A stretch of DNA of 64,000 nt from an uncultured Coriobacteriia bacterium (GTDB lineage Bacteria; Actinomycetota; Coriobacteriia; Anaerosomatales; PHET01). The notes beneath the pieces were generated by a model that worked only from the letters and a program-made list of their open reading frames with translations, made no database searches and was not told where the DNA came from. Shown piece after piece: positions 1 to 64,000 of the stretch. The translations under genes and the position numbers were made by a program. Within the stretch, counting starts at the first letter, position 1. Every line of letters starts with the position of its first letter. Where the stretch lies: NCBI GenBank assembly GCA_942493275.1, contig OW818687.1:2369918-2433917 (forward strand). The letters run 5' to 3'.

Positions 1-960
1 GGCGATGCCCTTGTTGTCGAGCTGCAGGAGCATGGCCTCGCCCTCGACGCCCTTGATCAGCAGGGATGCGATGTTGGGCAGGCGCGGCTCTCCCAAAGTG
101 GTGGGGTCGGTGTTCTCCAGCGCGGAGGTGACTCCTTCGATGAGGCGGTCGCGCAGGGCGGCCAGGCGCGGAACCTCGGTGTCGAACTCGGCGAGCATGA
201 TCTCGAGCGCCGTCGCGAAGCCAACCGCGCCGGGGACGTTTTGCGTGCCCGAACGCTTCTTGAACTCCTGACCGCCGCCCTTGAGCAGCGGCTCGAAACG
301 CGTGCCCCGCTTGAGGTACAGAACGCCGACGCCCTTGGGACCGTAGATCTTGTGACCCGAGAAGGAGGCAGCGTCCACGCCGAGCGCGACGACGTCAACC
401 GGCGCCTTGCCCAGAGTCTGTGCGGCGTCGGTGTGCATGAGTGCGCCGCCCTCGTGGGCGATGCGGGAGAACTCGGCGATGTCTTGGAGCGTGCCGACCT
501 CGTTGTTGCCATGCATGATCGACACGAGCTTGGTGTTGGGCTTCATCGCCGCCGCGAGGTCGTCCGGATGGATGTGCCCGGTCGTACGCGGCTTGAGGTA
601 GGTGACCTCGTGGCCCTGCTTCTCGAGCCAGTGGGCCGGCTCGAGGATCGCGTGATGCTCGAACGCCGAGACAATGAGGTGCCCTCCGCCATCGGGGGCC
701 ACGCGCTGCATGATGCCGAGAAGCGCCGCGTTGTCCGACTCGGTGCCGCATCCGGTGAACAGAACCTCGTTGGCGTCCTTTGCCCCGATGCCTTTGGCGA
801 CCCGCTCGCGGGCGTCTTCGAGCGCGCGATATCCGTCACGCCCGAGCGAGTAGAGCGAGTTGGGGTTGCCGAACCGCTCGGTGAAGAACGGCAGCATGGC
901 CTCGACGACCCGCTCGTCGGTGGGCGTGGTGGCCGCGTAGTCCAGATAGATGGTGTCCAT
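1..960 (-). CDS. Cysteine desulfurase, class V PLP aminotransferase (NifS/IscS-like); C-terminus runs off the window start
   Basis: Absent from the ORF track because it has no stop in the window. Hand translation of the reverse strand gives MDTIYLDYAATTPTDERVVE (901-960), AMLPFFTERFGNPNSLYSLG (841-900) and SGHKIYGPKGVGVLYLKRGT (301-360, PLP-lysine motif). The + ORF 241..1026 is its antisense shadow. It lies directly downstream of an Rrf2 regulator. Confidence 0.85.
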   Translation of the reverse strand, partial: MDTIYLDYAATTPTDERVVEAMLPFFTERFGNPNSLYSLGRDGYRALEDARERVAKGIGAKDANEVLFTGCGTESDNAALLGIMQRVAPDGGGHLIVSAFEHHAILEPAHWLEKQGHEVTYLKPRTTGHIHPDDLAAAMKPNTKLVSIMHGNNEVGTLQDIAEFSRIAHEGGALMHTDAAQTLGKAPVDVVALGVDAASFSGHKIYGPKGVGVLYLKRGTRFEPLLKGGGQEFKKRSGTQNVPGAVGFATALEIMLAEFDTEVPRLAALRDRLIEGVTSALENTDPTTLGEPRLPNIASLLIKGVEGEAMLLQLDNKGIA

Positions 961-974
961 GGAGTGTATCTCCC

Positions 975-1412
975 CTATCCCTCGGCGGTTTGCCGGTCGA
1001 ACTTCTGTTGTGTACCCGCAAGCTGAGCGAGGCTCGTGGACGAGAAGACCTCGCGAAGTGCCACGGTCGCCTTGGCCCACACCGGAGCGGCAGCGCATGA
1101 GCCGGCTTGGATGCAGCCTTCCCCGCGCTCGCTTTCGCACATGCTTGACATCAGAGGACCCTCGAGAGCCTCGACGACGTCGAGGACGCTGATGGCCTCC
1201 GGATCCCTGGCAAGAACGAACCCGCCTTTGGCGCCGCGCACCGCTGTGACGAGTTCGGCTCGACGCAGCGACACGAGCAGTTGCTCAAGGAAACGGACCG
1301 GAACCGCGCGCCGCTCGGCGATCTCTCGAGCGCTGACCGGACCTGTGCCGAAGTTGCACGCGAGGTCGATCATGGCCAGCACTCCGTACTCACTCTTGGC
1401 CGTCAACCGCAC
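975..1412 (-). CDS. Rrf2-family transcriptional regulator (IscR/CymR-like)
   Basis: 145 aa. The N-terminus MRLTAKSEYGVLAMIDLA...PVSAREIAERRAVPVRFLEQLLVSLRRAELV is a typical Rrf2 winged helix. A Cys-rich stretch MCESERGEGCIQAGSC could bind an Fe-S cluster. GTG start at 1412 with GAGGTGA 6 nt upstream. Confidence 0.85.
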   Translation of the reverse strand: MRLTAKSEYGVLAMIDLACNFGTGPVSAREIAERRAVPVRFLEQLLVSLRRAELVTAVRGAKGGFVLARDPEAISVLDVVEALEGPLMSSMCESERGEGCIQAGSCAAAPVWAKATVALREVFSSTSLAQLAGTQQKFDRQTAEG

Positions 1413-1452
1413 GCTGTATCACCTCAATCACGACTTATTAGGTAGTGATTGC

Positions 1453-1480
1453 ATATTACCCCGCGAAGAGCCTGTGTCAA
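1453..1480 (-). promoter_or_regulatory. Putative sigma-70-type promoter of the Rrf2/cysteine desulfurase operon
   Basis: The reverse strand reads TTGACA (1480-1475), 16 nt, TAATAT (1458-1453), about 40 nt upstream of the GTG start. Near-consensus hexamers stand out against the GC-rich background. Confidence 0.5.
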
Positions 1481-1726
1481 CAGGCCGGGCCGGAACCTCT
1501 CAAAATCGGTCCGTCGCTCGAATTCGACCGCTCGACACCGCGGACCCGCCGCTTGGAGCGTGGCTCGCGCATTTCGCCGAAACGAACACCTGTCCGATTG
1601 TTTCGCAGCAAGGTGGTGGTTACGATGGGCATCCGCCCTATGGGGCGGGCACGACTGGGGGATACGGGTCCATGGTTGACAGTCACAGGGTGGCGAGAAC
1701 CCACTGGATCTTTCCCAGCCACACAC

Positions 1727-1759
1727 GAGGCCCCGACCGCATCAGGCGACCGGGGCCTC
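1727..1759 (-). terminator. GC-rich hairpin downstream of ribH (putative rib operon terminator)
   Basis: GAGGCCCCG (1727-1735) pairs with CGGGGCCTC (1751-1759), with inner CGC/GCG pairs. It lies about 20 nt after the ribH stop. There is no clear U-tract on the minus strand. Confidence 0.45.
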
Positions 1760-1779
1760 GGTTTGTTCCCTGAAGCTCG

Positions 1780-2241
1780 CTAGAGCGACTTCATGAGACT
1801 CGCCATCTCGAGCGCACCCATCGCCGCTTCCCAGCCCTTGTTGCCCGCCTTGGTGCCGGCGCGCTCCACCGCCTGCTCAATGGTGTCTGCCGTGATCACA
1901 CCGAAGAGAACCGGCACACCGGAGTCGAGCGACGCCTTGGCCACGCCCTTGGAGACCTCGGAGGCGACGAACTCGAAGTGCGGGGTGCCGCCGCGGATGA
2001 CCACGCCCAGAGCGATGACCGCGTCGTAACGACCGCTGCCGGCGAGCTTGCGAGCGACCAGCGGAATCTCAAACGCTCCCGGCACCCAGGCCACGTCGAC
2101 GTCGTCGGCCTCAACGCCGTGTCGCAGGAGCGCATCCTGCGCGCCCGAGAGCAGGCGCGATCCGAGCAGGTCGTTGAAACGGCTCACGACGATTCCGACC
2201 TTGAGGTCTTTTCCAATGAGGTTTCCTTCGAATACGGTCAT
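1780..2241 (-). CDS. ribH: 6,7-dimethyl-8-ribityllumazine synthase
   Basis: 153 aa, with [12 protein letters not shown]...[17 protein letters not shown]...[12 protein letters not shown] typical of lumazine synthase. Last gene of the rib operon. Confidence 0.95.
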
Positions 2242-3494
2242 CAGTCGTTCCCTTCATTCTCGGGCGCGTTATCGGGGAGATTGAGCGTGTGCGCCATCTT
2301 GTCCTTCTTCGTGCGCAGGTAAGCGTAGTTCGCAGGGCACGACGGGACCTCGAGCCCCACCTGCTCGGTCACCTTCAGGCCGTAGCCCTCGAGGCCGACG
2401 ATCTTGCGCGGGTTGTTGGTGAGCAGCCTGATGGACTTCAGTCCCAAGTCCACGAGTATCTGAGCGCCGATGCCGTAGTCGCGCAGGTCGGCCGGGAAGC
2501 CCAGAGCCTCGTTCGCCTCGACGGTATCGGCACCCTGCTCCTGGAGCTGGTAGGCCCGAAGCTTGTTGGCGAGGCCGATTCCTCGACCCTCGTGGCCGAC
2601 GATGTAGAGGATCACGCCGGCGCCCTCGTCCTGTACGCGCTTCATCGCCTCTTCGAGCTGGGCGCCGCAGTCGCAGCGCAGGCTGTGGAAGACGTCGCCG
2701 GTCAGGCACTCGGAGTGCACGCGCACGAGGACGTCGCCTTTTCCTGCCACGTCGCCGACGACCAGCGCCATATGTGTGCGACCGTCGACCTCGCTCTCGT
2801 AGCCGATGCCGCGAAAGACCCCGAAGCGGGTTGGCAGCGTGACTTCGGGTCCACGCTCGATCAGCTTCTCGGTTCTGCGGCGGTAGCGGATCAGGTCGGC
2901 CACGGTGATCATCTTCAGGCCGTGCTCGGCGGCGAAGCGCTCGAGCTCGGGGCGGCGCGCCATGGAGCCGTCAGGGCTGATGATCTCGCAAATGACGCCC
3001 GCGGGAGTGAGCCCCGCGAGTCTGGAGAGGTCGACGGCCGCCTCGGTGTGGCCTGCCCGCTCCAGCACTCCGCCGGGGCGCGCCCTGAGCGGGAACACGT
3101 GACCGGGCATGGAGATGTCTTCGGGAGCGGTCGACGGGTCAATGGCGGCGAGCACTGTGTTGCAGCGGTCAGCCGGCGAGATGCCGGTGGTGATCTTGCC
3201 CTTGGCACCGATGGACACGTGGAATGCGGTGCCCTGCTCGGAGGTGTTGGTCTCAGTCATGGGCGGGATCTTGAGCGTGTCGAGCCGATCACCGGTGAGA
3301 GGGAGACACACCAGACCGCGCCCGTAGGTGATCATGAAGTTGACCGCCTCCGGCGTGGCCTTCTCGGCGGCCATGACGAGGTCGCCCTCGTTCTCCCGGT
3401 CCTCGTCGTCGACGACCACGAGCATGCGGCCGGCGGCAATCTCGGCGATGCCTTCTTCGATGGTGGCGAAGGGTGACTTGTTGGGTTCGGTCAT
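2241..3494 (-). CDS. ribBA: Bifunctional 3,4-dihydroxy-2-butanone-4-phosphate synthase / GTP cyclohydrolase II
   Basis: 417 aa. N-terminal DHBP synthase motifs ([20 protein letters not shown]) and a C-terminal GCH-II region ([21 protein letters not shown]). Confidence 0.95.
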
Positions 3495-3497
3495 GGG

Positions 3498-4163
3498 CTA
3501 GCTACCCTCCGCGAATTCGCGCAGCATGTCGCCGAGGCCCCGCTTGGATGACGAGCCGGACTCCTCTGCGCCTGAGTACAGGCCCACGAAGCGCCTGACG
3601 TACTTGGCCATCATGTCGATCTCGACGTTGACCGGGGCACCGATCGCCTTCTCCCTGAGCGTGGTGATCTCCTCGGTGTGAGGAACCACCGCGGACGCGA
3701 ACGACTCACCCCGGATCTGGGCGACAGTGAGCGAGATGCCGTCGATGGCGACCGACCCCTTGGGAACGATGTACTCCATGAGGTCCCCGGGCACCTGGAA
3801 CTGGTAGACCGTGCTGTTCCCCGCCGCGTGGCGCAGCAGCAGTCGGCCGATGCCGTCCACGTGGCCGCTCACGAGGTGCCCGCCGAGCCTGTCCGAGAGG
3901 CGCAGCGCGCGCTCGAGGTTGACCTTCTGGCCCTGGGTCACGCCTGCGAGCGTCGTCTTACCCAGCGTCTCCTCGCTCACGTCGGCGACGAACGCACCAC
4001 GGATGAACTTGGCGACGGTGAGACACGAGCCGTCGACGGCAATCGAGTCACCGATGGCCATGTCGCGACCGAACTCCGGGGCGTAGATCTCGAGCTGGGC
4101 GCCGCCGGCGACCCGGTCGATGCGCGTGATGATGCCCTGGGTCTCGATGAGTCCGGTGAACAT
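3498..4163 (-). CDS. ribE: Riboflavin synthase, alpha subunit
   Basis: 221 aa. Starts MFTGLIETQG with the internal duplicated lumazine-binding repeat (GDSIAVDGSCLTV / GSVAIDGISLTV). Confidence 0.95.
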   Translation of the reverse strand: MFTGLIETQGIITRIDRVAGGAQLEIYAPEFGRDMAIGDSIAVDGSCLTVAKFIRGAFVADVSEETLGKTTLAGVTQGQKVNLERALRLSDRLGGHLVSGHVDGIGRLLLRHAAGNSTVYQFQVPGDLMEYIVPKGSVAIDGISLTVAQIRGESFASAVVPHTEEITTLREKAIGAPVNVEIDMMAKYVRRFVGLYSGAEESGSSSKRGLGDMLREFAEGS

Positions 4164-5293
4164 CAGCTTCCTTTCCTCTCGACGTCCGGAGCCTCTTCGC
4201 GAGGCCGCCAGACGGTTACTGACACGTCTCCTACGATACCCGTATCAACGGGGCTGAACAGGTGTACGAGGCTCTCGCCCACCGAGTCTCCATCGCCTGC
4301 GAACAGCGACAAGGCGCCGTCGCCCGCCATCCCGCCGGCCGTCACCACGATCAGCTCGTCGACCAGTCCTTCGCGCCACAACGCGGACAACAAGGTGGGC
4401 CCCGCCTCCACGAGCACGGTTCCCACTCCCCTGTCGCCGAGCACTCTCAGCGCGCCCGACAACCCCGCCGCGGCGTCATAGTGCGCGACCTGGACGCCGT
4501 TAGGGGCCTCAACGCCCTCCGGCAGCACGACGAGTGTGGGTGCGGCTCCGTCGGACAGCACCCTCGCGTCCGCAGGCGGAGCCGCACTTCGGCCGAGCAC
4601 GATGCGGAGCGGTTGGTTCTCGGCGGCCGTGCCGTCGGCGTCGCGCACGGTGAGTGCGGGATCATCGGCCAGCACGGTCGAGACGCCGACCATGACCGCA
4701 TCCGCCTGAGAGCGCAGCCGAGCGGTGACCTGCGAGCCGGACGGACCCGTCATCGACGAGCGGTGGCCGGGCTCAAGGGCGATGCAGCCGTCGAGCGAGA
4801 CACCTACCTTCACCGAGACGAAGGGGGTGCCGGTGGCCATACGCTTCAGCCAGCCCTCGTTGATCTCGGCGAACGGGGACGGATCGGAGGCGAACTCGAC
4901 CTCAATACCGGCGGCGCGCAGCGCGTGAGCACCCCCGCCGGCCTCGGGGTTGGGATCGGCCATGCCGATGACGACGCGGCTGACGCCGGAGGCTATCAGG
5001 GCATCGGTGCAGGGTGGCGTGCGTCCGTGATGCCGGCAGGGCTCGAGGGTGACGTAGACGTCGGCACCAGCCGCCGCCTCGCCCGCATCGGCGAGCGCGA
5101 ACACCTCGGCGTGCGGCTGGCCGGCGCGCGGGTGGAACCCCTCGCCCACGATGCGGCCGTCGCGGACGACGACGCAGCCGACGAGCGGATTGGGCCACGC
5201 GGAACCGCGGGCGCGGCACGCCAAAGCGAGCGCATGGCGCAGGAACGGGTCCTCGACCCGGGATGCGCTGTCCGAGAACAGCCGCAAGGGCAA
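4163..5293 (-). CDS. ribD: Bifunctional diaminohydroxyphosphoribosylaminopyrimidine deaminase / 5-amino-6-(5-phosphoribosylamino)uracil reductase
   Basis: 376 aa. Deaminase motifs PNPLVGCVVV, HAEVFAL and TLEPCRHHGRTPPC, then a reductase domain. Start is TTG at 5293 or, better spaced from the GGAAGG Shine-Dalgarno, the in-frame TTG at 5287. Confidence 0.9.
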   Translation of the reverse strand: MPLRLFSDSASRVEDPFLRHALALACRARGSAWPNPLVGCVVVRDGRIVGEGFHPRAGQPHAEVFALADAGEAAAGADVYVTLEPCRHHGRTPPCTDALIASGVSRVVIGMADPNPEAGGGAHALRAAGIEVEFASDPSPFAEINEGWLKRMATGTPFVSVKVGVSLDGCIALEPGHRSSMTGPSGSQVTARLRSQADAVMVGVSTVLADDPALTVRDADGTAAENQPLRIVLGRSAAPPADARVLSDGAAPTLVVLPEGVEAPNGVQVAHYDAAAGLSGALRVLGDRGVGTVLVEAGPTLLSALWREGLVDELIVVTAGGMAGDGALSLFAGDGDSVGESLVHLFSPVDTGIVGDVSVTVWRPREEAPDVERKGS

Positions 5294-5296
5294 AAC

Positions 5297-5410
5297 CTTC
5301 CTTCTCTCGTCCGGACTATACCGTCGGCTCCGGAGTCACACCGGATCGGCCCCTCTCGGGGTTCGCGGGCTGTACCGCCGGTGGGGAATCTCACCCCGCC
5401 CTGAAGAAAG
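5297..5410 (-). promoter_or_regulatory. FMN riboswitch (RFN element) in the ribD leader
   Basis: The reverse strand reads CTTTCTTCAGGGCGGGGTGAGATTCCCCACCGGCGGTACAGCCCGCGAACC...GATCCGGTGTGACTCCGGAGCCGACGGTATAGTCCGGACGAGAGAAGGAAG. This matches the conserved RFN core segments (GGGTGA-ATTCCC-ACCGGCGGT and GCCGACGGTATAGTCCGGA). P1 pairs CUUUCUUC with GAAGGAAG. Confidence 0.9.
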
Positions 5411-5420
5411 CAGTGCAATT

Positions 5421-6104
5421 CTAGCAGGCTGCGGCGGCTCCTGCCGCTGCAGCGGCGCGGATGCGCTCGATGGCCGCTTTGGGATCCGGCTCGCCGAACA
5501 CGGCGTTGCCGGCAACGAGGACGTTGGCGCCCGCCGCTGCCACGAGCGGGGCGGTCTCAACGTTTATGCCGCCGTCGACCTGGATGAGCGGGTTCACGCC
5601 GAGCTTATCGGCCATCCATGAGATCTCGGCGACCTTCTCGATACTCCGCTCGATGAACGCCTGTCCGCCAAAGCCCGGGTTGACACTCATCACGAGGATC
5701 ATATCGACCATCTCGAGGACCTCGACGAGCGTGTCGACAGACGTGCCCGGGTTCAATGAGACGGCCGGAGAGGCTCCGGCCTCGCGAATACGAGTCAACG
5801 TGCGGTGTATGTGCGGAGATGCCTCTACGTGGACCGTGAGGCTGTCTGCGCCCGCATCCAGGTACCAATCGACGACCGAATCGGCGTTGTCGATCATGAG
5901 ATGCACGTCGAGCGGAATCGTTGCCACCCGCTTGAGGGCCTTCACGACCGGCGGGCCGATGGTGAGATTCGGGACGAAATGCCCGTCCATGACGTCGACG
6001 TGGACGTAGTCGGCGCCGCCCTCTTCGATCATGCGGACCGCGTCTCCCAGCGACGCGAAGTCGGCCGAGAGGATCGAGGGGGCCATCAGAATACGGTCGG
6101 TCAT
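5421..6104 (-). CDS. rpe: Ribulose-phosphate 3-epimerase
   Basis: 227 aa, with APSILSADFASLG...HVDVMDGHFVPNLTIGP...DGGI motifs. Confidence 0.95.
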   Translation of the reverse strand: MTDRILMAPSILSADFASLGDAVRMIEEGGADYVHVDVMDGHFVPNLTIGPPVVKALKRVATIPLDVHLMIDNADSVVDWYLDAGADSLTVHVEASPHIHRTLTRIREAGASPAVSLNPGTSVDTLVEVLEMVDMILVMSVNPGFGGQAFIERSIEKVAEISWMADKLGVNPLIQVDGGINVETAPLVAAAGANVLVAGNAVFGEPDPKAAIERIRAAAAAGAAAAC

Positions 6105-6117
6105 CTCGGTCTCCGGT

Positions 6118-7134
6118 CTAGTCGCTGACGAGCCCCATGCCGTGCAGTTCGTCGCGCGCCTCGCGACCCATGAGGGTGGCTCCGGCGATGCGCGGGTCCA
6201 TTCCTTCGTACAGGACGTGCTTCACCATGTGGGTGATGGGGAGCTCGACGCCTTCGCGCTCGCCCAGCGCAGCCACCGACAGACACGCGACCGCGCCTTC
6301 GGCGACCATGTGCGTCTTGTCGTAGAAGTCCTGCATCGTGCCGCCCTCGGCGACCAACTGGCCGAGGCCGCGGTTGCGCGAGTGGCGACTCGTGCACGTG
6401 ACGATGAGGTCTCCCATGCCGGCAAGTCCCATATAGGTGAGCGGATTGGCGCCGAGCGTCTTGCCCAGCCGGCTCATCTCGGCGAGCCCGCGCGTCATCA
6501 GGGTGGCTTTGGTGTTGTCGCCGTAGCCGAGGCCATCGCACATGCCCGACGCGATCGCGACCACATTCTTGCTCGCGCCGCACAACTCAACACCCACTAC
6601 GTCGGGGTTGGTGTACACGCGAAAGAACGGCGTCATGAACGCGTCCTGGAACAACTCGCCCACCGGCTCGTGATACGCCGCGACGACCGTTGCGGACGGG
6701 ACGCCCTTGCTGACTTCCTCGGCATGGTTGGGACCGGACAGGCCAGCGATTCTGTTTCGGTTGCCGAGAACGTCTTCGAGCACCTCGGTCATGAGGAAGA
6801 GGGTGTCTTGCTCAACGCCCTTGGAGAGGATGACGACCGGAGTGTCCTTGCCGAGCGCCGGCTTCATCGCCTCGGCTGTGGAGCGCACGCCCATGCTCGG
6901 CGTGACCATGACGACCGCCTCGGCGCCCTGAAGCGCTTCCTCGACGTCGGTCGAAGCGAACACGCTCTCGGGCAGGACGACCTCGGGCAGATACATGCAG
7001 TTGCGATGCTCGGCGTTCACGCATTCGGCGATCTCGGCCTCACGCGCCCACAGTCGGACGTCGTGGCCCTTGCCTCCGAGCAGCCACGAGACCGCGGTTC
7101 CCCACGAGCCGGCACCAATGACAGATATGCGCAC
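6118..7134 (-). CDS. gpsA: NAD(P)H-dependent glycerol-3-phosphate dehydrogenase
   Basis: 338 aa. N-terminal ISVIGAGSWGTA Rossmann motif and GpsA-type C-terminal domain; adjacent to plsY. Confidence 0.93.
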   Translation of the reverse strand: MRISVIGAGSWGTAVSWLLGGKGHDVRLWAREAEIAECVNAEHRNCMYLPEVVLPESVFASTDVEEALQGAEAVVMVTPSMGVRSTAEAMKPALGKDTPVVILSKGVEQDTLFLMTEVLEDVLGNRNRIAGLSGPNHAEEVSKGVPSATVVAAYHEPVGELFQDAFMTPFFRVYTNPDVVGVELCGASKNVVAIASGMCDGLGYGDNTKATLMTRGLAEMSRLGKTLGANPLTYMGLAGMGDLIVTCTSRHSRNRGLGQLVAEGGTMQDFYDKTHMVAEGAVACLSVAALGEREGVELPITHMVKHVLYEGMDPRIAGATLMGREARDELHGMGLVSD

Positions 7135-7800
7135 CTACTCGCCGCCCTTCCCCTTGGTCGCGTCCCCTCTTCGGCTCAACGATACCCTATTCTCCTCGCC
7201 GCGGACGATGCGCACCATGTTGGCGCGGTGACGCCACAAGACGAGCGCGGCAAGGCCGAAGACCGCGACTGTGAGCGGAACATCGCCCGGGTAGAACTTC
7301 AGCACGAGCAGCGGATAGACGAGCGCGGCCACTATGGAGGCGAGCGACACCATCCGGGTCGAGACGACCACGGCGGCGAACAGCAGCAACTCAATCGTGG
7401 CAACGAGCGGGGTCAGCACGAACAGCGCGCCTGCGGAGGTCGCGACCCCCTTACCGCCCTTGAACCTGATGTAGGGCGAGTACGAATGACCGAGAACGGC
7501 GGCGGCCATGGCGAGCACGCGAGTCCACTCCCACACCAGGTGCGAGGGCTCGGTGGGTACGACGACCATGGCCAGAAACACGGCGGCCGATCCCTTGGCG
7601 GCGTCGAGCAGCAGGGTCGCGACGGCGGCGCGCGCTCCCAACAGCCTGAAGACGTTGGTGGCGCCCAGGTTTCCTGACCCGTGTGTGCGCGGGTCGATGT
7701 CGTAGAAGCGCTTGCCGATGATGAGAGCCCACGGAATACCGCCGAGCAGATACGCGGCTATAAGGGCCCCCGCACAGCGGAGCGCCACATCGGGCGACAC
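7135..7800 (-). CDS. plsY: Glycerol-3-phosphate acyltransferase PlsY
   Basis: 221 aa polytopic membrane protein with GSGNLGATNVFR and FKGGKGVAT motifs. Confidence 0.93.
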   Translation of the reverse strand: MSPDVALRCAGALIAAYLLGGIPWALIIGKRFYDIDPRTHGSGNLGATNVFRLLGARAAVATLLLDAAKGSAAVFLAMVVVPTEPSHLVWEWTRVLAMAAAVLGHSYSPYIRFKGGKGVATSAGALFVLTPLVATIELLLFAAVVVSTRMVSLASIVAALVYPLLVLKFYPGDVPLTVAVFGLAALVLWRHRANMVRIVRGEENRVSLSRRGDATKGKGGE

Positions 7801-7801
7801 G

Positions 7802-9109
7802 CTAGTCCTTCTTCCTGAACTTCAGCATGATCGGCGTGCCCTCGAAGTCGAACCTCTCACGCAAACGGTTCTCGACGTAGCGACGGAAGTTGTCGTCGAT
7901 GAGCGTCGGGTGGTTTGCGAAGAAGGTGAAGCCGGGAGGCGCGACGCGCGTCTGCGTGACGTAGTGCATCTTGAGGGTCTTGCCGTGCTTGTTGACGGTG
8001 TGACCGAAGTCGCGCATCTCGGTGAGGAGCTTGTTGAGCTGGCTCGTGGAGATCTCGCGCATGTAGTTGCCGTAAGCGGTGTCGACCGCGTCCCAGATCC
8101 GGTGGACGCCGCGACCGGTGAGAGCGCTGATACGCAGCACCGGGGCGTAGCCGACGAACATGAGCCGCTCGCCGACACGGTTGAGAAGCCACTCGCGAGC
8201 GTCCTCATCGGTCATCTCGTCCCACTTGTTGAGAAGGATGATCATGGCGCAGCCCCGCTCCTCGGCGAAACGAGCGATGCGCTGGTCCTGGTCGGTGAGG
8301 CCGATGGTCGAGTCGATGACGAGCAGCGCGACGTGCGCGCGGTCGATGGCCCTCATCGCGCGAACGAAGCCGTAGTACTCGACGTCCTCATCGATGAGCG
8401 ACTTGCGGCGGATGCCCGCCGTGTCGACGAGCCGGTACTTCGACTCCCCACGCTCCACGAGGGTGTCGATCGCGTCGCGAGTCGTGCCCGCGATCTCCGA
8501 GACGATCGCACGCTCCTTACCGGCCAGCTGGTTGAGCAGCGATGACTTGCCGGCGTTGGGGCGACCGATGATGGCGACGTCGATGATGCCGGTCTCAACC
8601 TCGGGCTCGACATCCGGAAGCACCTTGACGATCTCGTCGAGGAGGTCGCCCGTGCCATTGCCGTGCGTGGCCGAGACAGGCCACGGGGTGCCGAGTCCAA
8701 GGCCGTAGAAGTCGTACGTCTCGGTCTCCGAGCCGGGGGTGTCCACCTTGTTGACGGCGAGGAAGACCGGTCGGTCGGCGCGCTTGAGGATCTTTGCGAC
8801 CTCCTCGTCGTCGGCGACGAGTCCTGCCTTGCCGTCCACGAGCAGGACGATGGCGTCGGCCTCCTCGGCGGCCATCATGGCCTGCGAACGGATCGACACC
8901 TGGAAGTCATCGGTGGAGCCGGCTTCGATGCCGCCGGTATCGATGAGCAGGAAGTCGACGCCGTTCCAGTCGGCGCGGTGGTAGCTGCGATCGCGCGTGA
9001 CGCCGCGCGCCTCGTGAACGATGGCGTCGGCGACCTGAGTTATGCGGTTGACGAAGGTCGATTTCCCCACGTTGGGGCGACCGACGACTGCGACGATAGG
9101 AAGCGCCAT
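7802..9109 (-). CDS. der: Ribosome-associated GTPase Der (EngA), two tandem GTPase domains plus KH-like domain
   Basis: Two G1 motifs (GRPNVGKST, GRPNAGKSS). The ORF-track start at 9211 would overlap the upstream gene. ATG at 9109 gives MALPIVAVVGRPNVGKS and sits just after the upstream stop at 9117. Confidence 0.93.
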   Translation of the reverse strand: MALPIVAVVGRPNVGKSTFVNRITQVADAIVHEARGVTRDRSYHRADWNGVDFLLIDTGGIEAGSTDDFQVSIRSQAMMAAEEADAIVLLVDGKAGLVADDEEVAKILKRADRPVFLAVNKVDTPGSETETYDFYGLGLGTPWPVSATHGNGTGDLLDEIVKVLPDVEPEVETGIIDVAIIGRPNAGKSSLLNQLAGKERAIVSEIAGTTRDAIDTLVERGESKYRLVDTAGIRRKSLIDEDVEYYGFVRAMRAIDRAHVALLVIDSTIGLTDQDQRIARFAEERGCAMIILLNKWDEMTDEDAREWLLNRVGERLMFVGYAPVLRISALTGRGVHRIWDAVDTAYGNYMREISTSQLNKLLTEMRDFGHTVNKHGKTLKMHYVTQTRVAPPGFTFFANHPTLIDDNFRRYVENRLRERFDFEGTPIMLKFRKKD

Positions 9110-9116
9110 GGGCGCG

Positions 9117-10463
9117 TCACTCCTTAGAGTCGGAAGCGGGGTGATCGACCACGTCGGTGAGGCCGGCCAGCAATCCCGCGGCGTCAGAGGATACCAGACG
9201 CACGTCTGCACCGCTCTTGGCGACCACTTCTTCGAACGTCATGTCGTCGAGGGTGAGACCGTCGTCGTTGAACACGATGTCGGGCACAAGATACGCGCTG
9301 GGGCTGCCGAGACGCTCCTGATCCGCCGCGATCGCCGCAGCGATGTCGGCCCCTACGAGCAGCCCGGTGACGCTCACGTTGCCGCCGAAGAACCGGTTGG
9401 GTACCGCGAGCAGCCTGGCGTACCCGGCGGCGTCGCACGCGTTGAGCGCCCCGGCGAGTGTGGTCGCGGCCATGATGCCGGTGACAACCGTCGCGGTCTC
9501 GCCTTCGACCGGCAGCCGACACACGGTACTCGTAAGGTCCTCTCGGAGGGCCATGGCTTCGTCCACGAAAGTCCGGACGATACCGATGCCGTTCTCGTAC
9601 TGAGGGAAGCCGTCGTACCACTCGGTCGTGGGAAACGGAGCCCGCGCGTTGAGGTAGAACTCGTCGGCGAGGTGTACCCAGGTGATCTCGTCGCGCTCGC
9701 GTGACTCGAACTGCCAGCGCTGGACCTGCTGGATCACCGTGGCAGCGGCGATCTGGTCGCCGAAGCTTTCGCTGATATCGTCCTGATGCTTGGTGTAGCC
9801 GACAGGCACGATGCCGACCGAAGCGATGCCCTCACGCTCGGACAGCCACGCGAGCGTGCGGTCGAGCGCTTCGCCGTCGTTGACGCCGGGAACCAGCACG
9901 ATCTGGACGTGCAGATCGATGCCGGCCTCGACGAGCTGGTCGAAACGCTCGAGCGCGCGGTCCTCCCGCGCACACACGAGCTTGGCCCGGATGTCGGGAT
10001 CGACGCTGTGCAGCGAGACGTAGAGCGGCGAGAGTCGCTGCTCCGCGATGCGCTCTACGTCGGCGTCCCCGAGGTTGGTCAGTGTGACGAAGTTGCCGTT
10101 CAGGAACGACAGCCGGTAGTCGTCGTCGCGAACGTAGAGCGAGGGCCGCATGCCCTTGGGAAGCTGCGCCATGAAGCAGAAGGCGCAGCTGTTGCGACAG
10201 GTGTGCACGCCGTCGAAGAGGATGTCCGAGAAGTCGATGCCCCACGGCTCCCCCGTCTCGCGGTTCAGCTCGACCGTGCAAGAGGCGCCATTGCGCACGA
10301 TTTCGACCGCGACGGTATCCTCGTCGGACTCCCACTGCCAGTCGAGAATGTCGCGGATCTCCCGACCGCCGGCGGAGACGAGCTCATCGCCGGCAAGCAG
10401 GCCGGCTCGCTGGGCGGGCGAACCCGGTTGAACGGCGGCTATCACGCCACGCTTCGCGCTCAT
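9117..10463 (-). CDS. PDZ-domain radical-SAM protein (DUF512 family), function unknown
   Basis: 448 aa. N-terminal PDZ-like segment (VQPGSPAQRAGLLAGDELVS), CxxxCxxC radical-SAM motif (CRNSCAFCF), DUF512-like C-terminus. The position upstream of der is the usual one for this family. Confidence 0.75.
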   Translation of the reverse strand: MSAKRGVIAAVQPGSPAQRAGLLAGDELVSAGGREIRDILDWQWESDEDTVAVEIVRNGASCTVELNRETGEPWGIDFSDILFDGVHTCRNSCAFCFMAQLPKGMRPSLYVRDDDYRLSFLNGNFVTLTNLGDADVERIAEQRLSPLYVSLHSVDPDIRAKLVCAREDRALERFDQLVEAGIDLHVQIVLVPGVNDGEALDRTLAWLSEREGIASVGIVPVGYTKHQDDISESFGDQIAAATVIQQVQRWQFESRERDEITWVHLADEFYLNARAPFPTTEWYDGFPQYENGIGIVRTFVDEAMALREDLTSTVCRLPVEGETATVVTGIMAATTLAGALNACDAAGYARLLAVPNRFFGGNVSVTGLLVGADIAAAIAADQERLGSPSAYLVPDIVFNDDGLTLDDMTFEEVVAKSGADVRLVSSDAAGLLAGLTDVVDHPASDSKE

Positions 10464-11296
10464 GGGCGAATCGCCTCGATCGCACGAATGACGCCCTGCA
10501 TCTGCTCGTCAGGAGTCGAGGCCCCTGCGGTGACGCCCACCGACTCGACGCCGTCGAACCACGTGGTATCGATGTCCTGGGCGGTTTCGACGTGATAGGT
10601 GCGAGGGTTCACGGAGCGGCAGATCTCGACCAGGCGCGCCGTGTTGCCGGAGTTGTGCCCGCCCACCACGACGACAGCATCCACGCTCTCGGCGAGTTCC
10701 TGGGCCGAGCGCTGGCGCTTTCCGGTCGCCGAGCAGATGGTGTTGTGCACGCGCAGCTCGCGAACGCGCGGTGCAAGGGCGGCAACCACCTCGACAAGCC
10801 GCGACTCGGCCTGCGTGGTCTGAACCACGACGCCGACCCGGTTTGCGGGCAGGCGCTCGGGCAGCTCGTCGGCCGACTCGACCACGATGGCCTCACCGCC
10901 GGCGTGCGCCATGATGCCTTCGACCTCCGGGTGGTCAGCCTCGCCGATGATGACGATGGCGTAGCCCTCTTCAGCGAGTGCGCGCGCGGCCTGGTGGGCC
11001 TTGCTCACGTGGGGGCACGTGGCGTCTATAACGTCCAGCCCGCGCCTCTCGGCCTCACCGATGATGGCCGGGTCGACGCCGTGACTGCGGATGACGAGGG
11101 TGCCATCGTCGACTTCATCGAGGCAACCCGCGACTTCCACGCCTTGCGCTCGGAGAGCATCGACCGCCTGCGGGTTGTGGATGAGCGGTCCCAGGGTGTG
11201 GACCGTGGTCCCGTGCGACGCGGCCTCCTCGGCGAGTCTCAGCGCCCGTTCGACGCCGTAGCAGACGCCCGCATAGCGTGCGACCTCGACTCTCAT
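10460..11296 (-). CDS. ispH: 4-hydroxy-3-methylbut-2-enyl diphosphate reductase
   Basis: 278 aa, with GVCYGVERA, GPLIHNPQ, ATCPHVSK and HNTICSAT motifs carrying the three cluster cysteines. Confidence 0.93.
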   Translation of the reverse strand: MRVEVARYAGVCYGVERALRLAEEAASHGTTVHTLGPLIHNPQAVDALRAQGVEVAGCLDEVDDGTLVIRSHGVDPAIIGEAERRGLDVIDATCPHVSKAHQAARALAEEGYAIVIIGEADHPEVEGIMAHAGGEAIVVESADELPERLPANRVGVVVQTTQAESRLVEVVAALAPRVRELRVHNTICSATGKRQRSAQELAESVDAVVVVGGHNSGNTARLVEICRSVNPRTYHVETAQDIDTTWFDGVESVGVTAGASTPDEQMQGVIRAIEAIRP

Positions 11297-11973
11297 CGCT
11301 CGGCTCCCCTCGCCTCGTCACGGACCACTGCGATGCGGCGCATGATCTCGGCGGTCATGAGTTCCATCTTCTCCTTGCGTGTTCCCTCGAATGCATCAGG
11401 GTGAACCGGTTCGCCGTAGCGGATGGTCACCGGAGAGAGGCGCGGGTACTTCGCACCTCGGGGAAACGCGCGATCGGTACCTGCGATTCCCACGGGAACG
11501 ACCGGTACGCCGGTGCGCAGAGCAAGAAACGCCACGCCACCGTGGGCCTCGCCGAGCTCGTCGCCGCCGTCGTGGCTGCGCGTGCCCTCGGGGAACATGC
11601 CGACGAGTTCTCCGCCGGACAGCAGGTTGGATGCCGTGGTGATCATCTCGCGGTCGGCGGTACCCCTGCGGACCGGAAACGCCCAGACCCGGTCGAGGAA
11701 CCACCCCAGAGGCTTGATGTCCCACAGCTCGATCTTGGCGACGAAGTGGGCCGGTCGGCGCATGGAGCACCACAGGAGGACCGGGTCGAGGTGGCTGACG
11801 TGGTTACCGGCGAGGATGGCGCCGCCCTCGGGCACCTTCTCCCAGCCCTTCAGGTCGACCCGCCACATGGCGAGAAACACCCTGCCGACGGTCGATTGCA
11901 CGAACCGAGCGAAACGCCAGCTGGGGGCGTCAGCACCGGTGAGTGGCCGTCCCTGGAAGCGACTCTTCGTCAC
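11293..11973 (-). CDS. plsC: 1-acyl-sn-glycerol-3-phosphate acyltransferase
   Basis: 226 aa, with NHVSHLDP (HxxxxD) and FPEGTRS acyltransferase motifs. Confidence 0.85.
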   Translation of the reverse strand: MTKSRFQGRPLTGADAPSWRFARFVQSTVGRVFLAMWRVDLKGWEKVPEGGAILAGNHVSHLDPVLLWCSMRRPAHFVAKIELWDIKPLGWFLDRVWAFPVRRGTADREMITTASNLLSGGELVGMFPEGTRSHDGGDELGEAHGGVAFLALRTGVPVVPVGIAGTDRAFPRGAKYPRLSPVTIRYGEPVHPDAFEGTRKEKMELMTAEIMRRIAVVRDEARGAER

Positions 11974-12674
11974 GATCGTGCCCCGGAAGCCAGCTCGGCG
12001 ATCTCTTCGACGACCTGCTCGATGGTGAGCCCCGTCGTGTCAACCTCGACCGCGTCGTCGGCGGCGTGAAGCGGTGAAACCGCTCGCGACGAGTCCGCAT
12101 GGTCCCTACGCACGAGCGATTCACGCACGCCCGCCGGGTCGATCAGTGCACCGGTCGCCGCCTGCTGAACCGCGCGGCGTCGAGCGCGCTCCTCGGTGGA
12201 CGCGGTGAGAAACACCTTGAGCTCGGCATCGGGGAACACAACGGTCCCGATGTCACGGCCCTCGACAACGATGTCTCCCGCGGCGCCGAGCGCACGCTGC
12301 TGCGCGACCATCGCATCCCGGACCCGAGCAAGCTTCGCGACCGCGGATACGGCGTCGTCCACCCGCGGCGTGCGAATGGCGGTGGTGACGTCGGTGTCGT
12401 CGATGAATACCCGGCTGGGAAGCGCCTCGCCCGGCTCGTGTGCGAAGGTGACCGCCTGCGATTCGGCGATGCGTGTGACTCCCGCCTCGTCAGACGGCGA
12501 GACGCCGGAGGCGAGCGCCTGAAACGCGATGGCACGATACATCGCCCCGGTGTCCAGATAGTGGAAGCCGAGGCGGGTTGCGACGAGTTTTGCGACTGTG
12601 GACTTGCCGGAGCCGGCAGGCCCGTCGATGGCGATGATCATAGGTGTGTGGGTCTCCTGAGTGAGTGGTGTCAA
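11970..12674 (-). CDS. cmk: Cytidylate kinase
   Basis: 234 aa, with IIAIDGPAGSGKSTVAKLVA...YLDTGAMYRA. Confidence 0.93.
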   Translation of the reverse strand: MTPLTQETHTPMIIAIDGPAGSGKSTVAKLVATRLGFHYLDTGAMYRAIAFQALASGVSPSDEAGVTRIAESQAVTFAHEPGEALPSRVFIDDTDVTTAIRTPRVDDAVSAVAKLARVRDAMVAQQRALGAAGDIVVEGRDIGTVVFPDAELKVFLTASTEERARRRAVQQAATGALIDPAGVRESLVRRDHADSSRAVSPLHAADDAVEVDTTGLTIEQVVEEIAELASGARS

Positions 12675-12688
12675 CCGCGCAGATTGTA

Positions 12689-13999
12689 CTACGAGCGCAG
12701 TGATTCCACGTCCTCGGCAAAGCGCGGGTAGCTCACGTCGACGGCCTCAAACCGCTCGATCTGAACCGGTCCCGAGGCCACAAGTCCCGCCAATGCCCAC
12801 GTCATCGCAAGCCTGTGGTCGCCGAGTGAGTCCAGGGCGGCCGCGTGGGGTCGCGCTCCCCCGTCGACCTCGAGCCAGTCGGCACCCGAACGCACCGGCA
12901 CGCCGAGGGCGGCAAGTCCGTCGTGCACGGCAGCCAACCTGTCACTCTCCTTGACCCGGAGCTCGGCGGCGCCCTCGAAGCGCGTCGTCCCGGAGGCGAA
13001 GGCGGCGACCAAGGCCATCACCGGAACCTCGTCGACCAGCGAGGGAACCTCGTCGGCGACGATGGTCGTTGCCTGGAGAGAGCCGGTGAACGACGCCGTT
13101 ATGGTGCCGATCGGCTCGGCACCCGCCGAGGGCTCCTCGACGATGGTGATGCACGCACCCATGCGTTCGTAGACCTTGAGGAACCCGATGCGCGTCGGGT
13201 TGAGCGACACGCCGGGGACGATAACCTCGCTGCCGGGGACGATGAGGGCCGCCGACACGGGAAAGGCGGCCGACGACGGGTCTCTCGGAACAGCGACGTT
13301 CGTCGCTTTGAGAGTCTGCGGGCCGCACAGGCTGGCCTTGTTCGCACCCGGGTCGTGGTTGAGTGCGATGCCGTACGCCGGTAGCAGCCGCTCTGTGTGG
13401 TCGCGACTCGGAGCGGGCTCGGTCACGGAGACGCCGCCGCGTGCGCGGAGCCCGGCCAACATTACAGCCGTCTTGACTTGGGCCGAAGCGACGGGCGAAC
13501 GATACGCGAACGGCGCTAGTCCGTCGGTGCCCACAACGGTCACCGGGAGTGTCCCGCCGTCCGCTGTGCGAAACGAGGCGCCCATCTCGGACAGAGGTTC
13601 GGTCACGCGCCGCATGGGGCGCTTCGAGAGCGAGGCGTCGCCCGTAAGTGTCACGGTCACCGGCCACCCGGCGAGGACACCCATGAGGAGACGGGCGGTG
13701 GTGCCGGAGTTGCCGCAATCGATCGCATTGGCAGGCGTGGTCGGGCCCTTGGCGCCCCAGCCGCTTACCGTCCCAGCCAGCGAACCGTCGGCCTGCACGG
13801 TAAGGTCGACGGTTGCGCCGAGAGCGCTCACTGCCGACATAGTGGATCGGACGTCTTCCGAGTCAAGCACGCCGCTGAGCGATGACGTGCCCTCGGCCAT
13901 GGCCGAGAAGAGCACCGCACGATGCGACAGCGACTTGTCACCGGGGACGTGAACGGTCCCGCGCAAAGGGTTCGAGCCCGGGCCGAAGGAGCGCCTCAC
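12689..13999 (-). CDS. aroA: 3-phosphoshikimate 1-carboxyvinyltransferase (EPSP synthase)
   Basis: 436 aa, with VPGDKSLSHRAVLF, GNSGTTARLL and DHRLAMT motifs. Confidence 0.93.
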   Translation of the reverse strand: MRRSFGPGSNPLRGTVHVPGDKSLSHRAVLFSAMAEGTSSLSGVLDSEDVRSTMSAVSALGATVDLTVQADGSLAGTVSGWGAKGPTTPANAIDCGNSGTTARLLMGVLAGWPVTVTLTGDASLSKRPMRRVTEPLSEMGASFRTADGGTLPVTVVGTDGLAPFAYRSPVASAQVKTAVMLAGLRARGGVSVTEPAPSRDHTERLLPAYGIALNHDPGANKASLCGPQTLKATNVAVPRDPSSAAFPVSAALIVPGSEVIVPGVSLNPTRIGFLKVYERMGACITIVEEPSAGAEPIGTITASFTGSLQATTIVADEVPSLVDEVPVMALVAAFASGTTRFEGAAELRVKESDRLAAVHDGLAALGVPVRSGADWLEVDGGARPHAAALDSLGDHRLAMTWALAGLVASGPVQIERFEAVDVSYPRFAEDVESLRS

Positions 14000-15141
14000 G
14001 AGACCTCTTCTTCCTCGGCCTGGTCGAGCGGGACGAAGCGCGGCTCGTGGCCGGTTTCGTTGAGTTCCCTCTCGAGGCCGGCGAGGTCGCCCTCGTCAGT
14101 GAGCACGAGGACCAGGTAGGCCGTCGCCTCGCTCTGGTGATCGATGTCGATGCCCTCGATGTTGCAGCCGTAACGCGATACGGCCGCGGTGACCTCCGCG
14201 ACCACGCCGGGCCGGTCGATCATCGGCACGCGCAGTTCGGTGAGTTTGGTGGTCGCCGGCACCCACTGCGCCGGGAGCGACTTGCGCACGTCGGCCGCCG
14301 AGGTGAGCCACACGCGGATGGCTTCCGTATCACGAGCGCGAACCATGGCCTCGAACTCGCCGAGAACCCCGCGCAGCTCCCGCAGCCCCATGGCGAGCGC
14401 GTCGGCGTTGTCGAGGCAGATGCCGGTCCACAGGTCGGGAGAACCCGCCGCGATGCGGGTGGTGTCCTTGAAGCCGCCGGCGGCGAGCCGCAGGAGCTCC
14501 CTGCCCTCACCGGCGTGAGCGGCCGCCACGTCCACGAGCGCCGAGGCGGTGACGTGAGGCACGTGCGAGACGATGGCGACGGCCTCGTCGTGACTTCTGG
14601 GATCGACCGAGACGACCCGGGCGCCGAGTGAGCCGACAAGCGCGTGAAGATCGCGATAGGCGTCAGCGTCTACGTCGGCGCCCGGCGTAAGAATCCAGTA
14701 CGCGCCCTCGAACAGGTCGGCTCGGGCTGCCTGCACCCCGCTGCGCTCGCTGCCCGCCATAGGGTGACCGCCGATGAATCGCGCGGGCGGCTTCAGGTGC
14801 TTGCGAGCCGCGCGAACAACACCGCCCTTGGTGGACGCCACGTCGGTGACGATGCCGCGAAAGCCGGACGAGCCGAGCCGCTCGAGCCACTCCTCGGCCT
14901 TACGCGCGGGCGTGGCGATCACGACGAGATCGGCACCGTCCGGGCCGAGCCAGCGGGCAGCGGCTTCGCCCTCGGGCAGTGAGGCCTCATCGACGACGCC
15001 GTTGGCAACCGCCCAGTCGAGGTCCTCGGCGACGACGTCGATGCCGTAGACGCGCGGTGGTTGGTCCAGCCCGCGGCACGCAGCGGCAAACGACCCGCCG
15101 ATAAGGCCGACTCCCACGATGCAGACGCTGTTGAAAGCCAT
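13996..15141 (-). CDS. tyrA: Prephenate dehydrogenase with C-terminal ACT domain
   Basis: 381 aa. VCIVGVGLIGGSFA Rossmann motif, GGHPMAGSE, and an ACT-like C-terminus (LRVPMIDRPGVVAEVT). Confidence 0.88.
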   Translation of the reverse strand: MAFNSVCIVGVGLIGGSFAAACRGLDQPPRVYGIDVVAEDLDWAVANGVVDEASLPEGEAAARWLGPDGADLVVIATPARKAEEWLERLGSSGFRGIVTDVASTKGGVVRAARKHLKPPARFIGGHPMAGSERSGVQAARADLFEGAYWILTPGADVDADAYRDLHALVGSLGARVVSVDPRSHDEAVAIVSHVPHVTASALVDVAAAHAGEGRELLRLAAGGFKDTTRIAAGSPDLWTGICLDNADALAMGLRELRGVLGEFEAMVRARDTEAIRVWLTSAADVRKSLPAQWVPATTKLTELRVPMIDRPGVVAEVTAAVSRYGCNIEGIDIDHQSEATAYLVLVLTDEGDLAGLERELNETGHEPRFVPLDQAEEEEVS

Positions 15142-15169
15142 GGCGGTCGCCTCCCGGCGATACGGAACG

Positions 15170-16345
15170 CTACAGCGTGCCGAGTTGGTCGAGGGCGGCC
15201 TGGAAGGCGTCGATGGTCGCCTCGGTATCTTCGGGGGTTCCCACTCCGACGCGAAGCGCCGGAGACGTGCCGAAGTCCCGGACTATGATGCCGAATGAGA
15301 GCAGCACGTCGAACAGCTCTCGCGGACGCTCGGTGAGGACGTAGACGAAGTTCGTCTGCGACTTCTCGTAACGCACACCCAGTCGATCGAAGGCCGAGTA
15401 GAGGGCTTCACGCTGTGCGGCGTTCTCGGCCCGGCGTCGCGCGATCTCCACGGTGTCGGACAGCGAGTAGTACGCCCCGATCTGGGCAACAGTGCTGACG
15501 TTGAACGGCTCGCGCACTTTGTTCATCGCCGAGACGATCTGCTCGGGAAACACACCGTAGCCGCAGCGAACGCCGGCGAGTGAGTAGATCTTGCTGAAGG
15601 TGCGCAGCACGCAGACGGGGCGCGTGCCATCGAAGTACTCGAGACCGTTGGGATAGTCGGGGTCGGTGACGTACTCGTAGTACGCCTCGTCCACCACGAC
15701 GAGCACGTGATCCGGCACTCCATCCATGAAGCGCGTGAACGCCTCACGGTTGTAGATGGTGCCGGTCGGGTTGTTGGGGTTGCACAGGAACACGATCTTG
15801 GTCTTGTCGGTGACGGCCGCGAGCATCGCATCGAGATCGTGGACCTCACCGGCGGCCAGCGGCACCTTGACCGCGGTGGCGCCCATGAGCTGCGTCACCA
15901 TCGGGTAAACGACGAAGCTCGGCCACGCGAACACGACCTCGTCGCCCGGAACGAGGATCGCCTGCGCGATGATGCGCAGGAGCTCGTTGCTGCCGTTACC
16001 GACGACCACGTGTCGCTCGTCGACTCCGAGAAACTCAGCGATCCTGCGACGCAGGGCGCGAGCGGCGCCGTCGGGGTACCGGTTCATGCGAGGCAAAACA
16101 GCCTCCATGGCCGCAATCGCGGCCGGAACCGGACCATAGGGGTTCTCGTTGCTCGAGAGCTTGCGGATGACGTCACAGCCGCACTTCTCTCGGACGTCCG
16201 AGCTGCGAAGCCCGGGAGCGTAGGGCACCATCGGCGCCAGTTCATCACGAATGAGCGCGTCCCAGTCCACGTGACCTCCCCTGTAGTGCACCTCGCCAGG
16301 CGCGAGGTTGCCGACGATTGTCCCAACTCGCACCAGCCGCGACAA
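15170..16345 (-). CDS. hisC: Histidinol-phosphate / aromatic aminotransferase (class II PLP)
   Basis: 391 aa, with LSSNENPYGP, NPNNPTG and RTFSKIYSLAGVRCGY (PLP lysine). Its position next to tyrA/aroA suggests an aromatic role. The true start may lie downstream of 16345. Confidence 0.85.
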   Translation of the reverse strand: MSRLVRVGTIVGNLAPGEVHYRGGHVDWDALIRDELAPMVPYAPGLRSSDVREKCGCDVIRKLSSNENPYGPVPAAIAAMEAVLPRMNRYPDGAARALRRRIAEFLGVDERHVVVGNGSNELLRIIAQAILVPGDEVVFAWPSFVVYPMVTQLMGATAVKVPLAAGEVHDLDAMLAAVTDKTKIVFLCNPNNPTGTIYNREAFTRFMDGVPDHVLVVVDEAYYEYVTDPDYPNGLEYFDGTRPVCVLRTFSKIYSLAGVRCGYGVFPEQIVSAMNKVREPFNVSTVAQIGAYYSLSDTVEIARRRAENAAQREALYSAFDRLGVRYEKSQTNFVYVLTERPRELFDVLLSFGIIVRDFGTSPALRVGVGTPEDTEATIDAFQAALDQLGTL

Positions 16346-16354
16346 CCCCGCGAC

Positions 16355-16951
16355 TCAGCCCTGCACGAACTCCTCGACCATGCCGTGCCCATCCACCACG
16401 CGCACCGTGGCCATCTGGGCGTTCTTGATATGGAAGGCCCAGATGTCGGGGGACTCGAGCCCGAGCAGGTGCACGAGCGAGGCCCGAAACACGCCGCCGT
16501 GGGTCACGATCACGGCGCGACCGGGGGAAGCGACGATCTCGTCGCACACCGCAGCAGAGCGTCGCTCGATCTGTGAACGCGACTCACCGCCCGGCGCAAC
16601 CGGATTCGTGCTGCTTCGATAGTCGAAGCTCAGTCCCGCCTCGGCGATCTCCTCGTAGGTCATCCCCTCGACCGAACCAAAATCGAGCTCCACGAGCCTG
16701 TCGTCCACGCGGAGTTCAACCCCCGCTGTCCGAGATGCCCTCTCGGCGACGGTCAGCGCCCGCTCCAGGGGACTCGAGTAGATCACGTCGGGCGAAAACC
16801 GCGCGATCTTTCGCGGCAGCCGGGCCGCCTGACGCTTACCCACCGCGGTGTAGGGCGAAGAACCGCGCCCCACGAACCGACCGAGGACGTTTGCCTCGGT
16901 CTCCGGGTGACGGACGATGAGAATCGTGGTCTCGCGCATCAGACACCCCAC
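16355..16951 (-). CDS. cobC: Histidine-phosphatase family protein, probable alpha-ribazole phosphatase
   Basis: 198 aa. LIVRHPETEAN (RHG-type motif) and VIVTHGG. The function is assigned from its position immediately after cobS/cobT/cobU. Confidence 0.6.
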   Translation of the reverse strand: MGCLMRETTILIVRHPETEANVLGRFVGRGSSPYTAVGKRQAARLPRKIARFSPDVIYSSPLERALTVAERASRTAGVELRVDDRLVELDFGSVEGMTYEEIAEAGLSFDYRSSTNPVAPGGESRSQIERRSAAVCDEIVASPGRAVIVTHGGVFRASLVHLLGLESPDIWAFHIKNAQMATVRVVDGHGMVEEFVQG

Positions 16952-17709
16952 ATAAGCGCGGCGGAAGCCAGTGCAAGCGCCTCGCAGATGAGAACGCTCG
17001 CACCCATGATGTCCCCCGTCACGCCACCCACCTCACGAGAGAGCACGTGCGGGACGACAAGCGCCGCAAAGACCACCGCGACAACCCACGCGACTCCTAC
17101 CGCACCGACGCCGAGCCACATCAAGGCCCCCACGAGGCCGACGACTACGATGGCGGGCACCGTAGCAAGGACGCCGGGTCGGCACATCACGGTTCGGCCG
17201 AGCCCGTCGGGACGAGCTGGCGTGCCGAGCCACGCGGCAAAGGTCGCGCCGAGGCGCGCAAGTGCGGGGGCGCACAGCAGCGCGACGACTCCCGTGCCGG
17301 GAGCGAGGGATCCGACCGACGTCACCTCGAGCAGCGACACCAGCGCGATCGCAGTGGCGCCGAACGCTCCGGTCGAACTGTCCTTCATGATCTCGAGCCG
17401 GCGCTGGGCGGTGGAGCCTCCCCAGAGCCCGTCGGCCACGTCGGCGAGTCCGTCCCAGTGCAGGAACCGGGTCATCAGCGCCCACGCGAGGACGATGACC
17501 GCGCCCAGAACCAGCGCGGCTCTCCCGTTCCATCCGACCAGCATGGCCGCCTGCACCACGCACCAACCCACTGCGCCGATCAACAGGCCGACAGCGGGGA
17601 ACCATCCCGCGACGCCGTTGGGCTCGTCAGGTTCGACGCGCGCCGAGGTCGGCAGCACCGTCAGGAGCGACAGTGCAAGTGCCGCATCCCTGATCGGTCG
17701 GGAACTCAC
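16939..17709 (-). CDS. cobS: Adenosylcobinamide-GDP ribazoletransferase (cobalamin synthase)
   Basis: 256 aa polytopic membrane protein with LHWDGLADVADG and GVTGDIMGA motifs. Confidence 0.88.
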   Translation of the reverse strand: MSSRPIRDAALALSLLTVLPTSARVEPDEPNGVAGWFPAVGLLIGAVGWCVVQAAMLVGWNGRAALVLGAVIVLAWALMTRFLHWDGLADVADGLWGGSTAQRRLEIMKDSSTGAFGATAIALVSLLEVTSVGSLAPGTGVVALLCAPALARLGATFAAWLGTPARPDGLGRTVMCRPGVLATVPAIVVVGLVGALMWLGVGAVGVAWVVAVVFAALVVPHVLSREVGGVTGDIMGASVLICEALALASAALMWGV

Positions 17710-17713
17710 CGTG

Positions 17714-18796
17714 TCAGCCTTCCGAGCCGCTCACGCCGGCCTCGGCGAACGTCGCCATGCCGGACAGCATCTCGCAGGCGGCGTCGATGAGCGCGAACGC
17801 GAGGACAGCACCGGTCCCCTCGCCCAGCCGCATGTCGAGGTCGAATAGCGGCTTGACTCCCAGCGTGCCGAGAACCGCAGCGTGTCCCGGCTCGACCGAA
17901 AGGTGGCTGGGCACGAGGTAATCACTGCACGCGGGGCACAGAGCGACCGCAGCCAGGGCGGCCGAGCTCGATATGAACCCGTCAATGACAACGCAGGTCC
18001 TTCGCGCAGCCGCGCCGATCATGACACCGGCCAACGCAGCGATCTCCAGACCGCCGACGGCCGCGAACTTGCCGAGAGCATCGAGCTCGTCCACGGCGTT
18101 GACACTCAGTGCTCGTTCGACGACCCCGATCTTGTGTCGGACTCCGGCGTCGTCGAGCCCCGTCCCTCTGCCCACGACGGCCGCGATCTCGGTTCCCGCA
18201 AACGCGGCGGTCAGTGCGGATGCGGCTGTGGTGTTGCCGATACCCATCTCGCCGGTGCCAATGAGGTTGTATCCCGCGTCAACAAGACCCGTGGCCGCCT
18301 CAACGCCCACCATTATCGCCTCGGCGCACTGCTCTCTCGTCATCGCCGGGCCCTGGGCCATGTTCGCTGTGCCGGGGGCGATCTTGCGATGGACGACTCC
18401 GGGGAACAGGCTCACGTCGCGGACCACGCCGACGTCGTAGATGACGACATCGGCTCCGACCGAACGCGCGAACTGGTTGATCGCCGCTCCGCCTGCGACG
18501 AAGTTGGCGACCATCTGCCACGTCACGTCCTGCGGGAACTGGGAGATCCCTTCAGCGACGACCCCATGGTCGGCCGCCGCAACCACGACCGCCTTGCGGC
18601 TGACCGAGGGGTGGTCCGTACACTGGATCCGCGCAACGCGCGCAGCAATCTCCTCCACGCGACCCAACGACCTCGGAGGCTTGGTGAGTTGGTCGAGCCG
18701 AGCCCAGGCTCGTTCCTCGGCCGCCGGATCGGTGGGGGCCACCGAGGCTACAACGGCCTCAAGTCGTAGCTGTGCGGTCTTCTCGTTGTCAGTCAC
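17714..18796 (-). CDS. cobT: Nicotinate-nucleotide--dimethylbenzimidazole phosphoribosyltransferase
   Basis: KPPRSLGRVEEIA, GEMGIGNTT and GEGTGA motifs. The ORF-track start at 18844 overlaps cobU by 34 nt. GTG at 18796 is preceded by GAGGAGAAGC and is preferred. Confidence 0.88.
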   Translation of the reverse strand: MTDNEKTAQLRLEAVVASVAPTDPAAEERAWARLDQLTKPPRSLGRVEEIAARVARIQCTDHPSVSRKAVVVAAADHGVVAEGISQFPQDVTWQMVANFVAGGAAINQFARSVGADVVIYDVGVVRDVSLFPGVVHRKIAPGTANMAQGPAMTREQCAEAIMVGVEAATGLVDAGYNLIGTGEMGIGNTTAASALTAAFAGTEIAAVVGRGTGLDDAGVRHKIGVVERALSVNAVDELDALGKFAAVGGLEIAALAGVMIGAAARRTCVVIDGFISSSAALAAVALCPACSDYLVPSHLSVEPGHAAVLGTLGVKPLFDLDMRLGEGTGAVLAFALIDAACEMLSGMATFAEAGVSGSEG

Positions 18797-18810
18797 GCTT
18801 CTCCTCGTCG

Positions 18811-19413
18811 TCAGTCTTCGGGCCAGCGGACATCCGCTGGACACGCGGTCAGGTCGATCAAACTACCCGCGACGCATAGGCACGCCGCATCGGACGCTCG
18901 CACCAGCCGTCTGTTGGCAATGCCGAGGAGGTCTCGGAAGAGCCGGGCGCTCGCGTACGCGGGAACTATCCCGTCTCCGACCTCGTTGGTCACGACGATG
19001 CAGTCACCCGGTCGGGCGATGATGAAGTCGACGCACCTGTCGAACACGTCGCTTACGCACTCGGCGTACCCGTCCGGCAGTCCCTCAGCCGGCGCGTCGC
19101 CGAGATCGTCGTTGCGATAGCAGAACTCCATGCATAGGCCCAACAAGGTTCCCAGGCAGTCGATGACCATGAGGGAGTCGAGCGGCACACGCTCGGGCCA
19201 ACCACGGGGGTCGAGGACCTCGACGGTTTCGAAGCCCTGCGGCCTCTGGGCCTTGTGACGCGCGATCCTGTCCGCAAACTCCGCGTCAGAAGACGTGCGG
19301 CCAAAGACCACCACAGTGACCGGCGAGCCCTCGGCGGCGCGAGACTGGGCCAGACGCTGTGCGGCGCTGCTCTTACCCGAGCGCGCGCCCCCGGTGAACG
19401 TCACGAGCGCCAC
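18811..19413 (-). CDS. cobU: Bifunctional adenosylcobinamide kinase / adenosylcobinamide-phosphate guanylyltransferase
   Basis: 200 aa. P-loop TGGARSGKSSAAQ and CobU/CobP-length protein at the head of the cobUTSC block. Confidence 0.85.
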   Translation of the reverse strand: MALVTFTGGARSGKSSAAQRLAQSRAAEGSPVTVVVFGRTSSDAEFADRIARHKAQRPQGFETVEVLDPRGWPERVPLDSLMVIDCLGTLLGLCMEFCYRNDDLGDAPAEGLPDGYAECVSDVFDRCVDFIIARPGDCIVVTNEVGDGIVPAYASARLFRDLLGIANRRLVRASDAACLCVAGSLIDLTACPADVRWPED

Positions 19414-20177
19414 TACTCATCACTCCCCACGGTCGCCGCGCGAAGCTCGGCGATCTCCGCGACGGTCAGCAGCCTCCAGGCGCCGGGCTTGAGAGTGCCG
19501 AGCACCACCGGCCCGAAACTCTCACGCTCCAGCTCCAAGACCGGGTGGGAAACCGCCGAGAACATCCGACGCACCTGCCGCTTCCGGCCCTCCTTGATGG
19601 TGATCTCCATCAGAGTCGCCGAGCCTTTGCGTTCAACGGTCCGTACCTCGGCAGGAGCCGTCATGCCGTCGTCCAGAGCGACACCCGTACGCAGCGTCTT
19701 CACGTCGACCACGTCAGGTTTGCCGTCCACGAGAGCAAGGTAGGTCTTGGGAACCTTCCAGCGCGGGTGAAGCAGGCGGTGAGCGAGTTCACCATCAGTG
19801 GTGAACAGCAACAGCCCGGTCGAGTCAAAGTCGAGCCGCCCCACCGGGAAGAGCCCCGGATAGTCGCCCACGGGGACGAGTTCGGCTACCGTCGGCCTAC
19901 CCTGCGGGTCGCTCATGGTGGTCATGACGCCGCGCGGCTTGTTGAGGGCGAGGTAGACGGGCCCGAACGACGCCTCCACCACCTTACCGTCAACCGTGAC
20001 AGTGTCCGTGGCGGGGTCGACCTTCGTGCCGAGTTCACGGGCGACCTCGCCGTTGACGGCGACCCGCCCCGCGGTCATCAGGTCCTCACTCCCCCTGCGG
20101 GAGGCGACGCCAGCTCGCGCGAGATAGCGCTGGAGGCGCATCGGGACCACCCGTTCATTGCCTTCCGAGTGCTCCAC
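19413..20177 (-). CDS. rluB: Pseudouridine synthase, RsuA/RluB family with N-terminal S4 domain
   Basis: 254 aa. S4 segment MRLQRYLARAGVASRR and catalytic GRLDFDSTGLLLFTTDG. Confidence 0.88.
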   Translation of the reverse strand: MEHSEGNERVVPMRLQRYLARAGVASRRGSEDLMTAGRVAVNGEVARELGTKVDPATDTVTVDGKVVEASFGPVYLALNKPRGVMTTMSDPQGRPTVAELVPVGDYPGLFPVGRLDFDSTGLLLFTTDGELAHRLLHPRWKVPKTYLALVDGKPDVVDVKTLRTGVALDDGMTAPAEVRTVERKGSATLMEITIKEGRKRQVRRMFSAVSHPVLELERESFGPVVLGTLKPGAWRLLTVAEIAELRAATVGSDE

Positions 20178-20828
20178 CTAGTCGATCGTCTCCAGCGAGT
20201 CATCGTCCTCGGCGAGGGGCGCCTGCTCCTCGGGCTCCTCGATGAAGTCAGGGTTCTGCTCCCCTCCCGAGAGCCGCTCGCGAATCGCGCGCTCGGTGAT
20301 CGGGTCGGGCGAGAACTCTTCGACGGGCGGAAGCTCACTGAGGTCTTTGAGCCCGAACTTCTCAAGGAAGGTGCGCCCGGTACCGTAGAGGATTGCGTTG
20401 CCCTGGTTGCGATCCCGCCCGACCTCCTTGACGAGGCCCTTCTCAAGCAGAGAGGACACCACGCCCTCCGAGTTCACACCCCGAATGGCGTTGACGCCGC
20501 CGCGCGTGACCGGCTGGTGGTACGCGATGACCGCGAGCGCCTCGAGGGCGGCTTGGGACAGCTTGCGGGTGTCCCAGGACAGCACGTAGTCCTCGATGAC
20601 GTCGTGATAGGCGGGGTGGGTGTACATACGCCAGCCACCGGCCACCTCGCGCAGCTGGAAGCCCCGCTCGCTCTCGCGGTACTCCTCGGCGAGATCGGCG
20701 AGCGCGGCCTCGACGTCGCCGGGCGACGCCTCGACCACGCGCGCGAGCCGCGCTGCAGACACCGGCTCGTCGCTAACGAACAGGAGCGCCTCAAGGGCGC
20801 CTCGGATTCTCGCTTCAGTCATCGGCAC
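20178..20828 (-). CDS. scpB: Segregation and condensation protein B
   Basis: 216 aa, with EALLFVSDEPVS...AGGWRMYT...EALAVIAYHQPVTR typical of ScpB. Confidence 0.9.
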   Translation of the reverse strand: MPMTEARIRGALEALLFVSDEPVSAARLARVVEASPGDVEAALADLAEEYRESERGFQLREVAGGWRMYTHPAYHDVIEDYVLSWDTRKLSQAALEALAVIAYHQPVTRGGVNAIRGVNSEGVVSSLLEKGLVKEVGRDRNQGNAILYGTGRTFLEKFGLKDLSELPPVEEFSPDPITERAIRERLSGGEQNPDFIEEPEEQAPLAEDDDSLETID

Positions 20829-21600
20829 GGTCCTCCTCCAGGATTCCGCGCGCAGCGGCCTCCTCGGCAGTCAGCATTGAAACGGTGATGTCACCGAAGA
20901 TGGCGTCTTGGACGATGTCGGCCAGCCCCCGCTTGTACAGCTCGAGGATCGCGAGGAACGTGACGACCACGAGTTCGGGAGAGGCGTCCTCGCCCACGAG
21001 TTCCGAGAATCGCGTTGTTCCGACGTTCTTGAGCGTGCGCTTGACGCTCTCGACGTGCAGCTCGAGGGATATCGGCATGCTGGCGACGTGCTCGGCCTCG
21101 AGCAAGAAGACCTCGCGCTTGTGCATCAGGTCGGCGAGCATGACCGCGAGGCCCCGCAAGGTGATTCCCTCGAGGTAGTCCGGCATCAGCGTCAGGAAAT
21201 GTGGCTCGAGACCGGCCTGACGCGGATGCATCCGTCCCTCGGACTCCATCCGTGCGTTGAGCTCCGCAGCGGCGTTCTTGAACTGCTTGTACGCCAGCAG
21301 GCGCGCCACGAGGATGTCGCGTGCTTCCTCGGGACTCAGGTCATCGAGTTCATCGCCAACGTAGGCGTCTTGCTTGGGCAACAGCGACGCGGCCTTGATC
21401 TCGAGCAGCGTCGCCGCGAGTAGCAGAAATTCGCTTGCAACGTCCAGGTCGAGATCGGCCATGCGGTCGATATGTGCCAGGTACTGGTCGGCGACCTCGG
21501 AGATCGAGATCGCGCTCACGTCCACCTTCTGGCGCGACACAAGGTGCAGCAACAGGTCGAACGGTCCCTCGAATACGTCTGTTTTGACCGTGTATCCCAC
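20815..21600 (-). CDS. scpA: Segregation and condensation protein A
   Basis: FEGPFDLLLHLV kleisin N-terminus. The long ORF 20815..21924 overlaps trpS. GTG at 21600 (VGYTVKTDVFEGPFDLL) lies 4 nt after the trpS stop. Confidence 0.88.
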   Translation of the reverse strand: MGYTVKTDVFEGPFDLLLHLVSRQKVDVSAISISEVADQYLAHIDRMADLDLDVASEFLLLAATLLEIKAASLLPKQDAYVGDELDDLSPEEARDILVARLLAYKQFKNAAAELNARMESEGRMHPRQAGLEPHFLTLMPDYLEGITLRGLAVMLADLMHKREVFLLEAEHVASMPISLELHVESVKRTLKNVGTTRFSELVGEDASPELVVVTFLAILELYKRGLADIVQDAIFGDITVSMLTAEEAAARGILEEDRADD

Positions 21601-21604
21601 GCGA

Positions 21605-22678
21605 CTACTCGTCGAGGAACGACGGGTGGGACTCGTCCAGCACCGCGTTCGGGTCGCGCTTCTCGATACCGGCGGACAGCTCGGTACGCGGATCGAGGCC
21701 GATGAGCTCGCGGCACGTGGCGACCACCCCGCCAGTGACCGGTCTGGCCTTGGCCGCACCTGCCGCCAACACTTCGGCAGCGTAGCCGGGGGTCGCGGCA
21801 AGCTCGGCACGACGCTCCTGGAACGGGGCCAGGTACGCGACAAGGTCGTCGGCGAGCTTGCGCTTGTGAGCGACGCAGCCACACTCGGCAACGCGGCAGC
21901 AGCGGTCCCACTCGGCAATCTCACCGGCGTCGGCGATCAGCTTGTGCACCTGGTGAAGCGGGCAGATGTCCGGATCGCCCGGATCGGTCTTGAGCTTGCG
22001 CGCCGGATCGGTCATGAAGCTCATGACCTTCTTGCGGACGTCGTCCTCCGGGTCACTGATGAAGATGCTGTTGCCGTAGGACTTCGACATCTTGCGCCCG
22101 TCGGTACCGGGGACTCGCGCGCCCTCGGTCGCGATGATCGCCTTTGGCTCGACGAGGAAATCGCCGTAAGTGTTGTTGAAGCGGCGGACGATCTCACGCG
22201 TCAGTTCGAGGTGCGGAAGCTGGTCCTCGCCCACCGGGACGGCATCCGCGAGAACGATTGCTATGTCGGCCGCCTGGAGCGCCGGGTACAGGAAGAACCC
22301 GACGTTGCCCAGGTCCTTGGTGGTGATCTGTGCGCGCTGCTCCTTGTAGCTGGGAGTGCGCTCAAGCCACGGCATCGGAAGCACCATGCTGAAGAAGAGC
22401 ATCAGCTCCGCGACTTCTGGCACGTCGCTTTGGCGGTAGATGGTGCACTTCTCCGGATCGAGGCCGGCGGCACACCAGTCGAGCACCATCTCCTCGGTGA
22501 ACGCGGCGACGCTCGTGGGGTCCTGCCAGTCGCTCGTGAGCGCGTGGTAGTCCGCGATGAAGTAGTACGCGTCGTAGTCGTGCTGCATCTGCAGCATGTT
22601 CTGCAGGTTTCCGAACCAATGGCCCAGGTGGAGCTTGCCGGTGGGCCGATAGCCGGTGAGCGTGCGCTTCTTGGTCAT
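21605..22678 (-). CDS. trpS: Tryptophan--tRNA ligase
   Basis: 357 aa, class I motifs GKLHLGH (HIGH) and KMSKS. Contains a Cys cluster (C239, C260, C261, C266, C268); see findings. Confidence 0.93.
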   Translation of the reverse strand: MTKKRTLTGYRPTGKLHLGHWFGNLQNMLQMQHDYDAYYFIADYHALTSDWQDPTSVAAFTEEMVLDWCAAGLDPEKCTIYRQSDVPEVAELMLFFSMVLPMPWLERTPSYKEQRAQITTKDLGNVGFFLYPALQAADIAIVLADAVPVGEDQLPHLELTREIVRRFNNTYGDFLVEPKAIIATEGARVPGTDGRKMSKSYGNSIFISDPEDDVRKKVMSFMTDPARKLKTDPGDPDICPLHQVHKLIADAGEIAEWDRCCRVAECGCVAHKRKLADDLVAYLAPFQERRAELAATPGYAAEVLAAGAAKARPVTGGVVATCRELIGLDPRTELSAGIEKRDPNAVLDESHPSFLDE

Positions 22679-22754
22679 GGAACCCCTCAGATACGTCCGT
22701 GTGCGGTGCGGTTCATTCTAACCCAGGGCCACCTCGGGAGCGGCGCCAATCGGC

Positions 22755-23405
22755 CTACAGTCCGAGAAACAGCCTGAGCACCGGCTGAACCGTCAGCGCG
22801 AGGTACCCGCTGAACGCACCCGGGACGATCCACGAGAATCCGATGAGGATGAGGAATCCGTAGCGCTCCAGCGAGTGGTACATGTCGCGGAGACGGTCCG
22901 GCAGGAAGAACTGCAGCACACGCGACCCGTCCAGCGGCGGAATCGGAATCAGGTTGAAGAACGCGAGCACGAGGTTGGCCTGAGCGAAGAACAGCAGCAA
23001 GCCGGCAGCCGTCGCGTTGAAAGCGAAGCCACTCCCGTCCGAGAAGCCCATCGCGACGCGCAGGATGATGCACGACAACGCCGAGAGCGCGATGTTGGTG
23101 AGCGGTCCGGCGATTCCGGTAAGGAGCATGCCAAGGCGCTGATCCTTGAACCGGTACGGATTGATGGGGACCGGCTTGGCCCATCCAAAGAAGTACGACC
23201 CTCCGGAGATGATCAGCATCGCGATCGGCAGAATGACAGTACCGACCGGATCGACGTGAACGAGCGGGTTAAGCGACAGTCGCCCGGCCCTCTTGGCGGT
23301 CGGGTCCCCGAGCAGATACGCGACGTAGCCGTGCGAAACCTCGTGCAGGATGATCGCGGGAAACACGATCGCGAACTGCAGTGCCAGCTCAATGATGGTG
23401 CTCAC
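22755..23405 (-). CDS. Site-2 protease family (M50) membrane metalloprotease
   Basis: 216 aa polytopic protein with an HEVSHGYVA (HExxH) motif and a downstream NLIPIPPLDG. Confidence 0.85.
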   Translation of the reverse strand: MSTIIELALQFAIVFPAIILHEVSHGYVAYLLGDPTAKRAGRLSLNPLVHVDPVGTVILPIAMLIISGGSYFFGWAKPVPINPYRFKDQRLGMLLTGIAGPLTNIALSALSCIILRVAMGFSDGSGFAFNATAAGLLLFFAQANLVLAFFNLIPIPPLDGSRVLQFFLPDRLRDMYHSLERYGFLILIGFSWIVPGAFSGYLALTVQPVLRLFLGL

Positions 23406-26038
23406 GTGTGCTCCCGGTGATTGCCGATGATCCCTGCCTTGTGTGCGAGCCTGCGCAGGTTCGCGAGCTCGGCCTCCCGTCCGACCACCCGGCCATCGAG
23501 CCTGTCGTCACGGGCTCGCGAAAGTATATCCGAGAAGACCTCGGAGGGCTCGGCTCCCAGCTCGAGCAAGTCGCGTCCGGTCACCGCGGGTCGGATGCGC
23601 GACACGACGCGCTCGAAGTGCTCGAGCCGCTCGCGCGCGACCGAGTCACCGCGGGTCCACAGGACGACGCGGGCCTCGACAGGCAGCGCGCTCAGGAGGT
23701 GGTAGAGCCGGCTGTCTCGCATGCCTCGGCCATCCTGAAGGGTCGTCAGAACCGGCTGCCCGCGCTCGGCCAGCGCGAACGACGCGGCGGCAAGCTCCCG
23801 GGAGATGCGGAAATGCCGGATCCACCGCAGACAGCCGGAACTGCTGCCAGAAGTGGCCATCGTCGCGATAAGGGCCGCCTGGCGTCGTGGTTCGCGCGCT
23901 GACAGACCCTCGTAGTAGACGAGCGCTTCCTCGGTGGCCCGCACCGCGTCCACGACGTCCGAGTACGATGAATCGTCCGGCAGCAGGGAGCCCAGCGCAC
24001 CCAGCTCCTCCAGCCGAGCGAGGCACCGCCACGGCTCCGCCTCGTCGAGCATCGCGAGGAGTTCTTGCCGCAGACGGGCCCCGGACACGTCTCCAAGCAG
24101 TTCCATCTCGATGGCCTTGCGCGCGTAGGCCTCGGTCGCCGGCTCCATGTGGAAGCCGTATCGGGTTTCGAACCTTGCGGCCCTGAGCACCCGGGTCGGA
24201 TCCTCGACGAAGGAGAGCCCGTGGAGCACGCGCACAACCCGCTTCTCGAGGTCCCGAAGGCCGCCGAAGGGGTCTGCGATCTCACCAAAGCACCCGGGGG
24301 TCACACACGCGGCCATGGCGTTGATGGTGAAGTCGCGACGGAACAGGTCTTGCCGTAGTGACGAGCGCTCGACGGTGGGAAGAGCACCGGGGCGTGCGTA
24401 GTACTCGGTTCGGCTCGATGCGATGTCGATGTGGAACGAGCGGTCGAACACCAGCACCGCGGTCCCGAATCGCCGGTGCACCGTCACACGTACCCCGAGC
24501 GTCTTCGCGGCATCCTCGGCAAACGCGATGCCGTCGCCTTCGACCACTACGTCGAGGTCGAGGTTCGGCCGTCCGAGCACCATGTCGCGAACGAACCCGC
24601 CCACGACGTGCGCACCTTCTCCCCTCTCGGAAGCCAGAGCGCCGAGCCGCGAGAGCGCGTGGGCGGCAGCGTCGGGCAGCAACGTGGCGACGCCGGCGAC
24701 GAACGCGGTGCGGGCCTCCGGGTGCGCACGGGGCATCCTGCGATCGAGGTAGCTCTCTCCGTGTTCGGCCCGCAAGACGTCCTTCCGGGTAACGATGCCG
24801 ACGAGTCGGCCATGCTCGACGACCGGCACGCGACCGATGCCTCGGGTCGCCAAGAGCCGTTCGAGTCCGACCAGATCGAGTTCCGGCGAGACGGTGACGA
24901 TATCGCGGCCCATGAAACCGGTCACCGGCGCGTGGTCCAGTCCGTGCCGCGCGGCCTTGTCGACATCCTTGCGCGTAACGATCCCTGCCAGTCCGCCGTC
25001 CTCGATGACGGGGAGTCCACCATGCCCCCATCGAGCCATCAGCTCGCCGGCCTCCCGCATCGTCGCGGAGATGCTGACCGTGCGCACGTGTTCGCTCATG
25101 ACGTCGCGTGCGCGAAGAGGAGGATGCACGTGAGCCTCCAGCGCCTCGCGGACCCGCACGAGAGCCTCACCGACCGCCATGTCCCTGAAGCCCGCTGAGG
25201 CGGCCTGAGCGTGGCCCCCACCGCCCAATCGCGCCATGACCGCGCCGACGTCGACCTCTGCGAGCCTCGAGCGGGCGACGATCTGTAGGCGGTCCGGCAT
25301 CCGCACGACCGCGATCGCGACCCGGTATCCCATGTCTTCTACGACGTAGTGGGTCAGAACACTAGCCGAGTCGACGTACTGGTCCGCCTCGGCCCATCCC
25401 ACCGCGACGGGCTGCCCGTTGACGTCCCAGACCTCGAGAGTCGCTTGCAGCTGCGACAGCAGAAGCTGCTGCGCGGGGTCCAGAGTGCGGGCCAGGAACT
25501 GGTTCAGGACCTCCATGTCCGCGCCGGTCGCCATCAGGTAGGCGGCCGCGTCGGCGTCATAGGCCGTGGCACCGGGATAGGTCAGCGACCCCGTGTCTTC
25601 GTGAATGCCGAGAAGGAAGAGGCTCGCCTCAAGTGGTGCGATTGCGATACCTCGCGACTTGAGCTCGTGCACGAGGATCGACGTCGTGGCGCCCACGTCC
25701 ATCGAGCGGTCATCCTCGATCGCAAGGTCGCCTTCTTGGGGCGGGTGATGGTCATACACCACGACCTCGACTCCATCACGACGTACGACCTCGCCGAGCT
25801 CTCCGATCCGATCGGGGTCCCGAGTATCGACGATCACGATGCTGTCTATCGCGTCGAGGTCGAGGCCGCGCAGGTCAACGAAGTCGAGGAAGTCCTCGTG
25901 GAGGTTGTGAAACGCCCTGACGTTGGCGTTCTGGCTCCCGAGGTACACGCCCCTAGCACCAGGGAAGAGCTTGGTCGCAGCGACAGTCGACGCGTATGCG
26001 TCGAAGTCAGGGTTGGCGTGTCCGACGACGACCCTCAT
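23402..26038 (-). CDS. DHH/DHHA1 phosphoesterase - CBS pair - tRNA nucleotidyltransferase (CCA-adding / poly(A) polymerase family) fusion
   Basis: 878 aa from ATG 26038 (MRVVVGHANPDFDAY). DHH motifs are DFDAY, IVDT, YDHH and GIHEDTG, and GGGGH marks DHHA1. Two CBS motifs follow. The nucleotidyltransferase head has GGFVRD, DLDVVV and RRDFTINA. The ORF-track start 26338 overlaps deoA and is rejected. Confidence 0.85.
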   Translation of the reverse strand: MRVVVGHANPDFDAYASTVAATKLFPGARGVYLGSQNANVRAFHNLHEDFLDFVDLRGLDLDAIDSIVIVDTRDPDRIGELGEVVRRDGVEVVVYDHHPPQEGDLAIEDDRSMDVGATTSILVHELKSRGIAIAPLEASLFLLGIHEDTGSLTYPGATAYDADAAAYLMATGADMEVLNQFLARTLDPAQQLLLSQLQATLEVWDVNGQPVAVGWAEADQYVDSASVLTHYVVEDMGYRVAIAVVRMPDRLQIVARSRLAEVDVGAVMARLGGGGHAQAASAGFRDMAVGEALVRVREALEAHVHPPLRARDVMSEHVRTVSISATMREAGELMARWGHGGLPVIEDGGLAGIVTRKDVDKAARHGLDHAPVTGFMGRDIVTVSPELDLVGLERLLATRGIGRVPVVEHGRLVGIVTRKDVLRAEHGESYLDRRMPRAHPEARTAFVAGVATLLPDAAAHALSRLGALASERGEGAHVVGGFVRDMVLGRPNLDLDVVVEGDGIAFAEDAAKTLGVRVTVHRRFGTAVLVFDRSFHIDIASSRTEYYARPGALPTVERSSLRQDLFRRDFTINAMAACVTPGCFGEIADPFGGLRDLEKRVVRVLHGLSFVEDPTRVLRAARFETRYGFHMEPATEAYARKAIEMELLGDVSGARLRQELLAMLDEAEPWRCLARLEELGALGSLLPDDSSYSDVVDAVRATEEALVYYEGLSAREPRRQAALIATMATSGSSSGCLRWIRHFRISRELAAASFALAERGQPVLTTLQDGRGMRDSRLYHLLSALPVEARVVLWTRGDSVARERLEHFERVVSRIRPAVTGRDLLELGAEPSEVFSDILSRARDDRLDGRVVGREAELANLRRLAHKAGIIGNHREHT

Positions 26039-26045
26039 CGAGCGC

Positions 26046-27356
26046 CTACAACTCGTGGAAAAGCGCCGGCGGTTCGACGGACTGCTCGGAGAACGTGACG
26101 GCCGCGCGGAAGCGCTCCTCGGCCGGGCCGAACAGATCGCGGCTTTGGGCATACATCGTGCACAACAGGGTGTCGGGCTCCACCCGCGACCCGACGCGCA
26201 CCGCCATCTGGAGACCCGCGCCGAAGTCGATGACGTCGTCCTTGGTCGCCCTACCGGCACCCAGAAGCATCGCCGAGCGACCGATTCCCTCGGCATCGAA
26301 GGCGGCAACATACCCGGACTCTGCTGCACGCACCTCAAGAACCTCCGGCGACAGGGTCAGCACGGAGGGATCGGCTGCTACCGCCGGATCGCCACCCTGC
26401 GCGATGACCCATTCCCGGAACTTGTCGAGCGCGCGCCCGTCTTCGATGACGGCCTCACACATAGCGCGCCCTGCGTCTTCATCAGCTGCGACCGCTCCCA
26501 TGACAAGCATCTTCGCGCCGAGGGCCAGACACAACTCGGTCAGCTCGGCCGGACCTTCGCCCCTCAGGGTATCGATGGCCTCTCGGACCTCAAGGGAATT
26601 GCCGACAGCCATCCCAAGTGGCTGATCCATATCGCTCATGACGCAGACGACGCTACGGCCCAGCTCGCGACCGACTCGAGTGAGCTCGTCGGCCAGGGCC
26701 CGCGCATCATGCTCGTTCTTCATGAACGCGCCGGAGCCGACCTTGACGTCGAGCAGAATCGCGTCAGCTCCACCCGCGACCTTCTTGCTGATGATCGAGC
26801 CGACGATCAGAGGTATCGAAGGGACGGTGGCTGTCACGTCCCTCAACGCGTAGATCTTCTTGTCTGCGGGATCGACGTCGGGGGACTGCGCGATGACGGC
26901 GATGCCGATATCGCGCACCTGCGCGAGGAACGCATCCGGCGACAGCTCAACGCTGAATCCGCGGATGGACTCGAGCTTGTCGAGCGTGCCCCCCGTGTGT
27001 CCGAGCCCCCGGCCGCTCATCTTCGCGACAGGGACTCCGCACGCTGCAACGAGAGGCGCGAGAACGAGCGTCGTGGTGTCGGCGACACCGCCCGTGGAGT
27101 GCTTGTCGACTTTCACCCCCGGAATCGAAGACAGGTCGACCTCACGACCGGATGCCACCATCGCTGCCGTGAGACTGACGGTCTCGGACTGGCTGAGGCC
27201 GTTGAGGTATGCCGCCATGAGCCACGCGGCCATCTGGTAGTCGGGCATCTCCCCCGAGGTGTAGCCGGCGACGATACGCTCGATCTGAGGCGCCGAATGC
27301 TCCAGGCCGTCGCGCTTCAGCTCGATGAGCTCTTCGAATGTCCAGTCGGACTTCAT
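26046..27356 (-). CDS. deoA: Thymidine / pyrimidine-nucleoside phosphorylase
   Basis: 436 aa, with YQMAAWLMA, VDKHSTGGVADTTTL and SGRGLGHTGGTLDKLE. Confidence 0.92.
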   Translation of the reverse strand: MKSDWTFEELIELKRDGLEHSAPQIERIVAGYTSGEMPDYQMAAWLMAAYLNGLSQSETVSLTAAMVASGREVDLSSIPGVKVDKHSTGGVADTTTLVLAPLVAACGVPVAKMSGRGLGHTGGTLDKLESIRGFSVELSPDAFLAQVRDIGIAVIAQSPDVDPADKKIYALRDVTATVPSIPLIVGSIISKKVAGGADAILLDVKVGSGAFMKNEHDARALADELTRVGRELGRSVVCVMSDMDQPLGMAVGNSLEVREAIDTLRGEGPAELTELCLALGAKMLVMGAVAADEDAGRAMCEAVIEDGRALDKFREWVIAQGGDPAVAADPSVLTLSPEVLEVRAAESGYVAAFDAEGIGRSAMLLGAGRATKDDVIDFGAGLQMAVRVGSRVEPDTLLCTMYAQSRDLFGPAEERFRAAVTFSEQSVEPPALFHEL

Positions 27357-28549
27357 GCGCCGCGCACCTCGGACAGGAAGCTCTCGCCGCGGCCGCAGGC
27401 TCCCGAAAGCCCGTAGAAGTCGAGAACGGTCTCGCCGATGTCGCTGAAGGTCTTCCGGATTCCCAGGTCCACTCCGCGCTCGTTGCCTTTCACGCAGGCG
27501 ATGAGCGGGGTGTATTCGCGGCTGTGGTCAGTGGAATCCGACGTGGGGTCACACCCGTGATCGGCCGTCAGGATGAACAAGTCACCCTCGACCATCGCAT
27601 CGAGGAGCTCGGGCATCCGCGCGTCGACGGCCTCAAGGCCGCGCGCGTATCCGTCGACGTCGTTACGGTGACCCCAGATCATGTCGAAGTCCACGAGGTT
27701 GGCGAAGACGAACCCGGCGTCCGAGTCATCCCTGACGCGCTTCAGCAGGTTGTCGAACCCGTGCATGTTGTTCTCGGAATGCGGCGATTCGCAGATGCCG
27801 CGCCACGCGAAGATCTCACCGATCTTGCCGATGCCGTAACTGAGAATGCCGGCCTCCTGCAAACGGTCGAGCACGGTCGGCTCGAACGGCTCGACGGCGA
27901 AGTCGCGGCGGCGGTGGGTCCGCTGATAGACGCCCGCGGCATCCGGGCCGATGAACGGACGCGCGATGATACGGCCCACCGCGTGGTCACCGACGCATAC
28001 CTTCTCGCGCGCGATCGAGCAGAGCCGGTAGAGCTCCTCGATCGGGATGACGTCCTCGTGCGCGGCGATCTGAAAGACACTGTCGGCCGAGGTGTAGACG
28101 ATCGGGTTTCCGGTGCGAACGTGTTCGTCGCCGAGGTCCTGGATGATGACGGTGCCGCTCGCCGGGTAGTTGCCCAGCCAGCCGAGTCCCGTCTCGCGCT
28201 CCCACACATCCATCACTTCCGGCGGGAAACCGTCCGGGTAGGTCGGGAACGCGTGCGTGAGCTGAAGCCCCATCATCTCCCAATGGCCGGTGGTGGTGTC
28301 CTTGCCGGCGCTCGCCTCGGCATTCCGGCCCCAGGAAGCCGTTGTGACCTCGACCGGGGGCACGCCGAGGATCTCGGTGATGTTGCCCAACCCCATCGCG
28401 CCGAGGTGAGGCATCGTGAGCCCTCCTGCCGCGCGTGACGTGTTGCCGAGCGTGTTCGCGCCCTCGTCGCCGTACTCGGAGGCATCAGGAAGTTCGCCGG
28501 CTCCCACGCTGTCAAGCACCAGCACGATCGCACGCGGTGCGCGCGCCAT
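27353..28549 (-). CDS. deoB: Phosphopentomutase
   Basis: 398 aa, with VLVLDSVGAGELPDA...TADHGCDPT motifs of the alkaline-phosphatase superfamily enzyme DeoB. Confidence 0.92.
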   Translation of the reverse strand: MARAPRAIVLVLDSVGAGELPDASEYGDEGANTLGNTSRAAGGLTMPHLGAMGLGNITEILGVPPVEVTTASWGRNAEASAGKDTTTGHWEMMGLQLTHAFPTYPDGFPPEVMDVWERETGLGWLGNYPASGTVIIQDLGDEHVRTGNPIVYTSADSVFQIAAHEDVIPIEELYRLCSIAREKVCVGDHAVGRIIARPFIGPDAAGVYQRTHRRRDFAVEPFEPTVLDRLQEAGILSYGIGKIGEIFAWRGICESPHSENNMHGFDNLLKRVRDDSDAGFVFANLVDFDMIWGHRNDVDGYARGLEAVDARMPELLDAMVEGDLFILTADHGCDPTSDSTDHSREYTPLIACVKGNERGVDLGIRKTFSDIGETVLDFYGLSGACGRGESFLSEVRGA

Positions 28550-30214
28550 CTAGACCACCACCCTGTCGACTTCCTGAAGGCTCGTGATTCCGGCCTTGAC
28601 CTTGTTGAGCGCGTCACGCCGCAGCGGGCGCATACCCCGACCCAGGGCCGCGTCGCGCAACTCATCGGCGGGCGCCTGCTGAACAAACAGGCGGGAGATG
28701 TGACTGTCGAACTCCATGACCTCGAACAAGCCGATTCGACCCCGGTAGCCCGTCTTCCCGCATTCCCCGCAGCCAACCGCCTCGTAGACGACCAGGTCCG
28801 GGATCTCATCGGCCCGGAACCCTGCAGCCAGCAGCGTGTCGGGCGAGATGTCCGCCGGACGCTTGCAGCTGTCGCATAGCTTGCGTGCGAGCCTCTGAGC
28901 GACGGCGCCGACGATCGCCGAGGAAGTGATGTAGGGCGGCACGCCCATGTCGGTAAGCCGCGTGAGGGCACTAGGGGCGTCGTTGGTGTGTATGGAGGTG
29001 AGCACGAGGTGTCCGGTAAGGGCCGCGCGAACCGCGATCTCAGCGGTCTCGGGGTCTCTGACTTCTCCGACCATCACGACGTCGGGATCCGAGCGAAGAA
29101 TGGTTCTGAGCCCCGCGGCGAAGGTCAATCCGACGCGATTGTTGACCGCCATTTGGGTAACGCCGTCCATGCGGTATTCGATGGGGTCCTCTACCGAGAC
29201 GACCTTGCGTCCCGGATCGTTGAGCTCCTTGAGCAAGGCGTACAGAGTCGTCGACTTACCGGAACCGGTGGGGCCGGACACGAACAACGCGCCGTAGGGA
29301 TGCGCGAGCATCTTGCGGAGCTTCGCGAGGTTCTCGGGGTCGAGTCCCACGTCCTCCACCGAGTGGAACGCGACTTCTCTGTCGAGGATTCGGATGGTGA
29401 CGGCTTCGCCATTAGGCGTCGGCAGCGTCGCCACTCGCAGGTCAAGCGGCTTGTCATCAACCCTGATCGCGATCCGCCCGTCCTGGGGACGCCGCCGCTC
29501 GGTGATATCCATGTCGCCCATCACCTTGAGGCGCGACAACAGTTCAGCCTGGGACGACTTGGGGAGTCTGGCGGCCTCTCTCAGCACGCCGTCTACGCGA
29601 TACCTGATTCGCAGCTCCCGTTCACCGGGCTCGAAGTGCACGTCACTCGCCTTCTCGAGCACGGCCTCGCGGAGCACCTGGTTCACGATACGGATGACCG
29701 GCACGTCAACGTCGCCATCGTCTCCGGTGGCTTCCGTAAGCGGTGTGACCTCGTCTTGCTCGAGTTCTTGAAGCGCGTCCGCACCTGCGACGTACTTCTC
29801 GATCGCGAACCGCACCTGACTTGCGGCCGCCACCACGACGTCGACCTTGAGACCGGTCGTCAGCTCGGCCTCATCGACGGCCTCCACGTCCAGCGGATCG
29901 GCCATCGCGAGCGTAAGGCGATCACCCAGAACCGCAATCGGAATCACGTGTCTGCGTCGCACCATTCTCAGCGGCAGCATCAACGCGGCCTGGCGGTCGA
30001 TGGGAATCGACGCGAGGTTGACGTGTTCGAGGCCCTTCTGATCGGCTAGTGCCGCAGCAATCTGGTCCTCGGTGACCAGAAGTTCTCGGACGAGGACCTC
30101 GCCGATCTTGCCGCCGGACTCGGCCTGCACGTCGAGGGCCGCCTCCAGTTGCGCATCGGTGATGAGTCCTGCATGGACCAGCAGCTCGCCGAGCCGCTCG
30201 CGAGTGTAGGGCAC
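28550..30214 (-). CDS. Type II secretion / type IV pilus ATPase (GspE/PilB/MshE family) with N-terminal MshEN domain
   Basis: 554 aa. Walker A GPTGSGKSTTLYA, Asp/His boxes, a tetracysteine CDSC...CGEC, and two N-terminal tandem RLGxxLLxxGLI...Q motifs. No pilC/pilM/pilin genes are adjacent. Confidence 0.88.
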   Translation of the reverse strand: MPYTRERLGELLVHAGLITDAQLEAALDVQAESGGKIGEVLVRELLVTEDQIAAALADQKGLEHVNLASIPIDRQAALMLPLRMVRRRHVIPIAVLGDRLTLAMADPLDVEAVDEAELTTGLKVDVVVAAASQVRFAIEKYVAGADALQELEQDEVTPLTEATGDDGDVDVPVIRIVNQVLREAVLEKASDVHFEPGERELRIRYRVDGVLREAARLPKSSQAELLSRLKVMGDMDITERRRPQDGRIAIRVDDKPLDLRVATLPTPNGEAVTIRILDREVAFHSVEDVGLDPENLAKLRKMLAHPYGALFVSGPTGSGKSTTLYALLKELNDPGRKVVSVEDPIEYRMDGVTQMAVNNRVGLTFAAGLRTILRSDPDVVMVGEVRDPETAEIAVRAALTGHLVLTSIHTNDAPSALTRLTDMGVPPYITSSAIVGAVAQRLARKLCDSCKRPADISPDTLLAAGFRADEIPDLVVYEAVGCGECGKTGYRGRIGLFEVMEFDSHISRLFVQQAPADELRDAALGRGMRPLRRDALNKVKAGITSLQEVDRVVV

Positions 30215-30263
30215 GCTGCTCCCCCCGTTGGGATGCCTGACCGGTTAGAAGACGCTGATGGAG

Positions 30264-30548
30264 TTATGCCCGAGAACGTAGGACGCTCAGCACCCACTCG
30301 AGCACGAGAAGCACGACGACGGTGATGCCCGCCTCGGCATCGAACACGCCGCCGTAAGGTGTCTTGATGGGCTCGATGCCCAGAGGGATGACCAGGGGGT
30401 CGGTCAGTGCGACGACCGCTTCGGCCCACCCCTGAGCGGCGAGCTGCCCGAAGAACAGGACGACGAGCCTGATAGTCAACGCCACGGCGATGACGACCAG
30501 AATGTCCATGATGATCGTGAGCAGAGTGCGAGCGGGGTTCTTGGCCAC
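30264..30548 (-). CDS. Small membrane protein, YggT-like
   Basis: 94 aa with two hydrophobic helices and a central LTDPLVIPL...P motif resembling the YggT family. The assignment is tentative. Confidence 0.45.
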   Translation of the reverse strand: MAKNPARTLLTIIMDILVVIAVALTIRLVVLFFGQLAAQGWAEAVVALTDPLVIPLGIEPIKTPYGGVFDAEAGITVVVLLVLEWVLSVLRSRA

Positions 30549-30624
30549 GAGACCCTCCGGAATCGGAATCGATATCCGTCAGATTATGGCCCGATAAGGT
30601 GGTGAAACGCCAGCGCCAGAAGGC

Positions 30625-30897
30625 TTAGCGCAGCGCGTCGGAGACGATGCGGGAGATCATCTTCGAGGCGATCTCGCGCGAATCAGGGCATCCGGCCCCG
30701 AGCCTGCACGTAGCCTCGGCTACCCGATCCTCACGCGTGTCCGGCGCACTCTGTACTGCAGCGCGGACACGATCGAGGAACTCGTGTTCCACCGTGGGTC
30801 GGACGAGCGCCGTCGCATGAGTGGCACCGCGAAGGTCCTGGGCCGCGAGCCGTGCTTGTTCGTCTGAGATGATCATACCGAGGGTATCGGCTCGCAC
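30625..30897 (-). CDS. Small FlgM-like protein (possible anti-sigma factor)
   Basis: The C-terminus REDRVAEATCRLGAGCPDSREIASKMISRIVSDAL resembles the FlgM C-terminal helix pattern (R.EKV..L...I..G.Y.VD...IA.KMI). The start is uncertain: GTG 30897 has AAGGTG 6 nt upstream, while ATG 30876 has none. The N-terminal part of the 147-aa track ORF looks non-coding. Confidence 0.35.
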   Translation of the reverse strand: MRADTLGMIISDEQARLAAQDLRGATHATALVRPTVEHEFLDRVRAAVQSAPDTREDRVAEATCRLGAGCPDSREIASKMISRIVSDALR

Positions 30898-31092
30898 GAC
30901 CGGCACCTTTACCCGTGCAAGATGCAGGTTCCGTGGAGCCTGTGACGCTGAACACACTGCGTGAAATACCCCGAGAAAAGGGCGAGCCCCAAGGCCGGCA
31001 CCTTGAGGCTCAGGGGTAAGGGGTTGCATTCGCATGCAACACATCGCGTAGCGTATCACTCGCCTCACAAACGTGCAATATTTCTTGTAATG

Positions 31093-32568
31093 TTACCTGA
31101 GGGTCAATCCGGCCAGCGCAGCACCCACGCCGACGATGAACGGCGCCACGCCCATAGCGAGGACGGCGATGGCGAACAGGGCGGCTCCACTTCCCCCTGC
31201 CGGTACAGCAGGCTCATCGCCCTGGACCGAATCGAAGTAAAGCGATCGCAGGACGGAACCGTAGTAGCCGAGCGAAACGACGGCACCCACGACGCCGACG
31301 ACCACCAGCACCGCATAGATCGAGGCCACGACTGGGTAGTCCGCAGCAAACGCCGAGGCGGCGAAGACCGCGGCCGCAAGGGACTGGAACTTGCCCCAGA
31401 AGCCCACGAACGGCGGGATGCCCGCGAGTGAAGCCATGATCCCCACCAGCGACACACCCAGAAGCTTGCTCGTGCGACCGAGACCGGCCAGCCCGGTGAT
31501 CGATCCGTCCCAGTCGGGACGCACCGTGCGGAATGCACCGATTGCGAGATATGCGCCGGTCGTCGCCACCGCGTAGGCGGTCACCTGGAGGATGGCGGCG
31601 GTGGCATTCAGTGCGGCCAACGCGAGCAACGAGTAGCCGACCTGTGCGATGCCCGCATATGCGAGCATGCGGGCATACGACGTCTGACGCAGCGCAGTGA
31701 ACGAACCAACGATGATCGAGATGGCGGCAAGGGCCGCGATGACCGGGAGCACATCTGAGCCAGTCGTGCCGAGCGGAACCTCGGGGCTCAGTCCCGCGGA
31801 CGCAAACGATGAAACGACGAGCACCAGCGCGGTCACGGACGCGAGCTTCACCGCTCCCGCAAGGAATGCCGATGATCCGAAAGGCGCGGTCTGGTACGCG
31901 TCCGGCGCCCACGAGTGGAAAGGCGCGACACCGGACTTGAACGCCATGGCTGCCAGGAGCATCAGTGCTCCGACGGTCGCTGCGCCAGAGCCGCCGAGCG
32001 CGCCCGACAAGGCGACGTAGATATCCTGATAGCCGCCCGTGGGCGCGACGAAAGCGAGCGTCGCGGCGAGGCCGGCAACGTAGACCGCGCTTGCTACGGC
32101 TCCCTGGATCAGGTACTTCATGGCCGCTTCGGACGACTCCGCGGTGCGCGCGATGGATACCAGAGCGTAGCCGCAGATCGCGGTAGTCTCGATTGCGAGA
32201 AGCAGAGTGACGAGGTCTCTGGACGCCACAGCCAGCCCCGCACCAAGCGCCGCCAGACCTATGAGCGCCGATGCGCTGACCGAGCGACCGCGGGAGTCAC
32301 CGCCGAACATGATCGCGGAACCGGCGAGCAAGAACACAAAGCCCGGAATCGCCGAGAAGCCCTGACCCGCTGCGAAGCCACCCAGCGCCACGCCGACCGG
32401 CACCGTCCAGCCGGCGTACATGCCGACACCACCCGCCGCAAGCAGGCCCGCGCCGGTGATCAGAGTGGCGATGCGCGGACGCCCCGCCACGTCGAGAATC
32501 AGTGCGAGGACGACAGACGCTGCCGCAAGAGCAAACGAGATCGCGAACGCCGAGGCGGTCGTCATCAC
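31093..32568 (-). CDS. nuoN: NADH-quinone oxidoreductase subunit N
   Basis: 491 aa polytopic antiporter-like subunit, last gene of the nuo operon. Confidence 0.88.
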   Translation of the reverse strand: MMTTASAFAISFALAAASVVLALILDVAGRPRIATLITGAGLLAAGGVGMYAGWTVPVGVALGGFAAGQGFSAIPGFVFLLAGSAIMFGGDSRGRSVSASALIGLAALGAGLAVASRDLVTLLLAIETTAICGYALVSIARTAESSEAAMKYLIQGAVASAVYVAGLAATLAFVAPTGGYQDIYVALSGALGGSGAATVGALMLLAAMAFKSGVAPFHSWAPDAYQTAPFGSSAFLAGAVKLASVTALVLVVSSFASAGLSPEVPLGTTGSDVLPVIAALAAISIIVGSFTALRQTSYARMLAYAGIAQVGYSLLALAALNATAAILQVTAYAVATTGAYLAIGAFRTVRPDWDGSITGLAGLGRTSKLLGVSLVGIMASLAGIPPFVGFWGKFQSLAAAVFAASAFAADYPVVASIYAVLVVVGVVGAVVSLGYYGSVLRSLYFDSVQGDEPAVPAGGSGAALFAIAVLAMGVAPFIVGVGAALAGLTLR

Positions 32569-34001
32569 AACCCGCCCCCCGTCAGCGCCGCTAGCACCTG
32601 CATCGAGGACGTGACGACGTCGGTCACGAGCGCCGGACGGACGCCAACAATCACGATTCCTAGTGCGAACGCGGCTCCGGCCGTCATCTCAAGCGCACCC
32701 AGGTCGCCGAGCGAGTCGAACCCGCCGATCGGACCCTGCACGGTCGCACGGACCGCACGCAGGTTGTATGCGGCAGCCAGGACGATCCCGAGCCCCACGA
32801 CAAGGACCCACCAGCCGAACGTGCCGAAGGCGGCGAGCGACGTCACGTACTCACCCGGGAAGCCCGAAAGTCCGGGAAGGCCGGCCGAGGCCAGGGACCC
32901 GAAGACAAACAGCACGGCCCACCGGGGCGCCACTGACCCCAGCCCACCGAACCGCGAGAGATCACGTGTATGGGCGCGCCCGTAGAGCGCGCCGACGAGG
33001 AAGAACAGCAGCCCGGCAACAAGCCCGTGGCTGACCATCGTGACCATCGCAGCGGAAAGCGACTCTGCGGTCGCGACCGCGATAGCCAGAAGCACGAATC
33101 CCATGTGGGCGACCGATGAGTAGGCCACGAGCCGCTTGAGGTCGGTCTGAACGAGTGCGCACGCGGCGCCCCAGACGATGCCCACAACGGCGAGAACCGC
33201 CAACACCCCCCGAGCTGCCTCAAACCCCGCGGGCGCTATCGGCATCGCGACGCGCATCATCCCGAACCCGGCCATCTTGAGCAGGACGCCGGCGAGAAGG
33301 ATCGAGCCTGCGGTAGGGGCTTCGGTGTGAGCATCGGCTAGCCAGGTATGCAGCGGAATCGCGGGGAGCTTCACGAGGAAACCGATCGCAAGCAGCCAGA
33401 ATGCGAGGTCGGGTGAGGGTATCTCGGAGGCGTTTGCGGCGATGCCGTTGATGTTCAGTGAGCCTGCGGTCGTGGCTACATAGATGAGCCCCGCCAGCAG
33501 AACCGCTCCGCCGGCGAACGTGTAGATCAGGAACTTCATCGCCGCGGCGCGGGCCTGCGAAGACCCCCATCCGCCGATGAGCAGAAACATCGGGATGAGG
33601 ACGGTCTCCCACGCGACGTAGAAGAGCACGACGTTCTCTGCGAGGAAGACAGCGGTCACGCCGGCCTGCACCACTAGAAGGAGCGCGTGGTGCCAGCCGG
33701 GACGATCCTCGACGTCCCACGAAGCGACCGACGCCATGACTCCGATGAATACGGTGAGCGCAACCAGAGGGAATGAGAGTCCGTCGATCGCCAGTGCCCA
33801 GATCCCCGAGCCGCTTCCGACGCCGAGGACCCGACCACCGCTTACCGCGTCCGTGCCCGCGAGGATGACGAGCGGTACCGCCATCGCAAGCGGGGCGAGA
33901 AGTGAGAACCAGCGGGGAGCCCGGGGCGCGCGATCGCCGATGAGCATCGACAGAACAGCCGCGCCGAGCGGCAGGAAGACCAGCAGGTCGACCGAGATCA
34001 C
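32565..34001 (-). CDS. nuoM: NADH-quinone oxidoreductase subunit M
   Basis: 478 aa antiporter-like subunit with WLADAHTEAPTAGS and YSSVAHMGF motifs. Confidence 0.9.
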   Translation of the reverse strand: MISVDLLVFLPLGAAVLSMLIGDRAPRAPRWFSLLAPLAMAVPLVILAGTDAVSGGRVLGVGSGSGIWALAIDGLSFPLVALTVFIGVMASVASWDVEDRPGWHHALLLVVQAGVTAVFLAENVVLFYVAWETVLIPMFLLIGGWGSSQARAAAMKFLIYTFAGGAVLLAGLIYVATTAGSLNINGIAANASEIPSPDLAFWLLAIGFLVKLPAIPLHTWLADAHTEAPTAGSILLAGVLLKMAGFGMMRVAMPIAPAGFEAARGVLAVLAVVGIVWGAACALVQTDLKRLVAYSSVAHMGFVLLAIAVATAESLSAAMVTMVSHGLVAGLLFFLVGALYGRAHTRDLSRFGGLGSVAPRWAVLFVFGSLASAGLPGLSGFPGEYVTSLAAFGTFGWWVLVVGLGIVLAAAYNLRAVRATVQGPIGGFDSLGDLGALEMTAGAAFALGIVIVGVRPALVTDVVTSSMQVLAALTGGGL

Positions 34002-34002
34002 G

Positions 34003-35862
34003 CTACCACCTCCCCATCCATACAGAAGCGACCAGCATCAGTGCAATCGCGACCACCATGACTCCCGCGTACGACTGCGCGTCGCCGGACTGCAGACGGC
34101 TGAACCCGCCGCCTAGCGCATGCGAAAGCCGTGCGAGCCCCATTGGCACGCCGTCAGCGATCATCCGGTCACCCCAGGCCCACAGGGCGCGGGACAGCCA
34201 GCGAGTCGGGCGAACAATCGTACGGTCGACGAACCCGTCCCACCCGAATGCGGCGGCCATAGCCCGCCACACGGAACCCGCTGCGTGCGCGGCGCGAACA
34301 TCGGCCTCGCGTGAAGCGAAGATGGTCCAGCCCGCCACGCCACCGATGGCGACGGCGGCAACCGCGGCCAGAGTCACCATCAGCACCGCGGGTTCCGGTT
34401 CGTGCCCAAGGGCCGTAGCCAAGCCGTCTCCGAAGAAGCCGAGGCCCACAGCGGGGACAGCCAGCAGCATCAGCGGGCCGGTCATCGACGCAGCCGACTC
34501 GTGGGCGTGAAGCCCGGGGGCGGCGTCTCCGAAGAACGCCAGGCGGGTGCTGCGGGCTACATACAGGGCGGTGAGTGCGGCGGTGACGAGAAGCAGGACT
34601 CCCACGCCGGGTGCCTCGTGCAACACTACCTCGATGATCTGATCCTTACTGAAGAAGCCCGAGAACAGCGGCACTCCCGCAAGAGCCGCGGAGCCGGCTA
34701 TCCACGCGATGAACGTGACCCGCATGGACTTTCGCAGTCCGCCCATCTCGTGAAGGTCCTGAGTGCCCGTCCCGTGTATCACCGAGCCGGACGTGAGGAA
34801 GAGCAGCGCCTTGAACGACGCATGTGTGACCAGATGGAAGAACGCCGGTACCCATGCACCCGCGCCGAGCGCCGCGAACATAAACCCGAGCTGGCTGATT
34901 GTGGAGTACGCGAGCACCTTCTTGATGTCGCGCTGTGCGACAGCGGCGAGCGCGGCGCCAAAGGCGGAGATCCCGCCGGCGGCCAGCAGCACGAGTCGGC
35001 CTTCGGGAGCCATCTCGAACAGGGGCCAGACGCGAGCGACCAGGAAGACACCGGCCGCCACCATGGTCGCCGCATGGATGAGCGCCGAGACTGGCGTGGG
35101 GCCCTCCATCGCATCCGGAAGCCACGCGTGCAGCGGGAACTGAGCCGACTTGCCAAGAGCACCGACGGCCAGGCATATCGCCGCGGCGGACGCCGTGGCA
35201 TAGGGCACAGCGCCCAGCCCGCCGAGAACCTCGGTGTAACTGTCGGCGCCGGTAGCGTTCCACAGCAAAGCGATGCCGAGAAGCAGTCCCACGTCGCCGA
35301 CCCGTGTGGTGAGAAACGCCTTGATAGCAGCGGCAGCCGCCGTTGGCTTGGAGTACCAAAAGCCGATGAGCAGATACGAACAGGCGCCGACCAGTTCCCA
35401 GCCGACGAACAGTGTTGTGAACGAGGCGGCGATGACGAGAAGGTTCATCGAGCCGGTGAACAGGGACAGGAGCGCAAAGTAGCGCACCCAGCCGGCGTCA
35501 TCCTTCATGTAGCCGGTCGAGAACACCACGACGCACGCGGCAACGACACCGACGACAACGAGCATGATCGCCGTCAGCGAGTCGACGCTCCACGAGATCG
35601 CGAACACCGACTCCCCCACCCGGAACCACGGGACCGAGCCCGCGGCCACGACGGCACTCGTGTTCCAGCCGTCTGCGTGCGCCGAACCGTTCGCGAGCGT
35701 CTGCGCAAGCGCCGCGGCACCGTAGCCGGCAGTCAGCAGCGGCCCCAGCAAGGTCAACCACGGAGCGACAGGGCGACTGAGGCGGACCGAGGCACCCAGC
35801 AGCAGCGCGAGAGCGAACGGCACCATCACCAGCAGCCACGGTGCAGAGATGAAGGAGCTCAT
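34003..35862 (-). CDS. nuoL: NADH-quinone oxidoreductase subunit L
   Basis: 619 aa, with GKSAQFPLHAWLPDAMEGPTPVSALIHAATMV and a C-terminal lateral-helix extension. Confidence 0.92.
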   Translation of the reverse strand: MSSFISAPWLLVMVPFALALLLGASVRLSRPVAPWLTLLGPLLTAGYGAAALAQTLANGSAHADGWNTSAVVAAGSVPWFRVGESVFAISWSVDSLTAIMLVVVGVVAACVVVFSTGYMKDDAGWVRYFALLSLFTGSMNLLVIAASFTTLFVGWELVGACSYLLIGFWYSKPTAAAAAIKAFLTTRVGDVGLLLGIALLWNATGADSYTEVLGGLGAVPYATASAAAICLAVGALGKSAQFPLHAWLPDAMEGPTPVSALIHAATMVAAGVFLVARVWPLFEMAPEGRLVLLAAGGISAFGAALAAVAQRDIKKVLAYSTISQLGFMFAALGAGAWVPAFFHLVTHASFKALLFLTSGSVIHGTGTQDLHEMGGLRKSMRVTFIAWIAGSAALAGVPLFSGFFSKDQIIEVVLHEAPGVGVLLLVTAALTALYVARSTRLAFFGDAAPGLHAHESAASMTGPLMLLAVPAVGLGFFGDGLATALGHEPEPAVLMVTLAAVAAVAIGGVAGWTIFASREADVRAAHAAGSVWRAMAAAFGWDGFVDRTIVRPTRWLSRALWAWGDRMIADGVPMGLARLSHALGGGFSRLQSGDAQSYAGVMVVAIALMLVASVWMGRW

Positions 35863-36161
35863 CAGCCCTTCACCTCCGTGAGCTCGTCGAGACGCACCTT
35901 GCGGGTGCGCTGGGCGACCGCGACGAGCAGAGCAAGGCCAACCGCGGCTTCTGCCGCAGCAAGAACCAGGACCAGCAATGCAAGCGCCTCGGACCGCGCA
36001 TCGGCTCCGGCCGCAGACCAGACCGGGAGCCCGACGAGCATCAGAATCGATGCGCCCATCAGCACTTCGATTGACGCCAGCACAGCGATGATGTCCCTAC
36101 GCGTCAGCACGCCGTACAGGCCGAGACCGAACAGAGCCGAGGACAGGATCAGCAGGCTCAC
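35862..36161 (-). CDS. nuoK: NADH-quinone oxidoreductase subunit K
   Basis: 99 aa, three TM helices, with GLYGVLTRRD...IEVLMGA typical of NuoK. Confidence 0.9.
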   Translation of the reverse strand: MSLLILSSALFGLGLYGVLTRRDIIAVLASIEVLMGASILMLVGLPVWSAAGADARSEALALLVLVLAAAEAAVGLALLVAVAQRTRKVRLDELTEVKG

Positions 36162-36643
36162 TCGCGCTCCCCTCCCGTCACCGCAACGACCGCGACAAGC
36201 GCGGCCAGAAGCAGCAGCCCGGCGAGCTCGAAGGGGACGAGCAGATCGCCGAGAAGCAGCGCCGCGACTGCGTCAGGAGAAGAACCTGCCGCCGAGGGGG
36301 TCTGAAGCGCCGGACGAAGAAGCATCACGAGCATCCCGGCGACACCGGCGGAGCCGACCCCCGCGAGAAGGTCGTGACGGCTCGTGAGGGTGGGACGGCC
36401 GGGCTCGGAGCGGTGGACCAGCATGATCGCGAACAACACCAGGACGAGGACGCCACCCACGTACAGGAAGATCTGCGCGAGGGCCAGCAACCCGAACCCC
36501 AGCCATGCGAACAGCCCCGCCAGGGCGGCAAGGAACGCTCCAAGCCCCAGGGCCAGTCGCATGACATCAGTGGTGAATAGCACGGTGAGGGCACCCACGA
36601 GAGCAAGACCCCCCAGCGCCCAGAACACGACGTCGGCACTCAT
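36158..36643 (-). CDS. nuoJ: NADH-quinone oxidoreductase subunit J
   Basis: 161 aa membrane subunit (LAQIFLYVGGVLVLVLF), in operon position between I and K. Confidence 0.85.
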   Translation of the reverse strand: MSADVVFWALGGLALVGALTVLFTTDVMRLALGLGAFLAALAGLFAWLGFGLLALAQIFLYVGGVLVLVLFAIMLVHRSEPGRPTLTSRHDLLAGVGSAGVAGMLVMLLRPALQTPSAAGSSPDAVAALLLGDLLVPFELAGLLLLAALVAVVAVTGGERE

Positions 36644-38778
36644 CGGCGCTCACCCGCTTCTTCGGGATTGGGCGGGCTGCTTTCACTACTGGGATGTCTC
36701 GTGCCATCTGGCCCCGCCAGACAGGCGACTCCAGACGCGGACCCGGCCGGAGCGTCAGCGCCCGTAGCACGGGTGCCCTCGGCGGGCCTCACCATCTCGT
36801 CCTTGTCGAACAGCGTGAGTGCCCTGGAGTAGAACGACAGCTCGTACTGACCGGTATGCTGGAGAGCGTCGGTCGGGCACTGCTCGGCGCACAAGCCGCA
36901 GAAGCAGCACTTCGACAGGTCGAGGTCGTAGCGCGTGACACATCGGGCACCGGGGTCGTCGACTCGTTCGACACGTATCGCGAAGTCGGGACAGGTGCGG
37001 GCGCAGAAGGTGCAGCCCACGCAGACCTCAGACGAGCAGCGCAGGCACCGTGCAGCCTCAGCAAGTCCCTCGAGCTGCGTGAACCCGAGCTCGACTTGAC
37101 GGAAATCGCGCGCGCGGTCGTCACCCTTCGCCATCGGCATCTTCGCGCGCCTGCGGGTCGACTCAACACCTGCGAGCGTCGCGGGCTGATACCGGGGATA
37201 CACGGGAACCGGACGGTACACGCGGCCCTCGCCAAGGTCCCGGTCTTCAAGGTAGCGGTGTATGGACTCCGCGGCCTCGTGGCCGCTGGCGACCGAGGCG
37301 ATGGCTGAGCCCGGGCCGGTTACGACTTCGCCGCAGGCGAAGACACCGGGGACGGCCGTGGTCATGAACGTTCCATCGACCGGCAGCAAGCCGCGATCGG
37401 TCAGCATGAGGTCCGAACCGCCGACGAGCTGCCCGAGATCGGGCGCCTGACCGATTGCGAAGACGACGACGTCGGCATACAGCTCGGTGAACTCCTCGGC
37501 GAACTTGGGGGCGAAGCGACCCTGAGCATCGAAGACGGACAGGCAGCTTTGCAGTCGCATGCCCGCGACCTTGCCGTTTTCAACGATGACGCTGTCAGGA
37601 CCCCACGAGCAGTTCGCGATGACCCCCTCATCGAGGGCCTCCTCGATCTCCCAAGGGTGCGCGGGAAGTTCGTCCATCGACTCGAGTGACGACAGCGTGA
37701 CCTCAGTAGCCCCGACCCGCAGCGCGACTCGAGCGCAGTCGACCGCGACGTTGCCACCGCCCACCACCAGTACGCGCTTGCCCTTGACCCCCGCGTCGCC
37801 CTTCCAGTTGCCGGCACGGAGGAACTCGAGCGCGCCGTGCACACCCTTGGCGTCAGCGCCCGGTATCGGCAGGATCCGGCTCACCTGCAGGCCCGCTGCG
37901 ACAAGCACCGCGTCGTACTCGCCGATGAGGTGGTCGATGGGAACGTCCACGCCGATCTCGACGTTGGTGTACAAACTCATGCCCATCCGCACGAGGTCGT
38001 CGATCTCGTTCGCGAGCACGTCACGAGGCAGACGGTACGCGGGAACGCCGGAGAGCAACGCGCCGCCCGGGCGGTCGTACTTCTCGTACGCGTGGACCTC
38101 GTAGCCGAGCTTCATGAGGTCGTAGGCGGCTGCCAGGCCGCTCGGTCCGCTGCCGATGACCGCGATGCGCTCGTCGCGCGTGACCGGCAGCTTCCGGACG
38201 CGCTCGTCGCGCAGCGGCTGGTACGCCTCGTACGCCATGCGGTGCAGCGGCCTGATGGCGATCGGCTCGTCGTAGTAGTTGCGCTTACACGCGGTCTCGC
38301 ACGGGTGGTGACATATCCGGCCGAGTACCCCGGGCATGATGTTGCGATCGCGCACGAGCTCATATGCCTCTGCAGGCCGCTTATCCGCCAGGTAGTACGA
38401 CTGACCACGGGCGTCGACGTTCGCGGGGCAGTTGCCGACGCACGGCGGGAGCCGATCAGCTTCGTAGAGGCCATCGATGAGGCCGTTGTACTCGGGTGAC
38501 GGCGACGTTATCGGCGGGACATCTTCGCGTCCGAGAACCCCTGTGAGCCGGAGCGCACCCCGCCAGCGGGGCGACAGCGTGATCTTCTCGGCAGGGTACT
38601 TGAGGGTCTCCGGGGTCATCCGCGAATAGCGGGCGGTGATGCCCAGGCCGGTCGCTATGCTCTTCCAGCGCTCGAAGAAGCCCTTGATGCCGGGGCTGAA
38701 GTCGTCGGTGACGCTCACCTTCACGCGGACGGACTCGGGAGTCCGGTCCGGCACCGTGTGCTTGATCCTCACAGCCAT
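36640..38778 (-). CDS. nuoI: NuoI (2x[4Fe-4S] subunit) with an internal ~500-aa GltD/NfnB-like NAD(P)H-FAD-FeS oxidoreductase insert
   Basis: 712 aa from ATG 38778, which overlaps the nuoH stop by 10 nt. The ends are NuoI-like (LKYPAEKITLSPRWRG; CVGCTFCARTCP; CCFCGLCAEQCP). The middle is GltD-like (CVGNCP, GRICHHPCETACKR, IAVIGSGPSGLAAAYDL, VLVVGGGNVAVDCA, GVFACGEVV). Confidence 0.85.
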   Translation of the reverse strand: MAVRIKHTVPDRTPESVRVKVSVTDDFSPGIKGFFERWKSIATGLGITARYSRMTPETLKYPAEKITLSPRWRGALRLTGVLGREDVPPITSPSPEYNGLIDGLYEADRLPPCVGNCPANVDARGQSYYLADKRPAEAYELVRDRNIMPGVLGRICHHPCETACKRNYYDEPIAIRPLHRMAYEAYQPLRDERVRKLPVTRDERIAVIGSGPSGLAAAYDLMKLGYEVHAYEKYDRPGGALLSGVPAYRLPRDVLANEIDDLVRMGMSLYTNVEIGVDVPIDHLIGEYDAVLVAAGLQVSRILPIPGADAKGVHGALEFLRAGNWKGDAGVKGKRVLVVGGGNVAVDCARVALRVGATEVTLSSLESMDELPAHPWEIEEALDEGVIANCSWGPDSVIVENGKVAGMRLQSCLSVFDAQGRFAPKFAEEFTELYADVVVFAIGQAPDLGQLVGGSDLMLTDRGLLPVDGTFMTTAVPGVFACGEVVTGPGSAIASVASGHEAAESIHRYLEDRDLGEGRVYRPVPVYPRYQPATLAGVESTRRRAKMPMAKGDDRARDFRQVELGFTQLEGLAEAARCLRCSSEVCVGCTFCARTCPDFAIRVERVDDPGARCVTRYDLDLSKCCFCGLCAEQCPTDALQHTGQYELSFYSRALTLFDKDEMVRPAEGTRATGADAPAGSASGVACLAGPDGTRHPSSESSPPNPEEAGERR

Positions 38779-39722
38779 ACCGACGCCACCACCCCGGCGA
38801 GCACGAGCTGCCCGATAGCCATCGGCGTGAGGACCTTCCACGCGAACGACATCAGCTGATCGGAGCGCATGCGCGGAAACGTCCACTTCACCCAGATCAT
38901 GGCTGTGGCTATGAAGGCCGTGAGCGCGACGAACACGATCGCACCGACGGGACCGGGGATACCCAGTCCGCCGCCGAAGAAGGTCGCAGCGCCGAACAGA
39001 GAGGCGGCGACGATGCCGCCGTACTCGGCCATCATGAAGATCGCCCAGCGGATCCCGGAGTAGTCGGCGAAGTAGCCCGCCACCAGTTCTGATTCCGCCT
39101 CCGGCAGGTCAAACGGCCCACGGTTGATCTCGGCGATCGAGGCGATGAAGTACACGAGGAAGCCGACAGCCATCAGCGCGAGCCACCACCAGCGCCATTC
39201 GCTGCGGATGTCGGCGGCCGAGAGCGAGCCCGCGAGGATGCACATCGACAGCACCGTGAGCGTTCTCGGCAGTTCGTAGCTGACCATCTGAGCTGCGGCA
39301 CGAACGCCGCCGATGGTGGCGTAGGTGTTGCGGCTCGACCATCCGGCCAGCAGGATTCCCAGGACCGAGATGCCGGGAACGGCGAGGAAGAACAGCGCAC
39401 CGGCGCGGATGTCGAAGGGCGCCCATCCCGCAGCGTAGGGCACAACGACGAGCGAGGCTGCGACCGGAACGAAGACGAGCAGCGGTGCCCACTTGAACGG
39501 GGTGACATCAGCCTGAGCAGGCGTGATGTCCTCCTTGAGCACGAGCTTCACGGTGTCGGCCAGCGTCTGGAGCAGACCCGCGGGACCGGCCTCCTGGGGG
39601 CCGAAGCGCATCTGGATGCGAGCTGAGACTTTGCGCTCCCACCACACGCCGATAAGCGCGGCGATCGCGATGAGCATCGCGGCAGCGAGTCCCCACAGGG
39701 CGCCGAGTCCGAAGCTGCTCAT
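38769..39722 (-). CDS. nuoH: NADH-quinone oxidoreductase subunit H
   Basis: 317 aa from ATG 39722 (MSSFGLGALW...WWERKVSARIQMRFGP). The ATGA overlap with the nuoD stop fixes the start; the track start 40031 is rejected. Confidence 0.92.
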   Translation of the reverse strand: MSSFGLGALWGLAAAMLIAIAALIGVWWERKVSARIQMRFGPQEAGPAGLLQTLADTVKLVLKEDITPAQADVTPFKWAPLLVFVPVAASLVVVPYAAGWAPFDIRAGALFFLAVPGISVLGILLAGWSSRNTYATIGGVRAAAQMVSYELPRTLTVLSMCILAGSLSAADIRSEWRWWWLALMAVGFLVYFIASIAEINRGPFDLPEAESELVAGYFADYSGIRWAIFMMAEYGGIVAASLFGAATFFGGGLGIPGPVGAIVFVALTAFIATAMIWVKWTFPRMRSDQLMSFAWKVLTPMAIGQLVLAGVVASVWL

Positions 39723-40864
39723 CGGTCGATCTCCCCAAAGACGGGGTCGAGCGAGCCGAGAACGACCACGAGGTCGGACAGCGTGTGACCGACTGCGAGC
39801 TGAGGCAGCAGAGCCATGTTGCAGAAGGCCGGAGAGCGCACCTTCATCCGGTACGGCCTTACGGAGCCGTCGGAGACCAGATACACGCCGAGCGAACCTC
39901 GTGCGCTCTCGATGTGGTCGTACGCGTCGCCGGGAGGCGGTGCGATGAGTCGCTGGAGTCCCTCGGACTTCACGAACCCGCCGGGCATCTGTGCGATCGC
40001 CTGCTCGATGATGCGACAGGACTCGTAGCACTCAAAGAGCCTGCATCGGCCGCGGTCGTAAGCGTCACCCCGCTCGCCGACGACGACGTCGAAGTCCATC
40101 CGCGGGTAGACCGAATAGGGATCGTGCTTGCGGAGGTCCCAGTTGACCCCGGAACCGCGGGCGGTGGGGCCGGATGCGCCCCATGCCACAGCGTCCTCGG
40201 CGGAAAGCACTCCGATTCCCTTGAGACGACCGCGGGCGATCGCGTTTTGGAAGAACAGGGAGTCGAGGTCCGCCAGGCCCGACCGGTGTGAGTCCGTGAA
40301 GCGGAGCACCGCGTCGGTCCAGCCCTCGGGTGCATCCATCGACACTCCGCCGGGCCGGACGTAGTTGTAGGTGAGGCGCGCGCCGCACAAGTCCTCGAAG
40401 AGCTCGACGACCCTCTCCCGCTGGTCGAACGCGTAGATGAACGCCGAGAAGGCGCCCGTATCGGCCGCGGACGCCCCGATGCCCATCATGTGGCTGGCGA
40501 TGCGCTGCAGCTCGCACACGATCACTCGGAGATACTCACCACGCTCGGGCACGCGGATTCCCGCGAGCCTCTCGACCGCGCGGCAGTACGCCCAGTTCGC
40601 GTACATGGAGCCGACGTAGTCGAGACGATCGGTGAGCGGCACGACCTGCAGGTACGTGCGGTTCTCGGCCATCTTCTCGATGCCGCGATGGAGGTAGCCG
40701 ATGACGGGCTGGGCCTTGACCACGACGTCGCCGTCGAGGTGAACGATGACCCTGCCGACGCCGTGGGTGGAGGGATGTGACGGGCCGACGTTGACGACCA
40801 GCTCCTCAACGGGCAACCCGTCGTCGGAGTGAGTCATCGAACGCGATTCGATCTCGACCGTCAT
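39719..40864 (-). CDS. nuoD: NADH-quinone oxidoreductase subunit D
   Basis: 381 aa, with GPSHPSTHGV, GYLHRGIEK and a C-terminal VLGSLDPVFGEIDR. Confidence 0.95.
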   Translation of the reverse strand: MTVEIESRSMTHSDDGLPVEELVVNVGPSHPSTHGVGRVIVHLDGDVVVKAQPVIGYLHRGIEKMAENRTYLQVVPLTDRLDYVGSMYANWAYCRAVERLAGIRVPERGEYLRVIVCELQRIASHMMGIGASAADTGAFSAFIYAFDQRERVVELFEDLCGARLTYNYVRPGGVSMDAPEGWTDAVLRFTDSHRSGLADLDSLFFQNAIARGRLKGIGVLSAEDAVAWGASGPTARGSGVNWDLRKHDPYSVYPRMDFDVVVGERGDAYDRGRCRLFECYESCRIIEQAIAQMPGGFVKSEGLQRLIAPPPGDAYDHIESARGSLGVYLVSDGSVRPYRMKVRSPAFCNMALLPQLAVGHTLSDLVVVLGSLDPVFGEIDR

Positions 40865-40874
40865 GTCCCTCCTC

Positions 40875-41336
40875 TCAGATGTAGTCAGGGCGCCTGATCA
40901 GGCGCGGATCGTCGTAGTCCTTGCGGAGCGGATGGCCCTCGAAGTCATCGGGCAGAACGATTCGCCGAAGATCCGGATGACCCTCGAAGACGATTCCGAA
41001 AAGATCGAAGACCTCTCGTTCCTGCCAGTCGGCGGCAGGCCATACGTCGAACAACGAGTCCACGCGAGGGTCTTCTCGGCTGACCTTGGTCTTTACAAAC
41101 AGCGCCGATGAGAGCGATCGGGACTGGAGGCGATACACGAGTGTGAAGAATTCGCCCCGGTCCACCGCGGTCACCATGCCGAGACGGTCGAAGCCGATGT
41201 CCCTCAGCTCTCGTGCGATCTCGAGCAGCTTGTCGCGGTTCACGCCGATGACGGCATCTCCGAACTCGAGCGAGAACAGCGGAGCAAGAACCGGTGAGAG
41301 CTCGGCGAGTCTGTGCTGCAGCTCATCGTGGTTCAT
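40875..41336 (-). CDS. nuoC: NADH-quinone oxidoreductase subunit C
   Basis: 153 aa, with WPAADWQEREVFDLFGIVFEGHPDLRRI typical of the 30-kDa subunit. Confidence 0.92.
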   Translation of the reverse strand: MNHDELQHRLAELSPVLAPLFSLEFGDAVIGVNRDKLLEIARELRDIGFDRLGMVTAVDRGEFFTLVYRLQSRSLSSALFVKTKVSREDPRVDSLFDVWPAADWQEREVFDLFGIVFEGHPDLRRIVLPDDFEGHPLRKDYDDPRLIRRPDYI

Positions 41337-41890
41337 TCGGCGTCACCATCCTCCCCCGGACGGGGAAGCTTCACGGCGTGCTCGCGGCGCTTTCCGGGCG
41401 CGATCGACTCGGTCTTCACGAGCTCGCGCAACTGGAGCACGCCGTCTTGCAGCGCCTCCGGACGCGGAGGGCAGCCGGAGATGTAGACGTCGACCGGAAG
41501 GAACTCGTCGGCACCGCGCACGACCGAGTAGGTGTCGTAGTAGAAGATGCCGCCCGATACGGTGCAGTTGCCCATGGCGATGACCCACTTGGGATCCGGC
41601 ATCTGGTCGTAGAGACGCCGCACCGCCGGCTTCATCTTCTCGGTGATGGTCCCCGCAAGGATCATGACGTCGGTGTGACGCGGATCGGGGCGCGGAAACG
41701 TGCCCATGCGATCGAAGTCGAACTTGTTGAAGGATGCGGCGATGAGCTCCATCGCGCAGCACGCCGTGCCCATGGGCATGGCCCAGAGGGACTGCCCGCG
41801 CGACCAATCGACGAGCGCGTCCACCGAGGTGAGGAGCACGCCGCCAGGTGTGCGGTCGAGGGCCGAGCCGATCCGATCTACGATCGCCAC
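41333..41890 (-). CDS. nuoB: NADH-quinone oxidoreductase subunit B
   Basis: 185 aa, with GTACCAMEL, ILAGTIT, MGNCTVSGG and GCPPRPE (N2 cluster ligands). Confidence 0.95.
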   Translation of the reverse strand: MAIVDRIGSALDRTPGGVLLTSVDALVDWSRGQSLWAMPMGTACCAMELIAASFNKFDFDRMGTFPRPDPRHTDVMILAGTITEKMKPAVRRLYDQMPDPKWVIAMGNCTVSGGIFYYDTYSVVRGADEFLPVDVYISGCPPRPEALQDGVLQLRELVKTESIAPGKRREHAVKLPRPGEDGDAE

Positions 41891-42246
41891 TCGAGCGCCC
41901 CCTTACGCCACGCGTACGCGAGCCCGAGCGCCAGGAACGCCACGAACGCGACAACCTCGGCGAGCGCGACCACGCTGCCGCGCAGACCGCTTGCGACCGC
42001 GAAGAGCAAGACCGCCTCGGCGTCGAAGAGCACGAACAGCATGGCGATCGTCGAGAACCGCATGCGGTTGGGCGCCCAAGGGTCGCCAGCCTGTTCCATG
42101 CCGCACTCGAAGGGAGTGAGCTTCTCGGAATCCGGATTGTGGGGAGCCAGCAGCTTGTTGGCAAGGAAGACCACGCCGATGAAACCCGTCGTCGCCGTGG
42201 CGAGTCCGAGTACGAAGAGTACAGCTTGGGCCCCAGCCCCCTGCAT
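41878..42246 (-). CDS. nuoA: NADH-quinone oxidoreductase subunit A
   Basis: 122 aa, three TM helices, with LTPFECGME...FVLFDAE motifs. First gene of the operon. Confidence 0.9.
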   Translation of the reverse strand: MQGAGAQAVLFVLGLATATTGFIGVVFLANKLLAPHNPDSEKLTPFECGMEQAGDPWAPNRMRFSTIAMLFVLFDAEAVLLFAVASGLRGSVVALAEVVAFVAFLALGLAYAWRKGALEWRS

Positions 42247-42352
42247 CGGTGCTCCCTCGCGCTGCCTTCCTGTCGCTCTCTTGATGATCGACAGGTCCGG
42301 TTAGACAGTAATCCGAGTGTCGCGCGACCACCCCAGACGGTCGCGCTCGGAC

Positions 42353-42417
42353 AGTGTAGCCGAGCCTCCAGAACTTTGTAAAGATTGTTACAAAGTCCCG
42401 AATTGCAGTTACAAAGT
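42353..42417 (-). promoter_or_regulatory. Putative nuo promoter overlapped by an AT-rich palindromic operator (Rex- or CRP/FNR-type geometry) plus an extra half-site
   Basis: Perfect inverted repeat ACTTTGTAA-N6-TTACAAAGT at 42373-42396, and a third copy GTTACAAAGT at 42408-42417. The reverse strand reads TTTACA (42382-42377), 18 nt, TACACT (42358-42353), about 110 nt upstream of nuoA. Confidence 0.45.
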
Positions 42418-42452
42418 GCAGGTCACAGGGTTACCCGTTGGCAAGATACCCG

Positions 42453-44477
42453 TCAGTCCGACGTCTCAGACTCGAGGCGCTGGATCTCCTCGGAGAGGGT
42501 CAGCCACTCTTCCTCGAGACCCGGAAGCCGCTTCTTGAGCTCCGTGTACTCCGCCAGAGCCTTGTCGAATACGCCCTTGTCGGCATAGATGTCCGGGTCG
42601 GCCATCGCCTCGACAAGTTCGTCGTGACGGGCCTGCGCCTGAGCGAGCTCCTTCTCGACCGCCTGAAGTCGACTGCGCCCGTCCTTGGTCGCACGATACG
42701 CACGGTTGCGCGCGTCCGCCTCGGCACGCTTCTGCTCTTTGGTCTTTGGGCCGGCGACGGGGACCGCGGGTTCGGGTGACGTGACCTGGGGCCCGTGTAC
42801 CCTCCGTGGTCCTTTGCCACGATCCGCGCGCTCGGTGGGAGCGGGCGTAACCGCCTTCGGCTCGGGCTCGCTCCCCTGCTCGCGCTTCCAGAGGTAGTAG
42901 TCGTAGTCACCGTCGAACACGGTCACCCGGCCGTCTCGGACCTCAACGATCTTGGTCGCGATGGCCCGGATAAGGTGTCGGTCGTGCGTGATCAGAGCGA
43001 TGGTGCCCTCGTAACGCTGGAGCGCCTGCTCCAAGACGTCGCTCGAGGCGATGTCGAGGTGGTTTGTGGGCTCGTCGAGACACAGGAATGGCGCGGGAGC
43101 CACGAGCATCTTGGCAAGCGCGAGACGCCCCTTCTCGCCACCAGAGAGGACCTTGACGCGCTTCTCGACGTCATTGCCGTTGAAGAGGAACGCGCCGAGC
43201 AGCCCGCGCACTTCGGACTGCGTCCATCCGGGGGCCGCCGAGTCGAGCTCCTGGTACACCGAGTTCTCGAGACCGAGAGCCTGCAACTGATGCTGCGCGA
43301 AGTAGGCGACCTCGACACCCGTACCAAGTCGGCGCGTGCCGTTGTCCGGCGGAAGGACACCTGCCAGCATCTTGAGCAGCGTCGACTTGCCGGCGCCGTT
43401 GGGGCCCACAAGCGCGACTTTGTCACCCCGGTAGAGCGCGAAATCGAGCCCGTCATAGACCACGTTGTCGCCATAGGCCTTCGCCACCTCTTCAAGCGCG
43501 ATGACGAGCTCGCCCGTTCGCGGAGGCTGAGGAAAGCGGAAACGAACCTTCTTGCGCTCGTCGGGGGGCTGGATGCGCTCCATCTTCTCGAGCTTCTTGA
43601 CGCGGTCCTGCGCCTGCTTGGCCTTGGTGTTCTTGTAGCGGAATCGCTCGACGAACTTCTCCATGTGAGCGATCTCGCGCTGCTGCGCTTCGTATGCGGT
43701 GATCAGTTGTTCGCGGGCGAGCTCGCGCGCCTTCTCGAAGTCCGAGTACGACCCGCTGTAGAGCGTCAGCTCCCCGCGGTCTATCTCGGCGACGTGGTCC
43801 ACGAGGCCATCCATGAACGCGCGGTCGTGGCTGACCACGATGATTCCGCCGTCATATGCCTTGAGCCACGACTCGAGCCACGCCACCGACTCGATGTCGA
43901 GGTGGTTGGTGGGCTCGTCGAGAAGCAGCAGATCGGGACGCCGAAGCAGCAGCTTCGCGAGGGCGAGCCTCATCAGCCAGCCGCCCGACAGCTCATCGCA
44001 CGTGCGCTCGTAGTCCACCTCGGCGAATCCGAGGCCCGAGAGGACCGCTCGCGCGTCGGCCTCTATCCCATAGCCGCCAAGGTGCTCGAACCGGGACTGA
44101 AGGCGTCCATATTCGGAGAGGAGTCGTTCCTGCTCGGGGCCCTCATCGGCGGCAGCGATCTCATCGGAAAGAAGGCCGAGCCGGTGCTCGAGGGTGGTGA
44201 CGTGCTCTGCGGCGGTGAGCGCCTCAGCGAGCACCGTGCGGTCGTGCATCTCGATGGCTTCCTGCTCCAGGTAGCCGATGACCGCACCCTTGGCGAAGAC
44301 GACCGAGCCGCTATCGGCATCCTGGCGCTTGGCGATGATCTCAAGCAGCGTTGTCTTTCCGGCTCCGTTAGGGCCGACGAAAGCCATTCTGTCGCGCGCA
44401 CCAACGCGAAGCGACACATCCTTGAACAGGACGCGCGCTCCGAAGGACTTGGATACGTTGTCGAGGGAGACGATCAC
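42453..44477 (-). CDS. ABC-F family ATPase (two ABC domains, no TM domain, C-terminal coiled coil)
   Basis: 674 aa. Two Walker A motifs ([24 protein letters not shown]), two LSGG signatures, an inter-domain linker, and a K/E/A-rich C-terminal tail. Confidence 0.9.
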
Positions 44478-44514
44478 AGCGGTTCAGTCTAACACCGCAT
44501 TCGCGGCGCGGAAG

Positions 44515-45264
44515 TCACTCCGATGCCGCCGCGGGTCTCGTGAGGTGGAGGTACAGCTGCTGGCCGCGCTCGTCGGTCTGCCCCATCGGGTAGACGCAGA
44601 CCAGAAACTCACCCAGTGCGGGCTCGAACACGATGCGCTCCACCGGTCCGTCACACCGCACGCTTTGGACGAGCGGACACGAGTGAGGCGATTCACCGCT
44701 CTCGTGCATTGCGACGCGGCAGTCCACCGCGCAATCGCCGATGCCCTGCTCGGTGGTCTCCCAAAACGACTGGTTGCCCAGCACGACCCTGTGGTCGGCG
44801 GTGAGCACCATCGAGGGGTACGGGATGCTGTCGAGCACCGACTGGACGCCGAGAAGTCGCACGCGCTCGGATCCACGCTCCCCGCGGTAGGCGTCGATGG
44901 CCTCCGAGATGGTGGTGCGCAGATTGCCCGGCGCAAACGGCTTCACGACAACGGCGTCGACACCAGCCGCAAGCGCCTCCCGCTCCACGGAGGCTTCCTG
45001 CTCATCGACGAGGAGAATCATCGGCGACGAGGCGTAGTCGTCCCGACGACGGAGCTCTCGGACGAGCTCAAGTCCGGACATAGTGCTGAGGCCCTGGTCG
45101 ATCACACAGGCGTCGAACCTCTCGTTGCAGGCCAGCTCGAGCGCGTCACGGGCGCTGGAACGGTCGGTGACGGCGAAACCCGAGACGCCGCCCAGAGCGA
45201 CCGCGGTGAGAGTCCGCAACACCGGAGACTCGTCGACTATGAGTATGCGCGCGCCGTATCGCAT
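44515..45264 (-). CDS. Response regulator: receiver domain plus C-terminal PAS-like domain
   Basis: 249 aa from ATG 45264 (MRYGARILIVDES...). Acidic pocket DE, putative phospho-acceptor in ACVIDQGL, conserved K in VVKPF. The C-terminal ~120 aa is Cys/His-containing and PAS-like. The track start 45495 overlaps the upstream gene. Confidence 0.75.
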   Translation of the reverse strand: MRYGARILIVDESPVLRTLTAVALGGVSGFAVTDRSSARDALELACNERFDACVIDQGLSTMSGLELVRELRRRDDYASSPMILLVDEQEASVEREALAAGVDAVVVKPFAPGNLRTTISEAIDAYRGERGSERVRLLGVQSVLDSIPYPSMVLTADHRVVLGNQSFWETTEQGIGDCAVDCRVAMHESGESPHSCPLVQSVRCDGPVERIVFEPALGEFLVCVYPMGQTDERGQQLYLHLTRPAAASE

Positions 45265-45281
45265 CGTGGTCACACCCTTTG

Positions 45282-46775
45282 CTACTGCAGGTCGTTGGCT
45301 CCCGTGTCGACAGGAACCGCGATCGCAAGACGATCCACCGGCACGAGCTGGTACCCGTTGCTGGCGAAGAAGTCCTCCTGATCCATGAGTGAAGACTCTA
45401 GCAACCAGACGCGCTTCCGGGAGGATATTGCCGTGTCCAGATGCTCGAGACCCTCGGCCTTCTTGGATTCGCCGTTGAGGCCATCGAGATCGCATCGATC
45501 GAACAGCTCAGGGCCGTTCGATTCTCCCTTGAGGTAGTGATTCACGAGTACCACGGCGTAGTACTGACCTATCCCGACCTCGCCCGACTGGGCGGATCCC
45601 GCGCACTCCAGCACGGCCGCCTTGTAACTCTCGAGGTCGGCGCTCAGTTGACTAACCTCCCGATAGCTCGACACTCCGGTGAAGACCAGCGCTGCAGCCA
45701 GTACGACCACTGCCGATACTGCCACGGCACGCCTGGTCCGCCATGACGCGATAAGCCACGAGAATCCGACACCGCTGAGCACCGCCAGCATGGAGTAAAA
45801 CGGCATCTGCACCGGGACGTCGCTGTACCTCTCGCCAAGTAGGAACGTCGCGAGCCACAGGAGGAACAGTCCCGCCAAGAAGGGCCAGTACCTTCGCCTG
45901 AGGCCGAGGACGACCACACCCGTCAGCGCGAACGCGAGCGCAAACGAGAACCCGCCGATCTGCTCGGCCTCCTTCGCGAGTGCCGACAGCAGCGTCAGGT
46001 CGGGGGCGATCGCTCCGATATGGCCCGGGCCGTAGAAGTAACCTTCGGTGTGCGGGAGCACGGCGGCCGCCAGCACGGCTCCCGCAACCCCCACCCAGAG
46101 CAGGACGAAGCGTCGAGTAGGCCTCAGGAGCACGAGGAAGGGCACCGCCAAACCCGTGGATGGAGTCACCAGGCACGCAGACGCGAACGCGAGCCCTGCG
46201 AGAACCGGCCTGTCCATCAGAATCAGATAGACGGTCAACAGGAAGAAGCACAGCTGCATCACGTAGAGCTCGGCGTAGACGGCGTTCTCCAGAAACAGGT
46301 ACGTGGTCGCAAGGACCGCGGCGGATCCAATCCCGGCGCTTACCCGCCGCACAAGCAGTTGGGCAATGGCACACACAAGTCCAACGCACGCCGCTGCAAA
46401 CAGCGCACTCATGAGGTTGAGCGCGATGTCCATCGGCAGTGGCACCACGCGAGTGAATGCGATGCCGATGAGGTTGTAGCCCATGTGGTAAGGCTGCTCG
46501 AACGCTCTTCCGCCCGCGATTCGCTCAGCGTAGATGGGCGCATCGCCGAAGTTCAGCGCGTTTGGAACCAGCGACGCGAAGACCGCGAATGCGACCAGCG
46601 CGGACCCTAACGACGTGAGCGTGGCAGTACGGGTGGGCCGTGACGGAAGTGACCCCAGGAACGACTCTCTGGCACGCAGGAACTCATCCCAGAGGACTCG
46701 AGTACCTGAGCGTTTTGACGGTGCGTCTGAGCCAGAAGCAGGCATCCAACTCCCCCGAGATCGCAGCATGCTCAC
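45282..46775 (-). CDS. Polytopic membrane protein, probable GT-C-fold glycosyltransferase (DUF2723/PMT-like) with soluble C-terminal domain
   Basis: 497 aa with at least 10 predicted TM helices, a first-loop FGDAPIYAE motif reminiscent of the GT-C acidic loop, and a ~110-aa hydrophilic C-terminus. The function is inferred only from topology and the adjacent GT2 gene. GC is lower than in core genes. Confidence 0.45.
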   Translation of the reverse strand: MSMLRSRGSWMPASGSDAPSKRSGTRVLWDEFLRARESFLGSLPSRPTRTATLTSLGSALVAFAVFASLVPNALNFGDAPIYAERIAGGRAFEQPYHMGYNLIGIAFTRVVPLPMDIALNLMSALFAAACVGLVCAIAQLLVRRVSAGIGSAAVLATTYLFLENAVYAELYVMQLCFFLLTVYLILMDRPVLAGLAFASACLVTPSTGLAVPFLVLLRPTRRFVLLWVGVAGAVLAAAVLPHTEGYFYGPGHIGAIAPDLTLLSALAKEAEQIGGFSFALAFALTGVVVLGLRRRYWPFLAGLFLLWLATFLLGERYSDVPVQMPFYSMLAVLSGVGFSWLIASWRTRRAVAVSAVVVLAAALVFTGVSSYREVSQLSADLESYKAAVLECAGSAQSGEVGIGQYYAVVLVNHYLKGESNGPELFDRCDLDGLNGESKKAEGLEHLDTAISSRKRVWLLESSLMDQEDFFASNGYQLVPVDRLAIAVPVDTGANDLQ

Positions 46776-46890
46776 TCGGTCACATCAGTGCACCGAGGTC
46801 GTGCCGCTCCCCTCGCGGCGCTAAGCAATCGCAATGTTCACCCAGAGGCGCCGAGTTGTCCAGCGCGGGAGCCCCGGCAGGCTGCAAGCT

Positions 46891-47895
46891 TCACTCGAAG
46901 GCGCGCTGCACGATCAGGGACCTGACGTAGTCGGCGGTCTCTTGAGCACCGGGAGAGCCCATAACGCTCAGGAGCAGGGCCTGAAGAAGTAGCTGGAAGC
47001 CAAGGATCATCGGTACGACGGCAATCATTACCGTGCCTGCAGTCGCCGGTGTGCCCTCAGCGATGGATAGCCACCAGTGGTAGGCACCGAAAGCGACCCC
47101 TGACATCGTCAATAGCACGCCCAATATCGTCAACACGGCAATGGCCCCGAAGTCCGTCAGCAGGTGCTTGCGCCAGAATCGTCTGATTCCGTTGCCTAGA
47201 AGCCGAGGAGGAAAACTCACCGCAACTGAGCCGACACTCACGTAGGACGTCTCACTCCCGTAGCGTGTTGAAACCGGTACATCAACAACACGAGCATTGA
47301 CCGCGTTCAGACGGATCAACATGTCATTCTCGAAGAAGTAGTCCGTCGCAAGTTGGTCCAGATCGAAGAGCCGCAGAAACGGAGCGCGAATGGCCGTGTA
47401 GCCGCACTGCGAATCGAAGACATGCCAATATCCGCTTGCCGACTTCGTCAGCACTGAGAGCAAAGAGTTGCCGAAGCCGCGAACGCGTGGCATGCCCAGC
47501 GTGGCGTTGCGAAAGTAGAATCGATTGCCTTTGGTGTAGTCCGCAATTCCCAACTCAATCGGGGCAACAATCCTCGATAGCTCGTCAGGCGACATCTGGC
47601 CATCGGCGTCCATCTTCACGACACAATCGGCACCCAAATCCAGTGCCATGCGATACCCGCTGACCATGGCCCCGCCGACGCCCCGATTGTGCGGGTGTGT
47701 CACCAGCGCGACACGCTTATCGTCAAGCGATTCGACAACTGAAGCGGTGTCGTCAGTGCTCGCGTCGTTCACGACAATCACATGATCAACCCAGGCAGGT
47801 ATCGCGGCAATAACGCGGCCTATATGCGCGCCTTCATTGAACGCGGGCAGAACGACAGCCGTGGTCAGACTCACTGGCGCCGACGGAGTGTGCAC
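46891..47895 (-). CDS. GT2-family polyprenyl-phosphate glycosyltransferase (GtrB/ArnC/Dpm1-like) with two C-terminal TM helices
   Basis: 334 aa, with VVLPAFNEGAHIG, VVNDASTDDT, NRGVGGA and KMDADGQ (DxD-type) motifs. GTG start with GAGGAG 6 nt upstream. Noticeably AT-richer. Confidence 0.85.
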   Translation of the reverse strand: MHTPSAPVSLTTAVVLPAFNEGAHIGRVIAAIPAWVDHVIVVNDASTDDTASVVESLDDKRVALVTHPHNRGVGGAMVSGYRMALDLGADCVVKMDADGQMSPDELSRIVAPIELGIADYTKGNRFYFRNATLGMPRVRGFGNSLLSVLTKSASGYWHVFDSQCGYTAIRAPFLRLFDLDQLATDYFFENDMLIRLNAVNARVVDVPVSTRYGSETSYVSVGSVAVSFPPRLLGNGIRRFWRKHLLTDFGAIAVLTILGVLLTMSGVAFGAYHWWLSIAEGTPATAGTVMIAVVPMILGFQLLLQALLLSVMGSPGAQETADYVRSLIVQRAFE

Positions 47896-47955
47896 GCCGT
47901 ACTCCTCATGCTCAACGAAAAGATCAGGCCGAGATGGATGGTATCAGAGGGGTCT

Positions 47956-48033
47956 ACCACCCAAAACGCCCCTTCGAGTATCTCCGGAGAGATCCCAAAG
48001 GGGCGTTGATGGTTGATGGTGGGCGATAGTGGA
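47956..48033. repeat. Direct repeat copy A: duplicated tRNA-Val 3' end (17 nt, 1 mismatch) plus duplicated tRNA terminator hairpin (distal att-like junction)
   Basis: Copy A is accacCCaaaacgccccttcgagtatctccggagagaTcccaaaggggcgtt...gatggtgggcgataGtgga. Copy B (50632-50711) is accacTGaaaacgccccttcgagtatctccggagagaCcccaaaggggcgtt...gatggtgggcgataCtgga. Confidence 0.8.
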
Positions 48034-48161
48034 CGGTCTTGTTACCCGTTTCTGGAGAGACGCGGGCTAACGTGTGTGTTGCAGGCGTCTGTGCCCCTAG
48101 CGGGTCGATTCAACCCCTTGGCGCTCTGTTCGATGCCTCTGCTGGATGGCTGTGCGCTTGC

Positions 48162-49397
48162 TCAGCCTGCGAGAAATACCGACGGATTGGCAATTCGGAT
48201 GTAGCTCGACATCCGCGGGTCAGAGAACTGATAGACCCCTTTGGAGCAGCGGTGAAGAATCGCTGAGTAGTCATCTGCGACCAGCTTCTGAAGGTAGTTG
48301 TTGAGCGAGCCTTGCGTAATTGGCGCGCCAGTCAGCTTCTCCACACCGGCACGCAACTCCTCCGCGCGAAACTCGGTCTTGTCCAACATGGCCGCGGCCT
48401 CCAATACGTGACGGTACATGTCCGTCCCATAGGAGCGAACCGCGTGTGCGTATTGCCGGAGCAGAGTGCCCTCCGCATCCTCGACAGCCAGGTTCATCGC
48501 CGACTCGAGGCACTTACGATCCACGATGGTCAGGTCGTTTGCTACGGCCTCCTCCGCGCACTTAAGTGCGAGCAGATGGGTGAAGTGTGGGTAGCCGGAG
48601 CTCAGTTTGACAATCTCTTTGGTGACTGTGGCATCGAAATCAAGTCCGACTTTCTCAGCCCCCTCCACGACGATCAGTTCTAGCTCATCCGCATTCATGC
48701 GGGGCAGACGCGTCTCCTTCAGACAGCGTTGGACGGACTCGTGGCCGCCGGTGAGCTCCTCTGCCGTCTGCGCGATGCCCACAACGAGGACCTTGAAGTT
48801 CGAACCGTTGTCGCTAAGAAGCTTGATCAGTTCCGCCAAGTTGCCCTTGTCCCCAGCCGTGGCAATCCGATCCGCTTCGTCGATGTACAGCAAGCCCTCG
48901 CGGTCTTTCAAAGCATCGGCCACGACTGACGGGGAAAATTGCTGCACGGAGTAGGTCTTCTCTGTCGCCCGCTCGCTGCCAATCTCTGCAGCGGCCACGG
49001 GGATCATGAGTCCGCCCTTACCGTGCTCTTTGTGCACCGTCTTCTTCGAAGTGAGGTCGACTTCAATCCCGAAATCGGCGAGCACCGGCGCGAGTACGGT
49101 CTCAAAAGTGTCGCTGGAGTCGCACCGCTTGGTGTACAGCTTGCCACTAATGACCTGCTTGATAAGAAGTTCGGTTGCGACATTTGCCAATGAGCTCTTC
49201 CCCACGCCGCGTTCTCCGTACAGGAGGGCATGCTGACCAGGCGTGTTGATCTGCTCAAGTATCTTGCCGACCTCCTTCTGGCGACCGAAGAAGAGTTCGA
49301 CCGCCTGTACCGGTCTATGGGGCGTGAAGACCTCTCGGACGCCGGACTTTCGGATCTTGGTCTCGCGCGCAATTCCAAACAGGTCAGGCTTGCCCAC
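48162..49397 (-). CDS. AAA+ ATPase (ORC/Cdc6-like or archaeal-ATPase-like) with C-terminal winged-helix-like domain
   Basis: 411 aa. FFGRQKEVGKILEQI...ALLYGERGVGKSSLAN (Walker A), LLYIDEADR (Walker B), and a C-terminal ...LQKLVADDYSAILHRCSKGVYQFSDPRMSSYIRI. GTG start preceded by GGAGGAG. Confidence 0.7.
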   Translation of the reverse strand: MGKPDLFGIARETKIRKSGVREVFTPHRPVQAVELFFGRQKEVGKILEQINTPGQHALLYGERGVGKSSLANVATELLIKQVISGKLYTKRCDSSDTFETVLAPVLADFGIEVDLTSKKTVHKEHGKGGLMIPVAAAEIGSERATEKTYSVQQFSPSVVADALKDREGLLYIDEADRIATAGDKGNLAELIKLLSDNGSNFKVLVVGIAQTAEELTGGHESVQRCLKETRLPRMNADELELIVVEGAEKVGLDFDATVTKEIVKLSSGYPHFTHLLALKCAEEAVANDLTIVDRKCLESAMNLAVEDAEGTLLRQYAHAVRSYGTDMYRHVLEAAAMLDKTEFRAEELRAGVEKLTGAPITQGSLNNYLQKLVADDYSAILHRCSKGVYQFSDPRMSSYIRIANPSVFLAG

Positions 49398-49500
49398 ATC
49401 TCCTCCTATGTCCGTCTAAAGTCGGCGCGCTTAGCTGCGCGAAGTGCCTGACGCTCCTGCACGTCAGGTTTAAGCGCTTGCCAGGCATCGCCTTTGAGTC

Positions 49501-49920
49501 CTAGCCGGCAATATCAAGCGAATCCGGCTGAGATTCATCCAAGTCCATACCGTCATCCGCAGGCATTCGCGCCTTGATTCGCGCGACCACCGACCGAGTC
49601 GATTCCCACGACTTCCACCAGAGCACGAGTAGCACCACGCCCGCGACAGAGGAGACGAGTGTGGCCAGCACGAAGACGTCGAACGTCCGGTTGTCGGAAA
49701 TCGTTGTCGTCTTCAACGCAATCAGAAGAGCAAGCGCCATCGAGAGGAAGAAGATGGCGAAGTTCAAGAAGAGGCTGCCGTTGCCGCCTGTGGTTAGGTC
49801 GTTCAGCTCAGACTCAGTGACTTCGTACAGAGACAGCGAATCAACACGCGCGCGACGCACGCGAACCTCACCCACACCACTGTCATTCGGATTCGTCATC
49901 AGAGATTCTTCTTCAGCCAC
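49501..49920 (-). CDS. Small membrane protein with two TM helices (hypothetical)
   Basis: 139 aa. A ~45-aa N-terminal soluble part, two hydrophobic helices (LFLNFAIFFLSMALALLIAL; VFVLATLVSSVAGVVLLVLWW) and an acidic C-terminal tail. Its start overlaps the upstream 88-aa gene by 22 nt. Confidence 0.6.
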   Translation of the reverse strand: MAEEESLMTNPNDSGVGEVRVRRARVDSLSLYEVTESELNDLTTGGNGSLFLNFAIFFLSMALALLIALKTTTISDNRTFDVFVLATLVSSVAGVVLLVLWWKSWESTRSVVARIKARMPADDGMDLDESQPDSLDIAG

Positions 49921-50165
49921 TCATTCGAACACATGACATTTCGCCACGCTGCAGCGGTACCGGACTTGACCACGAAGAGGCGGCTCCCTTCAGGGAGGAA
50001 CCGCTCGAGGTTGTCGCGTATCGACTTCTGGCCGTCTGCGGACACGATCGCCCACGTGGATTCGGTGACATGCGCCCAAGTGCCATAGGCTTTGATGGCC
50101 GTGAACAGGTCCTCGTAGTCTCCGCCGTCTGCCATGTCGTACGAAATGATGTAGCAGTCCTTCAT
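49899..50165 (-). CDS. Small soluble protein, predicted beta-alpha-beta-beta-alpha-beta (ferredoxin-like, Cas2/VapD-reminiscent) fold; hypothetical
   Basis: 88 aa: MKDCYIISYDMADGGDYEDLFTAIKAYGTWAHVTESTWAIVSADGQKSIRDNLERFLPEGSRLFVVKSG. The alternation of hydrophobic strands and amphipathic helices is read by eye. ATG preceded by GAGAGGAG; a TAATAT box and a GAGACaGTCTC palindrome lie upstream. Confidence 0.55.
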   Translation of the reverse strand: MKDCYIISYDMADGGDYEDLFTAIKAYGTWAHVTESTWAIVSADGQKSIRDNLERFLPEGSRLFVVKSGTAAAWRNVMCSNEWLKKNL

Positions 50166-50631
50166 TGGCGCTCGGAGCTCCTCTCGTGAGACTGTCTCAA
50201 TATTAGCGCAGGAACCCGAAGCCGACTCCCATGCGTATGCCCAACGTCTCTGCGCGGAGCCTGCGGCGTAGACGCCCGTCAGGAGGATTCTACCTTCTGG
50301 CCGTCAGGTTGACGCCAGTACCAGGCCTCGCGCGGCAGTTCCAGTGTCGATCCGTCCGGTCGATTGCTCGTTAACCGCAGACCGCCGTACACGGCCACGG
50401 CAAACAACCAGTGGCACGCGACCGTGAACTCCGATGCCGCGACCCACAGATCGTACTGCTCCAGTGAGCAGGAAACGCAGCGAGCTCGACCCGGTACAGC
50501 AGGTCAGAGATGCAGCGCTCACCTCGTCCCGCGCCCGGATCGCGTTCCAAGAAGCCGCCGATCACGACAAGCGAGAGGTCGTCCAGACCGTACTTTGGAA
50601 CCGGGGTGTGAAGGACGGCGACCTAAGCCCC

Positions 50632-50711
50632 CACCACTGAAAACGCCCCTTCGAGTATCTCCGGAGAGACCCCAAAGGGGCGTTCTGTTACAGATGGTGG
50701 GCGATACTGGA
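50632..50711. repeat. Direct repeat copy B: genuine tRNA-Val 3' end plus its terminator (proximal att-like junction)
   Basis: See copy A. It overlaps tRNA positions 59-75 (50695-50711) and the hairpin at 50641-50683. Confidence 0.8.
50637..50683 (-). terminator. Rho-independent terminator of tRNA-Val
   Basis: The reverse strand reads AACGCCCCTTtggggtctctccggagatactcgAAGGGGCGTTTTC: a 10-bp stem, an inner TCTCCGGAGA palindrome, and a trailing T-run. Confidence 0.75.
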
Positions 50712-50769
50712 TTTGAACCAGTGACTTCCACCGTGTGAAGGTGGCACTCTCCCGCTGAGTTAATCGCCC
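50695..50769 (-). tRNA. tRNA-Val (anticodon CAC), CCA encoded
   Basis: Hand-folded 75-nt cloverleaf. Acceptor GGGCGAT/ATCGCCC, D stem ACTC/GAGT, anticodon stem CCACC/GGTGG with loop TTCACAC, T stem ACTGG/CCAGT with loop TTCAAAT, discriminator A, 3' CCA. Confidence 0.95.
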
Positions 50770-50799
50770 GTACGCCGCCATGAGCGGCAAGTGGATAGT

Positions 50800-51777
50800 T
50801 TAGTGGTACCCGTCCGGGTGGGCAAGGTGCCATCGCCACGCATCTGCGACTATCTCGGCCAGCTCCCCATGTTCCGGGCTCCATCCGAGGACCTCTCCCG
50901 CTCGTACCGCCGATGCGACGAGTCTCGCGGGATCACCGGCACGGCGAGGCCCGATGTCGATCGCGACCTGTCGGCTGGTAACCTCGGCGCACGCCTGCAC
51001 GACCTCTCGATTGCTGAAGCCCTGCCCGTTCCCGAGGTTGAACACCCCGCCCTCGAATCCGTCGTTCAGACGCTCGAGCGCGATTCGGTGTGCTCGCGCG
51101 AGGTCCACCACGTGCACGTAGTCGCGCAAGCACGTGCCGTCCGGCGTCGCGTAGTCGCCCCCAAAGACCTCGAACGACGACTCGCCGTCACGCATCCGCT
51201 GCAGCACCCTCGGAATCAGATGAGTCTCGGGATCGTGCGCCTCACCGAGAGACCCGTCGGGCCACGCGCCAGCGACGTTGAAGTAGCGGAATCGGACGGA
51301 TCTCACGCCGCGCTCACGAAACTCGTCCAGCCGGCGCTCGAAGGCGAGCTTGCTCTCCCCGTAGGCGTTCACCGGCCGAGTGGGAGCCTCCTCGGTGATG
51401 GGCACCGACTCAGGCTCGCCGTAGACCGCTGCGGTAGACGAGAACACGATCGCCGTCACCCCGTGCTCGATCATCGCCTCCAGCAGGACGACGGGTTCCT
51501 CGGCGTTGTTTCGGATGTACTTCTGGGGGTCGGCCTGTGATTCGGCGACCTCGATGTAGCCGGCGAGATGCATGACAGCGTCACACCCCGGCAGGCACTC
51601 TTCGAGAACGCTTCTGTCCCCCACCGAGCCGACGACCAGGTCAGCGCGAGGGTCCACGGCAGCCTCCCAGCCGCGTTCCAGAGTGTCGAGGACGACGCAC
51701 TGGTGCCCCGCATCGAGCAGCGATCGGGTTGTGATCGAACCGATGTAGCCGGCCCCGCCGGTGACGAGAATCCTCAT
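50800..51777 (-). CDS. galE: UDP-glucose 4-epimerase
   Basis: 325 aa from ATG 51777 (MRILVTGGAGYIGS). Extended SDR with the YGESK catalytic motif. The track start 52044 overlaps the upstream gene. Confidence 0.9.
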   Translation of the reverse strand: MRILVTGGAGYIGSITTRSLLDAGHQCVVLDTLERGWEAAVDPRADLVVGSVGDRSVLEECLPGCDAVMHLAGYIEVAESQADPQKYIRNNAEEPVVLLEAMIEHGVTAIVFSSTAAVYGEPESVPITEEAPTRPVNAYGESKLAFERRLDEFRERGVRSVRFRYFNVAGAWPDGSLGEAHDPETHLIPRVLQRMRDGESSFEVFGGDYATPDGTCLRDYVHVVDLARAHRIALERLNDGFEGGVFNLGNGQGFSNREVVQACAEVTSRQVAIDIGPRRAGDPARLVASAVRAGEVLGWSPEHGELAEIVADAWRWHLAHPDGYH

Positions 51778-51815
51778 GTGACCTCCCGCATACAGACTAC
51801 CTGAAGGCCCGGTGA

Positions 51816-52904
51816 TCAGCGGAGAGGCACGATGCCGCGTCGAAGCGCTCGGCAGACCCTGGACGACACCGCTGAGTCCCATCGGCGCGGCGAGAGCCAC
51901 GTGCCGTGTTCGCCTAGCGCCGAGGCTATCGCGTCGCGGATGGGAGCTGGAGACGCGGCGACCATCCGATTCGCGCCGGCCTCCGTCGTCGCGGTGTGCT
52001 CGGTGCACTCTCGCACCGTCAGACACGGCGTCCCAATGACGCACGCCTCCTCCTGAAGCCCGCCGGAGTCAGTGACGACGACGGCGGCGTCACGGACCAG
52101 AGCGAGCATGTCTCGGTAGGGAACCGCCTCGACCACGTCGACCCCGGGTCCAACCGAGATGCCGTGGGCCTCGACCGCTCGAGTCAAACCCTGTGTGTCG
52201 GGGACCAACGACGGCAACTCAGTCATGGCCAGCCCATCCAGGATGCCCTTGAGCCTCTCGGCGCTGGACAGGTTCTCGGGCCGGTGAAAGGACGCGAGGA
52301 TGTACCGGCGTGGCGTGAGCCCTCTCGCAGAGACGGCTTCGTGACCGATGGAATCGATGCTGCGCAAGACGGACTCGGCCAGCATGTTTCCCACGAAGTG
52401 GATTCGTTCGGGATCTATGCCCTCATCCTGAAGGTTCTCTAGCGCGATCTCGGTCGGAGACAGGTGCATCGACGCAACACGCGAGATGAGCACCCGGTTC
52501 ACTTCTTCGGGAATCCCCAGGTCTCCGCAGCGCAGACCCGCCTCGAGATGCACGACCGGGATGCCTGACTTGACCGCCGAGATGGCCGCCGCAAGTGAGG
52601 TGGTGACGTCACCGACGACCATGATGGCGTCAGGCTTCTCGGTGGCAAAGAGCTGCTCGAACGCGACCATGGCCTTGCCCGCGAGCGAGGCGTCTGTGCC
52701 GCTGCCGACGTCAAGGCACCATCGGGGTTCCGGCAGTTCGACCCCGTAGAAGGAGACGGCACCCTTTCGATCCTCGGGATGGTATGCCTCTCGGGATCCC
52801 GAGAACACGATTTCGGCCTGAACACCCGATGCGACGAGAACCGGAATGAGCGGCCCAACCTTGACCACGTTCGGCCTGGCTCCGACCACCACCATCAGTC
52901 GCAC
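51816..52904 (-). CDS. wecB: UDP-N-acetylglucosamine 2-epimerase (non-hydrolysing), paralog 1
   Basis: 362 aa, with VGARPNVVKVGPL, VVGDVTTSLAAA, HLEAGLR and FHRPEN motifs. Confidence 0.88.
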   Translation of the reverse strand: MRLMVVVGARPNVVKVGPLIPVLVASGVQAEIVFSGSREAYHPEDRKGAVSFYGVELPEPRWCLDVGSGTDASLAGKAMVAFEQLFATEKPDAIMVVGDVTTSLAAAISAVKSGIPVVHLEAGLRCGDLGIPEEVNRVLISRVASMHLSPTEIALENLQDEGIDPERIHFVGNMLAESVLRSIDSIGHEAVSARGLTPRRYILASFHRPENLSSAERLKGILDGLAMTELPSLVPDTQGLTRAVEAHGISVGPGVDVVEAVPYRDMLALVRDAAVVVTDSGGLQEEACVIGTPCLTVRECTEHTATTEAGANRMVAASPAPIRDAIASALGEHGTWLSPRRWDSAVSSRVCRALRRGIVPLR

Positions 52905-52951
52905 CGAATACCTCCTCGCGCAGTTGCGTCACAAGGGTTGTACCCGAGTGT

Positions 52952-54034
52952 CTACTCGGCGAGCGGCACGATCCCGGACTGCAGCGCCGTCACGACCCTC
53001 TCGGCGACTCGGTCGTCCCACCGGTCTGGATGCTCCCAATCGCGGCCCGAAGCGAGCCCAGCCGCCACGCCTTCGAGGATCTCGGCAGACGATGCTGAGA
53101 CGAGACGGTTCGACCCGATCTCGACGGTTACCTGACGCTCGGTGTTGCGCCGAACGGTGACACAGGGAGTCCCCAACATGCAGGTCTCCTCCTGCACGCC
53201 GCCCGAATCGGTGACGACGATGGCGGCGTCACGCTGGAGCGCGAGCATGTCCAGATAGCCGACAGGGTCCACCAGCTGAACGGACGAGCCCTCAGACAGG
53301 CCGGCCTCGGCGAGCTTGGGCCGGGTGCGCGGATGGACCGGGAAGATCGCCGGCATTCCGATGCCCTTGAGTCCAGATGCGATCTCCTCAAGACGATCAG
53401 GATGATCGGTATTCTCGGGCCGATGGATGGTCACAAGCGCGTACTGACCGGGAGTCTGGCCGTAACGACCGCATACCTCGCGATCGCGAATGCGCTCCAC
53501 ATTGCGGAGCACGGACTCGGCCATGATGTTGCCGACGAAGTGGATGCGCGAGCGATCGACGGCCTCGGCGACGAGGTTCGCCTCCGCAGCCTCGTTGGGC
53601 GTCAGCAGCATCGACGAGAGCTGGTCGGTCACGAGGCGGTTGATCTCCTCGGGCATGGACATGTCGCCCGAGCGAAGTCCCGCCTCGAGGTGCACGACCG
53701 GTATCCCGATCTTGGACGCCGCCAGCGCGCCGGCCAGGGTCGAATTGACGTCGCCTACCACCAGCAGCGCATCCGGCCTCTCGGCGACCAGGAGCTCCTC
53801 GAGTGCCATCATCGCCCGGCCCGTCTGTACGGCGTGCGTTCCCGAACCGATGCCGAGGAACCACGCGGGCTCCGGCAGCTCCAGATCGGCGAAGAACACG
53901 TCCGACATCGACGCGTCGTAATGCTGACCCGTGTGCGCGATGCTCGCGTCAATGCCGGCGGCAGCGAGTGCGGGCATGAGCGGACCGACCTTGATGAAGT
54001 TGGGGCGAGCTCCGACGACGACGATCAGACGCAT
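52952..54034 (-). CDS. wecB: UDP-N-acetylglucosamine 2-epimerase (non-hydrolysing), paralog 2
   Basis: 360 aa, collinear with paralog 1 (VGARPNFIKVGPL, VVGDVNSTLAGA, HLEAGLR, IHRPEN). The two are clearly diverged rather than recent copies. Confidence 0.88.
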   Translation of the reverse strand: MRLIVVVGARPNFIKVGPLMPALAAAGIDASIAHTGQHYDASMSDVFFADLELPEPAWFLGIGSGTHAVQTGRAMMALEELLVAERPDALLVVGDVNSTLAGALAASKIGIPVVHLEAGLRSGDMSMPEEINRLVTDQLSSMLLTPNEAAEANLVAEAVDRSRIHFVGNIMAESVLRNVERIRDREVCGRYGQTPGQYALVTIHRPENTDHPDRLEEIASGLKGIGMPAIFPVHPRTRPKLAEAGLSEGSSVQLVDPVGYLDMLALQRDAAIVVTDSGGVQEETCMLGTPCVTVRRNTERQVTVEIGSNRLVSASSAEILEGVAAGLASGRDWEHPDRWDDRVAERVVTALQSGIVPLAE

Positions 54035-54055
54035 GAAAACCTCCTTGACGGACGC

Positions 54056-55585
54056 CTAGTAGGCGCCGCGGGCGAACAGGACCGCCGGCAAGGTCCTGAG
54101 GATCAACTGAATATCGAGCCCCACAGACCAGTTCTCGATGTAGAACAGGTCGAGGCGAACCATCTCATCAAAGGTCAGACTACTGCGGCCCGAGACCTGC
54201 CACAGCCCGGTCATGCCAGGGGTGACCTCGAGTCGACGCCAGTCGTGGCGAGTGTAGCGCTCAACCTCCAGCGGCAGCGGCGGACGCGGTCCCACCAGCG
54301 ACATCTCGCCCTTCAACACGTTTATGAGCTGCGGAAACTCGTCGAGCGAGAACTTGCGCAGCCACTTCCCAACCGGTGTGACACGCGGGTCGTTCTTCAT
54401 CTTGAAGAGCGGACCGGACGCCTCGTTCTGAGCCTGAAGGTCAGCAAGACGCTGGTCTGCATCCCTATACATCGACCTGAACTTGAGCATCTGAAAACGC
54501 GTCCCGTTGCGCCCGACGCGTGGCTGACCGTACAGCACAGGGCCGGGACTACCCAACTTGATCAGCAAGGCGATCAGCACCCAGACAGGCAGGCCGATAA
54601 GAACGATGGCGCCGGCAAGGGCGAGGTCGAATACGCGCTTCGTGAGCCGCTTGGAGCGACTGAGCGAGATGCCCTTCACCGTGATGAGCGGCACACCCGC
54701 GACCTCGCTCACCAGAATCCGGCTCGTCAGGACCTCAAAGAGACCCGACGAGATGTGCACGTCAACGTCCACGTCGCGCAGTTCCGCAATCATGCGCGCC
54801 AGCACATCATGATCGAATGCCGAGGAAGCGATGATCACCGTGTCGATCTCGTGCGACTGGAGGATCTGGATGATGTCCCTCGCGGTTCCGAGCACCGGCA
54901 CGTTCTCGGAGCAGTAGTCGAGATCGAGCTTCTCGGCCAGTGATGATGCGAGACAGCCGACCGGCACGAGGCCGGCGGCGCGGTTCGCTCTGAGCACGCG
55001 AATTATGTCGGATGACTCAGCGTTGCTGCCGACGACGAGTGTGGGCTGCGTCACCATGCCCCGACGGCGCATCAGGTAGATGACCGCGTGGATGAGACCC
55101 CTTCCGAACGCCACCAAGATGATCGACAGCACCCAGGTGAGCAGCGTCCAGCCTCGCGAGAGGCCGGGGGTCTTCGCGAGATACGTGCCGAAGATCACTA
55201 CAACGACGCCCATCGACAGCGAACGAGCAATCGAACCTATCTCCGCCCCGCCCCACGACCACCGGTCGGGATCGTAGAGCCCGCCGAGGACCATCATGCC
55301 TATCCAGAGGGGGGCAACGATAAGCGACAGCTGCAGAAACGACATATCGACGACGAACGCTTCGGTCTGCTCGAACGCCACATCGATGGTCACCGACCCG
55401 AACCACAACCAACTGGCGATGAGGCCCGCGAGAAGGATCGAAACGAAGTCGCTGATGATGAGTGCTGCGACCAGTATGCGACGCCTGCGTCGGCGGGACG
55501 GAGTCTCGCGCTGCACCACACCGATTGAGTCGTTCGCGTCCAGGGTGCTCTCCGTTGTCGTCGCGTGTCGTTGGTGACGCGACAA
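54056..55585 (-). CDS. Polyprenyl-phosphate hexose-1-phosphate transferase (WbaP/exopolysaccharide priming sugar transferase family)
   Basis: 509 aa. N-terminal TM helices, a central CoA-binding-like domain, and a C-terminal bacterial sugar transferase domain ([22 protein letters not shown]...[21 protein letters not shown]). Confidence 0.9.
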
Positions 55586-55715
55586 GTATAGACGAGAGGC
55601 TCATGCATCATGAGTATCGCGCCGATTACATATACGAAGGTACACGTGTGCCCGCGAGCGGCTCGGTGATTGCAGTCGCCCGCGCGCGCAACGCGCATTA
55701 TGAAGGGGCTAACAA

Positions 55716-58700
55716 ATGAGTAGGCGTTCCGTGGTTCGGAGCAAGTGGACGACCGTCACCTGGTATGCGATGGCGGTGACTGCGCTTGTCGCAATCGCAG
55801 CCGTTATCCCGGCGACCGCGCATGCAGCGTACGTCCCAACCACGCGCGACCAGATGATCTTCGAGCGCTACGTGGTCCAGGGTCAGGGCGACTACCCACA
55901 GGCGATCACGGTGTCGCCCTTTGGTGATGTCTACTACACCCACTCGGACTACTGGGACGGCCTCGACGCGAGCAACAGTGTCCACGGCGTGACCTCTGAG
56001 GGCATCGAGTTCTTCAATGTGGGTGCGAGCGACTACAGCCAGTTCATGTGGCCGGACGGCCTCGCCCTAACCCCCGACGGTGACCTCGTAGTTGCCGATA
56101 CCAGCGAGACAGGCGACGGGGACCACAACCGTCTCAGGATGTTCGATACTTCAACCGGTTCCCTCATCCGCAATGTCGGCGGTCCCGGTACCGGGCCCCT
56201 CGGCTTCAACATGCCCTACGGTGTGGCAGTCAGCGACAGCGGACACGTCTACGTCGCAGACACCGGCAACAACCGGATTCAGATCATCGACGCCGCTACG
56301 GGCTCCTTCGAGTCTATGTGGTCCGTTCCCACCACCGTGGGCACCTCCCCCGATGGTCTTGCCTTCGACCCCGACGGCAACCTGTGGGTGGTTCTCACCG
56401 GCAACAACCGCGTGGCGAAGTTCTCGCCGACAGGCACTCTGCTCGACACCATCGACTCGTGGCAGGAGGTCGACGAGCAAGGCGACCCGACGGGCACCGG
56501 TACCTTCTGGGGCCCCAAGGACGTGGCTGTCGACCACTTCGGCGTCGTCTACGTGGCCGACACGGAGAACTCACGTGTCGTCCGTTTCGACTCTGAGGGC
56601 GGATGGCTCGCCACCCTCTACGGTGCCGATACTCCCGAGGCGGCGTTCTCCTACCCCACCGACGTCGACTGCGACGTCTTCGGCAATCTGTACGTCGCCG
56701 ATGCGTTCAACGATGCGGTCTACAAGATGAGCCTCGTCATGGCCGACCCCGACACGGTCCCGCCGGTGACGACGTCCAACGTCACGTCGGTGTGGCAGAA
56801 GGGCCCCGTCAACGTGACCCTCTCGGCCACGGACGCATCCCTGTCGGTTGAAGCGACCTACTACTCCATCGACGGCAGCGAGCCGTCGGTCCTCTACACG
56901 GGCCCGTTCCAGATCACGGCCGAGGGCACCACCCAGCTGCAGTACTACTCGGTGGACACCGCCGAGAACTCCGAGTTGGTCAAGTCGCAGGACGTGAGGA
57001 TCGACAACACGAATCCTGCGGCTGCCATCTCCCTGAACCAAGTCACCTACGGATACGAAACCACCGTGACGATGTCTGCGACTGACTCGCTCTCGGGCGT
57101 CAAGAACATCGTCTACATCCTGGACAACGGTACTCCCAAGTTCTACACCGGCCAGTTCAAGGTCATGGGCATCGGACTGCACTTCATCGACTACTGGAGC
57201 GTCGACAACGCAGGCAACGTCGAGCCGTTCAAGCACGCCTGGTGCAGCATCGAGGCGCCCGACGCCAACCCCCCCGTGTCGTACTCCGATGCGCCTTCCG
57301 GCTGGGTCAACCAGAACGTCTCGGTTGAGATCACCGCAACCGACGACGTGTCCGGCGTCGACGACATCTACTACTCGAGGGACGGCTCCAACCCGACAGT
57401 CCCGTACACCGGACCACTGACGTTCAACGCGGAGGGCATCAACGTCCTCAAGTACCACGCTATCGACCTGCGCGGAAACGCCGAGACTGTCCACACCGAC
57501 AACATCAAGATCGACAAGTCCGTGCCGACCGCTTCCAGTGACGCGGTCGCAAGCTACGTCGACAGCGCCACCATCAACTTCCAGGCGTCGGACTCGGTCT
57601 CTGGCGTTCTCGACTTCGTCTACCGATTCAACGACGGCGCGTGGCAGCATGGATACACGTTCAACACCACCCAGTGGGGTAACCATCGTGTCACGTGGTA
57701 CGCCACCGACCAGGCGGGCAACACGTCTTCCCAGCGGACGGACTACTTCACCGTTCTGCAGCCTGACAACGAGCCTCCTATCACCGGTGACGACATCCCC
57801 AGCTCATGGGTCAGAGGTCCTGTCTCGATCAACTTCGACGCACACGACGTCATCTCGTCGGTCGCGGCGACCTACTACTCGTTCGACGGCTCGTACCCCA
57901 CCAACGTCTACGACCCGCCGCTGACCTACAACGTCGAGGGCGAGCACGAGGTGAAGTTCTACTCGGAGGACTCCCGCGGCAACAAGGAACCGGTTACCAC
58001 CAAGACGGTGCGTATCGACAACACTCCCCCGGTTTCCACGAGTGATGTCGAAGAGTTCTACATGGGCACCGCCCACATCACCTTCACCGCTTCCGACTCG
58101 CTGTCCTCGGTGAACTACCTCTACTACCGTCTCGACGGCGGCACGTGGACTCAGGGACGCTCCGGCGACGTGCTGACCACCAGCGCCATCGGGAATCACA
58201 CGCTCGAGTACTACGCCGTAGACACGCCTGGCAACCGGGAGACGACACAGACCGCGAACTTCCGTCTGGTTCCGCCGGATACCGAGCCCCCCGTCACCAC
58301 CATGATTGCGCCGACCGGCTGGGTGAAGGGGCCCGTGCAAGTCGAGTTCTCCGCATACGACACGACGTCGACCATAACCGGTACCTACTACTCGCTCACC
58401 GGTGGAACGCCGATCAGCGCCTACACAGGCCCGATCACCGTCTTCGCCGAGGGGACCACCTACATCACGTACCGCTCAGTCGACGAGTGGTCGAACTGGG
58501 AAGACATCAAGTCCGGAGAGGTCAAGATCGACAACACCGCTCCTTTGACCAGCACTGATGCGACGTCCTCCTATGTCGACCAGGCCATCGTCACGTTCTC
58601 TCCGTCGGACCCCTTGTCCGGGGCCAAGACGACCTATTACAAGATCGACGGCGGCGCGTGGCAGCAGGGCTCCTCGGCCTACGTGACCGGCTACTACTAC

Positions 58701-61700
58701 CACACGGTCTACTACTACACGGTGGACAATGCGGGCAACGTCGAGCCGACGAAGTCCGCGACGTTCCGCATCAACCGATCCGACCGCTACTACGACGAGG
58801 ACGACAGCCTCATCCTCTATCGCGGCAACTGGAATGACATCAATGGCACCGGCGTCACCAATGGGACCACCGACCCCAACGGCTCGGTCTGGTACTACGT
58901 TCAGGCCGACCGGGTCTGGTACTACGCGGACATAGCTCCGAACGCTGGTATCGCGAGACTGTCAATCGACAACGGCCCCTGGATCGACATCGATCTCTAC
59001 AACGGCTGGCTGCGGTCCAACGAGATTGCCTGGTATTCGGGCGACCTCGAGTACGACTATCACCTGATTCGCATCGAGTACACGGGCCGCAAGAACCCGC
59101 TCTCGAGCGGCTACGGCATCAACCTGGCGCAAGCGCGCGTCCAGGGCACGATGTACCCGGTGCCGGACTCCCAGGCCCCGGTTACCACATCGAACGTCAA
59201 CGGCGACTGGCAGAAGGGCCCGGTGAGCGTGAGCCTCACGTCCACCGACGCCACCACGGGCGTAGCGTCGACCTACTACTCGACGGACGGCTCGAACCCG
59301 TCCCTGACGTACTCCGCTCCGGTGAGCCTGACGAATCAGGGCACTACGGTGTTCAAGTTCTACTCGGTGGACAAACGCGGCAATGCCGAGGCCGTTCACA
59401 CCGAGTACGTGAAGATCGACAATACGGCGCCGGTCACGACAAGCAACGCCGCCAGCGCCTACGTGGGCGCCGCGACGATCACGCTTTCTCCGACTGACTC
59501 CCACTCCGGCGTCGCTTCGACGTTCTGGCGGGTAGACGGCGGGGCGTGGCAGACCGGACTCACCGCCAGCGTGGCCAACGCTCCGGGCGATCACCTGGTC
59601 GAGTGGTACTCAGTAGACGCTCTCGGCAACACCGAGACGGTCAAGAGCGCGTCGGTGGCGATCTGCACACGGTACGAGCAGGATGCGTCGGCGATTGTGT
59701 ATCGCGGGTCCGGATGGAGCACCGCTGGTAACGCGGCACGCTCCGGTGGCAGCTGGGCGTACACGAATGCAGCAGGCTCCTCGGCGTACTTCGTTGTTCA
59801 GGGAACCGGTCTCGATCTTGTGGCGTCGACCGGCCCCACCTACGGAATCGCACGCATCGTCGTTGACGGCGGGACTCCCGTGAACGCCGATCTGTACTCG
59901 TCCACCAACAAGCACCAGATCCGAGTCGCGCAGATTCGCGGTCTCTCAGCAGGTACCCACCGAGTCCGCATCGAGTGGACGGGCACCAAGAACGCCTCAT
60001 CGAGTGGTACGGGAATCGGCATCGACGCGATCGATTCAGTCGGCACGATCACGCCTGACGTGACGGCCCCGGTCTCCACCAGCGACATCGTCGAGGGCTG
60101 GCGCAACACCTCCTCGACCGTCACCCTGAGCGCCATCGACACCGACAGCTACGTGGCGTCGATCAACTATCGGATCAACGGAGGCGCACCCACGGTCTAC
60201 TCGGCACCCTTCTCGGTCACGGCCGAGGGCGACCATACCGTCGAGTTCTGGGCGGTCGATGGCGCGGGCAACGCCGAGACGCCCACCACCAAGCATGTCC
60301 GTATCGACCGCACGCTTCCCGCCGGTTCCCATAACGCCGACAGCGCATGGCAGCAAGGGCCCGTCGACGTCGAGCTCACAGCGACCGACGACCGCTCGGC
60401 CGTGGCTTCGGTGCTCTACAGCACCGACGGCAGCGTGCCGCATCTTGTGTACACCGACGCAATCACCGTGAGCGCTGAGGGTGAGACGACCATCCGCTTC
60501 AGCGTGACCGACAACGCCGGCAACTCGGTCGAGCCTGCGTCCGCACTCGTTCGCGTCGACAACACCGCCCCGACGACCGGCGACAACGCTCCTGACGAGT
60601 GGGTCGGCGGTCCCGTGGACGTGACCCTCACCCCGAGTGACGCGCGGTCCGGCGTCGCGACCACCACCTACACCATCGACGGCGGCGCGCCGCAGACCTA
60701 CACGGGCACGTTCACCCTCTCCGATGAGGGCGACCACACCCTGCAGTACTGGTCGATCGACCATGCGGACAACCTCGAATCCACGACCACGAAGCACGTC
60801 CGGATCGATGACAGCGCGCCGGTGACAACCGACGACGCCCCGGCAGGCTGGGTCGACGGACCGGTCAGCGTCACGCTCGAGGCCACCGACACCGTCTCAG
60901 GCCTTGAGCTCACCGAGTATCGCCTCGACGGCGGTGCGTGGAGCGCCTACGACGCACCCGTCCAGATCAGCGCCGAGGGAACCACCACCCTCGAGTACCG
61001 TTCGGTCGACGTGAAGGGCAACAGCGAGAACATCAACTCCGCGACTGTGAGGATCGACGACAGCGCGCCGGTGACAACCGACGACGCACCCGCAGGCTGG
61101 GTCGACGGACCGGTCAGCGTCACGCTCGAGGCCACCGACACCGTCTCAGGCCTTGAGCTCACCGAGTACCGCCTGAACGGCGGTGCGTGGAGCGCCTACG
61201 ACGCACCCGTCCAGATCAGCGCCGAGGGAACCACCACGCTCGAGTACCGCTCGGTCGACGTGAAGGGCAACACCGAGCAGATCAACACCGCGACTGTGAG
61301 GATCGATGACAGCGCGCCGGTGACAACCGACGACGCCCCGGCAGGCTGGGTCGACGGACCGGTCAGCGTCACGCTCGAGGCGACCGACACCGTCTCAGGC
61401 CTCGAGCTCACCGAGTATCGCCTCGACGGCGGTGCGTGGAGCGCCTACGACGCACCCGTCCAGATCAGCGCCGAGGGAACCACCACCCTCGAGTACCGTT
61501 CGGTCGACGTGAAGGGCAACAGCGAGAACATCAACTCCGCGACTGTGAAGATCGATGACAGCGCGCCGGTGACGTCTGATGACGCACCCGCAGGCTGGGT
61601 CAACGGGCCGGTCAGCGTCACGCTCGAGGCCACCGACGCCGTCTCAGGCCTCGAGCTCACCGAGTACCGTCTCGACGGCGGTGCGTGGAGCGCCTACGAC

Positions 61701-64000
61701 GCACCCGTCCAGATCAGCGCCGAGGGAACCACCACGCTCGAGTACCGTTCGGTCGACGTGAAGGGCAACAGCGAGCAGGTCAACTCCGCGACCGTCACGA
61801 TCGACGACAGCGCCCCGGTGATCTCAGACAACGCCGCCGCACGCTACTTCGGCTCCGCCACCGTCACCCTGACGGTCTCAGACGCGCTCTCGGGTGTGGC
61901 CGATACCGAGTACCGCATCAACGGTGGCACCTGGACGTCGGGCACGAGCCTCACGATCCCCGAGACGGGCATCATCGTTCTCGAGTATCGCTCCACCGAC
62001 GTCGCGGGCAACGTCTCTGACACCACGACCAGAGAGTTCGTGGTGGTCAACCGCACGGAGAACGATGCGGCCATGGTGAGCTACACCGAGGCGTGGACCA
62101 GAAACACGCTCGCGGGCGCCTCGGGCGGCACCTATCAGACCACGACCGCCAACAACGCGACGGCAAACATCTCGTTCAACGGCAGGCGCATCGACCTGAT
62201 CGGCATCAAGGCGCCGTTCCTGGGCATCGCCAACGTCATCGTCGACGGCGGGGCCCAGATACCGGTCGACTGCTACAACCCCACGCAGCTCAACAACACG
62301 GTGGTGTGGAGTTCAGGCGAGCTCTCAGACGGCCCCCACACCCTGCGCGTGGAGTACACCGGCACCAAGAACCCGGCCGCGACAAACACGCGCGTGAGCA
62401 TCGACGCGTTCGACATCGTCGGATCGGCCGCGATGCGCCGCTACGAGCAAGACGACATCCTGGCCGCGTACTACGGGTCGTGGTCGACAAACAACCTGGC
62501 GAGCGCCTCGGGCACCACGTATCAGACCACCATCGCATCCGGCTCGTCGGCAGACATCGCCTTCAACGGCAAGCGCGTCGACCTGATCGGCATCAAGGCG
62601 CCGTTCCTGGGCATCGCCAACGTCATCGTCGACGGCGGGGCCCCGATACCGGTCGACTGCTACAACACCACGCAGCTCAACAACACGGTGCTGTGGAGCT
62701 CAGGCGAGCTCACAGACGGCCGCCACACGGTGCGCGTGGAGTACACCGGCACCAAGAACCCGGCCGCGAGCAACACCCGCGTGAGCATCGACGCGTTCGA
62801 CGTCGTGGGCTACCTCACTCCCCTGCGCTACGAGCAGAACAGTGCCTGGGCGAGCTACGTGGGCACCTGGACCGAGAACACGTACTCCGACGCCTCCGGC
62901 GGCACCTACAAGACCACCGTGGCAGCCGGCTCGGCCGCCAACATCGCCTTCGAGGGAACCGGCATCGACCTGATCGGCATCAAGGCGCCGTTCCTGGGCA
63001 TCGCCAACGTCATCCTCGACGGCGGCGAGCCGATCCCGGTCGACCAGTACGGCGCGGTGCAGAACCACCGCCAGGTCCTGTGGTCGGTGCGCAACCTCCC
63101 CTACGGGCGCCACACCGTCCGCGTCGAGTACACCGGGACCAAGAACCCGGCTTCGACCACGGCGCGCGTGAGCCTCGATGCCTACGACGTCACCGGGCAC
63201 CTCGGCCTGCGGCGCTACGCCGACTCCGACACCAACCTGGCCTACACCGGCACGTGGGCGACCAACTCCTACGCCGGCGCACTCGACAACTCATACCGCA
63301 CCACCATCACGTCAGGGACCGCGGCCCACATCGCCTTCAGCGGCAAGCGCATCGACCTGCTCGGCATCAAGGCGCCGTTCCTGGGCATCGCCAACGTCAT
63401 CATCGACGACGGCGCACCCATCCCGGTGGACTTCTACAACGCCACCCAGCTCGACCGCCAGGTGATCTGGAGCTCGGGCACGCTCACCGACGGCCCGCAC
63501 ACCCTGCGCATCGTGTGCACGGGTACCAAGAACCCCGCGGCCTCCTCGGTCAGAGTCAACCTCGACGGCCTCGACGTGGTCGGAGAGATGCGTGAGTCCG
63601 ATAAGGTCGCTCCTGTCACCGTGGATGACGCGCCCACCGGCTGGAGCAAGGACGACGTCAGCGTGAGGCTCACTGCGACTGACGCCTTGTCGGCTGTTGC
63701 CACTACGTACTACAAGCTCAACGGCGCCACGCCCGCCGTCTACACCACGCCCATCCTCGTCACTGAATCAGGGCTCAATTCGATTGAGTACTGGTCCGTG
63801 GACAGCCGTGGCAACGTCGAGCAGTCTCGTTCAACCTCAGTTCAAATCGACAAGTCGGCACCCGTTGTCAACATCAACGCGCCGAGCGGCTGGGTAGGCT
63901 CGCCGGCCATGGTGACGTTGGATGCGCTGGACAGCCAGAGCGGGCCGGATACCATCCTCTACTCGCTTGACGCATCCGCACCCAGCATTGCCTATGAAGG
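55716..64000 (+). CDS. Giant secreted/cell-surface repeat protein: signal peptide, NHL-repeat beta-propeller, at least 20 Ig-like ~80-aa domains and 6 CBM-like ~129-aa modules; 3' end beyond window
   Basis: Not in the ORF track because it has no stop; no other + strand ORF is listed in its frame. ATG at 55716 with GAAGGGG upstream. The N-terminus is MSRRSVVRSKWTTVTWYAMAVTALVAIAAVIPATAHA/AY. NHL motifs are YVADTGNNRIQ, LTGNNRVAKF, YVADTENSRVVRF and YVADAFNDAVYKM. These are followed by recurring D.TAP.T...GW..GPV.V.L.A.D..SGV....Y..DGG.W units. Confidence 0.9.
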   Translation, partial: MSRRSVVRSKWTTVTWYAMAVTALVAIAAVIPATAHAAYVPTTRDQMIFERYVVQGQGDYPQAITVSPFGDVYYTHSDYWDGLDASNSVHGVTSEGIEFFNVGASDYSQFMWPDGLALTPDGDLVVADTSETGDGDHNRLRMFDTSTGSLIRNVGGPGTGPLGFNMPYGVAVSDSGHVYVADTGNNRIQIIDAATGSFESMWSVPTTVGTSPDGLAFDPDGNLWVVLTGNNRVAKFSPTGTLLDTIDSWQEVDEQGDPTGTGTFWGPKDVAVDHFGVVYVADTENSRVVRFDSEGGWLATLYGADTPEAAFSYPTDVDCDVFGNLYVADAFNDAVYKMSLVMADPDTVPPVTTSNVTSVWQKGPVNVTLSATDASLSVEATYYSIDGSEPSVLYTGPFQITAEGTTQLQYYSVDTAENSELVKSQDVRIDNTNPAAAISLNQVTYGYETTVTMSATDSLSGVKNIVYILDNGTPKFYTGQFKVMGIGLHFIDYWSVDNAGNVEPFKHAWCSIEAPDANPPVSYSDAPSGWVNQNVSVEITATDDVSGVDDIYYSRDGSNPTVPYTGPLTFNAEGINVLKYHAIDLRGNAETVHTDNIKIDKSVPTASSDAVASYVDSATINFQASDSVSGVLDFVYRFNDGAWQHGYTFNTTQWGNHRVTWYATDQAGNTSSQRTDYFTVLQPDNEPPITGDDIPSSWVRGPVSINFDAHDVISSVAATYYSFDGSYPTNVYDPPLTYNVEGEHEVKFYSEDSRGNKEPVTTKTVRIDNTPPVSTSDVEEFYMGTAHITFTASDSLSSVNYLYYRLDGGTWTQGRSGDVLTTSAIGNHTLEYYAVDTPGNRETTQTANFRLVPPDTEPPVTTMIAPTGWVKGPVQVEFSAYDTTSTITGTYYSLTGGTPISAYTGPITVFAEGTTYITYRSVDEWSNWEDIKSGEVKIDNTAPLTSTDATSSYVDQAIVTFSPSDPLSGAKTTYYKIDGGAWQQGSSAYVTGYYYHTVYYYTVDNAGNVEPTKSATFRINRSDRYYDEDDSLILYRGNWNDINGTGVTNGTTDPNGSVWYYVQADRVWYYADIAPNAGIARLSIDNGPWIDIDLYNGWLRSNEIAWYSGDLEYDYHLIRIEYTGRKNPLSSGYGINLAQARVQGTMYPVPDSQAPVTTSNVNGDWQKGPVSVSLTSTDATTGVASTYYSTDGSNPSLTYSAPVSLTNQGTTVFKFYSVDKRGNAEAVHTEYVKIDNTAPVTTSNAASAYVGAATITLSPTDSHSGVASTFWRVDGGAWQTGLTASVANAPGDHLVEWYSVDALGNTETVKSASVAICTRYEQDASAIVYRGSGWSTAGNAARSGGSWAYTNAAGSSAYFVVQGTGLDLVASTGPTYGIARIVVDGGTPVNADLYSSTNKHQIRVAQIRGLSAGTHRVRIEWTGTKNASSSGTGIGIDAIDSVGTITPDVTAPVSTSDIVEGWRNTSSTVTLSAIDTDSYVASINYRINGGAPTVYSAPFSVTAEGDHTVEFWAVDGAGNAETPTTKHVRIDRTLPAGSHNADSAWQQGPVDVELTATDDRSAVASVLYSTDGSVPHLVYTDAITVSAEGETTIRFSVTDNAGNSVEPASALVRVDNTAPTTGDNAPDEWVGGPVDVTLTPSDARSGVATTTYTIDGGAPQTYTGTFTLSDEGDHTLQYWSIDHADNLESTTTKHVRIDDSAPVTTDDAPAGWVDGPVSVTLEATDTVSGLELTEYRLDGGAWSAYDAPVQISAEGTTTLEYRSVDVKGNSENINSATVRIDDSAPVTTDDAPAGWVDGPVSVTLEATDTVSGLELTEYRLNGGAWSAYDAPVQISAEGTTTLEYRSVDVKGNTEQINTATVRIDDSAPVTTDDAPAGWVDGPVSVTLEATDTVSGLELTEYRLDGGAWSAYDAPVQISAEGTTTLEYRSVDVKGNSENINSATVKIDDSAPVTSDDAPAGWVNGPVSVTLEATDAVSGLELTEYRLDGGAWSAYDAPVQISAEGTTTLEYRSVDVKGNSEQVNSATVTIDDSAPVISDNAAARYFGSATVTLTVSDALSGVADTEYRINGGTWTSGTSLTIPETGIIVLEYRSTDVAGNVSDTTTREFVVVNRTENDAAMVSYTEAWTRNTLAGASGGTYQTTTANNATANISFNGRRIDLIGIKAPFLGIANVIVDGGAQIPVDCYNPTQLNNTVVWSSGELSDGPHTLRVEYTGTKNPAATNTRVSIDAFDIVGSAAMRRYEQDDILAAYYGSWSTNNLASASGTTYQTTIASGSSADIAFNGKRVDLIGIKAPFLGIANVIVDGGAPIPVDCYNTTQLNNTVLWSSGELTDGRHTVRVEYTGTKNPAASNTRVSIDAFDVVGYLTPLRYEQNSAWASYVGTWTENTYSDASGGTYKTTVAAGSAANIAFEGTGIDLIGIKAPFLGIANVILDGGEPIPVDQYGAVQNHRQVLWSVRNLPYGRHTVRVEYTGTKNPASTTARVSLDAYDVTGHLGLRRYADSDTNLAYTGTWATNSYAGALDNSYRTTITSGTAAHIAFSGKRIDLLGIKAPFLGIANVIIDDGAPIPVDFYNATQLDRQVIWSSGTLTDGPHTLRIVCTGTKNPAASSVRVNLDGLDVVGEMRESDKVAPVTVDDAPTGWSKDDVSVRLTATDALSAVATTYYKLNGATPAVYTTPILVTESGLNSIEYWSVDSRGNVEQSRSTSVQIDKSAPVVNINAPSGWVGSPAMVTLDALDSQSGPDTILYSLDASAPSIAYE
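60807..61802 (+). repeat. Four tandem 249-bp (83-aa) near-identical coding repeats inside the giant gene
   Basis: Unit starts at 60807, 61056, 61305 and 61554; the next, diverged domain starts at 61803. By my reading units 1 and 3 differ at only 3 of 249 nt, and unit 2 differs at about a dozen positions. Confidence 0.9.
62052..63599 (+). repeat. Four tandem 387-bp (129-aa) CBM-like module repeats inside the giant gene
   Basis: The anchor tcgacctg...ggcatcaaggcgccgttcctgggcatcgccaacgtcatc recurs at 62191, 62578, 62965 and 63352, a period of 387. Each unit reads RYEQD..Y.G.W......ASGG.Y.TT...G..A.I.F.G..IDLIGIKAPFLGIANVI.DGG.PIPVD.Y......V.WSSG.L.DG.HT.RVEYTGTKNPA...RVS.DA.DV.G. Confidence 0.85.

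Follow-up and report, generated by a model that had tools for sequence, protein, structure and literature searches.

The plus-strand gene at positions 55716–64000 of the window (the whole 64,000-nucleotide stretch of DNA analysed here) encodes a giant secreted protein. Its parts are a Sec signal peptide, an NHL propeller with six blades, OmpL47-type Ig-like domains in two subtypes (A and B; 24 in all) and ten jelly rolls (J modules). With a probability of roughly 0.5, we propose that it is a fibrous envelope protein retained on or in the glycan layer of the cell itself through its multivalent J modules, with the propeller at the distal end.

The coding region of the giant gene is a single uninterrupted ORF of 2761 codons with 0 stops, which starts with an ATG at 55716, ~8 nt downstream of a ribosome binding site (GAAGGGG), and runs off the window end. 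The full-length protein is represented in public data (entry P0001, 100% identical over the window part) and comprises 3646 aa, the gene being 885 codons longer past the window end and then closed by a stop. The GC content by codon position (0.56/0.50/0.86) shows the coding pattern of a 65% GC genome, with GC3 at 0.86 throughout, and at such a composition, with a stop frequency of ~0.025 per codon, we calculate a chance of ~1e-31 for an equally long open frame. All other ORFs with coding-like codon-position GC lie on the minus strand. Consequently, the original prediction of a giant, incomplete ORF (>2760 aa) holds, and our data are consistent with its claim that this is the sole plus-strand gene in the window. 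The predicted AT-richer intergenic region, common to the giant gene and a divergent priming transferase gene, is likewise present: it measures 130 bp (55586..55715), holds the ribosome binding site, and has a GC content of 0.569 versus 0.62 in the flanking DNA. A promoter and terminator scan of this region revealed no sigma-70 consensus site and no terminator. The mature protein has a mass of about 383 kDa and a pI of 4.3, and its low-Cys, acidic, T/S-rich composition (T 11.7%, S 9%, Y 4.9%, C 0.3%, M 0.6%) is typical for surface-layer proteins. The protein family was not described in any of the literature that our searches turned up.

The domain order of the full-length protein is ABABABABJABJ-A7BJJJJ-A5BJJJJ. 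Within the window, all features being on the plus strand, the Sec-type signal peptide (aa 1–37, 55716..55826) displays a basic n-region, a hydrophobic core and an AHA motif, with predicted cleavage at AHA/AY (...ATAHA/AYVP); the AHA-xYVP motif is kept in orthologues (alignment A2). The propeller (aa ~55–345, 55878..56750) contains six legible blade motifs and is recognized by Pfam NHL (PF01436, 6e-22, 77 bits against a cutoff of 20) and SGL (9e-13); its PDB sequence matches, including Pizza7H (7.5e-50), the PknD sensor (3.7e-23), TRIM71 and Pizza6, are six-bladed propellers. It is followed by a run of eight OmpL47-type Ig-like domains, with A and B strictly alternating (aa 351–1023, 56766..58784), by J1 (aa 1026–1147, 58791..59156, phmmer self-match 5.9e-15, in alignment A1), by an A-B pair (aa 1156–1319, 59181..59672), and by J2 (aa 1319–1448, 59670..60059, phmmer 6.5e-22), in which the best Pfam CE2_N stretch lies (aa 1351–1419). 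Then come seven A domains and one B domain (aa 1453–2112, 60072..62051), an array of four tandem modules, J3–J6 (aa 2113–2629, 62052..63602, TRF period 387, CBM6/35-like predicted fold), and two more A-type domains (63615..64000), of which the second is truncated where the window ends. Within the stretch of seven A domains, four tandem 249-bp copies carry one A domain each (60802..61821; TRF period 249, 4.1 copies, 93% matches), which, judging from their similarity, is a recent internal expansion. This map bears out the predicted 37-aa signal peptide cleaved at AHA/AY, propeller of five to six blades, at least 20 Ig-like domains (20 within the window, counting the truncated last one; 24 at full length), alternation of two Ig subtypes in the first half, and six jelly rolls, whose predicted coordinates are almost base-exact.

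As had been predicted, the Ig-like domains are Big/OmpL47-like. Specifically, the NCBIfam model for the OmpL47-type beta-barrel domain (NF047446) scores 1038.7 bits against a cutoff of 40, with 19 stretches, and Pfam CHB_HEX_C_1 scores 199.8 bits against a cutoff of 22. The Leptospira equivalog model NF047441 also exceeds its cutoff (534.6 versus 250), but it does so by adding up 12 partial matches that recur along the protein, and even the best of them spans only profile positions 66–224 of 336. Because the score stems from domain repetition with partial coverage, and the architecture is entirely different, we reject the assignment of the protein as an OmpL47 orthologue. OmpL47 itself (LIC13050), which experiments place on the surface of Leptospira interrogans (PMC2698987), shares the ~83-aa repeat domain of the same family, but is a 39-kDa spirochaete protein with few domains, whereas the giant protein of this Gram-positive lineage carries 24 copies in a 3646-aa rod, together with a propeller and jelly rolls.

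A structural model of an A-B pair was predicted with very high confidence (pLDDT 98.1). Its structural matches are tandem Ig-like domains from SiiE, intimin and GhpA, and it also resembles Bap and SraP, superposing on SiiE BIg pairs with TM 0.69–0.76; by sequence, the pair has no relationship to any solved chain in the PDB. The giant protein thus resembles SiiE of Salmonella, Bap, SraP and GhpA in stringing tandem Ig-like domains into a long rod, and the Asp/Asn invariant at its domain ends suggests, by analogy with SiiE, that the junctions are Ca2+-stiffened. Secretion and anchoring differ, however: SiiE-type proteins leave the cell by type 1 secretion with the signal at the C-terminus, and SraP/Bap-type proteins rely on LPXTG, but the giant protein carries a Sec signal at its N-terminus and lacks any known anchor. 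With this signal, its glycan-synthesis neighbours, and no RTX repeats by Pfam or NCBIfam, an RTX/T1SS giant adhesin of the SiiE/LapA type is rejected. The Methanosarcina surface-layer protein fragment 1L0Q, which turned up with the propeller sequence (1.8e-11) and again with the Ig-pair model (rank 30), also places a (YVTN) propeller before Ig-like/PKD domains, although it is archaeal and much shorter, has another propeller subtype, and lacks jelly rolls.

The AlphaFold model of J3 (pLDDT 94.3) is a beta-jelly-roll. Its Foldseek matches (E 2.6e-7 to 2e-3, TM 0.5–0.7) include 3nqh (2.6e-7), the xanthan-binding module MiXBM (7ehg), the CBM of a xanthan lyase (6f2p), the CE2 N-domain (2wab), CBM35 (2wz8, 6.6e-4) and CBM6 (2cdp, 1.8e-3), the latter two with TM 0.5–0.56, placing the model in the CBM6/35 fold. 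In alignment A1, six positions of the module (W15, D65, D73, Y75, H96 and D118) hardly vary. By sequence, Pfam CBM_6 and CBM35 do not match the giant protein, CE2_N matches weakly with no single stretch passing, and a search of the J module against the PDB gave no match at E≤0.1. The predicted mosaic is therefore recovered by HMMs for its NHL and OmpL47-like parts but not for its CBM part, the CBM-like jelly roll being confirmed by the structural model instead. J modules are thus similar to CBM35, CBM6 and MiXBM in their predicted fold, and differ from CBM35/CBM6 in lacking sequence membership and in forming tandem arrays on non-glycosidase proteins. According to PMC6174289, which cites Montanier 2009, CBM35 modules probably tether enzymes to the walls of bacteria via uronic acids; a CBM fold by itself does not define the ligand.

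The J module belongs to a very large family. An exhaustive profile search retrieved 13,096 representative clusters at E≤1e-10, on which our estimate of family size rests; a word-indexed homologue search with the same profile gave just three short proteins. No model dedicated to the module is present in the libraries searched (Pfam, NCBIfam). The shape of the family and the partner counts were derived, without taxonomy, from the best 146 of the 13,096 clusters, that is, the highest-scoring multi-copy matches. These 146 have a median of 5 tandem copies, and the array is C-terminal in 109; a crude hydrophobicity test found signal-peptide-like N-termini in 93/143. Among 105 of the 146 that were scanned with Pfam, 20–24 contain peptidoglycan-active domains, a range given because the per-family counts (NlpC/P60, 10; SpoIID, 6; Amidase_3, 5; YkuD, 2; Polysacc_deac_1, 1) sum to 24 and proteins may overlap between families. 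Other partners among the best-scoring proteins include S8 proteases, TIG, cohesin and CWB2, and a minority carry cohesin, beta-helix, RGI-lyase or CBM_4_9 domains. J arrays, mostly C-terminal, thus also sit on NlpC/P60, amidase_3, SpoIID and YkuD enzymes, and such partners and such a position are typical of a Gram-positive cell-wall-retention module. The presence of tandem arrays on secreted proteins, peptidoglycan-active enzymes among them, is in line with such a class.

The family is reminiscent of SLH, CWB2, LysM, GW and choline-binding repeats, which also form tandem, mostly C-terminal arrays on surface proteins and on hydrolases, amidases or proteases. A second likeness to non-covalent wall-anchoring repeats is gene linkage to wall-glycan biosynthesis (WecB and TagA/WecG-like genes). 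The classical repeats, however, belong to another fold and sequence family, none of them is found in the giant protein, and wall binding by J is putative. The original prediction called for a search for a C-terminal anchor, which came out negative: the full-length protein ends (...LDGLDVVGEMHQAIP) 2 residues past the last J module, and no LPXTG, SLH or TM anchor is present, so that sortase, SLH and TM anchoring are rejected. SLH and CWB2 have no Pfam or NCBIfam match in the window part, and the remainder is fully assigned to A, B and J domains.

The giant gene has relatives with 27–51% protein identity, which, where named, come from uncultured Actinomycetota/Coriobacteriia-type MAGs. Seven independent orthologues of 2890–3517 aa, from different metagenomes, are built in the same way, and every one of them has internal duplications of its own. 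In the giant protein and its relatives a B domain precedes every J block (52/52), and all full-length orthologues end 0–2 residues after the terminal J array. Cultured Anaerosomatales (genomes of 1.84 and 2.11 Mb), for which 'pili-like appendages' are described, were not recovered by a family scan with a single peptide pattern, and a tie between these appendages and the giant protein is only a lead.

The genes next to the giant gene, all on the minus strand, are those of surface polysaccharide synthesis. In particular, the divergent neighbour (54056..55585) is an EPS-type polyprenyl glycosylphosphotransferase of the WbaP/WsaP type (Pfam Bac_transf 7e-67, CoA_binding_3; TIGR03025, 422 bits against a cutoff of 295.55), verifying the predicted glycan-priming transferase. 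Beyond it, HMMs identify sugar-nucleotide genes of this cluster, for two WecB-type UDP-GlcNAc 2-epimerases (52952–54034 and 51816–52904) and a GalE-type 4-epimerase (within 50800–52044, the true start probably later), all three syntenic in related loci; a polytopic membrane protein at 45282–46775 had no match in HMM searches, which therefore do not confirm its 'GT-C' label. The proposed link to glycan genes is borne out by the conservation of the arrangement in all related loci examined. An orthologue of the priming transferase lies directly upstream of, and divergent from, the giant gene in 8/8 related loci. WecB/GalE genes also lie upstream. A polysaccharide-assembly (Wzy/Wzx-type) cluster surrounds the giant gene in 4/4 loci with downstream DNA, which all have acetyltransferase and GT4 genes downstream and a WecG/TagA-like gene (downstream in two). 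As the window ends inside the gene, its embedding in a cluster on the 3′ side is based on the loci of relatives. None of the loci examined showed an LCP-type ligase. Because the gene always lies inside a cell-surface polysaccharide cluster, the giant protein most likely serves to coat or organise the glycan layer of the cell that makes it.

On the basis of these features, we suggest the following model. The protein would be exported by Sec with removal of the signal peptide, and would form a beads-on-a-string rod of 24 Ig-like domains bearing the six-bladed NHL propeller at its N-terminus; the fibre is predicted to be acidic and roughly 110–140 nm long. The ten CBM6/35-like J modules along the rod, including two arrays of four in the C-terminal half, would serve as multivalent lectin-like retention modules in place of classical Gram-positive anchors. 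Their ligand would be a glycan associated with the cell wall, the likeliest candidate being the heteropolysaccharide with ManNAc that the surrounding Wzx/Wzy-type cluster makes, and binding to it would keep the fibre on or within the glycan layer. The propeller could then act as a distal ligand-binding head, giving the protein an adhesin or surface-coat role. The analysis shows the ORF, the folds and order of the domains, the lack of known anchors, the conserved synteny and the J arrays on peptidoglycan-active enzymes; that J binds a glycan, which glycan this is, which way the fibre points and what it might adhere to are inferred. The S-layer-like or adhesin role, possibly glycosylated, that had originally been proposed is compatible with the evidence, and the model would refine it to retention through J modules.

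The distribution of J along the whole rod, rather than at one end only, raises the alternative that the protein is a released biofilm-matrix scaffold, secreted into the capsule or EPS to cross-link polymer and cells through its ten lectin-like modules, in the manner of RbmC and Bap1, whose genes adjoin vps clusters. These Vibrio cholerae proteins provide a precedent in combining a beta-propeller with lectin-type modules and in depending for their function on the exopolysaccharide of their own cell, VPS (PMC8295476), but they have an eight-bladed propeller and a beta-prism lectin, measure ~70–100 kDa, are Gram-negative, and show no homology to the giant protein. The position of the gene between two halves of a polysaccharide cluster also suits a scaffold, as do the capsule/EPS-type Wzz/GNVR-tyrosine-kinase (BY-kinase) gene in related locus L001, Wzx in L001 and L002, and Wzy_C in 3/4 loci. 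The Wzz/BY-kinase genes of the relatives fit a released capsule or EPS and a wall-linked polymer equally, and J modules interspersed on a rod suit the cross-linking of a matrix no less than plain anchoring by the C-terminus. The J family, however, is also attached to domains whose target is the wall itself (NlpC/P60, amidase_3, SpoIID and L,D-transpeptidase), and most arrays among the best 146 matches are strictly C-terminal, like known wall anchors. We consider a released scaffold unlikely, while noting that it and retention in the glycan layer are not mutually exclusive.

The conserved synteny could also mean that the cluster glycosylates the giant protein. It would then be an S-layer-type glycoprotein, rich in Thr, Ser and Tyr, to which a Wzy_C-family oligosaccharyltransferase moves an O-glycan built by the flanking genes, with J in some other role; the slg clusters for S-layer glycosylation in Geobacillus and Paenibacillus offer an analogy. 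The acidic, Cys-poor composition (T+S ~21%, Y 4.9%), the adjoining WbaP/WsaP-type priming transferase, the Wzy_C genes of related clusters and an upstream GT2 with weak similarity to the S-layer N-glycosyltransferase AglJ, far below cutoff, are consistent with this. Wzy_C, however, is equally the polymerase of the Wzx/Wzy pathway, glycosylation of the giant protein is putative, and at 384 kDa with 34 tandem domains the protein is far from typical lattice-forming S-layer proteins. Moreover, a glycoprotein role leaves the J arrays on wall hydrolases unexplained, and we regard it as rather improbable.

Since the nearest solved folds of J are CBMs of polysaccharide-degrading enzymes, and cohesin, beta-helix, RGI-lyase or CBM_4_9 domains occur in a minority of J proteins, the modules might instead bind exogenous plant, algal or microbial polysaccharides and tether the cell to them, as a non-catalytic, scaffoldin-like nutrient scaffold. 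This is very unlikely: Pfam and NCBIfam find no catalytic, cohesin or dockerin domain in the giant protein, which also leads us to reject a cellulosome-like scaffoldin, the conserved gene linkage is biosynthetic rather than degradative, and the dominant catalytic partners among the best-scoring J proteins scanned are peptidoglycan-active enzymes. Finally, a pseudogene, or repeats collapsed or expanded in assembly, can practically be dismissed even though the 249-bp copies are 92–98% identical in pairwise DNA comparison and a block of ~600 aa is duplicated at 98.8% within the full-length protein, repeats of a kind prone to assembly error, because all 3646 codons are stop-free with a uniform coding signal, the repeats are distinct enough to tell apart, the gene lies on a 2.5 Mb contig, and the independent orthologues retain the architecture; a copy number off by one or two units could occur and would leave the conclusion unchanged.

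Next to nothing is known about envelope architecture in the Coriobacteriia-like actinobacteria, which are deep-branching, for the most part uncultured, and live in subsurface and anaerobic habitats, and the locus offers a concrete, testable model for it: one giant fibre protein with ten lectin-like modules, genetically locked to a polysaccharide-assembly cluster in at least eight related genomes. It is possible, though doubtful, that J is a major Gram-positive envelope-retention class with a role like that of SLH or CWB2 in Firmicutes, that its ligand here is a ManNAc- or uronic-acid-type heteropolysaccharide from the surrounding cluster, and that the giant protein is the main fibrous surface coat of OPB41/Anaerosomatales-like actinobacteria. 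If J is not a wall- or glycan-retention domain, the giant protein is one more very large Ig-repeat surface protein. If it is, this extremely common module, which also decorates wall hydrolases, would help to explain how Gram-positives without SLH or LPXTG systems display proteins; proteins now called 'hypothetical' could be better annotated by the thousand, and bacterial glycans would gain a new affinity handle.

The giant gene (55716–64000, plus strand) has the sequence GAAGGGG about 8 nt 5′ of its ATG, and its translation runs for 2761 codons without a stop, remaining open at the end of the window; at this base composition, we calculate that so long an open frame would arise by chance with a probability of ~1e-31. 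GC contents of 0.56, 0.50 and 0.86 at the three codon positions are the coding signature of a genome with 65% GC, and the same test places all remaining convincing ORFs in the window on the minus strand, consistent with the original prediction that this is the only plus-strand gene. A 3646-aa protein (P0001) retrieved from a large protein collection is 100% identical across the whole window part and originates from one 2,515,883-bp NCBI contig. The mature protein has a mass of 383.5 kDa and a pI of 4.3; it is rich in Thr, Ser and Asp, while Cys, Met and Lys are very scarce. Its C-terminus reads …VVGEMHQAIP, and the last ~130-aa jelly-roll module (J) ends two residues earlier. The classical C-terminal anchors among which the original prediction had proposed to search (LPXTG, SLH, transmembrane segment) are all absent: the full-length protein has neither an LPXTG motif nor a hydrophobic tail, Pfam and NCBIfam show no SLH or CWB2 domain in the window part, and A, B and J domains account for the rest.

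The protein is a mosaic of few domain types, all encoded on the plus strand. A Sec-type signal peptide (aa 1–37, …ATAHA/AYVP) is followed by a propeller (aa ~55–345) with six blade motifs readable in the translation, by ~83-aa repeat domains, twenty of which lie inside the window, and by J modules, six of which lie inside the window (starts at 58791 and 59670, and four within 62052–63602). HMMER self-comparison reproduces the predicted domain map almost to the base. Subtype-specific HMMs separate the two predicted Ig-like subtypes, A and B, and give the architecture SP-NHL-ABABABABJABJ-AAAAAAABJJJJ-AAAAABJJJJ for the full-length protein, which thus has 24 Ig-like domains and ten J modules.

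The propeller matches Pfam NHL (77 bits) and SGL and, by sequence, the solved six-bladed NHL propellers of the Pizza designs (7.5e-50), TRIM71 and the PknD sensor domain (3.7e-23), as well as a Methanosarcina surface-layer protein (1.8e-11). The repeat domains belong to the NCBIfam OmpL47-type domain (1038.7 bits against a cutoff of 40, in 19 stretches) and also match Pfam CHB_HEX_C_1/Fn3_assoc. AlphaFold, given 35 family sequences, models an A-B pair (pLDDT 98.1) as two Ig-like sandwiches arranged in line. The structures closest to this model are the tandem BIg domains of SiiE, a giant adhesin (TM 0.69–0.76), Fn3-like modules of CbhA, intimin D00-D0, Bap, SraP and GhpA, the grappling-hook protein. 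Invariant Asp/Asn residues close to the A and B domain ends suggest that the junctions may be Ca2+-stabilised as in SiiE. For J, no useful sequence match was found in the PDB, and the sole Pfam match is CE2_N, with 55.5 bits summed over the repeats and no single stretch passing. The model of the third J module (pLDDT 94.3, 55 sequences) has a beta-jelly-roll fold, and the solved structures that come closest to it are all carbohydrate-binding modules: the accessory domain 3nqh from a Bacteroides glycosidase (E 2.6e-7, TM 0.71), MiXBM (7ehg), which binds xanthan, the xanthan lyase CBM 6f2p, the CBM35 module 2wz8, the N-terminal domain of CE2 (2wab/2wao) and the CBM6 module 2cdp. Thus, the predicted CBM-like character of J holds at the level of the fold and does not extend to sequence membership in a CAZy family.

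Twelve proteins found by similarity (P0002–P0012 and P0014) share this build at 36–51% identity in the best local alignment; P0002–P0008 are 2890–3517 aa long, and P0002–P0007 all exceed 2900 aa. An NHL propeller followed by an ABABABABJABJ core opens eight of the twelve, the terminal J array reaches within 0–2 residues of the end in 7/7 full-length relatives, and a B domain precedes the J block in all 52 cases among the 13 proteins analysed. Each family protein carries its own near-identical internal duplications, indicating that the family grows by recent segmental duplication. Specifically, the window contains four 249-bp A units that are 92–98% identical, and the B-JJJJ block at aa 2035–2629 of the full protein is repeated at 3051–3644 with 98.8% identity; since such duplications are recent and near-identical, the copy number is provisional. 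A scan of one genome per species with a single peptide pattern recovered full N-terminal matches in only four MAGs: HGW-Actinobacteria-7, UBA7524, a MAG named 'uncultured Actinomycetes' and a short contig with the label Eubacteriales. On its own, the OmpL47-type domain has a much wider distribution. A further orthologue lies in the Coriobacteriia MAG GCA_034370385.1. The repeat also has another mounting: P0013 (4167 aa) and P0016 (4014 aa) contain ~30 OmpL47 domains, mostly of B type, without propeller or J, behind an N-terminus that resembles a pilin/PilX-type hydrophobic segment. P0015 (3266 aa, NCBI) carries RCC1 repeats and numerous CxxCH-like motifs for haem binding together with one J and several OmpL47-type domains, a combination suggesting that these modules also serve a putative multihaem cytochrome outside the cell.

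The gene lies beside glycan-assembly genes. Across a gap of 130 bp (GC 0.569), AT-richer as predicted, the divergent neighbour (54056–55585, minus strand) is indeed a glycan-priming transferase, of the EPS-type polyprenyl glycosylphosphotransferase family (TIGR03025, 422 bits against 295.55). Beyond this transferase gene, on the side away from the giant gene, come two genes for WecB-type UDP-GlcNAc 2-epimerases and one for a GalE-type epimerase. The GalE-type ORF (50800–52044, minus strand) overlaps the second WecB ORF (51816–52904, minus strand) by 229 nt; its GalE domain begins only at residue ~90, and the true start is probably near 51780. Farther upstream are a tRNA-Val, a lower-GC stretch, a polytopic membrane protein, a response regulator, an ABC-F protein and the nuo operon. 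The lower-GC stretch (46000–50770, GC 0.58–0.60 versus about 0.65) directly adjoins the tRNA-Val (50695–50769, minus strand) and contains a GT2 gene (46891–47895), an nSTAND1/AAA NTPase gene (48162–49397) and a small membrane ORF (49501–49920); it has the look of an island that entered at the tRNA, within an otherwise syntenic stretch from response regulator to glycan genes. The matching spot in one related locus (L004) holds toxin-antitoxin genes. The 497-aa polytopic membrane protein (45282–46775, minus strand; at least nine hydrophobic segments) has no Pfam or NCBIfam match and could be a divergent GT-C protein, as originally labelled, or a Wzy or ligase-like protein. The nuo (complex I-like) operon (31000–42300, minus strand) shows strongly positive plus-strand AT skew, up to 0.34, over its membrane-subunit genes, and with the ABC-F gene it is syntenic with the giant-protein locus in related genomes (L001, L002). 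An FMN riboswitch (5295–5412, minus strand; RF00050, 115.5 bits against a gathering score of 66.2) lies just upstream of the ORF at 4163–5293 (minus strand).

In related loci, the immediate divergent neighbour is the orthologous priming transferase (59–70% identity) in 8/8 loci with upstream DNA, with WecB, GalE and ABC-F orthologues behind it. Genes of the same pathway lie 3′ of the giant gene in 4/4 loci with downstream DNA, only some of them on the opposite strand. Specifically, hexapeptide acetyltransferase and GT4 genes are downstream in all four, a WecG/TagA-like transferase is present in all four (downstream in two), a Wzy_C protein in three, a Wzx flippase and a GFO/IDH/MocA oxidoreductase in two each, a Wzz/GNVR tyrosine-kinase-type regulator in one, and a CapK-like gene in one or two. 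Because glycan genes occupy both flanks in relatives, the giant gene is placed inside a Wzx/Wzy-type polysaccharide cluster, the 3′ side of which is known from relatives only. The neighbouring genes are conserved at 59–81%, versus 27–51% for the giant protein, as expected for a fast-evolving surface molecule. Downstream genes in L001, L002 and L005 encode a GFO/IDH/MocA oxidoreductase fused to ADH_zinc_N, hexapeptide acetyltransferases and WecB-like epimerases, a set that we take to resemble the UDP-2,3-diacetamido-mannuronic acid pathway. A uronic-acid polymer would fit the uronic-acid preference known for CBM35 modules.

When 1.84 billion representative proteins were searched exhaustively with the J profile, 23,424 carried J at E ≤ 0.001; the number falls to 13,096 at E ≤ 1e-10 and to 2,724 at E ≤ 1e-30. 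Among the 146 best hits, J occurs in a median of five tandem copies (maximum 14), and the array ends within 15 residues of the C-terminus in 109; a crude hydrophobicity test finds a signal-peptide-like N-terminus in 93 of 143. Pfam scans of 105 of these proteins, a highest-scoring sample taken without taxonomy that shows co-occurrence and not binding, reveal the peptidoglycan-active partners NlpC/P60 (10 proteins), SpoIID (6), Amidase_3 (5), YkuD L,D-transpeptidase (2) and polysaccharide deacetylase (1), or 24 family counts on at least 20 proteins, as overlaps are possible. Other partners are TIG (18), cohesin (9), S8 subtilase (5), CWB2 (2) and PG_binding_1 (1), and one J cluster carries the source name 'cell wall-associated NlpC family hydrolase'. 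Polysaccharide-degrading domains occur on just a handful of the 105. SLH, CWB2, LysM and GW repeats retain proteins at Gram-positive walls, and J has the same partner spectrum of wall hydrolases, amidases, proteases and large surface proteins, in tandem and mostly C-terminal. For CBM35, PMC6174289, citing Montanier et al. 2009, gives a precedent of enzymes tethered to bacterial walls via uronic acids. These sequence data are evidence that J, a very large family without its own model in Pfam or NCBIfam, behaves like a wall-retention module.

We propose, with a probability of about 0.5, that the giant protein is an envelope fibre retained non-covalently by J-glycan binding, with the propeller as interaction head, a function that we infer. 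After export, the J modules would bind cell-envelope glycan and thereby hold the fibre non-covalently; the most economical ligand candidate would be the product of the surrounding cluster. The cluster's WecB, GalE, WecG/TagA-like and acetyltransferase genes make it probable that this product is an acetylated heteropolysaccharide containing ManNAc. SiiE-type rods measure about 3.3–4 nm per domain, which would give this chain a length of roughly 110–140 nm. With single J modules as the ninth and twelfth domains of the chain and two four-module blocks, the fibre would probably be fastened to the glycan layer, or interlaced with it, in several places, leaving the propeller and the N-terminal ABABABAB arm to project as the head. 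A released matrix scaffold, like RbmC/Bap1 of Vibrio cholerae, which PMC8295476 describes as propeller plus lectin and exopolysaccharide dependent, is a doubtful alternative. The position inside the cluster could also mean that the protein is a glycoprotein substrate, as in S-layer glycosylation loci; this is quite unlikely and would be compatible with the retained fibre. Binding of exogenous polysaccharides is very unlikely, and an assembly artefact or pseudogene is extremely improbable.

NHL propellers, modules with a CBM fold and giant surface proteins built from Ig repeats are all known kinds, and the A/B repeat genuinely belongs to the OmpL47-type family. The whole protein is neither an OmpL47 orthologue nor an RTX/T1SS adhesin, as it lacks a defining feature of each; having no LPXTG motif and no SLH domain, it is neither a sortase substrate nor an SLH S-layer protein. 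Literature searches found no description of the giant family, its cluster position or the J family. Pili-like appendages of cultured Anaerosomatales offer a lead, though not evidence, since the genomes concerned differ from this one. The anatomy is solid, and the functional hypothesis, which rests on inference, is testable. Three findings are new: uncultured Coriobacteriia-like actinobacteria have a conserved protein family whose domains follow a fixed grammar; the genes of this family invariably lie within a polysaccharide-assembly (Wzy/Wzx-type) cluster; and there is evidence placing J in a very large family, without its own Pfam or NCBIfam model, with wall-retention-like behaviour.
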